A stretch of DNA of 64,000 nt from the NCBI RefSeq assembly GCF_000143415.4, contig NW_003314297.1, positions 907,430 to 971,429 of the forward strand. The letters are read 5' to 3'. A program made the translations under genes and the position numbers. The stretch's first letter is position 1; every line of letters begins with the position of its first letter. The notes under the pieces are model-generated. The model was not told where the DNA came from and ran no database searches. It saw only the letters and a program-made list of their open reading frames with translations. Shown here piece after piece: positions 1-64,000 of the stretch. This stretch comes from Selaginella moellendorffii. Its lineage: Eukaryota; Plantae; Lycopodiophyta.

Positions 1-770
1 ACTGACATATCTACTGGCCACACAAGAAATTGTCCTAGATGCTAGAATGTTGAGTTGGAGAACTTTTAACAATACTTCTGGACAATTGCTTTAGAAACAC
101 CAAAATGCTCTATCAACCTAGCAAAAGAATCACCTAAAGCTAATCTCTATAAAGCAATGGCAACTTGCTTACCAACAAAAACATATCTAGATGGAATGTT
201 TTTCAAATTTGGAGGGAATGCTATTTGCATTGACAGAGCAACAAGTTTGCAGATTGTTATGAACTACTCCTTAGAAACTTTAAAGAACTCTATCTACCTT
301 GTTGGATAATAATAAAAAATGAACAATAAAACAATTAAGATGTTGCACAAAGCTGAGGAAGCATTGTATATCAATCATACACATTGGAGTAGGGAACTTT
401 AAAACATTTATAAGTTTGTTAGAATTAACTTACAAACCCTCACAAGAAATGTAGTATATAAAATAAAAAATGTTTTTGGACCCAAACACATACTTTGATT
501 ACTCTAGATTCAAACTGTCACCAATAACTCATACAATTCAAATGGTGTACCTAAAGTGATTTTAAGAACATTCTCCTTGGTTATTGGTACCTACTAGTAT
601 TGAGAAATAAAATTTAACTTGGTGAATCAATGGCTTTTCCCTAAATAATTTAAAAGCTCGACAATGTAAGAAAGAGGGTATATATACAAAATAGTCATAT
701 CAATTAATGGATGATAATTAATATAAAAATGAATACTACCATTAGGTTTTATTACAAGATGAGATTTAAA
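1..770 (+). pseudogene. Highly decayed retrotransposon pol (RNase H/integrase-like) relic
   Basis: AT-rich with no long ORF. Only faint motif remnants (RMLSW, LVPTS) resemble the RNase H end and integrase start. Confidence 0.25.
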
Positions 771-777
771 TGCTTAA

Positions 778-1623
778 TGTTGCAAATGTGACTACGAATA
801 TCAAAAGTTATTTATTAGCTAATCCTTTTGGATATTCTTTCTTTACTGCCACGACGGCAAAAGGTCAATATTGCTAAACCTTTTTTCAATCTTTGCTTAA
901 GTTAATTGAGAAATTGGTATTTGTGTGTGCACTTAACTAGATGAGTATAAGGACAGAATTCTTAAGTGCTATTAATTAAGCATATTTGACTTGGTTAAAA
1001 AAACTCATTTATTGGATTGCACTTGTTAGTATTGGGAACCCTCATGGTATTGAGTTTGGTCTTTCAATATTCGTCAAATGATACCTTACCATGTCTGCCA
1101 AACACCCTAGTTCCATTCAGTGTTAATTACTATTTATGGAAAGTGTCTAGATTTGTTAATTTGGCATATCTACGGAATGTAGAGATTTGTCCTAAACACA
1201 ATGGTGTTGATTCTATGTCCAAATTCACAATCTAACACCAATCCATATTTAGTAAGTTTTGAGTTAATCTTAGAGACTAAAGGGTGGCTAAGGGTGAAAG
1301 CTCAAAACATGCATTCCTCAAGGGGGGTTGGCCCAAGGAGTGAAGGCATAGAAACATAGAGCAACTTGGAACAATCCTAAAGCATTTAGCATCTCAATGT
1401 CAGTATATAAAACAAAGCCAAATGGAGTCTGATGTTATTTCAACATACCGATGGTTTAATATGAGGATATAAATACTCCACTAGCTAGCATAATGTGGAA
1501 CTTAGGCTTATATCCAAGCCGGACGCAAAATAATATTAAGCACATAAGCGAGAGCTAAACTATGCCTTAGGTTGGTCGGCCATGCCTAACTTACCCATTA
1601 TCTTTACTATACATTTGGAATCC
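778..1623 (+). mobile_element. Truncated family-A LTR with an internal inversion
   Basis: Starts TGTTGCAAATGTGAC, the reverse complement of the family-A LTR end at 36790. 778-~1330 matches family A in reverse, and ~1330-1623 matches ~35897-36195 directly. Confidence 0.8.
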
Positions 1624-3073
1624 TCTTTGAATGTATTCTTTACAACTTTTGTAACTTATATCCCTTTAATTAGTTTTTCATTTACTGCTGGTAATAAATT
1701 GTTTCAACTTTATTTCAGTGTGTGAGCTTTATATTTTCTAAATCTCAAATTTCTTCAGTCTGTATTAAATGCTTAAAATAAAAGTATAAAAGTTATTATA
1801 TCCACAATGAATGATATATAATTACCCACTGCATTATAATATATAAACACAATCTTTCATATATAATAATAGTGTGCTTTTTATTTGTAATACTCTACTT
1901 GGTTTGTTTACATTACTTTTTTAAACCTTGACAAAAGTGCAAAGGCTAATAAGCTTTGCTCCTTCAATGTCAATTTAATTGATATAGAGCACAAATTGTG
2001 ATGGTCATTTTCTGCCATAAAACAATGTTGAAGACCTTTGTTACACAATTTGCTAATAGTTCTTGGTATTGTCTTTGTAAGTCTAATATGATCAACAAAG
2101 ATACTTTCTACCATTTTGGAGATGAAGAATGTTTGTTGAAGTTAAAAAATTCCTCTATAGTAGAGGAAACTAATCATAATAATGTGCAGGTTATGTTCTT
2201 CCCTTTATCATCCACTTTACAAATTACATAAACAACCTCTCTCACAACTCCATCCACTTACATAATTGCTATTGCATTCTAATGCTAATGTGTTCTAAAT
2301 TTATACCAAATCTGATCTAAATGATGTTTTTATTTTCTTCTTAAAATACTACTTTGATTCTTTAATGCCTTTATTTTGTTTCCCTAGAGCATGGTTTAAT
2401 CTTAAGTACCTAGCCTTTCAACTCCAACTTGTTCATCAGAAAATAAACCATAGCCAATAGGATTAACTATGTAAAAACTTCCCCCTAGTCTTTTTCTCAT
2501 CCCTCATCCTCTTTTGCTTTGATTTTCTGCTTGGTAGAAAAAAAAAAATTTTCAAGCTGTAACTATGAGAATTTAGATTGCGAATTCATAACATAGCATA
2601 GTTGCACTAGCTCTAAAAACCATAAGGAGAAAAGAACCTTAATTTTTTAGTTGCAAAATATATAATTATGAGAGCACAATATAACTTTGAATAGAATAGA
2701 GTATTTCCTAGAAAAGATGATAAAAAAAGTAATATATATGCAAAGTAGTGGGAATTTTTATAATGTTTTTCACTCATAAAATTATAACTAAAACTTAAGT
2801 ATATAATCACTTATGTATTTGCTAAATAGATGCTCTTGACCATAAGAAAATGAGAAACAAAACTTATCTGTTAGTTCTAGTTCTATAGTGGGACTTCCAC
2901 CCCTTGTGAAACTTTAAGCCATTTTCAATACAAAAAACATTCACTAGTATTGTATTTTCGAAATAAACTTTAACTCATATATATTGTAAATTTTAAGTAA
3001 ATTATTAAAAAAAATTTATCTGCATATTTTAGTATTTAGATTAAAATTGGGAGATATAATAAATACTTAACAA

Positions 3074-3248
3074 TGTGAGTGCATGGAATATGGAAAGGGA
3101 ATACAGAAATGTGCATATCAATTAGCCCAAAAACCTTAGCTTATATACAGGAGCGAGTGGTCCGGATTGAAACCAATCTGATGGCTACCAAAATCCCACT
3201 ACGCTAATATTAGTATACGGCATCGTAGCCGTACACTTGGCCCTCACA
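3074..3248 (-). repeat. 3' LTR of the gypsy element
   Basis: Direct repeat of 7896-8070 and 63556-63730; TG...CA ends; next to the PPT. Confidence 0.97.
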
Positions 3249-3280
3249 TCATCCCCTCCTCTCGGAATAATGAAAGACCA

Positions 3281-6200
3281 TTAGGGTTCTCTTGTAGATG
3301 GGCCGGGATCTAGAGGAACATCAGGAGGAGGCATCGGTGGATCTGTAGGTGGCATTAACTGCTCCTGATCCCTTTGTACAAAGCGTTTCAGCCGCTGCAC
3401 ATGCACAATCTCTGGAGGATCGGCCTGCTGAACGTCATGCTGAACCTCATAAACTTGTGGTCCAATTTGCCGCAACATCTGATACGGTCCTTTCCATTGC
3501 GCAAGAAGTCCCTTAGATAAACCACGTACCGTAAAATGGGGAAAACGGACTAACACCAAATCATCCACTTTGTACTCCGCAGGTGGACGATGATGAGAGT
3601 TGTAGCGCCGTTGTTGTCCTACTTGTACGCGGCCTAAGTGTTCGGCAGACTCTGCTCGGACTAGTGGAAGAATGCTTGTCAAATACTGATCCCACGACCT
3701 AGCATCGGCAGCTCGTGGCAATCGCGAAGGTAAACCCAGCTCCATTGGTAATATTGGATCATGACCATATAGGAGTTTATATGGTGAAGCACCAACAGAA
3801 CTTTGCACCCCCGTGACATATGCATACCGAAGAGATGGCAAATAACCATCCCAATCCGAATGCTGAAAGTTCACATACTTCGCAATCATCCCTTTGAATG
3901 TCCGAACGAGCCGCTCCACCAAACCATCTGATTGTGGATGATAAGCACTCGTGAAAGTGTGGCGTATCCCCAACCGAGACGTCAAAACATGAAATACCTT
4001 AGCCATAAATACGGGACCATTATCCGAAAGAATCCACTCTGGACAAGAATGCTAGAACACCACTCGATTGAGGAGGAAGTAGCCAATAGCAGTTGCAGAG
4101 GCACTAGCAAGAGCACCAACTTCCACCCAACGAGTCAAGTAGTCAAAAGCAATAATAACATACTCATTGCCAGCAGTCGACCGTGGAAAAGGTCCCATAA
4201 GATCAAACGCCACCAACTCAAACGGACGGGAAACCGCAATTGACTCCAACCGTCCTTCCGCAGCACAAGGGGGAGTATTACGAGCTTGGCACCAAATGTA
4301 GTTACGCACATACCGGATAACATCACGTCGCATCTCCGTCCAGTAAAAAGACCTGCGCAGCTTCTCGGTTACACGACGGTGTCCCATATGCCCATCTAGA
4401 ACAGGAGAATTATGGTAGGTATGGAGAAACCGTGGAATAAAGACAGAAGGTACCACCAGCCGTAAATGATCCTCAGGATCTGTCCTCACAAAATAAAGAA
4501 GGCCATCTTCAAGGCGATATTGAGAATGTAAATGCCGGAAAGGCAAGTCATTAGCAAGTGATGCAGGATTCTCAAACCCATCTCGAAGCCTTTGAATCCA
4601 TGGCTCAATCTTTTGAGCCTCGCGAACAGCATCAAGAGAAGGTAGATCCTGCTCTGCACCTTGTGGACACTGAACGTCAAGGATAGCAACCGCCGACGGC
4701 ACAGAATCCTCGTCTAGAAAATCCACAGAGGCTAGAACAACAGGCTCGTCAGAAACATGAGAAGTGAGTGAAGAAGGAAGAGGAGCTCGAGAAAGGGCGT
4801 CAGCATTAGCCATAGAACTCCCTAGGCGATGAACAACATCAAAATCATATATCTAAAGCTTCAAAGCCCACCGAGCAGTACGACCAACCAGGTTCTTCCG
4901 CTTCAATAATGAAGTAACAGCAGCATGGTCACCTTCAAGTAACATCCGAGAACGATGTAGATATGTATGAAGTTTCTCGAAACCCCAAACTGCTACTAAA
5001 CACTCCTTTTTCGTCATGGAGTAGTTCATTTCCGCTGGTTGTAATGTACGGCTTATATATCCAATAGGATGGCGCTGACAAAGCACACTCGAGCTCTCTT
5101 ACATCAACACACCTCCAAAACCAATGTCAGAAGCATCCACGTGCAAAATAAAAGGTCGAGTGTAGTCAAGATATGCCAAAACTGGAGGAGTCGTCAATAG
5201 CTCTTTGAGATCCCCGAACGCTCGCTCACAATCCGGAGACCAGATGAAAGATGATGTTGATAACTTCAACAATGCTCGCAATGGTGCAGTGCAATCAGAA
5301 AGATGATCCACAAAACGACCGAGATACTGCACCTTGCCCAAGAAGCGCTGCACATCATTCACATATTTTGGAGTAGGGAACTTTAGAACAGCCACAAGTT
5401 TGTTAGAATCAACTTGCAAACCCTCACGAGAAATACGGTACCCAAGATAAGTTGTATCCTTGGACCCAAACACGCACTTCGACCGCTTCAGCTTTAAACC
5501 AACATCGCGTAGCCGATCCAACACTTTACAAACATCATGAACGTGCTCCTCCCACGTCCCCTCCAAGTGAATCAAGACATCATCAATGAAGTCGGCAGTC
5601 ACCTCTGGGATATCACAAAGAACCTCGTCCATCATCCGCTGAAAAGTTGCGGGAGCGTTGTTCAAACCAAACGGCATCACCAAAAACTCGTACAAACCAA
5701 ACGGTGTACGAAAAGCAGTCTTAGGAATATCTTCTGCGGCCATTAGTACTTGCCAGTACCCAAAAGCAAGATCTAGCTTGGTGAACCAACGACTTCGCCC
5801 TAGACGATCCAAAAGATCAGCAGTGTGAGGAAGAGGGTACACATCCGGGATCGTCACTTCATTTAACGGACGATAGTCGATGCAGAAACGAATACTCCCA
5901 TCAGGTTTCGTCACAAGATGAGGTTCACATGCCCAAGGACTCTGCGACTTCCAAATAACACCCTTCTCCAACATCTCCTTGACGTTTGCACGTAAAATCT
6001 TGATCTCCTTGGGTGACCAACGACGAACAGGAACCTTGATTGGACGAGCATCCCCGGTTGGAATCGGATGACGTGTGGCAATCTTGGCCCCAGACGATAG
6101 GTCAAAATCAAAGAGATCAGAATACTCCTTCATGAGCTGATCAACAGCTGCAACACAAAGATCATCGGAGGGATCAGAAAAGGGAAGAGCAGAACAAGAT

Positions 6201-6750
6201 GGAAACATAGGAGGAAATAGTGGGGGAACAAAAGTAATGGAAGCAGAGGTAGAAGTAAAGGGACGAAGAGGTACGGAAGTGAGAGGAATGGATGAAACAT
6301 AAGGAAGTATGAGACAAGGGGGAGAAGCCTGGCATGATTGTGCTGCAACTAATCCATACCAAGAATGAGGTCAAAAACTTGACTCGGCACCACCCGCAAC
6401 GACTGCAACTCAAGCTCGAGATCGCCCACACACACAACCAGGTCCGCCTCATCTCGTGCACATGCATGGGTACAGCCGTTGCCATAAAGAATGAAAACTG
6501 GATCCGCCGCACGACGCAAGTGTAGACGACAACGTGTGGCAACAGGTCGAGCAATAGAAGATAAACTCGAACCTATATCAACCAACACGGAGGGAATAAT
6601 AAGAGACCTCTTGTTATAAAAACGAGCTTGGAAAGTAAACACTGGATGAACTGGTGCTGAGTGAACCCCTCAATGATACTCCCAAAAGAAAGATGGAGGG
6701 GTCACTAACTTATTTGCACAAGATCCCTCCATTACTCGTGCGACTCCTCG
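3281..6750 (-). pseudogene. pol: pol (protease, RT, RNase H, integrase) with premature stops and one frame change between PR and RT
   Basis: Protease VLVDIGSSLSSI and ILGMD. RT RFCIDYRPLN, KTAFRTPFGLYEFLVMPFGL and FIDDVLI. RNase H LHVDAS. Integrase H..GHMG, AYHPQSDGLVER and WKGPY. Confidence 0.95.
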
Positions 6751-6756
6751 TTTCCC
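6693..6756 (-). promoter_or_regulatory. Predicted -1 programmed ribosomal frameshift signal (slippery heptamer plus H-type pseudoknot)
   Basis: G_GGA_AAC in gag phase, an 8-nt spacer, stem 1 GCACGAG/CTTGTGC and stem 2 ATGGAGGG/CCCTCCAT. The -1 frame is the protease frame. Confidence 0.8.
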
Positions 6757-7664
6757 GGATGCACCTTGGTGTCCAAACCTTCCACCGCAGCAGCACCAAC
6801 GGGACGTTGCTAACGCCAAGGTCTCCTCCCAAGAAATGGAGGTCGCCAATCCGGAAAGCGCTGACAACGCCAATAAGTATGACTAACTTCATCACATATC
6901 CAGCAACGAACATCACGGCCACGACCACGTCCTTGCCCTTGTCCTTGGACTCGAGTAACAGTTGCATCAACCTCCATTGGAACAGGACCATCACTCATAG
7001 GAAGTGGAGCGGAAGGACGTGTAGCGAGAAGTGGAAGAGGTGACGTTTCATAATGTTGTGCCAAGCGAAGAGCATCGTTAAGGGTGGCAGGAGCAAGTGC
7101 ATGCACAAGGCTGACAAGGTCTTGACGAAATGTTGGCCACAACATTCCTAGCTTGATTCGCTCCGATATATTGGGCTTCGCATGAAGCAAAAGACTTCGG
7201 AAACAAATGCCAAATTGCATCACTGACTCAGATAGCCCTTGGCGAAGACGATGCAATTGTTGGAAGGCATCGTCACAATCGTCGGCATGTCTGAAGGTGC
7301 GTTTGAAGACGTCCGGAAGAAGACTCCAATCCCCACGAGTGGCCGCACTCAATCCATTGTACCATTACAATGCCGTCCCTTGGAGACACGTGGGAAACTC
7401 ACGCAAACGTCGAGCATCATCCCAAGAATGATATGTGGCAATCACCGTGAAGTGATCGAACCAATGGTACACATCATCCCCAGGATTCCCACGAAAAAAC
7501 TCCGACCGAACGTGAGGATTGGCACCAAGAGCAGGAGGAGTTGGACTACGTGCCGTGAATGCCACCATCAATTGAGTTTGGTTGTTCAATTGCAAACGCA
7601 TAGCATCAAGTAATTGGACCAACTATTGCTCTAGAGTCAAAGGAGGAGATTGCTAATCTGCCAT
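6732..7664 (-). pseudogene. gag: gag with CCHC zinc knuckle; several in-frame stops
   Basis: ATG at 7664; ORFs 7365-7622 and 6810-7352 share a frame. Motifs LRQGLSESV and CWICDEVSHTYWRC. The frame ends at TAA 6732-6734. Confidence 0.9.
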
Positions 7665-7895
7665 GAAGATGGACGAAGAAAGAGCAAAAGAAGAGGAACG
7701 ACAAAAAAGCTAGAAGGAAATGGTAAATCTAAACAATGCAAAAAGCTAAATCTAAACCAAAATCCTGAAAAGAAAGAACAAAAGAAAGGAAATGGAAAAA
7801 GCTAAATCTAGACGATGCAAAAGCTAGATCTAAACCAAAATCCCAAATCCAAGCACTCTTCAGGGACAATCAAAGATGCCCCTCACCTCCACCAA

Positions 7896-8070
7896 TGTGA
7901 GTGCATGGAATATAGAAAGGGAATACAGAAATGTGCATATTAATTAGCCCAAAAACCCTAGCTTATATACAGGAGCGAGTGGTCCGGATTGAAACCAATT
8001 CGACAGCTACCAAAATCCCACTACACTAATATTAGTATACGGCATTGTAGCCGTACACTTGGCCCTCACA
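7896..8070 (-). repeat. 5' LTR of the gypsy element
   Basis: Direct repeat of 3074-3248, followed on the minus strand by the PBS (7875-7894). Confidence 0.97.
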
Positions 8071-9962
8071 ACAGTAATTAAATTATTGATAATTTATATA
8101 GTGTAATCAAATCACAGTATAGTTTTATAATGAGAATAAAAATACATTACTAGAACAAATAAGTGATAAAAAAAGTACAGGCTTGGGTGCAAGCTCTTGC
8201 TTATAAGGAGTGTTAAGACTTCCCTACTTTGCTCTCTTCCTTCCACAAAGCATTTAAAATCAAGAAAGATATGCAACAACTTTTTCACAAGCTTTTTCTT
8301 TTTCAGTAGGGCACCAAGGAATCAGTTTTGGATTAGACAACATGATTCAATGGGTATTGGAATATTTGCCAGGCAAAGGAGGCCATGACTAACAAGAACC
8401 TTATGTATGTCAATAGTTTCAAGCCAGGCATCCAGCAGAAGGTAGCAACTCATTGGCATTCCAAGTGCTGAGATGGATATGATTATGCCACAGATTAAGA
8501 AGGATTTGATAGGTGAGCTCAGAATTTCTAGTGTTGTGGACATGTTTGGTCCTTCTCCTACCACTGTAGTGTGCTCTATCTCAGTAGTATGCTCTATCTC
8601 AACAATATGCTTGGCCTAGGGATCTATTCTACCATGGCAATTGTCCTCAAGACTTTTGCCAATCACACAATGGTTCCCGCATGCATTTGTCAAGGAGTAT
8701 ACTCTTAGATGGAGTGCTTCAGATATTGCATAATTGACTACTAAGAAATTGATCATAGCCTCCATGCCCTAGATGGTGGAGACTGTATCATCCTTGGATG
8801 CAGTTGGCAGGAATGGGTGGATTGCACAATGCATTGGCATTTGGGTATCACAACAATTTCGGATAGGAGAAATTTTGCAACACTCCTAAATGTGCATGGC
8901 CAGCATAGCTGAAGGCTGTGCACAAAGTGGAGAAGCAAGCATATATCGAAGGTGATCTCCATGTCATCTTCCTAGAGCTTTTGGATGGTGAAAACCTACC
9001 TGAGTTGGACATATATGACATGGCATATAGTCTTTTTGATTTGGTGAGCTTTCAGACTGAGGTTCTTAAACAAGAGGACATGAAATTGTCTTCTCTAATG
9101 TCATTCTCACCTTCTCCACCTTTTCTGCTCAACTAGAATATAGCATTAAATCCAGAGAAGAAAAGTGATCCACAATTATAGGATCTTCCCTCAGTGGCTT
9201 CAACACATAGCCAGCACAAAAACACACACTTCCTCTCTGGACATCTTTCATGCTGTTTTTAAACAAGGGTGGGCCAGATCAGCATGGTGGATGAGGATGT
9301 TGTGGATCCTTCTTCTATATTTGCCATGAAGTTGGAAAAAAAACTCAACCTTAATCACATTCAATTCACAAGAGTTTCACAGTTAGTCAATGGCAAATAT
9401 CAGGTTCGTCAAGGACACCTCTGAGAAAGGCAATGAGTAGTGGATACGCAACAGCACTTCAAGTTGCCACTTTTATCATTTAACGGGAGGCCTAGCATTG
9501 TGTGAGAGCCAATTAGCCCAAAATTTCTTCTCCCAAGGTATGCTGACAAAAGGCCTCCCGTTAAACACCATCCTGATTCACTCTCTCTCCGCTTACCTGG
9601 CGATGACGTGGCATCAGGCCTTCTTTTTGTTTTATCTCCAGCGCACTCCCTCTCCCGTACGTCGCCGCTGCGCACTCCCGCCCGCGGCTCCCGCCCGCCC
9701 GCAAGTTTGCTTGAAGTCTAGCAGTAATGAGGCGGTTGTCGAGTTGATGAAGGAAGGAAATGTGTTGGTGGAGCAGCAGATCGACAGCAGGGACAAGCAG
9801 GTGGAGCGTGGTGGCGAACTGCTAACAAGTACACACGTTTTGAACATTTCCTGACATAGCCACCACAAGAGCTGCAGTACTGGCCTGAAAATGGTCCTTG
9901 GTTTGTGCCTGCATCGTTTCTGACGCAAACACGACTTTCACGTTTGCGTGGGAGGCTAAGAT

Positions 9963-9968
9963 TATAAA
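9963..9968 (+). promoter_or_regulatory. Candidate TATA box of the proteinase inhibitor gene
   Basis: TATAAA about 50 nt upstream of ATG 10017. Confidence 0.5.
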
Positions 9969-10016
9969 GCACCAATGCTGAACTTCGAAAGCCCATCGGA
10001 GCTGTAATAGAGAAGT

Positions 10017-10863
10017 ATGGCTGGAAGCGGCAATCTCCCCGTGCTCGTTCTTCTTCTGTTGGCCTCGTTATCCTGTGAGAGAGATCTCCACTTGTATGTT
10101 ACAGTCGATTCTAACTCGGACTCCTGTTCTTGCAGCTGCTCACGCTGCCGTCGTCGAGGTTTGCCATGCTGACCTCACCTATACCGATTGCAGCAACTGC
10201 TGTAGTCTGAAGAAAGGTTGTGTCTACCTGCAACCTGGTTCAGGACAAGTCACTTGCATTGGCGGTGATTCAAGGGCTTGTCCCCGGAACTGCCAAGGTC
10301 CGAAGTTGACCGTATGCCCATTGCCTTCATCAGGATTCCCAAAATCAGGCATCAGGGTGCTCAAGGGAAAACTCCCACCCCCACGACCTCGATGCGGTTA
10401 CTACAACATCGTTAACGGTGACCCCATCCGGCGGCTGGAGCAGCAGGGGACAGATCAAGGTAGTAACCGCCTTGTTCATTATGTTCAGGAAGCCCAGCCC
10501 TCCCCGATAGAGCTCATGGCAAGAATGAAGTGCAAGCTTGATTCGATTGTGGAGGTCTGCAATGCCGAGGTCTCCAAAGATAACTGTGGTTGCTGCTTTG
10601 GAAAAATCGGTTGCATCTACTTGGAGAATGCATCCGCAAACAGCACCTGCCTGCGTGCTGACGGCCCCATAGGGATTTGCCCCCGCATTTGCCTGTCCAC
10701 AGTGGCCATCTGTACTAAGTCTGTAGCTCTTCAGGGCACCACTCTGCAGTCTTGCAGGAATGCACGCCGCAGCTGCGAGGACATGAAAAAGGGCTGCAGT
10801 CTCTACGATCGCAAAACTGGAGCCGATCTTTGCGCTGCGGGGGGTATCGCACTGCCTGTCTAG
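10017..10863 (+). CDS. Secreted Cys-rich multi-repeat potato type II (Pin-II, MEROPS I20)-like proteinase inhibitor; exons 10017-10074 and 10136-10863
   Basis: Signal peptide MAGSGNLPVLVLLLLASLSSAHA is split by a 61-nt phase-1 GT-AG intron. CSNCCSLKKGCVYL...C.G...ACPRNC...VCP matches the Pin-II pattern CTNCC...KGC.Y...C.G...ACPRNC...CP. A second repeat reads CGCC..KIGC..C..ICPRIC. Confidence 0.8.
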
Positions 10864-10939
10864 TCTAGTTGCTGAAACTAGTTATGAGCATTACTATTAT
10901 GAATGAATAAGGAATGTCCCTCCTTGGAGGGGCCGGTGC

Positions 10940-11135
10940 CAATGTCCGAAGTTACTCGTCATGCAATTTGTGATGAAGGAGTGTAGGAGCAAGAAAGACG
11001 TGTGATCCTGATTCGATTGTGGAGGTCTGCAATGCCGAGCCTCCAATCTCTATGAATGCATGGGCAAACAGCACCTTGCCCAAAATAACAAGATTCCAAT
11101 CACTGTGGAGTCTAGCAGGAATGCACGCCACGGGA
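10940..11135 (+). pseudogene. Deletion-riddled relic copy of the inhibitor gene
   Basis: 11009-11039 is identical over 31 nt to 10539-10569. Further collinear patches match ~10626-10648 and ~10748-10768. Confidence 0.65.
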
Positions 11136-12641
11136 TGAAGGAGTCTAGCACGAGCGCTGAGAACTCGTCAGAAGTATCCATGGCGCAGACCGAAAGTTGC
11201 GCCACAGCAAGCCAGACTCGAGCCCTTCCGTAACTCATATAATATGGAACGGAACTGGTGCAGAGTCTAGACATTTGGGTGAATACTTCAAAGACTCGGC
11301 ATGAAGTGATCCAAAGACATGAGAATTCCAAAGAGTCCTCTCCATTGTTTGAGCGTAATGTTAGAACCTTATCCTAACATTGTATCACTTGATTACTTGA
11401 TTGTAAGGCCTTTTGTATCCTATTATCTTGACCTGGTGCCTAACAAATTCTCCAGAGAATAATCATCTTTGATCATACATTTAGTCACCATGGAAGGTCT
11501 ATTGTGGTGGACATAAGAAGCAAGGTGGTGATCGATGCAATTGGTGGAGCTGTTCCAAATGGAGCTGTTGAGTAAGCTTTTTTGTTTGTTTTTTCTCTGG
11601 GAAGGACGTTTTTCTTTCTTGTCGTTCTTTCTTTTCTAAGTCTTTCTTTAATTTAAGGTAAGCAAAGCGTCACTAACTAGTGATTGTAAAATAAAAAGAT
11701 TTTTTTTTTCATTAAAAACTAAACCTAAACCTGAAAACCATAGATTATATACTGTGTGTATACCATATGCAATTTGATACATACGGTTTCTATACATGTT
11801 TTTATACAAAATATTTAATTACTTTCTAAAATAGTTTTTTCTGTATACATTTATTTTCAAAATAACACTAGTTGAAAAATTTTGATTATTTAAAAAAAGA
11901 TTTTTTTAAAAATAAATTTCAAAAATTTCAATAAAGTTTTACCCTTATTTAATCACCCACCATTTTCTGTTAAAAAAGAAATAAGTTGTATTTCAACTAC
12001 AATTTATATATATTATTGCACTAAAAAATTCTTTACTTTTATAAAAAAAACACTTTAGAAGGTATGAAAATGTGCTACAATTCAAATTTATCACAAAATT
12101 AGTGTTTTTTAACTTAATATTATCAAAAATTTACTGTCCACTTTAAATAAAATAAAAGAGCATATTTTTTTCTATTTACATTTTTTTTATTTAAATCTTT
12201 TATGCTTTAATAAGGAAATGTTGAAATCATATGTAGTTGTTATCAAAAGGGTGATACAAATATCTATAGCAACATTTATGAAATTTTAAGTATGTCTTAA
12301 TAATATTTGAACTGAATATGGATGAGTCACTACTAATTTTTAATATGAAATTCTTATCCTCAATTGGTATAGTATTTAGATTAACCTCATATACTAGCTT
12401 ATGGTTTTTCTTTCATGGTAGTAATAAAAAAATGTTTAAAGGAAGTGTTGTTAATGTTCCTACACTTATTTCTTATAGAATTTAAAAATTACCACAATTT
12501 ATTTGATTTATATTTTAAATAATTAATTTAATTTAAATCTATCTGGAAAATAGTATAGCTCATATAGTTACTTTTAAGAATGTAATTATTAGTTTTTAAT
12601 ACCAATTTTTCAAGAAAAATTATATATTATGACAATTTATA

Positions 12642-12738
12642 ATACATATGTATATACATATATACATATACATATATGTATATATATGTGTATATGTATA
12701 TGTATATATATATATATATAGACACACCCACACACACA
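12642..12738. repeat. Compound (TA)n/(TATACA)n/(CA)n microsatellite
   Basis: Directly visible in the sequence. Confidence 0.9.
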
Positions 12739-15289
12739 ACATCACAAATCCTAATAGTGTTCTCCCACCAATGTCCTATCTAGAGTGTAACTAGAGACTA
12801 TATTCTCTTCCACTTGAAAAGAGATTCCAAACATGGAAAAGAAAGATGAATTATCTCAAATCTTTTATTACTTCTTTCCCCAATGAAATCTTTTACACCA
12901 TTGTTAAAGTGTAAGAGATTAAAAACACAACATATATCTACAATCATCATAATTCTTTGAAGAAATCCTTTTAACTTTAATCTGATGTTAATTTTAAAAA
13001 AAATACAATCTTAACAATAACCACATCAAGTAAAAAGAGAAACCTTAATTTTAAGGGATGGCCATAATATTAAAGTTAATAGAAGTATATAGTAGTGTCA
13101 CAGTCATAATGGTTAAAGCCAAGGCTACTCTACCCATTAACATCCAATGATTATAGCTAACAACTAGCATTCGTGGCCATGACTAGTTGCACCTATCATA
13201 GCTAAAAACCAAAAATAGTGAAATAATAGCTATAATTCCAACTTTATCTCTCTTATGATTTGAGATTAATGCTTGCAAACCTTAAACTTATGAGTAAAGA
13301 ATTTTCAAAGTGTTAACTTTTATATCAAAATATTCTAGAAAGTTTAAGTATATATTTGCATAGATGGAATTATATAGACGGAATATTTAGAAACTTGAAT
13401 AATAAAATAAAAATAAAAATCGCATGGGATATGCTATGGAAGCACACTATAATCTATATGAATAATCATACAGTGTATGAGTTTTATAAAATTATTTAAT
13501 TAACCATTAACAATAATGTATCAGTGATTAATAATCTATATCAAAAACTATAAACTATTTGGGCTATAAAAATTTAAATAAGAAAACTATATGAAATAAT
13601 TTTCTACACATTGCCTGCAACAACATTTGGTTTGCTTAATAGTAGTGTTAGTTAATAGTCTAATTGATCAATAATTATAAATATGTTTATAATTTATAAA
13701 TCAAGATTCTACCATTATATGGTAGAATAAAAAATAATATACTAAAGGTTTTAAATTATAAACATCTGTATATATTATAAATATAAGATTAATCTAAGAA
13801 AAAAACAATGGTTTGATGGTAGAATATCCTATAATATCCAAGAATATTCTAAATATATCCACTACCATACAGGTTTTACTTAAGCAAACCAAAAATATAT
13901 GGGTGCAGTGGAGTTTATAAAAAACATATAAGGTTTATAATTTTTTCCCACATCAACCCATATAAATTTTAACTCTGACCAAAATGTTTAACATAACTGT
14001 CATTTATGAGAACAATTGAATTGCTAAATTTAATGAACTCAAATCTTAATATATTCTTTTATAACCCATAAATATCTATTTTGTTCAAGCACATTACGGT
14101 AATGTAACTTCCCTCATGAGTGACGTTCAAAATACTACATACTACAGTTGCAGAATTTTTCATTCCATATTTTCAAAAAACAACCACATTAATTTTGATC
14201 TTGGCCTTAATATTCAAATCCTTTAAATAATATAAAATTTATCACTATCTTAACTGCTATATTCAAGTTTAGAACTATCATATACATACTTTTCATTCAA
14301 ACCCAAGGAAGTCTTACGTTATTAAAGATTTTGCTAGAGCTATTGACAAGCAATTTACCATAAAATACCAAACATCACCAAAACAAAATGTAGCATGGTG
14401 TCTATGGATATAAATAGACAATATTTACAACTTTGACAAAGGTAAAATAAATGGTAGACTTACAAAAACTAGAATTTTTTTAATGGAATTTTAAATTTAT
14501 CATAACATTAGATAAAAGAAGATATCTTTTATAAGAAGGAATAACATTCTTGAAGATCTAGATCTAGTAAACATTTTTCTTTATGCCTTTTCTTTCATGT
14601 TTTAATGTGATTTTTAGAATAGATAGATTTTTAGAATAGATACAATTTCTACTTCCATAGAAACATAAATACATTTTGCTATATATGTTATTATTTTGGT
14701 AGTAATAAACTGATAAAATATGGGGATTTGATAATGTTGTGATGTTTTAAAACTTACTATTTATACTTCACTTAATTAACAGATTTTTTAGAACATAACT
14801 GGGTCACAATGAAGTAAAAATGGATATTTTAGCTGAAGATTCACTTAAAGAATTTATCATTAGTCATAACATTTAAAAAATACTTAAAATATTGAAATAG
14901 TTATGAGTCAACCTAAAGGCATTGACTGTGATCATTATCAAGGGGACATTAAATTTAATTACCATTTCCAGGTCAGAAAAAAGATCAAAAGTATGGTATG
15001 ATCATTGTCAATCTTATTGCATGTGCTAATGTTTTCTTTTTCTTCTTTATTTCTTTCTTGCTTGGTACTCAAGCTCCTCCATGCCAAAGAGTGGTTATCT
15101 ATCATCAATCTGCTGGGAAAATCTAGTATTGCATTTAAAGTGGTTGGCCTAATTGAATTTTAGTTATTTCCTCTTGCTTTCAATCCATACTTTTTATTCT
15201 TGAATGAAATAATATACTGTTTATAAAATCAGTACAAAGCGTGAAACTCATTGAGAAAAACTTGAAAATCCTTCACACACTCCACAAAA

Positions 15290-15940
15290 TGCTTTTTGTC
15301 CCAGTCAACCCGGGCTTTGTATATCTCCACTATATCATAGTCTAGCTTTTTCTTCAGATACACACATCCATCATTTGTTATGACAACCGGAACTCAAGCT
15401 AGTCTTGCATGACAATATCATACACCTTGTACAAAATAGCATAGTTAGAGCCCACTATTACCAACACCTTGTCTCCAATCAGGCTCAATGTAGTCCTAGC
15501 CACCACATGCAGCAATGACATGCCACGCATTCTCTCCAGGTCTGTAAAATCCTAACAAGCTCCCAAACTCTGAATCTTGGTACACACCAAGTATACCATG
15601 GCACTCAAGGTGGTGGCCATTGGCCAGGACATTGTAAACCACAAGCCCAGTGCCAACACTCACCTCACCCTCTTGGAGCTTCAACACCTCACCATCGTGC
15701 ACAAAGGCATTGTAATCCCCTTTATAGTAGCCAAACCCAATTGCCACTGTTTCCAGCACTCAAGATCCCACCTACTGAATGCTATTATTTCCCGGCATTG
15801 GATCCACCCTAAACACTTTTATGGAGTTGAGGCCCTAGCACCAAATTGCACTCTTACACATGTGGAAACCCCAAATCTTGTTGTCCCCTTGGGTTGGATA
15901 GTCAAGGAGTTGAGAGTGGCTACCATGCAATCCAATGAGT
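15290..15940 (-). pseudogene. Decayed unknown gene fragment (possibly beta-propeller/Kelch-like); paralog of 48683-49340
   Basis: The reverse complement aligns with 48683-49340. Frame remnants EVLKLQEGE, LLGFYRPGENAW and NDGCVYLKKK are broken by stops. Confidence 0.45.
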
Positions 15941-15941
15941 T

Positions 15942-16760
15942 TGTACCACCTAGGAAGGGGAATAGTCAAACTTGCCTTTATTGGCCTATGTAACCAATAG
16001 ATAGTTTGCTATATGGCTTACTGCATAGTGAGTTTTTCCAAGAACACAAAAAACATGGAGTTGGTGGGAGTAACAATGATCTAGACAGGGATTTGAAGAC
16101 CCAATGGGCCACTTAGTCAAACACACACTCTATTCCTAGAGGGTCCAAGAAACCTTGCTCACTAAAGACTTTCCCCAACCAAGAAAAAGTGGCATCCTAT
16201 TCCTAACTCCCAAGATCTAAATGGATTTACAGCTTTCCTCCAGTTGCTTTGATCTAGTAGGGTTTCTGCCAAAACCAAGGTCAAGAGGCGCTATGTTATA
16301 TAGATTCCACTACACTATACCCAGGCAAAAATCTAACAAGCTGCAAAAGTAACAGTAGAGGATTACTTGACAAAATTGCTTAGGGACACCCTATTACCAG
16401 TGGCCAACTGTGAACTATAAAGAAAGCTCTCCAAAAAACACTCTAAAGTTCACTAAAAATTAAGTGCAATCTCACTTTGCACTCTTAATCTCTTCACTAT
16501 TCACTAAGATCACTTTAAGAAACACTATTAAAAACTTCAAAAAGAGGTGACTGTTGTGTTTCTCCTAACCCTTTCTTGTTGTTGCCCTCTTGTTTATAGT
16601 TAATTCTCCCACTAATTTCCTTCAAATCTTTACTATTCTTTCTTCTCCCATGATTCCCAAGGGATATCTGTGCATTTCCATGTCACACCCTAGATGCCAC
16701 ATCAATCAAACATGACTTCGACTATTTCTATAGTTTAGACAATACAACTATACCAACCCA
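15942..16760. mobile_element. Family-C LTR copy
   Basis: Begins TGTACCACC and is a direct homolog of 47398-48590 and 46200-46659. The latter ends GGTGGTAACA, the complementary terminus. Confidence 0.65.
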
Positions 16761-17221
16761 CTACTAGCTAGGATGTAATGCCAATTGCATCCTAACCAAA
16801 ATCTAGCTCAATTTATAGATTCCACTCCAACTGGTAGATATAAAATCTTCTATCTTGGAAGCCAATTATCCATGTGCTTGCTTCTATTTATCCTTTAACT
16901 TCTCTAAGTTAGAACTCTACTTGTTTTATCTTTGTAGCATTCTTTATATAAGTTTTCTATTAGCCATTCTGGCTTTACCTGGCTTCCTCAATCTATTCTC
17001 TTTTTCTGGACTTGCAAATTCCTTCTTACATTGCATCTTGAGAATCTCTACATTTAGGGAAATTATTTCCCTTTTTCCTATAACCATTTCTTCATCTTAA
17101 ATTTGACCACTTGAGATCTCCTCTTAGCTTCTTGTCTGTTCACTGCCACCTTTGGCTTCTCATATCCCTCTACTCTTAATGTTGAAATAAAAATTCTCTA
17201 TACCTACTGCTTTGTGGGAAT

Positions 17222-20200
17222 TGTAGCATATGTGGTTTTCACCCTTTATCCTATGGTGATTTATATCAAATAACCACGTAACAGAATATAAACTATCTAT
17301 GTATCACATGTCATATGCCATGTGCTACATACCGTATATTTAGGGACAATAGAGCATAACCTAAATTTCAAGGCTTTAGACCACTGAATGAAGGAATGAA
17401 GCCAAACTCTTAAGCATGGAGCCAAGAAGTGTAAAAATTAGAGCACCTAGTGACTCTTAAGTGTATAGCCTAAGGAGCGAAGGGACAAAAGCACAAAACG
17501 ACTTGAAATAGTCCTAGAGCATCTAGCATCACAATGCTAAGACAAACATGCAAAATGGAGCTAAATAGAGTTTTGCGCTATTTCAACATACTAATGGCCT
17601 AAGATGAGGATATAAGTACTCCATCAGTTAGCATGGTGTGGAATTTGGGCTTAAATCTAAACTAAATGCAAAACAAAAATACGCACATAAGCAAGAGCTA
17701 AACTATGCCTCAGGTTGATTGACCATGCCTGACTTACCCACTATCCCTACTATACATTTGAAACCCCCCACCCCCCTCTGAAGAACGCATGCTTACTAAG
17801 AGTTAGTCTCTGGGACTAACTTGAAACTTATTAAATATGAAATGGTGCTAGATTGAGAATTTGGATACAGGACCAACACCATGGTGTTTAGAACAATCTT
17901 TACATTCTGTTAATATGCCAAATTAGCAAATCTAAACATAACTTTTGAAAAAATTCATAATATTCACACTTTGTGAGAAATGCATCAATTTAAATGAGTT
18001 AGGGTAACCTCTTTATTTAACGTAAATGCGCTACATTGAAACACCTTTTGGCCATCACCAACAAGGAAATGACCAACAAAGTTAGCCACCCTTGTTGCTC
18101 TAGGTGTCACCTAGTATACAAAAGATGATAGCCCATGCTTGCATGTGGCATAGAGAGAGAAGCTAGAGGCTTCAACCTTTATAAGCAAAGAAACCAAATC
18201 TATTAGTAAAGTTTAGATAAACTATTGTAAATAGGCAATTAAAATTATTTACATGGTTATATCATTTTTAACAAAATAAAGAACATCAATAGAGAGGCAA
18301 ATGATGTGATCAGTCGATAGTAACTACCCCATGACTAAAGATTTCACTATGCACATGAAATGCCAAAACCATTCTGCCTATACTAACCCAAACTCAAAAA
18401 TTAATAAATGAACAATATTAAAGTTAAAGATAATGATATATGAGAGACTTAATTATTAGTGAATAGATCTTAGATTATAACACAAAATTATTCTAAGTAA
18501 GTTATCATCAGATAAACCAGTATTAGAGTACAAGAATCACTAAGATCATCAGAATTGGAAAACATATGATTCACCATCCAAAAATATTCAATAATAAGAG
18601 TACCATTAAGAACACCTAATGATAAAACTTAATTATCAAATATTGCAGATAACATGTTAAACAACTTATGTAAGATAACTCAAAGAACACAAAGTATTAT
18701 CGATTGGCAAGAAAAATGTTCATAAATGTATCATCCAAAGGAAATAACATTTAGTCTATCACAACTAACCATAGCAACAATCAACAGAACTAAATGAATG
18801 TAGCAAAACCAACAAACACTCATTCATGTTAATTATTGTACTAGCTAACTTGAATAGATCCCAATTAACAATACGAAAGAATTTAAATTGCTTAAGTAAG
18901 CATTAACAACATCCTATCAATATCTCCAACCCAAAAGACTAAATCAAAGTAAACCACAAAAAACATGTGGTAATGCAAAAAGCTATAAGCCATAAAAATG
19001 AATAAGTAACTATTATGAAAGAGCATTAATCATCCCATCAATGAAGAGATGCATAATCATTATTAAAAAAACAATCCACCATCTCGAAGTAAATCATTCT
19101 AGATCAATAATAATTAAGCAAAATCTGTGATAAGGATAATTAACTATCTTAGACAATAGTCAATCCTTACTAATGATTGCTAGATGCAAATACTAACTTC
19201 AACATCGAAACTAATGAGCTAAAATGCTTTTCCCAACAACTCCTAACAAATGAAACAATGAGCATGAAAACTCAAAGAACCAAAAGATTGAAGAAGTTTA
19301 TAGCCGATTCTCACTTAATAATGATCACAAGTCTTGTATGAACTAACTTCAATGTTAAAAAAGAAATTATAATATAACCTATAATATTCTTCTCAACACA
19401 TCCAAAGGTTAAGCTTTATGATGCCAAAGCTAATAAAGAGCATTTTTTCATCAATCTAAAAGTCAAGCATAACAAAGTTATGCTCAACAAGTGACCACCA
19501 ATTCGATCCTCCATGAACCCATCTATGCATAATAAAATGTAACTCATTTTATAACAAGTACAAGAAGAATCATCAATGATCGATACATCCTTAGCTTAAA
19601 TCTAACAAGGAACCAACATTTAAATATCGATCACTAACTCTTCCCTTTGTAAAACTAGTATAGTCCATAACTAAATCACTTTTCAAGGAAAAGCCAAAGC
19701 TCAACCCCTACTAAATAATCTTGTCTAGAACACAACTAACTTAATTTGTTATTTAGTTTATTTAAATGTCAAAATAGTTGCTAACTAGCAAATGTATGAA
19801 TGCTAATAACATAAAGCTACAGCTAAATCATTAACAATATCTATATTGAGATTAATGAAATTTAATATCAATTCTATGGAGAGATATCTTATTTCACTCT
19901 AATCTTAATATCAATAATATTAACGACAAGGCATTACTTCATTGCTATCAATACAAAACAAAGTTAATAGAAAACAAGAGTGAATCACCACCCAAAACTC
20001 TTTAACAACCAAGCTAACAAAAGTTGAAGATACCTTACTCAATATCCAAGATTAAACCTTTAACAAAACTTAATTACAAATAACACATAATCAAGGAGTG
20101 ATTTATCACATCTAAGACTCAATGTAATCCAACACTATGGACTAAACAAAACCAAATGGTATTAACACTGGTAGACTTAATATGCCAATATAGAAAAACC

Positions 20201-23068
20201 ATGTAAGTCTAACGATATGATCCTTTGCAACACCATTCGGTAAAGCAAATCTATCATTGCTAAATCAACATCGAGCAAAACAAGTGTCAATAGTCCTCAA
20301 CAAAGTTTACAAGCAATCACTAGTTGCAAAGTAGCTAATAATCACTTTTTCAACTTATTTTTATAAGACCTAAACACTAAACTCACATCATCAAGTTGTA
20401 TATTTGTCTAACGAAAAGGTACACTCCAGGTATTAGATATAAGAATATAGACAAACACAAATTAAATGACTACTTGAATCTAATTATACAATAATAAGCT
20501 CACTAACACATTTAACCAACAGATCTGAGCATTAGCTATGCATGATTAACAATCAATCGTAACTAAAGTGAAAATTATGAAATAGACTTATATTGATACA
20601 CAACCTCTTTATAGACAAAGCTATAGTATAAGTACTAATATCTCAACCTCAAACAACTAAGTTGGACATCACCATCCTTAACTAATGTGCACGGATACCA
20701 AATCCAAGTCAAAATCAATGAAATCTCACTACTCTTATAAAGTCTAACAAATATAAGGTGTAACTTGCCACCAAACACAATACTACAAAAGAAAGACATA
20801 ATATTCACCTTCCTAAAAAAGCACAACAACCACTTTTCTACAACTCCAGACTCTATCCAACTCAATTGCCTTAACCTCAAAAGTTAGCATCCTTTTTAGG
20901 TCGCATCATACAAACTACCTACTAAGGTTTAAATTAACCAAAGTCAACTTTAACCTTTTCATTATTTTATATTGGCTTACAAAAATGGAATAGTTTTCGA
21001 GCAAAATGAATAGCCTTTAGAAAAGTTTAAGAAAATTTATAGAAAATTTCCATCCAACAGAAAGAATGACTCTCAATTTNNNNNNNNNNNNNNNNNNNNN
21101 NNNNNNNNNNNNNNNNNNNNNNNNNNNNNNNNNNNNNNNNNNNNNNNNNNNNNNNNNNNNNNNNNNNNNNNNNNNNNNNNNNNNNNNNNNNNNNNNNNNN
21201 NNNNNNNNNNNNNNNNNNNNNNNNNNNNNNNNNNNNNNNNNNNNNNNNNNNNNNNNNNNNNNNNNNNNNNNNNNNNNNNNNNNNNNNNNNNNNNNNNNNN
21301 NNNNNNNNNNNNNNNNNNNNNNNNNNNNNNNNNNNNNNNNNNNNNNNNNNNNNNNNNNNNNNNNNNNNNNNNNNNNNNNNNNNNNNNNNNNNNNNNNNNN
21401 NNNNNNNNNNNNNNNNNNNNNNTCTACTCCAGTACTAATGGATAAATCAATAAATCATAGCAAGTGGATACTATAACCTTTTTTAACATCTAATGGGTAA
21501 ATTCACAAAGACCAAGGTACCAACTCAAGATTAACATAATGGACCACTATTAAGAATTAAGTCTAAGCTACTTCAATGTTATTACTTGCAAGTAGACTAA
21601 CTTCATTATTAACCACTTTGGGGTTGATTATAATTTAACCATACAACTTTATAAACATATTGCTCACTATCTCATGGATATAATATAAAAATCACAATGA
21701 TTTAATTATCAATTGAGCAACACCACAAGAAACACTCATATCACTACTACAAAGGTTTACGTGAGTATCAAGTGTTAACTCGATTTGACAAAATGCAACA
21801 TAAATACCACACACCGCTAATAGAGATTTACAACATCGATACCACCAACTTTTATTCACAATACGGATAAATTCATGGCACTCTCTATCCAACCAAATTC
21901 AAAACTAATCCAACACTAAGCTACTTAAGGAGCAATAGCAAAGTTCTCCCGAAAAGAATTAAACATTGTAACCTAAACCTTTCAATAGCAAGCCTAAGTA
22001 AAATAGTTTAATGCTCCACTGCTATACATCCCATGACTCACCACTTGTAAAACCATCATAACTAATATGCATCAAGATGGGAACTCTCGATTGCTGTAGC
22101 GCACAAGCAATGAGTTAACACCTTGTTGCAAACCATCTCTCCAAAAAGAGAAAATGAGTTATATGTTTGATCCTTTGTCCCTGATAATTTTCTTTTCGGA
22201 CTCTACTTTGACTAAACCTCACATTTGCATTTGCATTGCCTTTAGTCCAATCCAAGAAAAGTTTATAGGAGAGCTTATCAATGACTACTTGAACTAATAG
22301 ACTAATCTCTATAGTCTTGATTGATCCACTTATAATTATGTTTAGGAAGGATCCATTAGTGCTATGCTAAACAACTATGGACTAGCCTATTTGCCACTCT
22401 TAGCAAACCTAGGAAGGTTTACTTTTACCCACAATACATAGTTCAACTCATGGCAATAATTAATAGGCTAACATTAATTCTACCAACTTAGAGTGTAACC
22501 TTGAGTTGCTAATATGTCTCACTCACAAGCCCAAGCGCAAACTTGTGCAAATGGAATATCCCAATCCTTCTTATGAGCCAAGCTCATATAATATAGTACA
22601 AAACAGTAATCAAATCCATACTCAAAGAATGAATGTAAAGTATTAGCACCCAAACATATACCCACTCAAATCATCATTTTCATCTTTATGTATGTAACAA
22701 GAGTAGTTGCCCAATCTCATTAGATAATACTCGCTAAGAGTCATCCTTTTATACCAAATGTAATGCATTGGTTTTCACCTTTTATCCTATGGTGATTTAC
22801 CATAGGATAACCACAAAATAGAACCTAAACCATCCATATACCACGTGTCATTAACCACATGTCTAGAGTTAGTGGAGCGGAATTTGAGTTTCAAATATTT
22901 AGGGTATTGAATGAAAGAACAAAGCTAAACTCTTAAGCATGGAGCTAAGGAGTGTAAAAATTGGAGTATGGAGTGATTCCAAAACATACATCCCAAGGAG
23001 CGAAGGGACAAGAGTATAGAGTGACTTGGAATAGTCCTAAAGCATCTAGTATCTCAATGTTAAGACCA
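17222..23068 (-). mobile_element. Older, degraded family-A non-coding LTR element
   Basis: LTR starts at 17222 and 22759. The internal region is collinear with ~36870-41735, with a PBS remnant before 22759. The first LTR is deleted at ~17940 and the second breaks at ~23068. Confidence 0.88.
21080..21422. other. Assembly gap
   Basis: Run of N. Confidence 1.
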
Positions 23069-24899
23069 TAAGTAAGGCTTTTTTTGCCTATACTCGCGTT
23101 CTTACCTCTACTTGCAAAATAGTGAAAAACAAATAGAGATAAGAACGTAGAGAAGAGTAGAAGAAGAAGGAGAAGAGAACTCAATTTTGAACCATAAAGG
23201 CATGAGTAAGGATAAACATATATCACTCTTTCAACTCTACTTTGTACAAACAATCATAATCAAGAGAAAAAATGGTTAATTCAATACAAATATACACAAT
23301 AGTGAGTGGGGGATGTTTTCCAGCACGTATAAGTGCTATTTATATACTACATGATTTTATAATCATTCCTAATTACCTCACACTTGTTTATAACAAGTGT
23401 TGCTTAAGTCAGATTTTTCTTCTTTGGATGTCTAAACTTAAATGTAACCCCATTTTGCTTAAGGTTCCTTCTTTTGCTCTACCTGGGATGATACATAAGA
23501 TAAAACATTTACCTTTTCATCACTCCCCCATGACATTCTCCAAATCTTGTTCCAAGTTGCTGAGTTTGGTCTCCATAGTGATAAGTTCAACACTTTGATG
23601 TAGATTGTTAAGTTCGTGATACTTGATTTGATTTTCCTGGTCGAGCATTGCAATTTATTGATCCTAGTGGCTAATGCAGCTTGCATTGGTGGTTGTGGAA
23701 GTCGAGATCGTGCTCTTGAGTTCTTGGATTATTATAGTGTTCTGCTCACCTATGGCTCCATCCACTTTTTTGGTGATTGTCTTGAGGTAGCTCAAAACCT
23801 GTGTGCGGTACTTCATAGTTTCGTCGTCTTCTACTAGCTGCATTGGCTAGTGAACTAGCTACTTGCCTCCTCCCTTGATATATTGAGCAAACTCCTCCAT
23901 AAAGCTTCGAACTGCTGGCTCACTTGGCTAACTTGCGGTCTTGTGAGCAAAGGCACAGCTAGCCTTGACCTTGTAGTGCTACTGTGGCATTTGCTACTAT
24001 TGTGGCTGCCTTATCTGACTAGATTGATTGGGAGAGGGTGTGTTGCTATCGGATGTGTAGGTGGACTAGAGAAGACTTAGCCCATACTTCTTCAGTTCAC
24101 CTAAATCCTCTTTTGTAGCCTCATCCTCTTCATCCTATTGAGTTTTTTAGCCGTGATTTTCTTGGCCTAAACTCACCTCATTGACTATATCCATAGCCAA
24201 TGGTTTTGCAGCATCTGTAGGTGCATCATGTGTCATACATTGTGGCCTAAGTTATGAAGTTTCTTTCATAACTTCGGCATCCATTGTTTGCCTAGTGCTT
24301 GTCACTTTCCCAATGCTCAAAGAGATTTGTATAGGCATTGGGGTCGTCTCTATAGACGTAGATGAGTCATGACTCTGTTTCTAATTACAAAATTCACTTT
24401 GCAATCCTTCAACAATTGTGACAGTATATAGATTATTCCCATTTACTAAATTGATTTACTCAAGTGGTTGATCATAAGAATATGTGAAATATAGTTTCTC
24501 TATTGATCAAATTTATAAACAGGATCCTCGTTTAGGGAGAAATCTCTTATAGCCTTACCGATCTTTATTCTAGGGGCTTCTTGCCTAGGTACTTCTTTGA
24601 GTATTATATAGGGATCAACTTTTGAAATTGGCTCAATTTCATGAAAAGTTTTTAAGATTTTTTATTTTTAGAAATCATCTATACCTTCCTCTCAATCATA
24701 ACATTGAGTTTTGAGGGGTTGATTTTTCCTTTCCAATTGTATGGTGGAAGTAATAAGTATAGATTTTTTCTGGTTGCCCTGCTCTATACGCAAGAAACCA
24801 TTTTTTCAATCTTGGTTTGTGTAAGCAATTTTTAGCTAAGGTTTGCCTAGTAGAGTTTTGTAAGCAGAATCTTGTCGTGTAATTTTAAACATGATATAA

Positions 24900-27600
24900 T
24901 TGAGTTTATACTTTAAGCCAACCACGTTGGTTAAGAAATTTCTAATAATTCAAATGGGCCTAACACTTCGGTTATCAACCATTCGTACATTAAACGAAGG
25001 TGGTTGAATTGGGCCTAGGCTTAATTCTTTGCAAATATTCTCTTCTAGAATATTTATGCTTAAATCACTATTGATGAGAGTTCTATATAATAGAGTTTTA
25101 CCAATCTTTATGTAGTGCACCTTATCTCTCTCCCCTTAAGCCAACTGAAAAAGGGGTAATTGCTTGATGAGAAAGCCCTTAGTGGCTATTTTATCCCTAT
25201 TTATCCCCAAGGTTCCAAGGATCCATGGTGACAGTATATCCAAATTTTATCCCATGATCACATGTGCTACACTCACCCCCCCTTCAGAGATGTCAATGTC
25301 CTCATTTATCCCTAAAGTTCCAAGGATCCATGGTGATAGTATATCCAAATCTCATCCCATGATACATGCGCTACACTCACCCCCCCTTCAGAAATGTTAA
25401 TGTCTTTATTGACTATTGACTAATAACCCTTACTGAGCCAAGGGGAACCAACACCTCTATTTTCACACTCAATTTACCAATCCTTCTATTGTGTAGATTA
25501 GCTATTCCATGTGAGGCAACTAGTCATCCACCGGTATTGCAGTCCCACGGTGAATACCTTCATCCGTGGATATTCCATGTGAGGCAATTAGTCATCCACC
25601 CGTACTGCAGTCCCACGGTGGACACTTTCGTCCGTGAATACTCTACACAAGAGGAAGGACATACGCATGGATGCCCAATACGTAAATTTAGGGGTAGGAA
25701 TATACCTTGCTCAAGGGTATATTATATTTTAAAGTAGCCACTAATCAAGGGAATTGAACCCGTGCCATTTACTCCGATACCAACTGTAGCGCACCTATCT
25801 CTCTCCCCTTAAACCAACTGAAAAAGGGGCAATTACTTGATGAGAGAGCCCTTAGTGGCTATTTTATCCCTATTTATCCCCAAGGTTCCAAGGATCCACA
25901 GTGACAGTATATCCAAATCTCATCTTATAATCACATGCGCTACACTTTATATCAATTGTAGGAACTTCATCATTACAATTTTTTGGCACAATTACAATGA
26001 CCATATATAGGATTAAAGTTTTTTCCTTCTTAGGCAGGAGCTTTTTAAGTAATGTAGCTCTAAGGTAAAGTGCTATAGTGAAAAGTTGGCCTATAGTGAG
26101 TGTAATTCTAACATTTAAAATATTTTTCACTACCTTTTTCTCATCCTTACCATCTAGCTTTAGTATAAGATTTTCCTTTTATGCTAATGGTAAACTCATA
26201 TCAAATTATAAAAGGTGTGAGACTCTCTGTGTTAGAATCACTATTCTCCAAATCAACTTGTGGTTACAAATCTTAGAGTTGTTAAGTGATTTCTACGTTG
26301 ATCTTTTTCTTTTAGCACCATTGAGAATTAAAAATGATTTCTACTTCATCATCACTTCTTCATCTTAACTTTTAGATTCAACCCTTTTTTATTAAGCTTT
26401 GATCATGACATAAACACTAAGTAGCTCTTTTGTATCTAACTATTCTACCTCAATCTGCTTAGTTGTAGGTTGCGTATCCTTAGGAAGTTTATCATTTTTG
26501 CTTGATGATTCAACTTAATTGTATGGCCTAGGATAATGAGTAAGAGTTTTAGCTTGATCATACTCTTTTGGCCATTCATATTCTCAATGTTTATTATAGC
26601 CTCTAGGTTAATTGTATTGTCTAGACTGATTATAATCTCTAGGCTTATTTTCCTCATAGTTAGGTGGATAATTTCAAAAATTACCCTTAAGTGGATAATC
26701 TCGATAGTCATTTTGCGTTTTAATGTGTGGGTAGTCGTTTCTTTTATAACTTCTATCGTCAAACGAATGGTTTTGTCTACATATTATTTTATCAACTCAG
26801 GTTATCTATTCGCCTCCTGGTTTTTTAAATAAAGTTTTATATTCCTTAGTTGAATACCCCTCTTTTTAAAAAATTTGGCACTTGATCAACTGGAGTTTGC
26901 ATTCTTCCTTACTATGGCCTTCATTTTTACATTTGGTACACCAAATCTTTTGTTTTAAATTGGTATACAATTTGAGGCTTCTTAGATAATTGGTTTCCTT
27001 GTTTATAAGAGTTGTTATTTCGTCTGACTTTACTATATCTACCATGTCATATTGTTTTATGAGATCTTGGTAGGCAATCATGACTTTTTTGAAGTCATTA
27101 AAATTTGCATAAGCTCTTTTTATTGCATGTTTACAATAAATTTTCTTGAGGCCCTATATGTATAGGCATAAGCACATTTTGTTTGACATTAAATCTTTAC
27201 AATGCTTATAACACTTGTTAAATCAAATTGTATATTCCTTGATTATTTCAGATTTTCTTTGATGAAGCTTTTGCAACTCATCATAGTTTTTTCATGGGTT
27301 TGTTTCCATGGAGAAAAATTTAAGAAAAAACTTTGTTTACTTTTAAAATGTGCCAAGTTTTTTTACATTATTGTCATAATACCAATCTTTGGCTTTGTTT
27401 TGAGCGTATAGAGGAAAAAATCCTTTTCATGGCCATTTTCTTTAATTGAGCTTAATTGCTTTTGTGTATTGCTCAATATATAGTTATGGGTTTTCTCCTT
27501 TAATTCCAGAAAAGGATGAATATGTGATGATCATGCCTATTGTTGTTTCTGCAATTATCATCATGCTCATTGCAATTTGACAAAAAATGCTCTATTTTAC
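24900..27600 (-). pseudogene. Ancient gag-protease relic, interrupted by the TRIM
   Basis: CCHC knuckle WCTKCKNEGHSKEEC in ORF 26866-27081 and a degenerate protease motif TLINSDLSINI at ~25050-25085. Confidence 0.65.
25111..25944 (-). mobile_element. Complete TRIM (terminal-repeat retrotransposon in miniature)
   Basis: ~160-bp LTRs at 25111-25271 and 25785-25944 (TGTAG...CTACA) with perfect TSD CTTTA. PBS TGGTATCGGAG (tRNA-iMet type), PPT GAAGGGGGGGTGAG, no ORF. Confidence 0.93.
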
Positions 27601-28618
27601 AACTAGTATAGGTAAAACAAGTGTTTGGTTTGTAGGGAAATTAAAATTACCATCAAAGGGTAAAGGTTGTAAATTTTGCTTTTCTTCCTTTTATGGGGAA
27701 TCATTCTAATTGTTTTGTGTTCCACTACTCTTAGTTGAAGTAAAGGCATTTTCAATGTGTTGATGCTGCCAAGGAGGAGTAACATATAAATTCAAGTATT
27801 CTAAATGACTGTCAAAGTCATATTAGGATTTCTAATCTCCTATTTATTGAGGTATACCCAATATGCTTTTAACTCACTCTCTTTCAAGTTTTTCTTTAGC
27901 TTGATTAAGTAATGATTTATTTGTTCTAAAGGGAGGTTAAGATTGCAAATATCATGAGCACGTGCTCTGTAATCTCATTCTAAATCTTGTGAATACTTCT
28001 TTTCAAACTGTCTTCCGCTCATTATATTGTGAGAGAAATGTTGTATATCTATTACCTTATTTGGTATAACAATGACAATTTTATGTATAGGGACTATATC
28101 TTTTAAAGCTTTATAAGTAAGATCAATTGTTAGTCTATGCTTATATATTCAGAAGTTTGTTGGCATTGCTACTATGGCAAGCCTAGTTATTATACCTCGT
28201 TCATGGAGTAAATGGTACAAAGTTTTGGTATGAAATGTTGTTATGAGACATAAATCCCTAAGCCCCAAAGTGGAGCCAAAAAGGTGCCACATGGTAGTGG
28301 CCGAAGCAAAAGCCAAACGAGCGTAACATGTTTGGAATAAAAGCTTTAACTTGAAAAGTTGAAAGCAAATATGGAACTCCCAACAAAGTGCTCAAGGAAC
28401 AAGCACGAAGCAAGCAATAAGTGAGTCTCTAGAAAAGGGACATAAAAGGACTAACACATAATACGTGGGAGTGTCTGAGATGGAGTCTGAGAAGGAGTTC
28501 AAGATAGAGTCCGAGATGGAGTCCGACAAGGAGTCCGAGATGGACCTAAGATGGAATCCGAGAAGGAGTTTGAGATGAGTTCACCAAGGACTCCGAAATG
28601 GAGTCTGAGATGGACCTG

Positions 28619-28718
28619 NNNNNNNNNNNNNNNNNNNNNNNNNNNNNNNNNNNNNNNNNNNNNNNNNNNNNNNNNNNNNNNNNNNNNNNNNNNNNNNNNN
28701 NNNNNNNNNNNNNNNNNN
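28619..28718. other. Assembly gap (100 N)
   Basis: Run of N inside the LTR minisatellite. Confidence 1.
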
Positions 28719-28826
28719 GGGGGGGGGGGGGTTCCAAAAGTATAGTAGGGAGAGTGTGGGGGTTGGACCTTAGTGGAGCCAGTTTGGCCAAGAAAGGCCA
28801 ATTTGGCCTAAGAAAGCCATACCTAG

Positions 28827-30484
28827 TGTGAGACACAAAATCCCTAGGCCCCAAAGTGGAGCCGAAAGGGTGCCATGTGGTAGTAGCCGAAGCGAAAGCC
28901 AAACGAGCGTAACACATTTGGACTAAAAGCTCCGACTTGAAAAGGTCAAGAGTGGGAGTGGAACTAACAACGAAACACTCGAGGAACGAGCACGAAGCGA
29001 GCAATAAGCGAGGTTCCAAAAGGGGACCCAAAAAGGACCAACACATGACACGTGGAAGTGTCCGAGATGGACCCAAGTTGGGGTCCGAAGTGGAGTCCGA
29101 GATGGACCTGAGTTGGAGTCCGAAGTGGAGTTTGAAGTGGAGTCTAAGATGGACCCGAGTTGGAGTCCGAAGTGGAGTCTGAGATGGAGTCCGAGATGGA
29201 CTCGAGATGGACCCAAGATGGACCTGAGATGGAGTCCGAGATGGACTCGAGATGGACTCAAGATGGACCTGAGATGGAGTCCGAGATGGAGTCCGAGATG
29301 GACTCAAGATGGAGTTTGAGATGGAGTCCGAGATGGAGTCCGAGATGGAACCGAGATGGAGTCCAAGATGGACCCGAGATGGAGTCCGAGATGGAACCGG
29401 GACTGAGACCGAGACTGAGACTGAGTCCGAGTTTGAGTTCGAGTCCGAGTCTGAGTCTGAATACTAATACAGGCAATTGGGTGAAAGCCCAAAGCAATCG
29501 TCCCCCAGGGGGGGGGGGCTGCGAGGGGTTCCAAAAGTATAGTAGGGAGAGTGTGGGGGTTGGAGCCTAGTGGAGCTAGTTTGGCAAGGAAGGTCCAGTT
29601 TGGTCCAGGAAGACCATGCCCAGTGTTGGGTGATGAACTGACCACTGGGAAGTCCAAGATTAGAGTGAATATGGACTGACAAGCGGGGTAGCTTGGTGAA
29701 GTGTTCAAGAGCCGGCTCTAGTTCCCCCGGGAGATCGACTGGGCGATGCTCCCAGTCCAAGTGTGGGTGGCACTACCTACTTGGATACCTGGCATGGCTC
29801 AACAGAACCTCGCTCTAAGCCCATGGCTAGAGCACCTAAAAGCGAAAGGCGGGGAGAGTACCCATGCGGCTTGCGTAAGGCCACGGTGTTCCAAAATGTT
29901 GTCCCAAAGTCCCAAACAGTGAAAGGGAAGAGGAGTCGTCCTCTAGTGCAGTGACCAAGGATACGGTCACATGGTGAGAAAGTCCCAAAGGATAGTGGGA
30001 CTTAGAGGTCGGGCCTACAAGCCTTGATCTAATGGCAGTGTTGGCGAACATGGCCATGGACAAAAAGGGACTTGGTGGGGACTGAAAAAGAGTTGTCGGG
30101 GAAGGTTATTCCCTATGTCTGCGAGCATCCTAAAGATGCTAAGGAGTAGATCTGGGATGATCACTCATGGACGAATGGCCCAGTCTTTGAGAGACAAGAT
30201 TATGACGTAAGTGGCGTTAAACCACTGGTGTGACCAAGGTGAATGGGCATGGCCTTAGCGTAACGAGCTGATATTTTGGGGGTACCTTGGGGTGTCGGTC
30301 ATGGGATTAGACACGTGTAGCACTTGGACCAAGTGTAAAGGTTGAGTGGCATGGATGCCATTCTTGGGGCTAGCATGCCCCAAGTTCTAATTGGGACTTA
30401 TGGAGGTTGTGAATGAGACTCCTCCAAGTGGTCGGAGGTGCGGTTAAGTGACTAAAGTAAAATGGAAAAAATTAGTCGCTTACA
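28827..30484 (+). mobile_element. Family-B solo LTR (1658 bp) nested in a family-B LTR
   Basis: TGTGAG...CTTACA flanked by TSD CCTAG (28822-28826 and 30485-30489). Confidence 0.9.
29059..29460 (+). repeat. LTR-internal minisatellite: 11/12-bp GAGATGGAGTCC/GAGATGGACCC units, then 6-bp GAGTCC/GAGACT units
   Basis: Directly visible; also present at 28470-28618 and 34822-35190. Confidence 0.92.
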
Positions 30485-33400
30485 CCTAGCTATTGGGTGA
30501 TGAGATAATCACTGGAAAGTCCAAGGCTAAAGTGAATATGAACTGACAAGTAGGGTAGCTTGGTAAAATGTTCAAAAGATAGCTCTAGTTCCCCTGGGAG
30601 ATCAAATGGTCGATGTTCCCAATTTAAGTATGGGTGGCACTACCTACTTGGATACCTAGCATGGCTCAACAGAATATCGCTTTAAACCCATGGCTACAGC
30701 ACCCAAAGGCAAAAGGTGGGGAGGGTACCCATGAGGCTCGCGTAAAGCCACGGTGTTCCAAAATGTTGTCCCAAAGTCCTAGACTATGGAAAGGAAGAGG
30801 AGTAGTCATCTGGTGTAATGACCAATGATACGGTCATGTGGTGAGGAAGTCCTAGAGGACAGTGGGACTTATTAGTCAGGCCTGTGGGCCTTGTCCCAGT
30901 GGTAGTGTTGGTAAACACGGCCATGGACAGAAAAAGGACTTAGTAGGGACTGTAAAAGGGATATTGGGGAAGGTTATTCCCCATTTCTGTGAACATCTTA
31001 AGGATGCTAAAGAGTGGATCTAAGATGGTCACTCATGAACGGATGGCCCAATTTTTGAGAGATGGGACTGTGATGTAGGTGGTGTTGAACCGCGGGTGTG
31101 ACCAAGGTGAGCATGGCCTTAATGTAATGGGTGTATGTCGGTGGTACCTTGGGGTGTCGGTTATGGGATTGGACACGTGGAGCACTTGGACCAAGCGCAA
31201 AGGTTGAGTGGCATGGATGCCATTCTCAGGGCTAGCAAACCCCAAGTCCTGAACTGGATGTGAATGAGACTTCTCCAAGTGGCCGGAGGTGTGGTTAAGT
31301 GATTAAAGTAGAATGGAAAAATTAATCGCTTACAATTTGGTATCAGAGCTGTTCCTTAGTTTGACTTTTATTGGTGCTCAAGTATATCACTACTTGTATT
31401 GGTATTGGAAGGTCTGAGGAGTGGCCCTATCCTTAAGGAGTAGTAGGTCGGGAGGATATGGCTCTCCACTATAGTTCACGCGTGAACTTGTAGGTAAGGT
31501 GGTGGGTAAAAAAGGGCTAATAAGGGAATGATTTTGGGATCTTGGGAACAGTATAAGGTTTTCCTTAGAGAGCTGAAGATGTAATTCAGATAAGCATTTG
31601 ACTTAGTAAACTAGCTAATATAGTTGTGGTAAACAACTATAGTTGGGATCATGGGAAAGATAAAAACTCCAAAACAATAAAGAAGTCATAAGATTATCCT
31701 CATATAGTTGAGGTTGGTGCTCATGAATTTGAGACCAGAATTAATAACCATGGGAGGTCAAATACAGAAGAGGACATAAGTCCTTGAAATGGTAGCCGGG
31801 GCTACTCTTAATAAATGCTAGAACAAAGGATTGGGGGTGTATTTAGAGGATGAATTAGTATTTTCATCACATGGACAAATAGTCTTAATGGGCAAAGGTA
31901 GCTCTTATAGAACAAAGAATAATCAAGTGTCGAAGTAACACTTGCAAGAATGGTCCTTATAAGTATGACATGAATACAAAAAGTTGTATTCTAACGAGCT
32001 AGCACCTCAAAAATGGGACTTTTTGGAATGCTTATTGCCAAAGAAAGCCATCATTGGGACACCCAAACATTTTAAAACATTAGGAAGTGGTGTTTGGTGT
32101 TATGAGGGCATTAGATAAAGCCTAAGAGACTAAGTCTTTAATGAATGATGGATAGGAGGTGCTATTCAAATGTCTAAGATTGCAGAGATGGAAAAAATCC
32201 ATCTACCTAAATTAGACAAAGTTGAAAAGGGATTTTGGCAAGGCTAGTGATGGGCATATAAAGGCCCATAAGTAGTAACGTTAATCTTGATGTGTGGGAT
32301 TACAAGGTGAGTATACCTGGATTAAGGAACCACTCCCTAATCTATCAGGTAGGTTCATCCTTATGAATACTTACTAAGGCATGGTAGAAAGTGCAAAGGT
32401 ATCTTCTTAGTCTAGAGGAAAATAACCGAAGGAAACATATGAGGCCAAAAAGCAAGTAATAAAAGGATAGTACCGAACCATAGGAATCGAAGGGCATAAC
32501 CAAGGGTGGTTATGCAAATTAAGAGTGGAGAATCAAGTGAGGGGCTCGAGTGGTTTGTTATTAGCAACCGTGATGCCATAGAGAGTCTAAATATGGAATT
32601 ATCCATGTTAGACCATATGGTAATTAAAAAGCTTGCAAAAAGAAGAAGCCTTAGCAAGACAATTTTGGGTAGATAAGTACCTAAAAAACCAAGTGTATAT
32701 AGTTCATAAAGCGCGCGAAATCAAAGTGGTGCAGTAGAAGCATGGTCTTGAAGCTTGCCATGAGGCAAGGTTATCAAAGTTAGGGAAGTAGTTCCCAAGT
32801 GTTCAAAGAGAAGGCTTTGAACAAAAATCGATAGTTAAGGACTTTCACACTTGTGCATGAACCATGTTACAATGGTCAAATGACTTGTTATGTGAGATTG
32901 GCAAGTCGGGGGAACAAATACCCTAGTTGAAGGTGTTAACTTCAAAAGGGCTAAGCATGGAGAGAGGACTTGGCAATGTGGAAGAACTAAGTTCCTAAGC
33001 TGTGTAGCGCGCTTTAAGTATAAGTTGGTGCATTGGCGTGGGGAGTTACGCTAAGCATCTTGTGTGATGCCGTCCGTAGATGTATATACGGAGGTTGGGT
33101 TCGAGTCCTAACCCTTTAGTGCTTGGGTTCAAGTCCTAACTCACTAGGGCGAGGTGATGGTTTGGAATATAAGGACACTCATTTTTCGGTGGTTATGGAC
33201 TCTTAGTAAGGAGACTAGCTTGGGCACACTGCCAAGCGAGGGATGCCCTAGAGTTGTGATGCACGGTTATATTACTTAGTGTGAAAACTTAGCATATCTA
33301 ACTTGAACACTTTAATGCAAGTGGCACCAAGGACATGGTGAATAAAATAGGGACACTCAGTCTCAGTTGTTATGGACCCTTGGCTGGAAGGGTTGGCTTA

Positions 33401-35229
33401 AGTGCACCCCCTTGGGGTCATGGTCAACAGCTTAAAGGTTTGGAAGGCTTAATACTTATTGGCAAACCTGTTAAGGTGCCAAGATGAGATCACTACACGA
33501 TCTTGTGGCTAAATAAGGATAAAGTCCTTGTTTGGGTAATTAATAAGGTTCTTAGTTCAAAGTATTGATTTAAACTAATAATAATGGTATGGCTTGGTCA
33601 AGGTGACCAAGTGGGAAGAACACTTAAAGGAAATGAGCTATGTCAATGTGATGGCATAGTGAGTCCAAAGAAGGTAATCTCTAAGAGAGACCCATAAGAG
33701 GGTCACAAAGTTGTGCCGTGGATGGGGCCCATAGCAGAAAATGTTAAAGAGACCTACTAAGGGTGAACACCCTCTGGACTTAGCAAAGTGGAGCTTTTGT
33801 CATGGAACCAAAAAAATACCTCAAGGATGGAGGTAGTGATCCTATGTTGCTTGGTGCAATAATCAATAGATAAGAGCAAAAGACTAATGGCTAAGAAAAA
33901 AACCATGGGAATCATGGGATAGAACCCAAATGGCAAAGTTAAGCTAGAACCATTAATATGTTGGATGCTAACGAATTGTGGGAAGGTAATGTATTTCCAA
34001 GGATGGATTCCTAATTGCTCCGATTTAGCAAAGGTGGAAGCTCCAAGGGAGGAAGTAGTAAGGTAGCAAAATAATAAGGCCATGGATAGCTCTAACATAG
34101 ATTATGATAACTAGAACTTAATGCCAAAAGTGGCACAAAATAGAAAAGAGGATGATGGTGCCCTTGAATAAATAACTTCCTAAGATAAGGAAGTGGAGTT
34201 GCAAAAAATGTGCAATGCAAAATGTTGGAGACACCCAAGAAATTGACTTTGAGAAGTCAAAATTAAAAGTTCCAAAGTGCAAAGGTTACATCAATGGGAA
34301 TTGAGAATACTTGACAATGAGTAGTGGGATTAAGATAGAAAAAATGTCTCTAACAAGTTTAATGAAAACTAAACCAATAAAAGGAGATAACCACCACAAA
34401 TGGTTGAATGAGTCTCTAAATTGAAGAGATTATGCTCCTTAGAGGATGGACAAGGCATGGTGAGCCTTCGGTGTCAAACCATTAACAAATATTGACTAGG
34501 TGCCAAGGATGGAAAGGGTAATACATAGTATTACTTTATAAATAGTTTATCGTTTGATGAGGACATTGAACTTCGTCTATGGGTGGTGGAATTGTGAGAC
34601 ACAAATCCCTAAGCCCCAAAGTGGAGCCGAAAGGGTGCCACATGGTAGTGGCCGAAACAAAAACCAAATGAGTGTAACACGTTTGGACTAAAAACTCCAA
34701 CTTGAAAGGTCGAAAGCGGGAGTGGAACTCCCAACAAAATGCTCAATGAACAAGCATAAAGCAAACAATAAGTGAGTCTCTAGAAAAGGGACACAAGAGG
34801 ACCAACATATGACATGTGGGAGTGTCCGAGATGGAGCCCAAGAAGGAGTCCAAAATGGACCCGAGATGGAGTTCAAAATGGACCCGAGATGGAGTTCAAG
34901 ATGGACCCGAGATGGAGTCCAAGATGGACCTGAGATGGAGTCTGAGATGGAGTTCGAGATGGATCTAAGATGGAGTCCGAAATAGACTCGAGATAGAGTC
35001 CGAAATGGACCCGAGATGGTGTTCGAGATGGAGTTCGAGATGGACCCAAGATGGAGTCTGAGATGGAGTCCGAGACAGACCCAAGATGGGGTTCGAGATG
35101 GGGTCCGAGATGGAGTCCGAGATGGACCAAAGACCAAGACTGAGATCGAGTCCGAGTCCGAGTCTGAGTCAAAGTCCAAGACTGAGTCCGAATATTAATA
35201 CAGGCTGTTGGGTGAAAGCTCAAAGCGAT

Positions 35230-35645
35230 TGGATTTATTTAGCGATGTCTATTAGCCCAATTATCAATCTTAGGCAAAGAAGCTATTATGGGAACTTTAA
35301 TGGTTCACAATAAAGCTTAGATACTCATAAGTAAAAATACACTTGTTGTATAAAATTTTAACAATTGTTTAGTAGGCAAAACTTTATAAATCCTTTGTAA
35401 GTTATAATACTTAGGATTTGTGTCTAACTCGGATAGGCAGACTATTTCCTTGTCTAAGAAAAATCCTAGTACTATTTTTTTTTTTATATAGATAACTCCA
35501 TAGATATAAATCTTGCTTATACTATGTACCTACAAAGTATTCTAAATGTATTATCACACCTTCTTTCACAATAGTAAAGGTATTAGAACACTTCTATATA
35601 CCTTGAGCAAATTATTATTAAGTATCTCACTTGGTAATTCGTCAA
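35230..35645 (-). pseudogene. Decayed integrase-like relic, continuation of 42800-44300
   Basis: Joined to 42800+ through the GTCAA TSD; only faint motif remnants. Confidence 0.35.
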
Positions 35646-38600
35646 TGTGGCGCACGTGGTTTTGACCCTTTATTCTATGGTGATTTACTATACGATAACA
35701 CCATGAAGTGGAACCTAAACCCTCTTTATGCCATGTGACATATGCCACGTGTCATATGCCACGTGTCCAAAGGACAGTGGTGCAGAACCCGAGGTTCAAA
35801 GCCTTGGGCCACTAAACGAAGGAACAATGCCAAACTCCAAAGCATGGAGCCAAGGAGTGACGAAACCGGACCATGAAGCAACTCTCGAGTATACAGCCCA
35901 AGGAGTGAAGGGACATGACCTCGGAGCGACTTGGAACAGTCCTAGAGCAACCAACATCCCAATGTTAGGACCAGCACGCAAAATGGAGCCAAACGGAGTC
36001 TAGCACTATTTCGGCATACTGGTGGCCTAACACAAAGACATGGGTACTCCACCAACTAGCATGGTGTGGAACTTGGGCTTAGACCCAAGCTGGACGCAAA
36101 ACAAAGACAGGCACGCAAACAAGAGCTAGACTATGCCTCAAGTTGGTCGGCCATGCCCAACCTACCCACTATCCCTACTATACATTTGGAACCACCCATA
36201 GCCCACCCCCTTTGAGGAACATATGCTTTGGGCTTTCACCTTAAGCCTCCTTTAGTATCAAGAGTTAGTCTCTGGGACAAGCTCGAAACTTACTAAATAT
36301 GGAATGGCACTAGATTGTGAATTTTGACATAGGACGAACACCATTGTGTTCAAGCCAATCTCTACATTCCGTAGACATGCCAAATGAGCAAATCTAGACA
36401 ATTTCCATGATTAACATTTGGGACTAAATTGAGACTACCATAAAGAGCATGATAGTGAGGGTGTTTGGTAGACACGGTAAGCTATCATCCAGCGATATTG
36501 AGGGACTAATCTCAATATACAAGGGTTCTTGTCACTAGCTAATGCAAGATATAATGAGACGGGAACTCCTTACCAGGCTAAGTATGCTTAGTTAATAACA
36601 CGTAGGAATTCCGTCCTTATGCTCATCCGGTTTAAGTACACTCGAAATGCCTAATTAACTCCACTAGCACAAGAGGGATTAATAAAGGGTCTAGCAATAC
36701 CGACCTCCTGCCATCGTGGCAGTAAGGAAAAAGTGTCCGTAAGGACTGGCCGACAGGTAACTTTCGATACCCGAAGTCACATTCGCAACACTCTCCCCCC
36801 TTAGGGAAGATCGACGTCTTCGTCGATGCATATTCAAGTCTAGAATACCACCAAGGAAACAATTCTAGAAAAAAGTTTACGGTATTCATATTATATGAGA
36901 AATGCACCAACTTAAATGAGTTATGAAGCAACCTCTTTATCTAACGCGGATGCGCTACCCACTCAAACACTTTCCGGCTGTCGCTGACAAGGAAATGACC
37001 AACAGAGTTAGCCACCCTTGCTACTCTGGGTGTCACCCAGCTTACAAAAGTGTGATACGCCCCTACCTGCAAGTGGCATAGAGAGAGAAGCCAAAGGCCC
37101 CAACCCTCCTGAGCAAAGAAACCAAACCCATCGGTAAGGTTTAGATAGTCTATTGTAAATAGGCAGTTAGAGTTGTTTACATGGTCATGCCCTTTTTAAT
37201 GGAATAAGGAACATCGACAAAGAGGCAGATTATGTGACCAGTCAACAGTAGCTACCCCATGACTAAAGATTTCACCATGCACACAAAGTGCCGAAGCTAG
37301 TCTGCCTATACTGGCCCAAACGCAAAGATTAATAGATGGCCAATATCAAAGTCATAGACAATGATATCTTAGAGACTTAATTACTAGTGAATAAAACTTA
37401 GATTAGAACACAAAACCAGTATAATAGAATGATAGGAACCACCAAGATCATCATAATTGGTAAATATAGGAATCACCATCCAACAAAATTCAATAGCAAG
37501 TATATCATCAAGGAAACTCAATGATGAAACTTAACTACCGAAGATGGCAGACAGTATGCCAAACAACTTACTAAGATAACTCAAAAAACACAAAGTATCA
37601 TTGACTGGCAAACAAAATGCTCGTGAATGTATCACCCAAAGGAAATAACATCTCAATCCATCAAAACTAACTCAAGCAATGATTAATAAAACAGAATGAA
37701 TGTTACAAGACCAACAAACACTTATTCATGCCAACTATCACACTAATCAATCTGAATAGATCTCAGTCAACAATACAAAAAAACTCAAGTTGTTTAAGCA
37801 AGTATTAGCAACATCCTACTGATGTTTCAAACCCAAAAGATTAATCCAAAACAAACCACAAAGAACATGTGGTATTGCAAAAAACCATAAACCATCAAAG
37901 AGAGCAACTGATTATCATGAAAGATCATCAATTATCCTATCAATAAAGAAATGCATAATCATTGTCGAAGAAAGAATCTACCATCCTAAAGAACGGCAAA
38001 TCAGTCTATATCAAAAATAATCAAGAAAAACCTTTTGACAAGGATAATCAACCATTCTAGATGATAGTTAATTATTATCAATGATTGCTAGATACAAAAG
38101 CCAACTTCAACATCGAAACTAATGAGCCAAAATGCCTTCCCTAACAACTTTTACAAATGGATCAATGAGCATAAAACTCAATGAACCAAAAGCTCGAAAA
38201 AGCTTATAGCCAAGTCTTACCTATTAATGATCATGAGTTTCACATGAATTAATTTCAATGCTAAAGAAGAAATTATGGTACAACCCATAATATCCTCCTC
38301 AACACATTCATAAGCTAAACTTTATAATGCCAAAGCTAATGAAAAGCATATCTGCATCAATCCAAAAGCTAAACACAATGGAGTTATGCTCAACAAGTGA
38401 TCATTAAACAGTCCTCCATAAATCCATCTATAGTAAGACGTAACTCACTTCATAACAAGCACAAGAAGGATCATCAATGATCGATACATCCCAACTCAAA
38501 TCCAATAAGGATTCAAATATTCCAATATCAATCACTAACTTTTCTTCTTGTAATGCTAGCATAATCCACGACTAAATCACTTTTCAAGGAAAAACCAAAG

Positions 38601-41600
38601 CTCAACCCTCTACTAAATAATCTCGTCTAGAATGCAACTAACTCAAATTTGCCACTTAATTCGTTTGAACGTCAACACAGTTGCTAACTAGCAAATGCAC
38701 AAATGCCAATAACACAAAGCCATAGCCAAATCATCAACACTATCTTCATCAAGACTAATGAAATTCAATGTCAATCCTAAGGAGAAACATCTCATCTCAC
38801 TTGAATCTCAACATCAATAATGTCAACGATAAAGCATCACTTCAATGCTATCAGCACCAGAACAAAGCTAAAAGAATGTAAAAGTGAATCACCACCCAAA
38901 GCTCTCTAGCAACCAAGTTAATCAAAGTCAAAAATACTTTTACTTAGTATCCGAGATTAATCCTCCAACAATACTCAACTATAAATAACACATCATCAAG
39001 GAGTGATTCACCACGTCTAAGACTCAATGAAATCCAACACCACAGACTAAATATAACTAAATGATATCAACAAAAGAATCAACATGCTAACATGGAAAAA
39101 CCATGTAAGCCACGACACGATCCTCCGCAACACCATTCAGTAAAGCAAACCCATCACTACTAAATCATCATCGAGCGAAACAAGTGTCAACAATTTGCAA
39201 CGAAGTCTACAAGCAATCATTAGTCGCAAAACAACTAACAATCACTCTTTAACTTCCCTTCTCAAGACCCAAACACTAAACTCATGCCATGGAGTCATAT
39301 ACTCATCCAACATGAATGTAATACCTCAAGTATGAGATAAAAGTTCATGGACAAGCATAACTAAATGACCACTTGAATCCAACTCAATTACAATAAGCTC
39401 ACTAATGCGTTTTGCCAATGGCTTTGAGCATGCCTTGAAGAGGCTAGCTATGCATGATCAACACTCAGTCAAAACAAAGTGAAGACCATGAGATGGACTC
39501 ATATCGGTACATAACCTCCTCATAGACAAAGCTATAGTACGGGTATTAACATCTCAAACTCAAACAACTAAGTCGAACATCACTATCCTCAGCCAAGGCG
39601 TAAGGCTTCCAAGACTATGTCAAGATCAATGAGAACTCATTACTCTCATAGAGTCTAACAAAATGCAAAGTGCAACCATAACTCTACAGAAGAAAGGCAC
39701 AAGGGTCACCCTTCTTAGAAAAGCGCAACAGCCACTTTTCTACACCAACTCTAGACTCTATCCAACTCAATTGCCTTAGCCCCAAAAGTCAACATCTCTT
39801 TCAGGTTGCATCATACAAACTATTTACTAAAGTTTAAGCCAACTGAAGTCAACTCTACCCCCTTCACTAGTTTGTATTGGCTTACGAAAATGGATTGGTT
39901 TTCGGGCAAAGTAATCAACAGATCAGTCATTGGAAAAGTCTAAGAAAATTTATGGAAAATTTTCCATCCTAGAGAAAGAATGACTCTTAGTCCAAGAATG
40001 CAAACTTTCAAGACTCAACCAACTTCCTCCTACCTACAACTTCACATAAATTCACCTTAACACAAATTCTCATGACCCATAGTATGCTTAAGCATTGAAC
40101 ATCTTTGCCCATTTTTCCGATATCCAACACTAACATTTGCAAAATGCAAAATAAACATCTAAGGCTTGATCACGAAGAACATATATTTGGATATCCACAT
40201 TGCACTAACACTTTTCTTCAACTATCTTCAAGATCCAATGTAAAGCCAAAACTCTAACAAGAAAAATGACATGTAAATTCAAGGTTTAAGGAAAATTCCT
40301 CATCACTTGAACAACAATGCCACTTCCACTAACACAAGTGCTAGCATTATTAATGCTTTAACTACACACCTTCTCCATCCAACAATCTACTCTAAGTGCT
40401 AATAGATCAACTGATGAGCTATAGCAAATGAATGCTACAACTCTTTTCTAACACTTTATGGGCAAACTTTTACAGAAACAAGGTACCAACTTAAGCTTAG
40501 CATAATGAACCACTAACGAGAATCCAGTCAAAGCTACTACAATGCTATTTCGTGTAAGTAGACTAGCTTTTTCATCAACCACTTTGGGGTTGATCATAAT
40601 TTAACCAAGCAACTTCGTAAACACATTGCTCATTATCACATGGATATGACATAAAAATCACAATGTCTTGATCATCAATCAAGCAACACCATGAGCAATG
40701 TCAATATCATTACTTCAAAGGTTTATGTGAATATCAAGTGTCAACTTGATTCGGCAAAATGTAACATAAATGCCACACTCCACCGATAGAGATTTACAAC
40801 ACCCAACACCACCAAATTTTGTTCATAACATGGACAAACTCATGCCACTCTCTTTCCAACCAAACTCAAAACTAATCCAACACCAAGCTACTCAAGGAGC
40901 AATAGCAAGGTTCCTCGGAAAAGAATTGAGCATTGCAACCCAAGTCTTCCAATAGCAAGCCTAGACAAAATGGTTTAGCGCTTCACTACTATCCATCCCA
41001 TAACTCACCATTTATAAGACCATTATTTCCAACATACATCAAGGTAGGGACTCTTGACTGCATGATGTGAACACGAGCAATGAATTACACTTTGTTGCAA
41101 ATCATCTCTTCAAGAAGGAAAAATGATTTACGTGTTTGATCCTTCGTCCCTGATGACTCTTTTTTCAGTCTCATCTTTTAACTAAACCTCAAGCTTGCTT
41201 TCGCACTGCCTTTAGTCCAATCTAAGAAAAGTTTATGAGAGAGTACGGCAATTATTACTTGAACCAATAAACTAATCTCTACATTCTTAATTAATCCACT
41301 TGTAATCATGCCTAGGAAGGATCCACTAGTGCCATGCTATACAACTACGGACCAGCCTATTTGCCACTCATAGCAAACCTAGGGAAGGTTTACTTTCACC
41401 CACAATACATGGAACAACTCATGGAACCACCAATAGGCTAATATTAATCTTGTCAACTCAAAGAGTAACCTTGAGTTGCTAATGTGCCTCACTCATGAGC
41501 CCAAGTGCAAACTCGTGCAATCGGAATAACTCAATCCATCTTATGAGCCCAAGCGAAAGCTCATACAATCTAGTACGAAAGGTAACCAAATTCCATACCC

Positions 41601-42799
41601 GAGGAACGAATGTGAGACCTTTGCACCCAAACGTGTACCCACTCGGATCATCGTTTTCATCTCTGCATATGCAATGAGACTAGTTGCCCAATCTCATTGT
41701 ATAATACTCGCTGAGACGTATTTTCTGATACCAAATGTAGCACACATGGTTTTGACCCTTTATCCTATGGTGATTTACCATAGGATAACACCACGAAGTG
41801 GAACCTAAACCCTCTTTATGCCACGTGTCCAAAGGACAGTGATGTGGAACTCAAGGTTTAGAGCCTTGGGCCACTGAATGAAGGAACGTTGCCAAACTCC
41901 AAAGCATGGAGCCAAGGAGTGACGGAACCAGACCATGAAGCAACTCTTGAGTATACAGCCCAAGGAGCGAAAGGACAGAAGTTCGGAGGGACTTGGAACA
42001 ATCCTAAAGCAACTAGCGTGCAACCCAATGCTAGAACCAGCACGCAAAACAGAGCCAAATGGAGTCTGACACTATTTCGGCATACCGGTGGCTTAACGCA
42101 AAGACATGGGTACTCCACCAACTAGCATGGTGTGGAACTTGGGCTTAGACCCAAGCTGGACGCAGAACAAGGACAAACACACAAGCGGGAGTTAGACTAT
42201 CCCTCAGGTTGGTCAGCCATGCTCGACCTACTCACGACTATATACATTTGGAACCCCTTTTGGCCCCCCCCCCCCCCCCCCCTCCCCCTTAGGAACACAC
42301 GCTTTGGGCTTTCACCCCAAGCCTCCCTTAGTATCAGGAGTTAGTCTCTAGGACAAGCTCGAAACTTACTAAATATGGAGTGGCACTAGATTGAGAATTT
42401 GGACACGAGACAAACACCATTGTGTTCAGGCCAATCTCTACATTCCATAGACATGCCAAATGAGCAAATCTAGACAATTTCCATAATTAACATTGGGACC
42501 GAATTAAGACTACCACAAAGGGCATGATAGCGAGGGTGTTTCGCTAGCCAATGCAAGACATAACGAGACGAGAACTCCTTACCGGGCTAAGTATGTTTAG
42601 CTAATAACACGTAGGAATTCTATCCTTATACTTGTCCGGTCTAAGTACACTCGAAATGCCCAGTTAACTCCATTAGCACAAGAAGGACTAATAAAAGGTC
42701 CAGCAATACCGACTTCCTACCATCGTGGTAGTAAGGAAAGAGTGTCCGTAAGGACTAGCCGACAGGTAACTTTCGATACCCGAAGTCACATTCGCGACA
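35646..42799 (-). mobile_element. Complete family-A non-coding (LARD-like) LTR element, 7154 bp
   Basis: LTRs at 35646-36790 and 41736-42799 with perfect TSD GTCAA. PBS TGGTATCAGA (tRNA-iMet type) and PPT AAGGGGGGAGAG. The 4.9-kb internal region has no long ORF or recognisable domain. Confidence 0.95.
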
Positions 42800-42804
42800 G
42801 TCAA

Positions 42805-44300
42805 GTTGTTTAAGCAATTTCATTAAATCTATCATTCGTTGGCTTAGTTAGGCACACAAGATAGTTTAATTTTTGCTTTCTTATACTTTTGCCTAATCAC
42901 ATAGAATGGGGATCAATTAATTTTCATTTGAGTCTATAAGTAAAATGTATCTTTTGATAGGTATGTTAGATGGCTAGTAAACCTTCTTATTTCATTTACC
43001 CCAATCCCCCATTCAACTTTTATCAGGACTGTGAAGGGTTGTTAATCCTCAATCTCTCCACTTAGGTATGCAAGAGGACTTACTTTTCTGCCCGTGCCTA
43101 GTGTGATTAAGATTAATTCAATGTAAGGACTCTGGCGCATGATATCTAATTCTAGAGTAGCTTACCTGCTTTATAGTAGGTCTTACCCTTTGGCTTATAG
43201 CCAACCTTGCCCTTATAACTGTGAAATTAGAAAGAATGGCCTATTGCTCTCAATAAATTTTAGGCAAACCTCTTTTAAATGGATCAATACTAAAGACTAA
43301 TTTAAACGGGTTGTGAAAACCTCTTTGAAATTGTTCTATGGAATCAACATAAGGGTCAAATTGTCTAGCATATGATACCATATTCTAGATCAATTTACTT
43401 GTGGAATGATGTTAGATAGTTTTTCAAACATATAATAGCTAATTTGTAAAAGATAGATTTAGACAAAAATTTCTTTTCAAGGTAAATTTTTCTCTAGCCT
43501 CTTCACCAACGGGCGATAATAGTCAATACAAGTCTTTGCTCAAACTTATATGACAAATTTTTGAACTTTAATTAATTTACTTAGGTGTACTAAGTGTAAA
43601 GTGGTTTGAATGGTTAAAGCAGTTTATGATAACTATTTCTAAATTTTTGACTTGTGAGGTTTGTTTGAGTCTCATATGCTCTTGCAATATGCATAGGAGA
43701 TTTAAACTCAAGACAAGTCTACTCTCAAATTGTGTTTGAGTAGTTGTTCAAGCTAAAAAACCTTGGATTTAAGCCTTAAGACAGTACAATATTCTATATG
43801 TGATTTTGCCTTTATCATAGCCTCATAAAATTTGGGTGAATAATTCCCCAATTTGTTATTCATTGAGGCCAACTTTAGCTCTCTTTAAATTGGAGTCGAA
43901 GACAAAAATTATTAGGTGCCTAATTTTCTTGCTTGTGTAAATCTAGAAAAATTGTGACACACTACTAAAAAATGTATCCTCTAAAAACCCAAATAAGAAC
44001 TTGCTTAAAAGGAAAGAATTCTAGAGTAATTAATTCTGTTTTCCACATTAAACAAACTCTATTTTTTCTTCTTTTGGATTTTTCTCAAAAAATTGCTAGT
44101 GAAACAATTTAAACTTGAGTTTCTTGGCAATGTATGCCAAACTTTAATTTCAAACTCATCTCATGTTTTGTGGCTTAGGTGATAGTTGTAAAATTATCTT
44201 TCTTACATTGTCTGGGCACTAAACCATTATAATTGCAACATGTCTTTCTTTTTCGGATGCCTAAGTTTAGGCATAATTTCATTTTTCCTAAACTTTTTTT
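42805..44300 (-). pseudogene. Ancient gypsy reverse transcriptase/RNase H relic
   Basis: TCIDYYRPL (CIDYRxLN-like) at ~43505-43535 and an SK.DL..GYH-like remnant at ~43370-43400. Confidence 0.55.
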
Positions 44301-44351
44301 TTTTGCTTTGCCTGGGATGATATACAAGATAAAACATTTACCTCTTCATTA

Positions 44352-44541
44352 AACTAGCAAACAAAATGGAGCCAAATAGAGTTTGGCACTATTTCAGCAT
44401 ACCGATGGCATAACGTAAGAATATAAATACTCCACTGTGGAACTTAGGTTTAGACCCAAGCTAAACTCAAAATAAGGACAGGTATGCAAGCAGGAGCTAA
44501 ACTACCATGTCTAACCTACCCACTATCCCTACTATACATTT
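44352..44541 (-). mobile_element. Family-A LTR fragment
   Basis: Matches ~35968-36188 and begins about where the LTR at 22759-23068 breaks off. Confidence 0.75.
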
Positions 44542-44627
44542 AGGGGTGAGCTCTACAATTGGGAATATGCCAAATCACTCAAAGTGTGTCGATGGCAATT
44601 GGCATTGCCAAATCACAAGTTAGTGTG

Positions 44628-45268
44628 GTGAGGTTTAGGGTCTCACTCAAACAACCCTAGACAAGATTCTAGAGAGGATTGTAGGGCCTTCGCAACACCA
44701 CTATCAGCCATCATTATCACTGTATAAGCTCCTGAGTTTGGACTTCCCGGGAGGTCATTTAGCCCAGTACTATTCAAAACTAAGAACACTTAACCCCAAG
44801 ACCCTTCCAGTTAAAAAAGGGGGTGCACTTTTATTCATAAGCCATTTCCTTGGGGGAGGCAACAGCATATCTTATGCACAATGACAAATATCTTGTTGTC
44901 CAAGCTTGCCAAGCAATCTAGTTGTAGAAGGGGAGAGGGGCGAGTTGATTGCTAGATTATTCTTCTCGTGGCAAATGCACGAGTGTGCACGGGCAGCAGC
45001 ATGCAGGACGGGTGAGACTCGTACTTACACTACTGTCGTGACTACTTGCAGGGGATTGAAGCGCACGAAGACCCACGAGAACACACCAAGAAACGTAAAT
45101 AGAAGGGGAAATTCGCCTTTCCATCCTTGTTAAATCTGGAACAATCAAGGACAAAGAATGTTTTGCCTATCGTGAAGAAACAAATCCAGACACTTAGAGC
45201 TTGCTTCAAGTGTCTATATTTGAACCTCTATAAATCATCTCTCAAATTATTCCCTTTGGTTATTTACA
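44628..45268 (-). mobile_element. 5S-box-containing (Cassandra-like) long terminal repeat
   Basis: The minus strand starts TGTAAATAACCAAAGGGAA, like 47547 and 47922. A 5S-like segment GTTAAGTGTTCTT...TAGTACTGGGCTAAATGACCTCCCGGGAAGTCC lies at 44740-44794. Confidence 0.7.
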
Positions 45269-45372
45269 CGTTACAAGGACGAGAGGCCATGGTACAGGAG
45301 AGGATTGCATACTTCAAGCATGTGCTTCAGCATTGGGCAAGGTCATGATCTTTGTACATTCAAGAGCCTCAC

Positions 45373-45523
45373 TTTGAATAGTACTGGGTTGGGTGACCTC
45401 CCAGGAAGTCCAAACTCATGAGTTTATATGGCAATGGCGATGGCTGGTAGTGGTGTTGCTAAGATGCCACAATCCTCTCCAGAATCTTGTCTAGGGCAGC
45501 TTGTGTGAGACCCTAAACCTCAC
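45373..45523 (+). mobile_element. Partial 5S-box repeat, inverted relative to 44628-44779
   Basis: TAGTACTGGGTTGGGTGACCTCCCAGGAAGTCC (45379-45411) matches 29/33 nt of the plant 5S rRNA IE/C-box region as I recall it. Confidence 0.75.
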
Positions 45524-46199
45524 AGGCAAGTTCCAAACAAGATGGGGGTGATACTAAGAATTGAGTCTAGACACACTTTCTAATACAAGGTGGAGATGGC
45601 TTTAGTTGGCCTCCATTTGGAATACCATTTATCCATCCTAGACCTTTTGCTATATGCATCATTGTTTTGACTCATCAAGCAGGCTACAAGTCTATACCAA
45701 ACCAAAGAAAACAAGGTATATCTTCCTTCTAAGTTGATCTTAGTGCTTTGATTTCATAGTCTTGCTCTAGCTAGAAAAGGCTAGGAAAAAAAATGAGCTC
45801 TTCTAAACTCTATGGAGTTTGGGTGAGCTTGAGTGTTGTCAATGATCCTAGGCATGAGGAATATGAGCAAATGTTTGTTCGTGCTTTTGAAGCTCTTGGT
45901 GCACAACATCTTATTCATGTTGTGGTTAGGGAGAAAGTTGGTTACTAGACAATCTACACTTACTTAGGGCTCTATAGTGTTGCTGCAATGTATATCCACT
46001 ATAGGAATACAATGCATTTCTTATTTAAAAGGTAAGAAAACTGCCCATATTTCAAGTGCTTAACAAATCTACTCTAAGAGAAGCAAGACTTTGTAAGTGC
46101 CCATGGCTTGGCTTCGTTTATCAACACCAGGCCATAATGTTTATTGCAACATAAGAAACTATTTGAAAGAGTTTGGCTACTTCAATCTAGTTACTAGAG

Positions 46200-48590
46200 C
46201 TGATGCTAGGCTACACTGTGCTTAAGAAAGAATCTAGCAAGTTGTGAGAGAGACAAGCAAGAATTATTTGATGAAATAACTCAAGAACACCCTGTTATTA
46301 GTGGCTTGCATGAACTATAAAGAAAGCTCTCCAAAACTTCAAGTGCAATCTCATTAACACTAATAATCCCCTTAATACTCATTAAGATCACTTTAAGGAA
46401 CACTTTTAAACAATGTTAAACACTTCAAAAAAGGGATGAGACCTAACTTAACCCTTCCCTATTGTTACCTTCTTTTTTATAGCAAGTTCTCCCACTAATT
46501 TCCTCTAAATCTTTGTTATCCTTTAGCACAAATTCTCCTCCCATGACTCTTCGGGGATATCCATACATCTCTATATTACACCTTAGGTGCCACATTGATC
46601 AAACATGATTATGATTGTTTGTAGGATAGTTATACCACTCGGCATCGTAGGTGGTAACACAATAATTTTGTGCTATCCAAATAAGTTTTTCCACCCTTCT
46701 ATCAGAATTTTTTCTTCATAAAATGTATGATGGAGAGAAGAAATCAATGGAGGGGCACAAACCTCTAGAGGATATAAAGATACATGGCCTAAAAAGTAGT
46801 GGCTTAGTAAATGGTGTTTGGTGAAAAGGTTAACAAAGAAACATGGTGATACACATATTAAAAAGAAGTAAGAAATCAAATGGATTTTTTCACAACATAA
46901 GTAGGGTAGCAAGAAAGAACCATTCTTTACAAAGGAGAGTAGAGTGAAAGTAGGTGTGAAGAAGGATGAAATCAAAAAGTCTTTCAAAAGGGATCACCCT
47001 TTACAGTCATTTAAGAGTTTTTTAATAGCTTTTGGAAAATTAAAGAGGTCCCTAACATTTCCCCAAAACCTTTTAGCAGCCTAGCTCCTAGTGGCTAATA
47101 TTAGTGATGCTGTTAAAACTCTTCCTAGAAGTTAGACAAAATCCTCTTGCTACTACCTCTTTGGCTTATTATTCCTTATTAATATTTGCCCAAATGCGTC
47201 ACTCAAATCTCCTCTGAGAATCGTCTTTTAGCTCTCTAGAGTCGAATTCCCCCCTACTATGGAGCAAACTACTCCTTCCCAAGAATCTTAGAGATTCTCT
47301 TACCATTTCTAGAAAAAGATAATAGATTTCTCTATTTAGTCACTTCTTATATGACAAATATATTAATATACATATGTTTTACTACCCTATGATACCAAGA
47401 AAGAGGGAATAGTTGAACTCACCCTTATTGGCCCATAGCACTAATGGATATTCCACTTTATGTCTTGCTATGCAGCAAGTTTTTCCAAAAACATGAAAGC
47501 ATGAAGTCAACAAAGGTAATGATGATCTAGATAGAGATTTAAAGATTGTAAACAACTAAAGGGAATGACTTAAAAGATGATCCATATAGGTTCAAATATA
47601 AAAGAAAAAGTTCCATGAATAAAAGTGCACCCTTTTTTTCAATTGATTAAAGGTATTGGGATACTTGGTTAAATGTCCCTAAGTTTGAATAGTATTGGGT
47701 TGGATGACTTCCCAAAAAGTCCAAATTCATAATATCAGAGGGGTCTCAGGTCCAGCTCTATTAGTTGAGTAAAGGAATCACACTATATATTAAGATTAAC
47801 ATCTAGCAAATCTAATTTGCTTTGGGTAGGGTAGGGTGTTAAGAGAGTAGGGCTCTTAGGAGAGTTGTGGCTTTCACTTTTAATTCGCAAAAGCGTGAAT
47901 TTATAGGGAAGTATAGTGGATTGTAAACAACCAAAGAGAACAACTCTAAAAACGATTTATATAGATTCAAATATAGAGAAAAAAGGCCTATGAATAAAAG
48001 TGCACTTTTTTTTTCCAAATCGGTTAAAGGTTTTAAGATATTTGAGATTAAACGTTATTGAGTTTAAATAATACTGGACTAAATGACTTCCTAAAAAGTC
48101 TAAATTCAAGAGCTTACAAAGGCCCAATGAGCCTATCTCTACTAGAATCAAGGCCAGAAGGTGTTATGCCATATAGATTCTATTGCACTACACCCAGGTG
48201 AGAATCTAGCAAGTTGCAAGAGAGACAAGAAAAAATTACAAAATTACTTAGGGACACTTTGTTGCTAATAGCCGACCATGAGCTACAAAGAAAGCTCTCT
48301 AAAGCACTCCAAAGCTTACAAAAAACTAAGTGCAGTCTCATTAACACTCATCATTGCTTATTAAAATCACTTTAAAAAACACTTTTAAATGTTGTTAAAC
48401 ACTTCAGAAAAAGGGTGAGGCCTAACTTAGCCCTCTTTTTTATAGTTAACTCTCCTGCTAATTTCCTCTAGATTTCTACTATCCTCTAATATATATTCTC
48501 AGGGAATATTTGTGCATCTCCACCTCACACCTTACATCGATCAAACATAACTTCAACTATTTTCAAGGTCTGAACAGTATAACTACATTG
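46200..48590 (-). mobile_element. Family-C degraded small LTR element hosting the Cassandra-like insertion
   Basis: LTR pieces at 46200-46659 and 47398-48590, PBS-like TGGTATCATAG at 47387-47397, and a ~740-bp non-coding interior. Confidence 0.6.
47547..48118 (+). mobile_element. Cassandra-like TRIM with decayed 5S boxes in both LTRs
   Basis: LTRs at 47547-~47728 and 47922-48118 (TGTAAAC...CTTACA). Decayed PBS TAATATCAGAG; purine tract ending GTGGAT. Flanks AAGAT/AAGGC compare with empty site AAGAC at 16096-16100. Confidence 0.78.
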
Positions 48591-48682
48591 TCTAAGTTTT
48601 CTTTAGTTCAGCAAACACAATAACAATCTCTAGTGCAATTTATACTCAGTTCCAAGGCTACATAGGCATAACAATGAGTATC

Positions 48683-49340
48683 AAACTCACTAGATTGTAT
48701 GGTAGCCACTCCTAAACTCCTTGACTATCCAACCCAAGGAGACGACGGGATTTGGGATTTCCATTGTGTGCAAGGGCACAATTTGGTGCCAAGGCTTTGA
48801 CTCCAAGAAAGTGTTTAGGGTGGATCCAACACCAGGAAATAGTAGCATCTAGCAAGAGGGATCTCAAGCATTAGAAATGGTGGCAATTGGGTTTGGCCAC
48901 TACCTTTGTGCACGAAGGTGAGGTATTGAAGCTCCAAGAGGGTGAATGGGTGAGTGTTGGCACTGGACCTGTGGTTCACAACGTCCTGGCCAACAGCCAC
49001 CACCTTGAGCGCCATGGTATACTTGGTGTGTACTGAGATTTGGAGCTTGGGAGCTCGTTAGGATTTTATAGACCTGGAGAGAACACATGAGCCCTTTGGG
49101 GTGATTGGAGACAAACAGTGGGCTCTAACTATGCTATTTCATGCAAGGTGTATGATATTGCTAGGTGAGATTGGATCACTATACATGTAGGTAAGGAGGA
49201 ACTTGAGTTCCCACTGGTTGTGGCAACAAATGATGGCTGCGTGTATCTGAAGAAAAAGCAAGGTGATGGCTGCGTGTATCTGAAGAAAAAGCAAGACTAT
49301 GATATAGTGGAGATTCACAAAGCCTGGGTTGACTGGGACG
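48683..49340 (+). pseudogene. Decayed unknown gene fragment, inverted paralog of 15290-15940
   Basis: Collinear homology with different deletions; contains a 33-bp tandem duplication starting at 49231. Confidence 0.45.
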
Positions 49341-50356
49341 GAAAGTCATTCAAGAATAAAAAGCAGGGATTGAAAATCTGGATGTACACTATACATACTT
49401 TGCCAATGAAAATACCATAGGCCAATCTTTGAAAATGGCTGTTTCTGTTTTAACAGTTTAGTACCATTAAACATAATTTCTATACCTGTTGCTAAGAAAA
49501 ACAATAGCAAGTAAATCTTCATGCAAGTTCCTGGATCCTGATGGAGGTGAGGGTCAAGTGCTTGTCAGCTTCACGGTTTATGACTTTGATTTGCAAGCAA
49601 CAAGAGCTCAGTAGCCAAAGCTTGTCATGAGCAACCATCTATCCATTTGCCATCATCAGCAGAAGACGCACAAAAAAAAACCGGAAGCCTATGCTCTGGC
49701 TGTTGTTGGCTCTTGCAAACTGGAGTTATTGGGAAGGGTAGAAACCTTGCAATTTAGTTCCGTGGCTAAAGTAGTAAAAGATTTTCACAATTTCAAGAAT
49801 TATTTCCATGTTATATTCATATTAATAATTTTTTGTGCAGTTTCTTTAATAAAAACGAAAAGAAGAAGTGTTAGTACATGTAATAAGGTTGATAGTGATT
49901 ATTTGAGCTTGGTAAGTTCCTCTTTTAACCTGGAAATGATGATCTTTTTTTATTTCTTATTTACTCGATCTTTTATGTTATACATTAACCCTTTCTATTT
50001 ATTTACTATATTATATTAATGAAATAAATAAAACTATCAAAATTTGGTAGTTTAACATTGTCAATTTTATGCCTTTTCTTTCAGACATGATTGCTTTTTC
50101 CATGATACATTTTATGGTGAAGTGAGAAAGTAATAAATAGGTAAAATAAGGGGATTTATGATGTATAATTATTTTTTTATGATACCATCATTTGGTTTGT
50201 GAAGTTTGGTACATTCTTCTTATCAGCAAAACTGGAAGCTTCCTGAAGAGTGTGTATGTTGTTTGCTATGGCGCTCAATCATCCACTCTATTGCACTTCA
50301 GCTCCATCACTATTTTACTCCAAGAAGACAATCGTCCATCTACATGCGCTATCGCT

Positions 50357-50430
50357 GCATCACCATTTTCCTCCAAGAAGACAGAAGTACACGGCATCAC
50401 CATTTTACTCCACGAAGACAGAAGTACACG
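50357..50430 (+). repeat. 37-bp tandem repeat x2, with a partial third copy at ~50305
   Basis: GCATCACCATTTT(C/A)CTCCA(A/C)GAAGACAGAAGTACACG. Confidence 0.85.
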
Positions 50431-50581
50431 CGACGAATATGGTACCCGCCAAAAGAAGCCTACGACAAAGGTTCATGGCTGGAGGTTCGCCAAACGACTT
50501 GGAGACAACGTCACAGACCTTCGTTCTTGGGCTTCAGCAATTTAAAGGAGGGGCTGTAGAGACCTGGAAAGCAAACGAACC

Positions 50582-52638
50582 ATGGAAGAGTTTAGAGAAT
50601 GGTTTGCTAGAATAGTACCACTACTACTCGTAATCTCGCTCACAACGGCGAATTACTTGCCTCGACATCATGGAAGTGTGCTCCTCGAAAATGGCCTGGG
50701 AAGAACACCACCAATGGGGTAAGTAAGTTTCGATTAGGAATAAGAATTGCTCCATGGTGTACCTCAGGTGGAATGATTTCAACCATTTCCATAACAAGAT
50801 CAATGAAACGATCGTTCGCGAGACGGGTATCTCCGCGTTAGAACGATCTCTTTTTTGTTTACCCCTTTACTTTGTGTAGTCGACGCTATCGTCTCAACTG
50901 GCCTGGCAGCGCTGGGTTACAACTACATCAACATTGGTAACGATATTAGAGATCAATCAGAGTGTCCTGGATTCTCTCATGAAAAAAAAAAACCTTGCAG
51001 ATGATGAATGGGCCGAACAAAGTCGAGACAAAGAGGTCTGACCAGATTACTCGCAGGCAAAAGAGCTAAAACTCTCCAAGAACTGCAGGGAAATCTTCAA
51101 CCACGCAAGGACAGGTTTCCATCCGGGATAAAAAATCTTGCAGACTACGTGCACTCCAAGAACCTGAAGTTTGGAATTTACTCGGATGCGGGGTACATAT
51201 GAGCTAAAGTCTCTCTTTCTCACTCTTAGTTTTTTATCTTGTAGGCGATTGACCTGTGCAAAAACTCAACCTGGATCACTAAACTTTGAGAACCAAGATG
51301 CAAAGACCTTCGCAGCATGGGTATGCCAGATGCTCAAGAAAAAAAGAAAAGGAGAAGGAATTGCTAATGGTTTTATCTATCTATCAGGGTGTAGACTTTC
51401 TAAAGTATGATAACTGTCACAACGATGGAGCCTCACCAAAAATCCGGTAACGTACCACAATGTTGTTGTTTTGTTGCTGCTCAATCCTTGCACATCCAGG
51501 TACCCGAAAATGCAAAAAGCCCTCCTCGCAACCGGTCGACCAATTTTCTACGCTCTCTGTGAATGGTACGCAAAAATAAAAATAAAAATAAATCTACAAC
51601 CCATGAGAGTTTTCCAAAGAAATCACGCGATCGAACCTTTCAGGGGCTACGAAGATCCGGCTCTCTGGGCTCCCGGCGTGGGAAATAGCTGGAGAACAAC
51701 GGGAGACATCAAAGACAATTGGCAATCGTAAGAAAGACCAACACTAGAAATGCTGACCTGATAGATACTTTCATTCCCCAGGATGATCGTGCGCGCGGAT
51801 CAGAACGACAAATGGGCGAAATACGCAGGGCCCGGCGGCTGGAATGGTAATAGATCGCGAAATTGTCACAAAGAGCAAGAGAAAAAAAAGAGAGGGAATC
51901 TGACATTGCGCGCTCGCATTTCTTTTTCTTGTTCTAGATCCCGACATGCTCGAGGTCGGCAATGGCGGCATGAGCTTGGAGGAGTACCGCGCACACTTCA
52001 GCCTCTGGGCGCTCATGAAGGTCCCGATCGATCGATCGAGAATGCCACCAACTTCTAACTCTCGTTTTGTTCCAGGCCCCATTGATCATTGGCTGCGATG
52101 TGCGCAATCTAAAGCAAGAGTATCTCGACATTCTCATGAACAAGGAGGTCATTGCTATCAACCAAGGTCTGAGAACCAAGAAATTCCTTCTCTTCTCTCT
52201 TCCATCGCTTACCAATATTTTTTTTTATTTTTTTTTTTGTTTCCAGATTCTATGGGAGTCCAAGGCAAAAGAGTCAGCAGGAAGGGCGCTCTAGAGGCAA
52301 GACTAGTAATGAAACTTCTATCGCGATTGTCTCAAAAGAATCGTCCAGGTATGGGGCGGACCTCTCTCGCAAGGTAAATTCGTGGCGCTGCTACTCAACC
52401 GAGGAGATTCCACCGCCAAGATCCGCGCGTACTGGGAACAAATCGGTGCAAAGCCCGGTTCTTCTGTCCAAGTGAGAGATGTTTGGGCGGTAAGTGGAAG
52501 ATTTTCATCCTAGAGTCTCTGGACATAGATTTTTCTTCTTTCCAGCACAAGGATTTGGGAGCTTTCTCGCAAGGCTACATTGAAGAGGCTGTGGACGCGC
52601 ACGCCATCAAAATGTACGTGGTGGTGCCAAAATCATAA
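50582..52638 (+). CDS. AGAL: Alpha-galactosidase (GH27), multi-exon, with signal peptide
   Basis: Motifs [42 protein letters not shown] (nucleophile), WRTTGDI (acid/base), [12 protein letters not shown] and EVWGGPL. Many short introns; stop TAA at 52636-52638. Confidence 0.95.
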
Positions 52639-52781
52639 TATTTGAAAGGGATCGAATATACTCTGCATTTCCCGCCAACTTACGTCACCTAATTCCGCCA
52701 AATTTAAATTGGAAGCATATGCATTTAGGGCAGCTTCTAAATTCCAGGGTTTGCGAGGGAGCCGACAGCATTCTCACAGCG

Positions 52782-54113
52782 ATGGGCGCCGGGAAGAACA
52801 AGCTGGAGGAGCTGCTAGAATCGTCCGGCGGCTGCGCGGTTCTCGATGGCGGATTGGCGACGCAGCTCGAGCACTGTGGCGCGGATCTTAATGATCCACT
52901 GTGGAGCGCGCTGTGCTTGATCACAAGGCCACAGCTGATCCAGAAGGTCTGGTCTGTTAGGAATCGTCGTCTTTGCGTGAAATTTTTCTCTCGTTGTGTC
53001 CAGGTTCATTGGGATTACCTGGAGGCAGGAGCGGACATACTCGTGTCGTCGTCTTATCAGGTTTGAGATTGGAAAAATAGTGTTTTCTTCGTTTTTTATT
53101 CGCAAAAGAGTTCTTTTGCTCGCACAGGCAACAGTCCAGGGATTTGTTTCCAAGGGCCTCTCCGAAAAGGAAGGAGAGGAGATGCTCAAGAAAAGCGTGG
53201 CGATCGCTTGTCAAGTGCGTGACAAGTTCTGGGACAAAGTCAAGCAGAACAACAGCTCGGGAGAGATTCGCTACAATCGAGCTTTGGTGGCGGCTTCTAT
53301 TGGGAGCTATGGAGCTTACCTCGCAGATGGCTCCGAGTACAGGTATCAAAACTCTCGAAGTAATTCTCTCGGTTTGATCAAACTTCTTTTCGTTTCGCAG
53401 TGGCCAGTATGGCCCGGAGATGATGAACGTAGCCAAGCTGAAAGGATTCCATCGCAGGCGCTTACAAATTCTCGCTTCTTCTGGAGCAGATTTGCTAGCA
53501 ATCGAAACGATTCCATGCCAAGTCGAGGCCCAGGTTTGCCTGTTGAGTGTTTTTTTCTTGCCATAGCTCAGGAATTTTTCCAGGCACTGGTGGAGCTTTT
53601 GGAAGAAGAAGATATCCAGATTCCCAGTTGGATATCTTTCAACTCTAAAGACGGTGCCAACGTCGTGAGCGGCGATCCATTAAGCGAATGCGTCGCTCTG
53701 GCAGCCAAAAGCGCCAAAGTGGCCGCCGTCGGTATAAACTGCACGCCTCCTCGATTCATACACGGCCTCGTCTCCACTGCTCGGAAGGTATTCCAACTCT
53801 TGAACTTCTATAAGCTTTCGATGCGATCAAACCAAACAGGTGACGGACAAACCGATAGTCGTCTATCCAAACAGTGGAGAAACGTTTGATCCCGACGCCA
53901 AGCAATGGATCGTAAGTTTTCCAGTTCTTCTCGCAGCTCTTTTGAACTTCTCTTTCGTCTTTCCAGCCGGCTACCGGAGTCTCGGACGTGGACTTTGTGT
54001 CATACGTCGGAGAGTGGAAAAAGGCCGGAGCTTCACTCATCGGAGGCTGCTGCCGGACAACTCCAGCGACAATCCGAGCCATCAAGAAGTCGCTGCAAGT
54101 AAGCCTGATTTGA
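52782..54113 (+). CDS. HMT: Homocysteine S-methyltransferase; exons 52782-52946, 53004-53060, 53128-53342, 53401-53533, 53584-53787, 53840-53911, 53967-54113
   Basis: Motifs VLDGGLATQLE, LWSA, ASIGSYGAYLADGSEY, AIETIP, VGINC, VVYPNSGE and IGGCCRTTP. The last few codons are uncertain because of a possible donor at 54099. Confidence 0.95.
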
Positions 54114-54315
54114 GCATAAGTACCAGTTTTGAGAGGCTGAAAGAGAAAGGTAAGTGTGTGACGAATTAGTATTACACTGGCAACGTATGGCAACGTAACA
54201 TCAAAGCCTATGAAGAAGCCCGGACCGTATATCTGTGTTTTGGAGCTGCGTCTATCAAAGCAGCAACGTTTATCACTTGGTGGCGGAGAAAAAAAAGTGA
54301 AAAGAATACCTCGAA

Positions 54316-55482
54316 CTATTTCCCGGGTGTGAGAAGAACCTCGGGCTTCTTCGGCTTGGAAGGCGTCGAATTCGTAGACGCCGAGGCAACCGCAGTGGCA
54401 GCAGCCAGCGACGCGGCTCTTGCAGCCTCGTCCAGCCGTAGCAAGCCCCGAGTTGGAAGAATCGCCTCGGGTATGATCTCGTGCGTGGCCCGCGCGTAGA
54501 GAGCTCGGGCGGCGGCGCCGGCGGAGTCTCTCGTCTCCGGGGACGAGCTCGGGCCCAACAGGCAGTGTCCCAGGATCTTTAGAATCGGCTGGAAGAGCTC
54601 CCACGGCAGCGGTATTCTCAAAGTTCGCTCTTTGTGATCGCCATCCTCGTCCTCGTCGTCGTCGAAGCTCTGGCGTGAGACGAAGATGCTGGTCGACGAC
54701 GAAGGACCCACTGTGGTGACGTGCCCCGTGAGAGTCACGTCCGGCCCGGGAGCGATGGCCTGGAGCAGCGCGAGCTTGGCCACCTCGTCCACCCTCTCGG
54801 CCCAGGAGCAGCCCCGCATCGCCCACTCCCGGATCGCGCAGCAAAGCTCGAGCTTGGATCTGTCCGGCATCGCTGCGATCTTCCGGTGGAAGAGGTCCAG
54901 CGCCACCCCGACGATCGCAGCCCTCTTGGTCGTCTTGACGGCCTCTTGTGGCTGCAAGGACGGGGAATAGTACCCGGCCTTGATCTCGGTGGCCGAGCTG
55001 GAAGGAACTCTTGGCGTGTGATAGAGACTGGGCTGCGAGAGATTGGGAATCGTCACGAGAATTCCCTTCCCCTGGCGGATCTTGTGCTCGGACGAGTAGA
55101 GCGCGAGGAGCACGGCCTCGAATCCTGAGAGTGACTGTCCGGGCTTGCTGGCCGCGCGGGGGAGGTACGCGTTGCAAATCGCCGGCACGAAGCGCACCAC
55201 CACGCTCTGGAGCTCCGGATCGCCCGAGTGGTATGTCTCGTACATCCACTGGCAGAGCTCATCGTCCCCTTTCCCTGCCCCCGGCGAAGATAGCTTGGAG
55301 ATCACCACGTCCGCCACGGCCGAGTCGCCAAGAAGATCCCGCGCCGGGGTCTCCGAGGCCCGCAGCGGCTCCAGCGAAGGAAATCCGCCGAGAATGGCCG
55401 ACAATGCGTCGATCCGAGCTCGAGCTTGAGTGATCTCGCTCCACCATGACTGAGATTCCTGCTGCTGCTGATGCTCTTGCAT
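54316..55482 (-). CDS. Hyccin/FAM126 family protein (PI4K-alpha complex subunit)
   Basis: 388-aa ORF with LCQWMYETYHSGDPEL..VVVRFVP, GFEAVLLALY, IPNLSQPSLYH and RIPLPWELFQPILKILGHCLLGP. Confidence 0.88.
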   Translation of the reverse strand: MQEHQQQQESQSWWSEITQARARIDALSAILGGFPSLEPLRASETPARDLLGDSAVADVVISKLSSPGAGKGDDELCQWMYETYHSGDPELQSVVVRFVPAICNAYLPRAASKPGQSLSGFEAVLLALYSSEHKIRQGKGILVTIPNLSQPSLYHTPRVPSSSATEIKAGYYSPSLQPQEAVKTTKRAAIVGVALDLFHRKIAAMPDRSKLELCCAIREWAMRGCSWAERVDEVAKLALLQAIAPGPDVTLTGHVTTVGPSSSTSIFVSRQSFDDDEDEDGDHKERTLRIPLPWELFQPILKILGHCLLGPSSSPETRDSAGAAARALYARATHEIIPEAILPTRGLLRLDEAARAASLAAATAVASASTNSTPSKPKKPEVLLTPGK

Positions 55483-56606
55483 CTTCTTTACCTGAAATTT
55501 CGCGGCTAGCGCCTCGATCCGCTCGATCTCTCCTCCATCGTGCCGCGGGAGACGAAGAGAAATAAAAACCCTAATCTTCTGTTAAGCCCTAAATTCCCGG
55601 AAGACAAGAACCCTACCTTGTTTTGCTCGATCCGATGCGCTACTGCTACGAATCGCAGCAGTCGGAGCTCGTATCGGTGCATAGGATCTCCCGGAGGCAA
55701 TGCAAGGGATTTGCGAGCGAGGCGGCGCGGCTTCTTCCATGGCTGCTGCTCGTGATCTCTGCGGCATTTCACTTGGTGGTCGGTATTCCAGGGAGAAATT
55801 TTGAGAATGCTAGGCTTCTTCTCTTCATTCCAGGAATTGCGTAGCCTTGCGCTGCTCCTTGCTACTTCTTCCACAGGATTGATCCTCCGGCGCCGGTTTC
55901 TCGTCACGGAAGGTATGAATTGGAATTGCTCGTTTGGATTGAATGTTTCCTCGCGTAAATTCCAGAGGCTGTGGTGCTCATGCCGACGCTGGGAATCCAG
56001 CTCCAAACGAAATACACAAGGTTTGCCACAAAGATTTCTCCTCCTCCTTCTCTTTGTTCTTAAGACCGCCACAGTGGGAAGGCTCGCTATAGCTTCATAC
56101 CAATGCAAAAGCTCTTGGCCGCGGTGATCAACGAGGCAGTGACGCCATTTTCGTGCTACTTCTACCTGGCATTGGTACTCCACCAGGAGCCCGCGCTCAC
56201 GCTCGTCTTCGAGGTAGATTTTTCCACTCTTTTGATCTAGGCAGCGAGTGATCTTGGTTCTTGGTTGCTTTGATCCAAGCATTTCAGGCCTCCACTGGCG
56301 ATGCTACGCCCCATCTGGAGTGATCTAACGCACGAAATCGAGCAATCTAAATCATGAAATGGTAGTGGGAATGATTAAATAACGTTTAGTGTCGTTAAAT
56401 GGTCAAAATGGGTCAACGAATCTATGACCGAGTCAACATAGCTTTGGTTGGGAGGTTCTTTCCAGATAGGAGTGAGAAATGTAGGTAGAATGGCGGCATT
56501 GTAAGGAGCGCAACGATGACTAGCTAGCTAACGAGAGACTTCTATACATATTCCCTCCATCCCATCCATCTCGATCCATTCCTCCAGTTCTAAGCTCTTT
56601 GGATCC

Positions 56607-58672
56607 ATGGCGGAGGAGGACGAATGGTCGCGCAAGGCAGGGCGGGAGACTAGAGGCGGCTGGATCTGGTGGCTGGTGGCGATCGTCGTCGCGGCAATCG
56701 CCATTGGCTCCATCGTAGGGATCTTTGTTGCGCAGCATCGCAAGGCGGGCGGGCGCAATGGCGGCGGCAATGCCGCTCCGTCCTATCCGGCGTTGCAGCC
56801 GCTCGGATCCGTGGAGCGCTTCTCCAAGCCCTTGGAGCTCGCCATGCGATTCTTGGATGCGCAGAAATGTGAGTAGCGCGATCCCTCTTTCCTTCTCGAT
56901 TCTCTCGATTTTTCACTAGAATCTCCAAGATCGATCGATCTTGCTCTGATATTTCGAAAGATCTAGGCTCTCTTCCCTCTCCATCTAGATCTCCCCTGGA
57001 TCTTGCTCCAATATGTCCAAGATCTAGGCTCCCAAGATCTAGCCGCTCATCAATGCTCGATATTTCGCAGCCGGGAAGCTCCCCAAGGACAATCCCATTC
57101 CATGGCGCGGCGATTCGGCGCTGCTCGACGGCAAGGACGTGGGCCTGGATCTCAGCAAGGGGATGTTCGATGCCGGAGACAACGTCAAGTTTGGATTCCC
57201 CATGGCCTTCACCGCCACGATCCTGGCATGGAGCATCCTCGAGTATCGATCCGGCTACAACGCCTCGGGCCAGCTCCAATCCGCGCTGGAATCCCTCCAG
57301 TGGCTCACGGACTACTTCGTCGCCGCGCATCCCTCCAAGAACGAGCTCTTCTTCCAGGTGGGCAGCCCCTCGAGCGATCACGTCTGCTGGGAGAAGCCCG
57401 AGACCATGGACACGCCGCGGCCGTGCCTGAGCGTCAACACCTCCAAGCCCGGCAGCGATGTGGCGGCTGAGACCTCGGCCGCCATGGCCGCCTCCTCGCT
57501 CGTCTTCCGGAGTGACAACTCTTCCTACGCAGACGAGCTGCTGGGCCACGCCAAGGATCTCTTCTCCTTCGCGGATGGCTTCCGGGGATCTTACACCCGG
57601 AGCTTCGTCAAGGATCAGCAGTTCTACAACTCCACCGGCTATGGCGACGAGCTTCTCTGGGCGGCGGCGTGGCTGTATCACGCCACTGGAGAGGAAGAGT
57701 TTCTGGAGTACGCTACTACGGGGAAAGAAGCTTCTCCCAATGCTGGATGGGGGAAAGCTCCTGCGTGGTTTAGCTGGGACGACAAGGTGGCTGGCTTGCA
57801 AGTAAGTGAAGAACTAAGGAATTGTTTTCTTCTTCTAGCACGTCCAAGTTCTTCTAAGTATCGATTTCTTTTCGCAGGTGTTGTTGGCAAGGAAGCATAT
57901 CTTCCAGCCGCAAGAAGCAAACACCAAAGTTGGCGCGGCGCTAGATAAGTACAAATCCACTGCTGACGAGCTCGTCTGTGCGCTGCTTCCGGATTCACCA
58001 ACAACGAGTACCAACCGAACAAGAGGTACGACACTCTACCTCAGCATCGCTATCAGAGAGTTCTTTTTAGTTCTCTTGTTCACCGTTGTCTTGTTGTGGA
58101 TGAATTCCAGCCGGAATGATCTGGGTGAGCCAGTGGAACTCGATTCAGCACGCAGTTAACTCGGCATTTCTGTCCTGCCTCTACGCGGATTACCTCTCCA
58201 GCGCTGGAATCACAACCTTGAGCTGTTCCGGGAAGATCTTCGAGGTGGAACATCTTCGCGAGCTCGCCGGCTTCCAGGTAAAACAATACATTCTATTGAG
58301 TTTGCTGACGTTGTTTATCTACAGGCCGACTATATTCTCGGCAAGAATCCAATGGGAATGAGCTACGTTGTTGGATATGGCAAGAAATACCCGCTGAGAC
58401 TACACCACAGGGCAGCATCCATACCTTCGACCTTGAGCGAGGTGGAGTGCAAGGAAGGTTTCCAATACTTGCACACATCAACTCCGAATCCAAACATTGC
58501 CGAGGGAGCGCTCGTCGGTGGGCCTTTCCAGAACGATAGCTTCGTGGACGACAGGGACAACTCCATGCAAAACGAGGCCACGAGTTACAACTCTGCGGGT
58601 CTCGCAGCGCTCATGGCTTCTCTCTTCGCCGCTGCTCCAAAGCTTCCTTCGCAGCTCCTCACAGCACAGTGA
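56607..58672 (+). CDS. GH9 endo-1,4-beta-glucanase with N-terminal membrane anchor; exons 56607-56868, 57071-57801, 57878-58025, 58111-58277, 58325-58672
   Basis: TM segment WIWWLVAIVVAAIAIGSIVGIFV; motifs DAQKSGKLP, GMFDAGDNVKF, DELLWAAAWLY, HHRAASIP and FVDDRDN...NEA. Confidence 0.95.
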
Positions 58673-58866
58673 TGCAGGTATGCACGATCTCCTTGACGGT
58701 TCTGACGCTCGTTCGTTCCTTGCAGCGCGATCGAAAATTTTGGCTCGTTCACAATGATTTATAGGTACCTCTTTTGTTTGTATACCGTATGATTCTTATG
58801 TATATATCTTATGGTTATTTCACGATCACGGCGAGGTGTTTGCCATCTTCGTATCAGACAGCTTGT

Positions 58867-60039
58867 TTAGCGCCGCCTGCCAGAGCTTCCCGAGGATTGG
58901 GATTTCCCCTTGTCAACAACGATCACCACCCTCCGTGACAAGGTCTGTATATCCTTCTCAATCTGGCCCAAATGCTCCTCGTACCTGATCCAACAGATCC
59001 ATAGTAAATGGTCAAGTAAACTAGGATCATGGCTAGGAAGGAATAAGGTGGTGATGATAGGCACCTCTCCTTCCGTTTCTTCTTGGCCGGAGTGTCCAGC
59101 GAGAATGGCAACTTCTGGTACTCCTCGTTCACCTGTTGCCACTTCTCTTTGAGCAGTATGATCAGCTCGCGCTTCTCCGCCTCGTCCAGCCTGAAAGAGC
59201 CGAGATAGCTCGATCAAACCGACGCTTGAAACATCTGGGACGGTGGAACTTACTTGCGGGAGTTTGGATGCAGGCCACCAAGTTGCTCCAGCCGGATAGC
59301 AGCTTGCATTTTCTCGCGCAGTTCCACACTCGCATTATTGAACTTGACGAGATACTCCGGAACTTTGCCATAGTCCGACTTGTCAACGTAGAACTTCACC
59401 GGTTTGGGCAGTTTCTTGGGTGCTACAAGCATGGCTGTCTCAGAACTTGTAAAACTTGCTGCCAGTTGGCGAACTTACTGGAATGAATCATCTCCACAGC
59501 GTTGTCATGCACGTAATTCTTCCCACTGTTCAATCCCATTTTCTGTAAAGCGTGAAGAATATGATCTTGGATCGAAAAAACAAACAATCACACGGAAAAG
59601 TTGCCTTACGAGTTATGGTGAGACATGGAATCAAACCGGTTTTTCATGTGGAATGGGCGGCCTTTCCTTCGACTTGTAGCAGCAAGCTACTTTGGGTTCT
59701 GAAAAAAGAAGAATTTTTTTTTTTTAAAAAAAAAAGAACAAAGAACAGAAAAAAGGCTCACTTTTCTTATAATGTTGGCTTGAATGCTTCTTGAGAAATC
59801 TCTCCGTGTGAGGCTTGCGAGATCCCAGCGGTCGACCGAAAGTTGCCGCTGGTCTAATTTCATCGCGGCGAGTCAAGAAATTATCCGTATCCTCGTCATA
59901 CTGAGAGAGGAGGCAAGACAAATCAAGGCCAGGATTGAATGAGAGAAAGGCTTACATTTGCTTTAGGGATGGGTGGCCTCTGGCGCACTGGCACGATAGG
60001 CGGGATGAGCTTGTAAATGCTCTCCTGGTTCTCGATCAT
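58867..60039 (-). CDS. ENKUR: Enkurin-like axonemal protein, multi-exon (internal exon borders approximate)
   Basis: N-terminus ESIYKLIP; DYGKVPEYL; C-terminus YQKLPFSLDTPAKKKRKE...LGQIEKDIQTLSRRVVIV. Confidence 0.8.
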
Positions 60040-60122
60040 CTCCAGCGATCCGCTGCCCTAACTCACGAAATGTGCCTCTTAAGAAATTAGGGCTCCTAAG
60101 GTCACAAAAGAGAAAAAAGATC

Positions 60123-60203
60123 TGTTGACAGTGGGATTCGAACCCACGCCCTTGCGGACCAGAACCTTAATCTGGCGCCTTAGACCAACTCGGCCATGTC
60201 AAC
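60123..60203 (-). tRNA. tRNA-Leu(AAG)
   Basis: GTTGACATGGCCGAGTTGGTCTAAGGCGCCAGATTAAGGTTCTGG...GTGGGTTCGAATCCCACTGTCAACA forms a full cloverleaf with a long variable arm, followed by an oligo-T terminator. Confidence 0.98.
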
Positions 60204-60270
60204 CACGCTGATATCTTGCTAAGTTCCACCAATTCATGCGAATCTCTACACTTAAAAACGACTCCAAGAA

Positions 60271-62295
60271 TTACCAATAATCTTGGCACGAGCATTTTCC
60301 ATCGCTAAAGTGATGGAATCTACTCGCATCTCTCACGCTGATCCGCCGCCCCAGTGCCTTGGATGCCAGCTTGATCGTGGAGTGGCAATCGGAGCACACC
60401 CTCAAATTCTTGACGATGGTGAGCGGCGCTCCAGGGCTCGTCCTCGCCACCCCAAGCGCCATGGCCAGCCGCTCGCTGTGGTGCGACAGGATCCTCACCT
60501 TGTCCCCCTCGGCCACGTCATGCATCACCTCCGCGATCTCCGGGGAATGTCCCCCGTGCTTCCCCAGCAGCCGACAGATCCTGTCCACCGCCGCCAAAAC
60601 CTCCTCTCTATCTGGATGCTGCGAGAGATCCCCGGCCACGAATCTGTAAACCCGCCCATCGATCCGGATGGTGCTAGCGCCCGGCTGCTTGGTCAGCCCC
60701 TTCTCGGCCATGAGCTTGCGGATCTTGGCACTCTCTTCGAATCTCCCGGCCTTGGAGTGGAGATTGGCGAGGAGAACGTAGGCCGTGTAGTTCCCGGGGC
60801 TCTGCTCGATCGCCTGCGTCGCGATTCGAGTGCCCAATTCCAGATCCTGCTGGTTGCGGCACGCCGCGATCAAGCTCGCCCAGACGAGATCGTTGGGCAG
60901 GAATGGCATCGAGTTCGCGAGCTCCTCGGCATCGCCCAGCTTGCCAGTTCTTGCCATGATGTCGATCATACAGCAGTAGTGCTCTAGGATCGGGGAGATG
61001 CCGTGATCGGCAACCATAGCAAGGAAGAAGCTCCTCGCGATCTTGACGAGCCCGACGTGGCCGCACGCCCCGAGGACGCTGAGGAAGATGATCTCGTCCG
61101 GCATTGCGCTGCCGTCGAGGATCATCTCCTGGAAGAGCTCCAGCGCGAGCTCGCCATGGCCGCTGTGGGCGAATCCCGCGACGAGCGTCGTCCAGGTGAC
61201 GAGGTTGCGATCCGCGGCGTGGAGGGAGCTGTGGAAGAGCTCCAGCGCCTGATCTACGAGGCCGCCGTGGGCGTAGGCCGCGAGCATCGCGTTTCCAGCC
61301 ACCACGTCTCGCTGCGGCATTCGATGGAAGAGCGCCCCCGCGGATTTCACGTCGGAGTTGCCCGCGGATTGGGAGAAGGCGGCAAGCATCGTCGTCCAGG
61401 CCACCGCGTCGCGGCACGGCATGCGATCGAACACCTCCTTGGCGCGATCCAGTTCGCCGTGGAGAGCCAGCGCCTGGAGCATCGTCGTCCACGAGACGGT
61501 GTCGCGCGATTCCTCCGGCATGGCCGAGAAGAGCACCTCCGCCTCGTCGATCCGCCCGGCCTGCGCGTACACGCCCAGCATCGCCGTGCGCGACACGATC
61601 GTCGGCTCCGGCATTCGATCAAACAGGCGCTTGGACTGGACAGCGTCACCCCTCTCGGCGTTCATCACGATCATCGTGTTCCAGGACACGGCGGTGGCGG
61701 CGGGGATCCTCGCGAACAGGGCCTCGGCTTCGTGAAACACCCCGAGCAAAGCGAATCCACGAATCACGGTCGTCCATGTGATGACATCCCGGCCGTCCAT
61801 CCTCAAGAACAGCTTCATAGCTTCGTTCATATCTCCTCTCTGGGCATACGCCGAGACCATCACGTTCCATATAAATCTATCGCGCTCTGGTACAAGATCA
61901 AACAACTCTCTAGCCTCTGCAACTCGGAGCCTTAATCCCAAGGCGCGTATCATCATCGCACACGGATTTGGATGCCACTGCGGCATCTTGAGAACGAGAC
62001 TGTAACCTTGATCCAGATGCCCGATCTGGGCATGCGCCCCGACGATCGCATTCCAGGAGAAGAGATTTGGGTGATGAATGGCGCGGAAGACCCCGACTGC
62101 GCAATCCAGTGCGGTGCTGCTGCTGCTGCATTTTCCGTAGGCATCGATGAGGTGATTGGCGAGAAAAGTGTCGCGCTGCAGGAGGTGTGCGTCGTGGGCG
62201 ACAATGCTGGCGTGGATTTGCCTCACTTGGGCAGTGTCTTTCCCACAGGACTTGAGGGCCGATGCGATCCCCTGCCGGAAGCTCTCCCAGCTCAT
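60271..62295 (-). CDS. PLS-class pentatricopeptide repeat protein with E and DYW deaminase domains (organellar C-to-U editing factor)
   Basis: 674-aa intronless ORF with PPR repeats, PG box KQPGAS, HSERLA, CSDCH and terminal DYW. Confidence 0.97.
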   Translation of the reverse strand: MSWESFRQGIASALKSCGKDTAQVRQIHASIVAHDAHLLQRDTFLANHLIDAYGKCSSSSTALDCAVGVFRAIHHPNLFSWNAIVGAHAQIGHLDQGYSLVLKMPQWHPNPCAMMIRALGLRLRVAEARELFDLVPERDRFIWNVMVSAYAQRGDMNEAMKLFLRMDGRDVITWTTVIRGFALLGVFHEAEALFARIPAATAVSWNTMIVMNAERGDAVQSKRLFDRMPEPTIVSRTAMLGVYAQAGRIDEAEVLFSAMPEESRDTVSWTTMLQALALHGELDRAKEVFDRMPCRDAVAWTTMLAAFSQSAGNSDVKSAGALFHRMPQRDVVAGNAMLAAYAHGGLVDQALELFHSSLHAADRNLVTWTTLVAGFAHSGHGELALELFQEMILDGSAMPDEIIFLSVLGACGHVGLVKIARSFFLAMVADHGISPILEHYCCMIDIMARTGKLGDAEELANSMPFLPNDLVWASLIAACRNQQDLELGTRIATQAIEQSPGNYTAYVLLANLHSKAGRFEESAKIRKLMAEKGLTKQPGASTIRIDGRVYRFVAGDLSQHPDREEVLAAVDRICRLLGKHGGHSPEIAEVMHDVAEGDKVRILSHHSERLAMALGVARTSPGAPLTIVKNLRVCSDCHSTIKLASKALGRRISVRDASRFHHFSDGKCSCQDYW

Positions 62296-63555
62296 TTCTC
62301 CTTTGCAAGCCTCATCAGAAAGATGTGTTTCTTTACTAAACTCACAGTTTTTCTGAAGACCCCTGGCTTGTTTTGCTTGGAACGCGGACTGAAGATACTG
62401 ATTGCCGTGACGCTATAAACAACTGCTAGGATCACCATGATGCCATGATGTAATAGGATCAAGGATAGTTTTGTACCTTTGTAGAGCCATCAGAAGGCTA
62501 GCTCGCATAGACGTGTTTATGTCTCTTTGGTGACACCAGACGATACAGAGAAGACTAGCATGGCCTCCGCACAAGAAATGGTCATCTATCTTGCTAGCTT
62601 TTTCTTTTCGTTTCGAAAGAAAAGTTTCAAAACCTGGAATGGATTAGAAGGGAAACAGGAGAATTTGTTGCTGAATATTCCATCTGTGAATCAACAATAA
62701 GGGCAAAAGGTGTGAAGCTGTATCGATGAGAATTGATGATATCATTGATGTGGTTTGGCCATGATTTGTATTCCAGGAAGATCACCTCTTTTATTTTGTT
62801 ATTTTTTTCATTTTTTTTTTCTAAACCAACTAATAAAAATACATTGACCACAAGCATACAACAAAGATGAACAAAACTTTTAGCACAACCACAATGGTTG
62901 AGTTTAGATAAACAAATCTTTAGACAGTCATTTATTTGCCTTTTTTTGTTAATTTAAGTTTAATGCATGATTTAATTCAATTTTGTAAGGTGTTTGATTT
63001 AAAAGATGAGTTGAACATTGTGAATTATTTACATTTTTCAAGTTCATTTTCTATTAAAAATGCAAAATTTCTTTTTACATTTTCTGCTATTGCACTCAAA
63101 ATAACTGTTAAAAGTATTAGTTTTGTAAAATTTAAATTTATCAAATTATATTTATGTCTATTAGTTTAATAATAAAACACACAAAATAAAAATCACAGTG
63201 ATAATTCTTTTATACTAAATTCTTTAAGAAAAAAGTAAGATTCCAAATACTTAATTTTTATATTTAAATTTTTAATTACATAAAATAAAAAATTATTAGA
63301 CCCCTTTACCCAAATAATAGGTAAATCCAACCAAAATGGGTTCATGTCATATAGTGTTGGGCCATTTCCTAAGCCGCGTTACACCTAGAAAATTCAAGAT
63401 TTAAAATAATTTTTTCTATTGGACAAAAACTTTAATTTTATTCTTCACTTTATTTTTTTTAAAGATGTAACTAAATATTTTTGTGCAAAAGTATTATATG
63501 CTAAATAATCAATTGATTGAAAAATTTGTATACTCATATTATCATTACTCCACAC

Positions 63556-64000
63556 TGTAAGTGCTTGAAATATGGAAAGGGAATACAAAAATGTGCATAT
63601 CAATTAGCCCAAAAACCCTAACTTATATATAAGAGCGAGTGGTCCAGATTGAAACCAATCCGACAGCTGCCAAAATCCCACTACGCTAATATTAGTATAC
63701 GGCATTGTAGCTGTACACTTGGCCCTCACATCATCCCCCCCTCTCAGAATAATGGAAGACCATCAGAGTTCTCTTGTAGACAGGCTGGGATCTGGAGGAA
63801 CATCAGGAGGGGGCATCGGCGGATCTGTAGGTGGTATTAACTGCTCCTGATCCCTTTGTATGAAGCATTTCAACTGCTACACATGCAAAATCTCTGAAGG
63901 ATCGGCCTGCTGGACGTTATGCTGAACCTTATAAACTTGTGGTCCAACTTGCCGCAACACCCGATATGGTCCTTTCCACTGTGCAAGGAGCCCTTTAGAT
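63556..64000 (-). mobile_element. Second copy of the 175-bp-LTR gypsy family (3' LTR 63556-63730 plus integrase end), running off the window
   Basis: Collinear with 3074-~3520. Confidence 0.95.

What the first reader, a model, noticed from the sequence alone, without database searches (positions are those of the whole stretch)
6693..6756. -1 ribosomal frameshift cassette (slippery site plus H-type pseudoknot) at a plant Ty3/gypsy gag-pol junction
Seen on the minus strand, in order: G_GGA_AAC (6756-6750) in gag phase; spacer GAGGAGTC (8 nt); GCACGAG; TA; ATGGAGGG; AT; CTTGTGC; a 15-nt loop; CCCTCCAT. This gives a 7-bp stem 1 (one G-U) interleaved with a perfect 8-bp stem 2. The gag frame stops five codons after the heptamer, and the -1 frame is the protease frame (one TGA, plausibly from CGA, intervenes). 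Established: an X_XXY_YYZ heptamer, a 5-9-nt spacer and a pseudoknot is the retroviral and RNA-virus recoding architecture, whereas most plant LTR elements have a single gag-pol ORF. Inference: this family set its Gag:Pol ratio by pseudoknot-stimulated frameshifting.
Basis: partly seen in the sequence, partly recalled or inferred. Interest (0 to 1): 0.85.

Follow-up and report, generated by a model that had tools for sequence, protein, structure and literature searches.

The report
Frameshift signal in a spikemoss retrotransposon
A very abundant jumping-gene family of the spikemoss Selaginella carries a virus-style slippery sequence followed by a predicted RNA knot exactly where its two genes overlap, so it likely makes its enzymes by shifting the ribosome back one letter, a mechanism common in animal elements and viruses that my literature searches did not find described for a land-plant retrotransposon.

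Summary
The site lies in a decayed 4,997-bp Selgy-like Ty3/gypsy element of Selaginella. G_GGA_AAC is the only in-phase slippery heptamer in gag and sits in the gag/protease -1 overlap. The two-stem complementarity beat 2000 of 2000 shuffles and ranked first of 703 heptamer sites in the window. Thousands of family contigs show no indel at 4% or more across the junction, so the -1 offset is the family state. In distant gypsy relatives, 19 of 21 loci with a -1 overlap carry an in-phase heptamer (about 1.4 expected). -1 frameshifting is therefore likely (about 0.85). This copy is dead, with four gag-frame stops upstream, and the copy at 63556 lacks the junction. REXdb already lists overlapping gag/pol frames for Selgy; ten literature searches found no description of the signal. 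New member of a known kind.

The parts
7896..8070 (-). 5' LTR, 175 bp, TG...CA
   Evidence: 166 of 175 identical to the 3' LTR; 4-bp flanks CTGT/TTGT, 3 of 4 alike (inferred target-site duplication)
7877..7894 (-). Primer-binding site beginning TGGTGGAG, one base after the LTR; tRNA-Ala type
   Evidence: sequence; assignment to tRNA-Ala rests on the recalled G3-U70/A73 acceptor end, no tRNA was aligned
6732..7664 (-). gag frame with C-terminal zinc knuckle; broken in this copy by stops at 7655, 7625, 7367, 6812; natural stop TAA 6734-6732
   Evidence: Pfam Retrotrans_gag E 2.8e-4, below cut-off; ESM Atlas gag clusters at 0.95; start codon inferred
6750..6756 (-). Slippery heptamer G_GGA_AAC in gag phase
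   Evidence: only in-phase heptamer of 2 found in 7652-6732
6742..6749 (-). Spacer, 8 nt in this copy; 6 nt if stem 1 extends by two pairs, as the family letters at 6715 allow
6735..6741 (-). Stem 1, 5' arm
   Evidence: pair probabilities 0.99-1.0 in the nested ensemble
6716..6722 (-). Stem 1, 3' arm
6725..6732 (-). Stem 2, 5' arm; starts with an ATG (6732-6730) in the protease frame that overlaps the gag stop (TAATG)
   Evidence: 6731 reads another letter in 12% of X1 depth
6693..6700 (-). Stem 2, 3' arm, shared with the competing hairpin
6656..6709 (-). Predicted competing hairpin, exclusive with stem 2
   Evidence: -21.4 kcal/mol; 10 of 1000 shuffles of 6707-6659 fold as well, region chosen after the fact
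6349..6669 (-). Aspartic protease, -1 frame relative to gag; stops at 6672-6670 and 6351-6349 in this copy
5099..6370 (-). Reverse transcriptase and start of RNase H; in another frame than the protease in this copy
   Evidence: Pfam RVT_1 E 2.7e-32; frame map
3281..4852 (-). End of RNase H and integrase, no chromodomain found; stops at 5101, 4855, 4054 in the pol frame
   Evidence: Pfam Integrase_H2C2, rve, Integrase_p58_C
3074..3263 (-). Polypurine tract (about 3263-3249) and 3' LTR (3248-3074)
63536..64000 (-). End of a second copy (3' LTR and integrase C-terminus), 89% alike; junction outside the window

Best explanation
This is the gag-pol junction of a Selgy-like Ty3/gypsy retrotransposon of Selaginella, whose active members likely made Gag-Pol by programmed -1 ribosomal frameshifting at G_GGA_AAC, stimulated by a predicted H-type pseudoknot 6-8 nt downstream. 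Most ribosomes would read gag to the TAA five codons on and release Gag. A minority would pause at the structure, slip one base back and read on into protease, RT, RNase H and integrase, which would set a Gag excess. Shown: heptamer, phase, overlap, stem complementarity, the family-wide frame offset. Inferred: slippage, the fold, and its efficiency. The copy in the window is a decayed fossil of the signal.
For: (1) Position and phase: only in-phase heptamer in gag, inside the roughly 150-nt overlap. (2) Two-stem score -30.1 kcal/mol of stacking, 0 of 2000 shuffles, first of 703 sites. (3) Family state: 4382, 1961 and 109 contigs laid from X1, X3 and X20 on 6560-6900 with no indel at 4% or more; every A/T-site change and transversion at 4% or more in X1 is listed and none falls in heptamer or spacer. 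At the 1% level the G-U pair position 6720 shows no change. Family letters at 6739/6718 keep the pair, and those at 6715 allow two more stem-1 pairs. (4) Lineage: size, 4-bp duplication, PBS type and host match Selgy, for which 17 (65%) of the elements with readable coding layout are GAG:o:PROT-RT-RH-INT (PMC6317226, Additional file 5). The closest relative found, P0134 (55% RT identity; sister, support 0.999), is a protease-to-integrase ORF without Gag. (5) Of 91 distant loci, 21 have a -1 overlap and 2 a +1 overlap; 19 of the 21 carry an in-phase heptamer against about 1.4 expected, 4 of them GGGAAAC; 9 of those 19 have a pseudoknot reached by at most 1 of 200 shuffles. (6) G GGA AAC plus pseudoknot gives 22% frameshifting in PEG10 (PMC4598141 passages).
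Against: With 100 nt of context the nested fold pairs the stem-2 3' arm into a downstream hairpin: stem 1 plus hairpin -30.3 kcal/mol against about -24 for pseudoknot plus local fold, the latter from recalled penalties and rough. No independent covariation: the two-sided change at 6739/6718 (15% and 12% minor) is at CpG-decay levels and linkage could not be read. 12% of X1 depth mismatches stem 2 at 6731 with no partner change at 4% or more at 6694. Conservation inside the family is not informative: polymorphic sites (10-90%) were 3 of 41 in heptamer and stems and 22 of 215 in flanks, counting only the rows shown. C-to-T and G-to-A rows in the heptamer may be among the 48 rows not shown. A heptamer alone has about a 13% chance in an overlap this long (rate). 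No Rfam match. 7 of 19 relatives have no such pseudoknot and 3 a weak one.
Confidence: 0.6

Rival explanations
1. -1 frameshifting at the same heptamer, but the stimulator is stem 1 with the downstream hairpin (6709-6656), or an equilibrium between that fold and the pseudoknot.
For: Nested ensemble gives the hairpin pairs 0.97-1.0 (one pair 0.49); 10 of 1000 shuffles fold as well. Family letters at 6707 and 6658 stay pairable; only the pair at 6696/6671 is lost. Several relatives have a long stem 1 and weak or no stem 2 (L074, L085).
Against: ViennaRNA cannot represent pseudoknots, so the comparison is biased. Stem 2 is a perfect 8 bp in canonical geometry (0 of 5000). The hairpin region was chosen after the fact in GGAG/CCUC-rich sequence.
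Confidence: 0.25
2. Pol is made separately by termination-reinitiation at the overlapping stop-start TAATG (6734-6730), whose ATG is in the protease frame.
For: The overlap is in the sequence. UAAUG stop-start coupling is known from RNA viruses (recalled, not checked here).
Against: 12% of X1 depth lacks that ATG (6731). It does not explain the in-phase heptamer. Relatives show heptamers at the same place. Pol normally needs fusion to Gag for packaging (established, recalled).
Confidence: 0.06
3. A small intron across the junction joins gag in frame to the protease, as splicing does in other plant elements.
For: 127 GT-AG pairs of 45-300 nt would give an in-frame fusion. One joint (6650 to 6806) has intron-like ends. 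BARE1 uses splicing for Gag (PMC3735527 passages). Earlier AI notes report introns in another Selaginella element (unchecked).
Against: The best donors match 6 of 8 consensus letters or fewer; the top one cuts the zinc knuckle and the next loses its GT in 51% of X1 depth. The joint is one contig per run among 13 joints, 'between: not known', in DNA-type runs of one sample.
Confidence: 0.04
4. The offset is a decay indel of this copy and the heptamer and stems are chance.
For: The copy is broken in many places, including an unexplained frame change between protease and RT.
Against: No indel at 4% or more in family contigs across the junction; 0 of 2000 shuffles; overlap is the prevailing Selgy layout.
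Confidence: 0.03

Closest known systems
Selgy lineage of non-chromovirus Ty3/gypsy elements (Neumann et al. 2019, PMC6317226; seen: passages, Additional file 5 whole)
   Same: Selaginella host, mean 5044 bp (here 4997), 4-bp TSD, tRNA-Ala PBS, no chromodomain or extra ORF, gag overlapping PROT-RT-RH-INT in another frame.
   Different: The passages and table seen give neither the direction of the offset nor a slippery site or stimulator. No REXdb sequence was available to place this element on their tree.
PEG10 -1 frameshift element, derived from a Ty3/gypsy element (PMC4598141 passages; PMC5009743 passages)
   Same: Same heptamer G GGA AAC followed by a pseudoknot at a gag/pol-type junction.
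   Different: PEG10 is a domesticated mammalian gene with measured frameshifting (22% in that paper). Here the site is in a mobile plant family, untested, with a competing hairpin; no sequence homology of the RNA was tested or found (Rfam blank).
Animal gypsy elements with pol in the -1 frame (2003 survey as summarised in PMC5009743, passage; the survey itself was not held)
   Same: 28 of 51 animal elements had pol in -1, many with tandem-shift heptamers. My RT tree puts this element in a group (support 0.84) whose named members are mostly animal elements and that holds 8 loci with a -1 overlap.
   Different: In that survey only two plant element types had separate frames, both +1. This one is -1, in a land plant.
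Tcn1 chromoviruses of mosses and lycophytes (PMC6317226 Additional file 5; PMC2864245 passages)
   Same: Also plant Ty3/gypsy with two ORFs; 149 (60%) GAG:o:PROT-RT-RH-INT.
   Different: Chromodomain, self-priming, 5-bp TSD; offset direction not given in what I saw, so they may be a second plant case.

Membership tests
Selgy (REXdb) | Host Selaginella moellendorffii | tested here: met
   PPR-DYW protein at 60274-62295 falls in a 90%-identity cluster with a protein named S. moellendorffii SELMODRAFT_86236
Selgy (REXdb) | Length 4432-6724 bp, coding region fills the interior | tested here: met
   4997 bp; domain map
Selgy (REXdb) | 4-bp target-site duplication | tested here: inconclusive
   CTGT/TTGT, 3 of 4; a 5-bp reading fits worse
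Selgy (REXdb) | PBS for tRNA-Ala | tested here: inconclusive
   TGGTGGAG one base after the LTR; match to tRNA-Ala from recall, no tRNA aligned
Selgy (REXdb) | Gag overlapping PROT-RT-RH-INT in another frame; no chromodomain | tested here: met
   the protease-to-RT frame change of this copy was not tested in the family
Selgy (REXdb) | Clusters with Selgy on the RT-RH-INT tree (primary criterion) | not testable with these tools
   No REXdb sequences held; my tree has no Selgy, Phygy, Athila or Tat reference
-1 programmed ribosomal frameshift signal | X_XXY_YYZ heptamer in zero-frame phase inside a -1 overlap | tested here: met
-1 programmed ribosomal frameshift signal | Stimulatory structure 5-9 nt downstream | tested here: met
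   stem 1 starts 8 nt downstream, pair probability 0.99 or more; predicted only
-1 programmed ribosomal frameshift signal | Structure folds as an H-type pseudoknot | tested here: inconclusive
   complementarity above chance, but competing hairpin and no independent covariation
-1 programmed ribosomal frameshift signal | Signal and offset kept across the family | tested here: met
   short contigs from three samples, rare variants dropped
-1 programmed ribosomal frameshift signal | Transframe product made | not testable with these tools
   needs a reporter, ribosome profiling or mass spectrometry

The most novel reading that the evidence does not exclude
Selgy is an animal-type gypsy lineage living in a land plant that kept a two-state frameshift switch: a pseudoknot and a tandem-hairpin fold share one strand (6700-6693), so the element tunes its Gag:Pol ratio by RNA refolding. 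It would be the first -1 frameshift element described from a land-plant retrotransposon, and a conformational switch rather than a static knot.
Probability: 0.17. Interest if true: 0.65.

Novelty: new member of a known kind. Interest (0 to 1): 0.42.

Why it matters
How plant retrotransposons obtain excess Gag is a standing question, because most have one ORF (PMC3735527 passages) and the plant cases with split frames in the 2003 survey were +1. A -1 signal in Selgy fills in the mechanism behind a layout that REXdb tabulated without explanation. It offers a plant-genome-derived -1 element that is short and cheap to assay in plant extracts, and it suggests checking Tcn1 and fern elements. The mechanism itself is textbook and common in related gypsy elements, so it extends a known kind to a new host group and does not change the concept.

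Tried and rejected
No whole genome is held, so full-length copies could not be aligned. The second copy in the window lacks the junction, and a diverged RT fragment at 316-773 has no protease or gag match nearby. No RNA holder was listed; RNA run X21 gave 0 reads from about 12% of the run, which is no test. 6 of the 23 listed runs were laid (X1, X2, X3, X4, X20, X21). The cassette pattern had 0 matches in metagenome contigs. Close-relative scans of viral contigs found nothing. A Gag search among longer proteins found none; the full HMMER search gave 39 hits of 23-43% identity, none close. Rfam blank at E 5. I rejected the 6739/6718 change as covariation because both sites are CpG and the minor fractions equal those of other CpG sites. 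A 1-nt deletion at 6698 (0.1% of depth in X1, 5% in X2, same sample) lies after the gag stop and cannot fuse the frames. Of the 91 distant loci, 68 were set aside before the heptamer count: 25 with under 1200 nt upstream, 16 with a broken pol frame, 15 with one long ORF upstream of RT (550 aa or more), 12 with no overlapping long ORF; 2 more were +1. The 15 single-ORF loci show that related elements also use one frame. [quoted passage not shown] Earlier-finding look-ups by words and sequence were empty.

Full report
The observation. On the minus strand the sequence reads exactly as described: GGGAAAC at 6756-6750, an 8-nt spacer, stem 1 (6741-6735 with 6722-6716, seven pairs, one G-U), stem 2 (6732-6725 with 6700-6693, eight perfect pairs), and loops of 2, 2 and 15 nt. 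The heptamer is in gag phase, gag ends at TAA 6734-6732 five sense codons later, and the -1 frame carries the protease. Those sizes were taken from the site, so I rescored with a general measure, the best summed stacking energy of any two interleaved stems starting 5-9 nt after a heptamer. The site scored -30.1 kcal/mol, 0 of 2000 shuffles reached it, and it ranked first of 703 heptamer sites; it is also the only in-phase heptamer of two in 7652-6732.

The element. The site lies in a 4997-bp Ty3/gypsy element with 175-bp LTRs at 8070-7896 and 3248-3074 (166 of 175 identical), 4-bp flanks alike at 3 of 4 letters, a PBS beginning TGGTGGAG and a polypurine tract. Domain order is gag, protease, RT, RNase H, integrase, with no chromodomain hit. 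A host PPR-DYW protein of the window clusters at 90% with a named Selaginella moellendorffii protein. These features match Selgy in REXdb: 114 elements, 4-bp TSD in 96%, mean 5044 bp, tRNA-Ala PBS in 90%, and GAG:o:PROT-RT-RH-INT (different but overlapping frames) in 17 (65%) (PMC6317226, Additional file 5 read whole; passages). The primary criterion, tree placement among REXdb sequences, could not be tested; the five supplementary files held as text came to 17,418 characters and gave no Selgy sequences or element rows, so files I could not see may say more about the offset. The copy is dead: gag-frame stops at 7655, 7625, 7367 and 6812, a stop at 6672-6670 in the -1 frame, more stops in pol, and a frame change between protease and RT. 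The second copy at 63536-64000 holds only the LTR and integrase end.

Is the offset the family state? No assembly is held, so I laid public contigs on the junction. On 6560-6900, 4382 (X1), 1961 (X3, same sample) and 109 (X20, another organism label and study) contigs were laid at 80% identity or more, with no insertion or deletion at 4% or more. Differences are listed only away from the ends, which leaves about 6591-6869, from the end of the zinc knuckle to just before the protease active site. The stops at 6812 and 6672-6670 are not the family state (88-99% of X1 depth reads other letters). All A/T-site changes and transversions at 4% or more in X1 are among the rows shown, and none is in the heptamer or spacer; 48 further C-to-T or G-to-A rows were not shown. 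In stem 1 the pair 6739/6718 reads other letters on both sides in 85% and 88% of depth and stays a pair, and 6715 reads a letter in 91% that would add two pairs and shorten the spacer to 6 nt. A second lay at the 1% level (X1, X2, X20, X4; rows listed only for 6716-6731) shows no change at the G-U position 6720 and 12% of another letter at 6731 in stem 2, with no partner change at 4% or more at 6694. I do not count 6739/6718 as covariation: both are CpG sites, the minor fractions equal those of other CpG sites, and linkage cannot be read from these tables. Polymorphic sites were 3 of 41 in heptamer and stems against 22 of 215 in flanks, which is uninformative. Contigs are short and drop rare variants. 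RNA run X21 gave no reads, which is no test.

Relatives. The closest protein found, P0134 (55% identity over RT/RNase H, unnamed), is a protease-to-integrase ORF without Gag and is sister to the window's RT (support 0.999). It fits both the split layout and the reading that the protease-to-RT frame change of this copy is decay. An RT alignment fetched 91 distant loci of 30-47% identity. After setting aside 68 (25 too short upstream, 16 broken, 15 single long ORF, 12 no overlapping ORF), 21 show a -1 overlap and 2 a +1 overlap. 19 of the 21 carry an in-phase heptamer in the overlap against about 1.4 expected from their own gag background; 4 are GGGAAAC. Of these 19, 9 have a pseudoknot reached by at most 1 of 200 shuffles, 3 a weak one and 7 none. 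In a midpoint-rooted FastTree of 116 RT segments the element falls in a group (support 0.84) whose named members are mostly animal elements and which holds 8 of the -1 loci and 3 single-ORF loci; the named angiosperm proteins fall outside. The tree has no Selgy, Phygy, Athila or Tat reference and supports no claim of transfer. So the signal is of a type that is ordinary among related gypsy elements.

With more 3' context, the nested fold keeps stem 1 (pair probabilities 0.99 or more) but pairs the 3' arm of stem 2 into a hairpin at 6709-6656 (-21.4 kcal/mol; 10 of 1000 shuffles, region chosen after the fact). Stem 1 plus this hairpin gives -30.3 kcal/mol against roughly -24 for the pseudoknot plus local fold, using recalled penalties. 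ViennaRNA cannot represent pseudoknots and the estimate is rough, but the competitor appears to survive in the family with one pair lost. The gag stop also overlaps an ATG in the protease frame (TAATG), which allows a reinitiation reading; 12% of depth lacks that ATG. Splicing is formally possible (127 in-frame GT-AG pairs), but the best sites are weak.

Mechanism. Most likely, ribosomes translating gag pause with G_GGA_AAC in the P and A sites against a structure that begins with stem 1. A fraction slips -1 and makes Gag-Pol, the rest stop five codons later. I put -1 frameshifting at about 0.85: 0.6 with the pseudoknot as stimulator and 0.25 with hairpins or a two-state equilibrium. Reinitiation 0.06, splicing 0.04, decay 0.03. 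Sequence anatomy and the family offset are shown; slippage, fold and efficiency are inferred.

Known and new. G GGA AAC plus pseudoknot is the PEG10 signal, with 22% frameshifting (PMC4598141 passages). The 2016 review reports that in a 2003 survey 28 of 51 animal elements had pol in -1, while the only two plant types with separate frames were +1 (PMC5009743 passages, first 300,000 of 449,034 characters held; the survey itself was not held). Most plant elements have one ORF (PMC3735527 passages). REXdb lists overlapping frames for Selgy and Tcn1 without direction or signal in what I read, and SM-Tcn1 is described as two ORFs without a mechanism (PMC2864245 passages). Ten full-text searches (listings and abstract starts, apart from the papers named) found no description of a -1 signal in Selgy or another land-plant retrotransposon; the library lacks most subscription papers. 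Frameshift elements that switch between folds are known in viruses (PMC12002268, PMC10602861; listing and abstract start only). Verdict: a real, previously undescribed as far as searched, member of a well-known kind; interest 0.42.

Noticed in passing
window 6350-6130 (-): Protease and RT are in different frames in this copy, with the change inside a pyrimidine-rich linker. Likely decay, since P0134 and REXdb have them in one ORF, but not tested in the family.
   Followed up: partly
proteins P0239, P0258, P0262, P0268, P0243: Distant stand-alone Gag homologues end in or near EN or GN dipeptides, as slippery heptamers would encode; one member of the nearest Gag group (P0243) is from the fern Ceratopteris richardii. 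A lead for -1 signals in ferns; no DNA seen.
   Followed up: partly
loci L025, L027, L056, L060, L063: A group of related metagenomic gypsy loci has G_GAT_TTT directly before the gag stop; L027 and L056 have pseudoknots reached by 0 of 200 shuffles.
   Followed up: partly
window 316-773 (-): Fragment of a second, diverged RT (47-55% identity to this element), with no gag or protease match nearby.
   Followed up: partly
window 9982-10863 (+): 293-codon cysteine-rich frame with internally repeated motifs and no Pfam hit at E 0.01; resembles potato type II proteinase-inhibitor repeats (recalled).
   Followed up: no
window 17232-23068 versus 35644-42802; 28241-35229: Large degenerate repeats (about 77% alike, strong strand skews); six-frame read-through of 36400-41801 and 29500-34601 gave no Pfam hit. 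Probably heavily mutated transposons.
   Followed up: partly
window 51900-62412: GC-rich host gene cluster with short introns: Hyccin-family and PPR-DYW genes, and frames resembling homocysteine S-methyltransferase and a GH9 endoglucanase (recalled from the translations).
   Followed up: no
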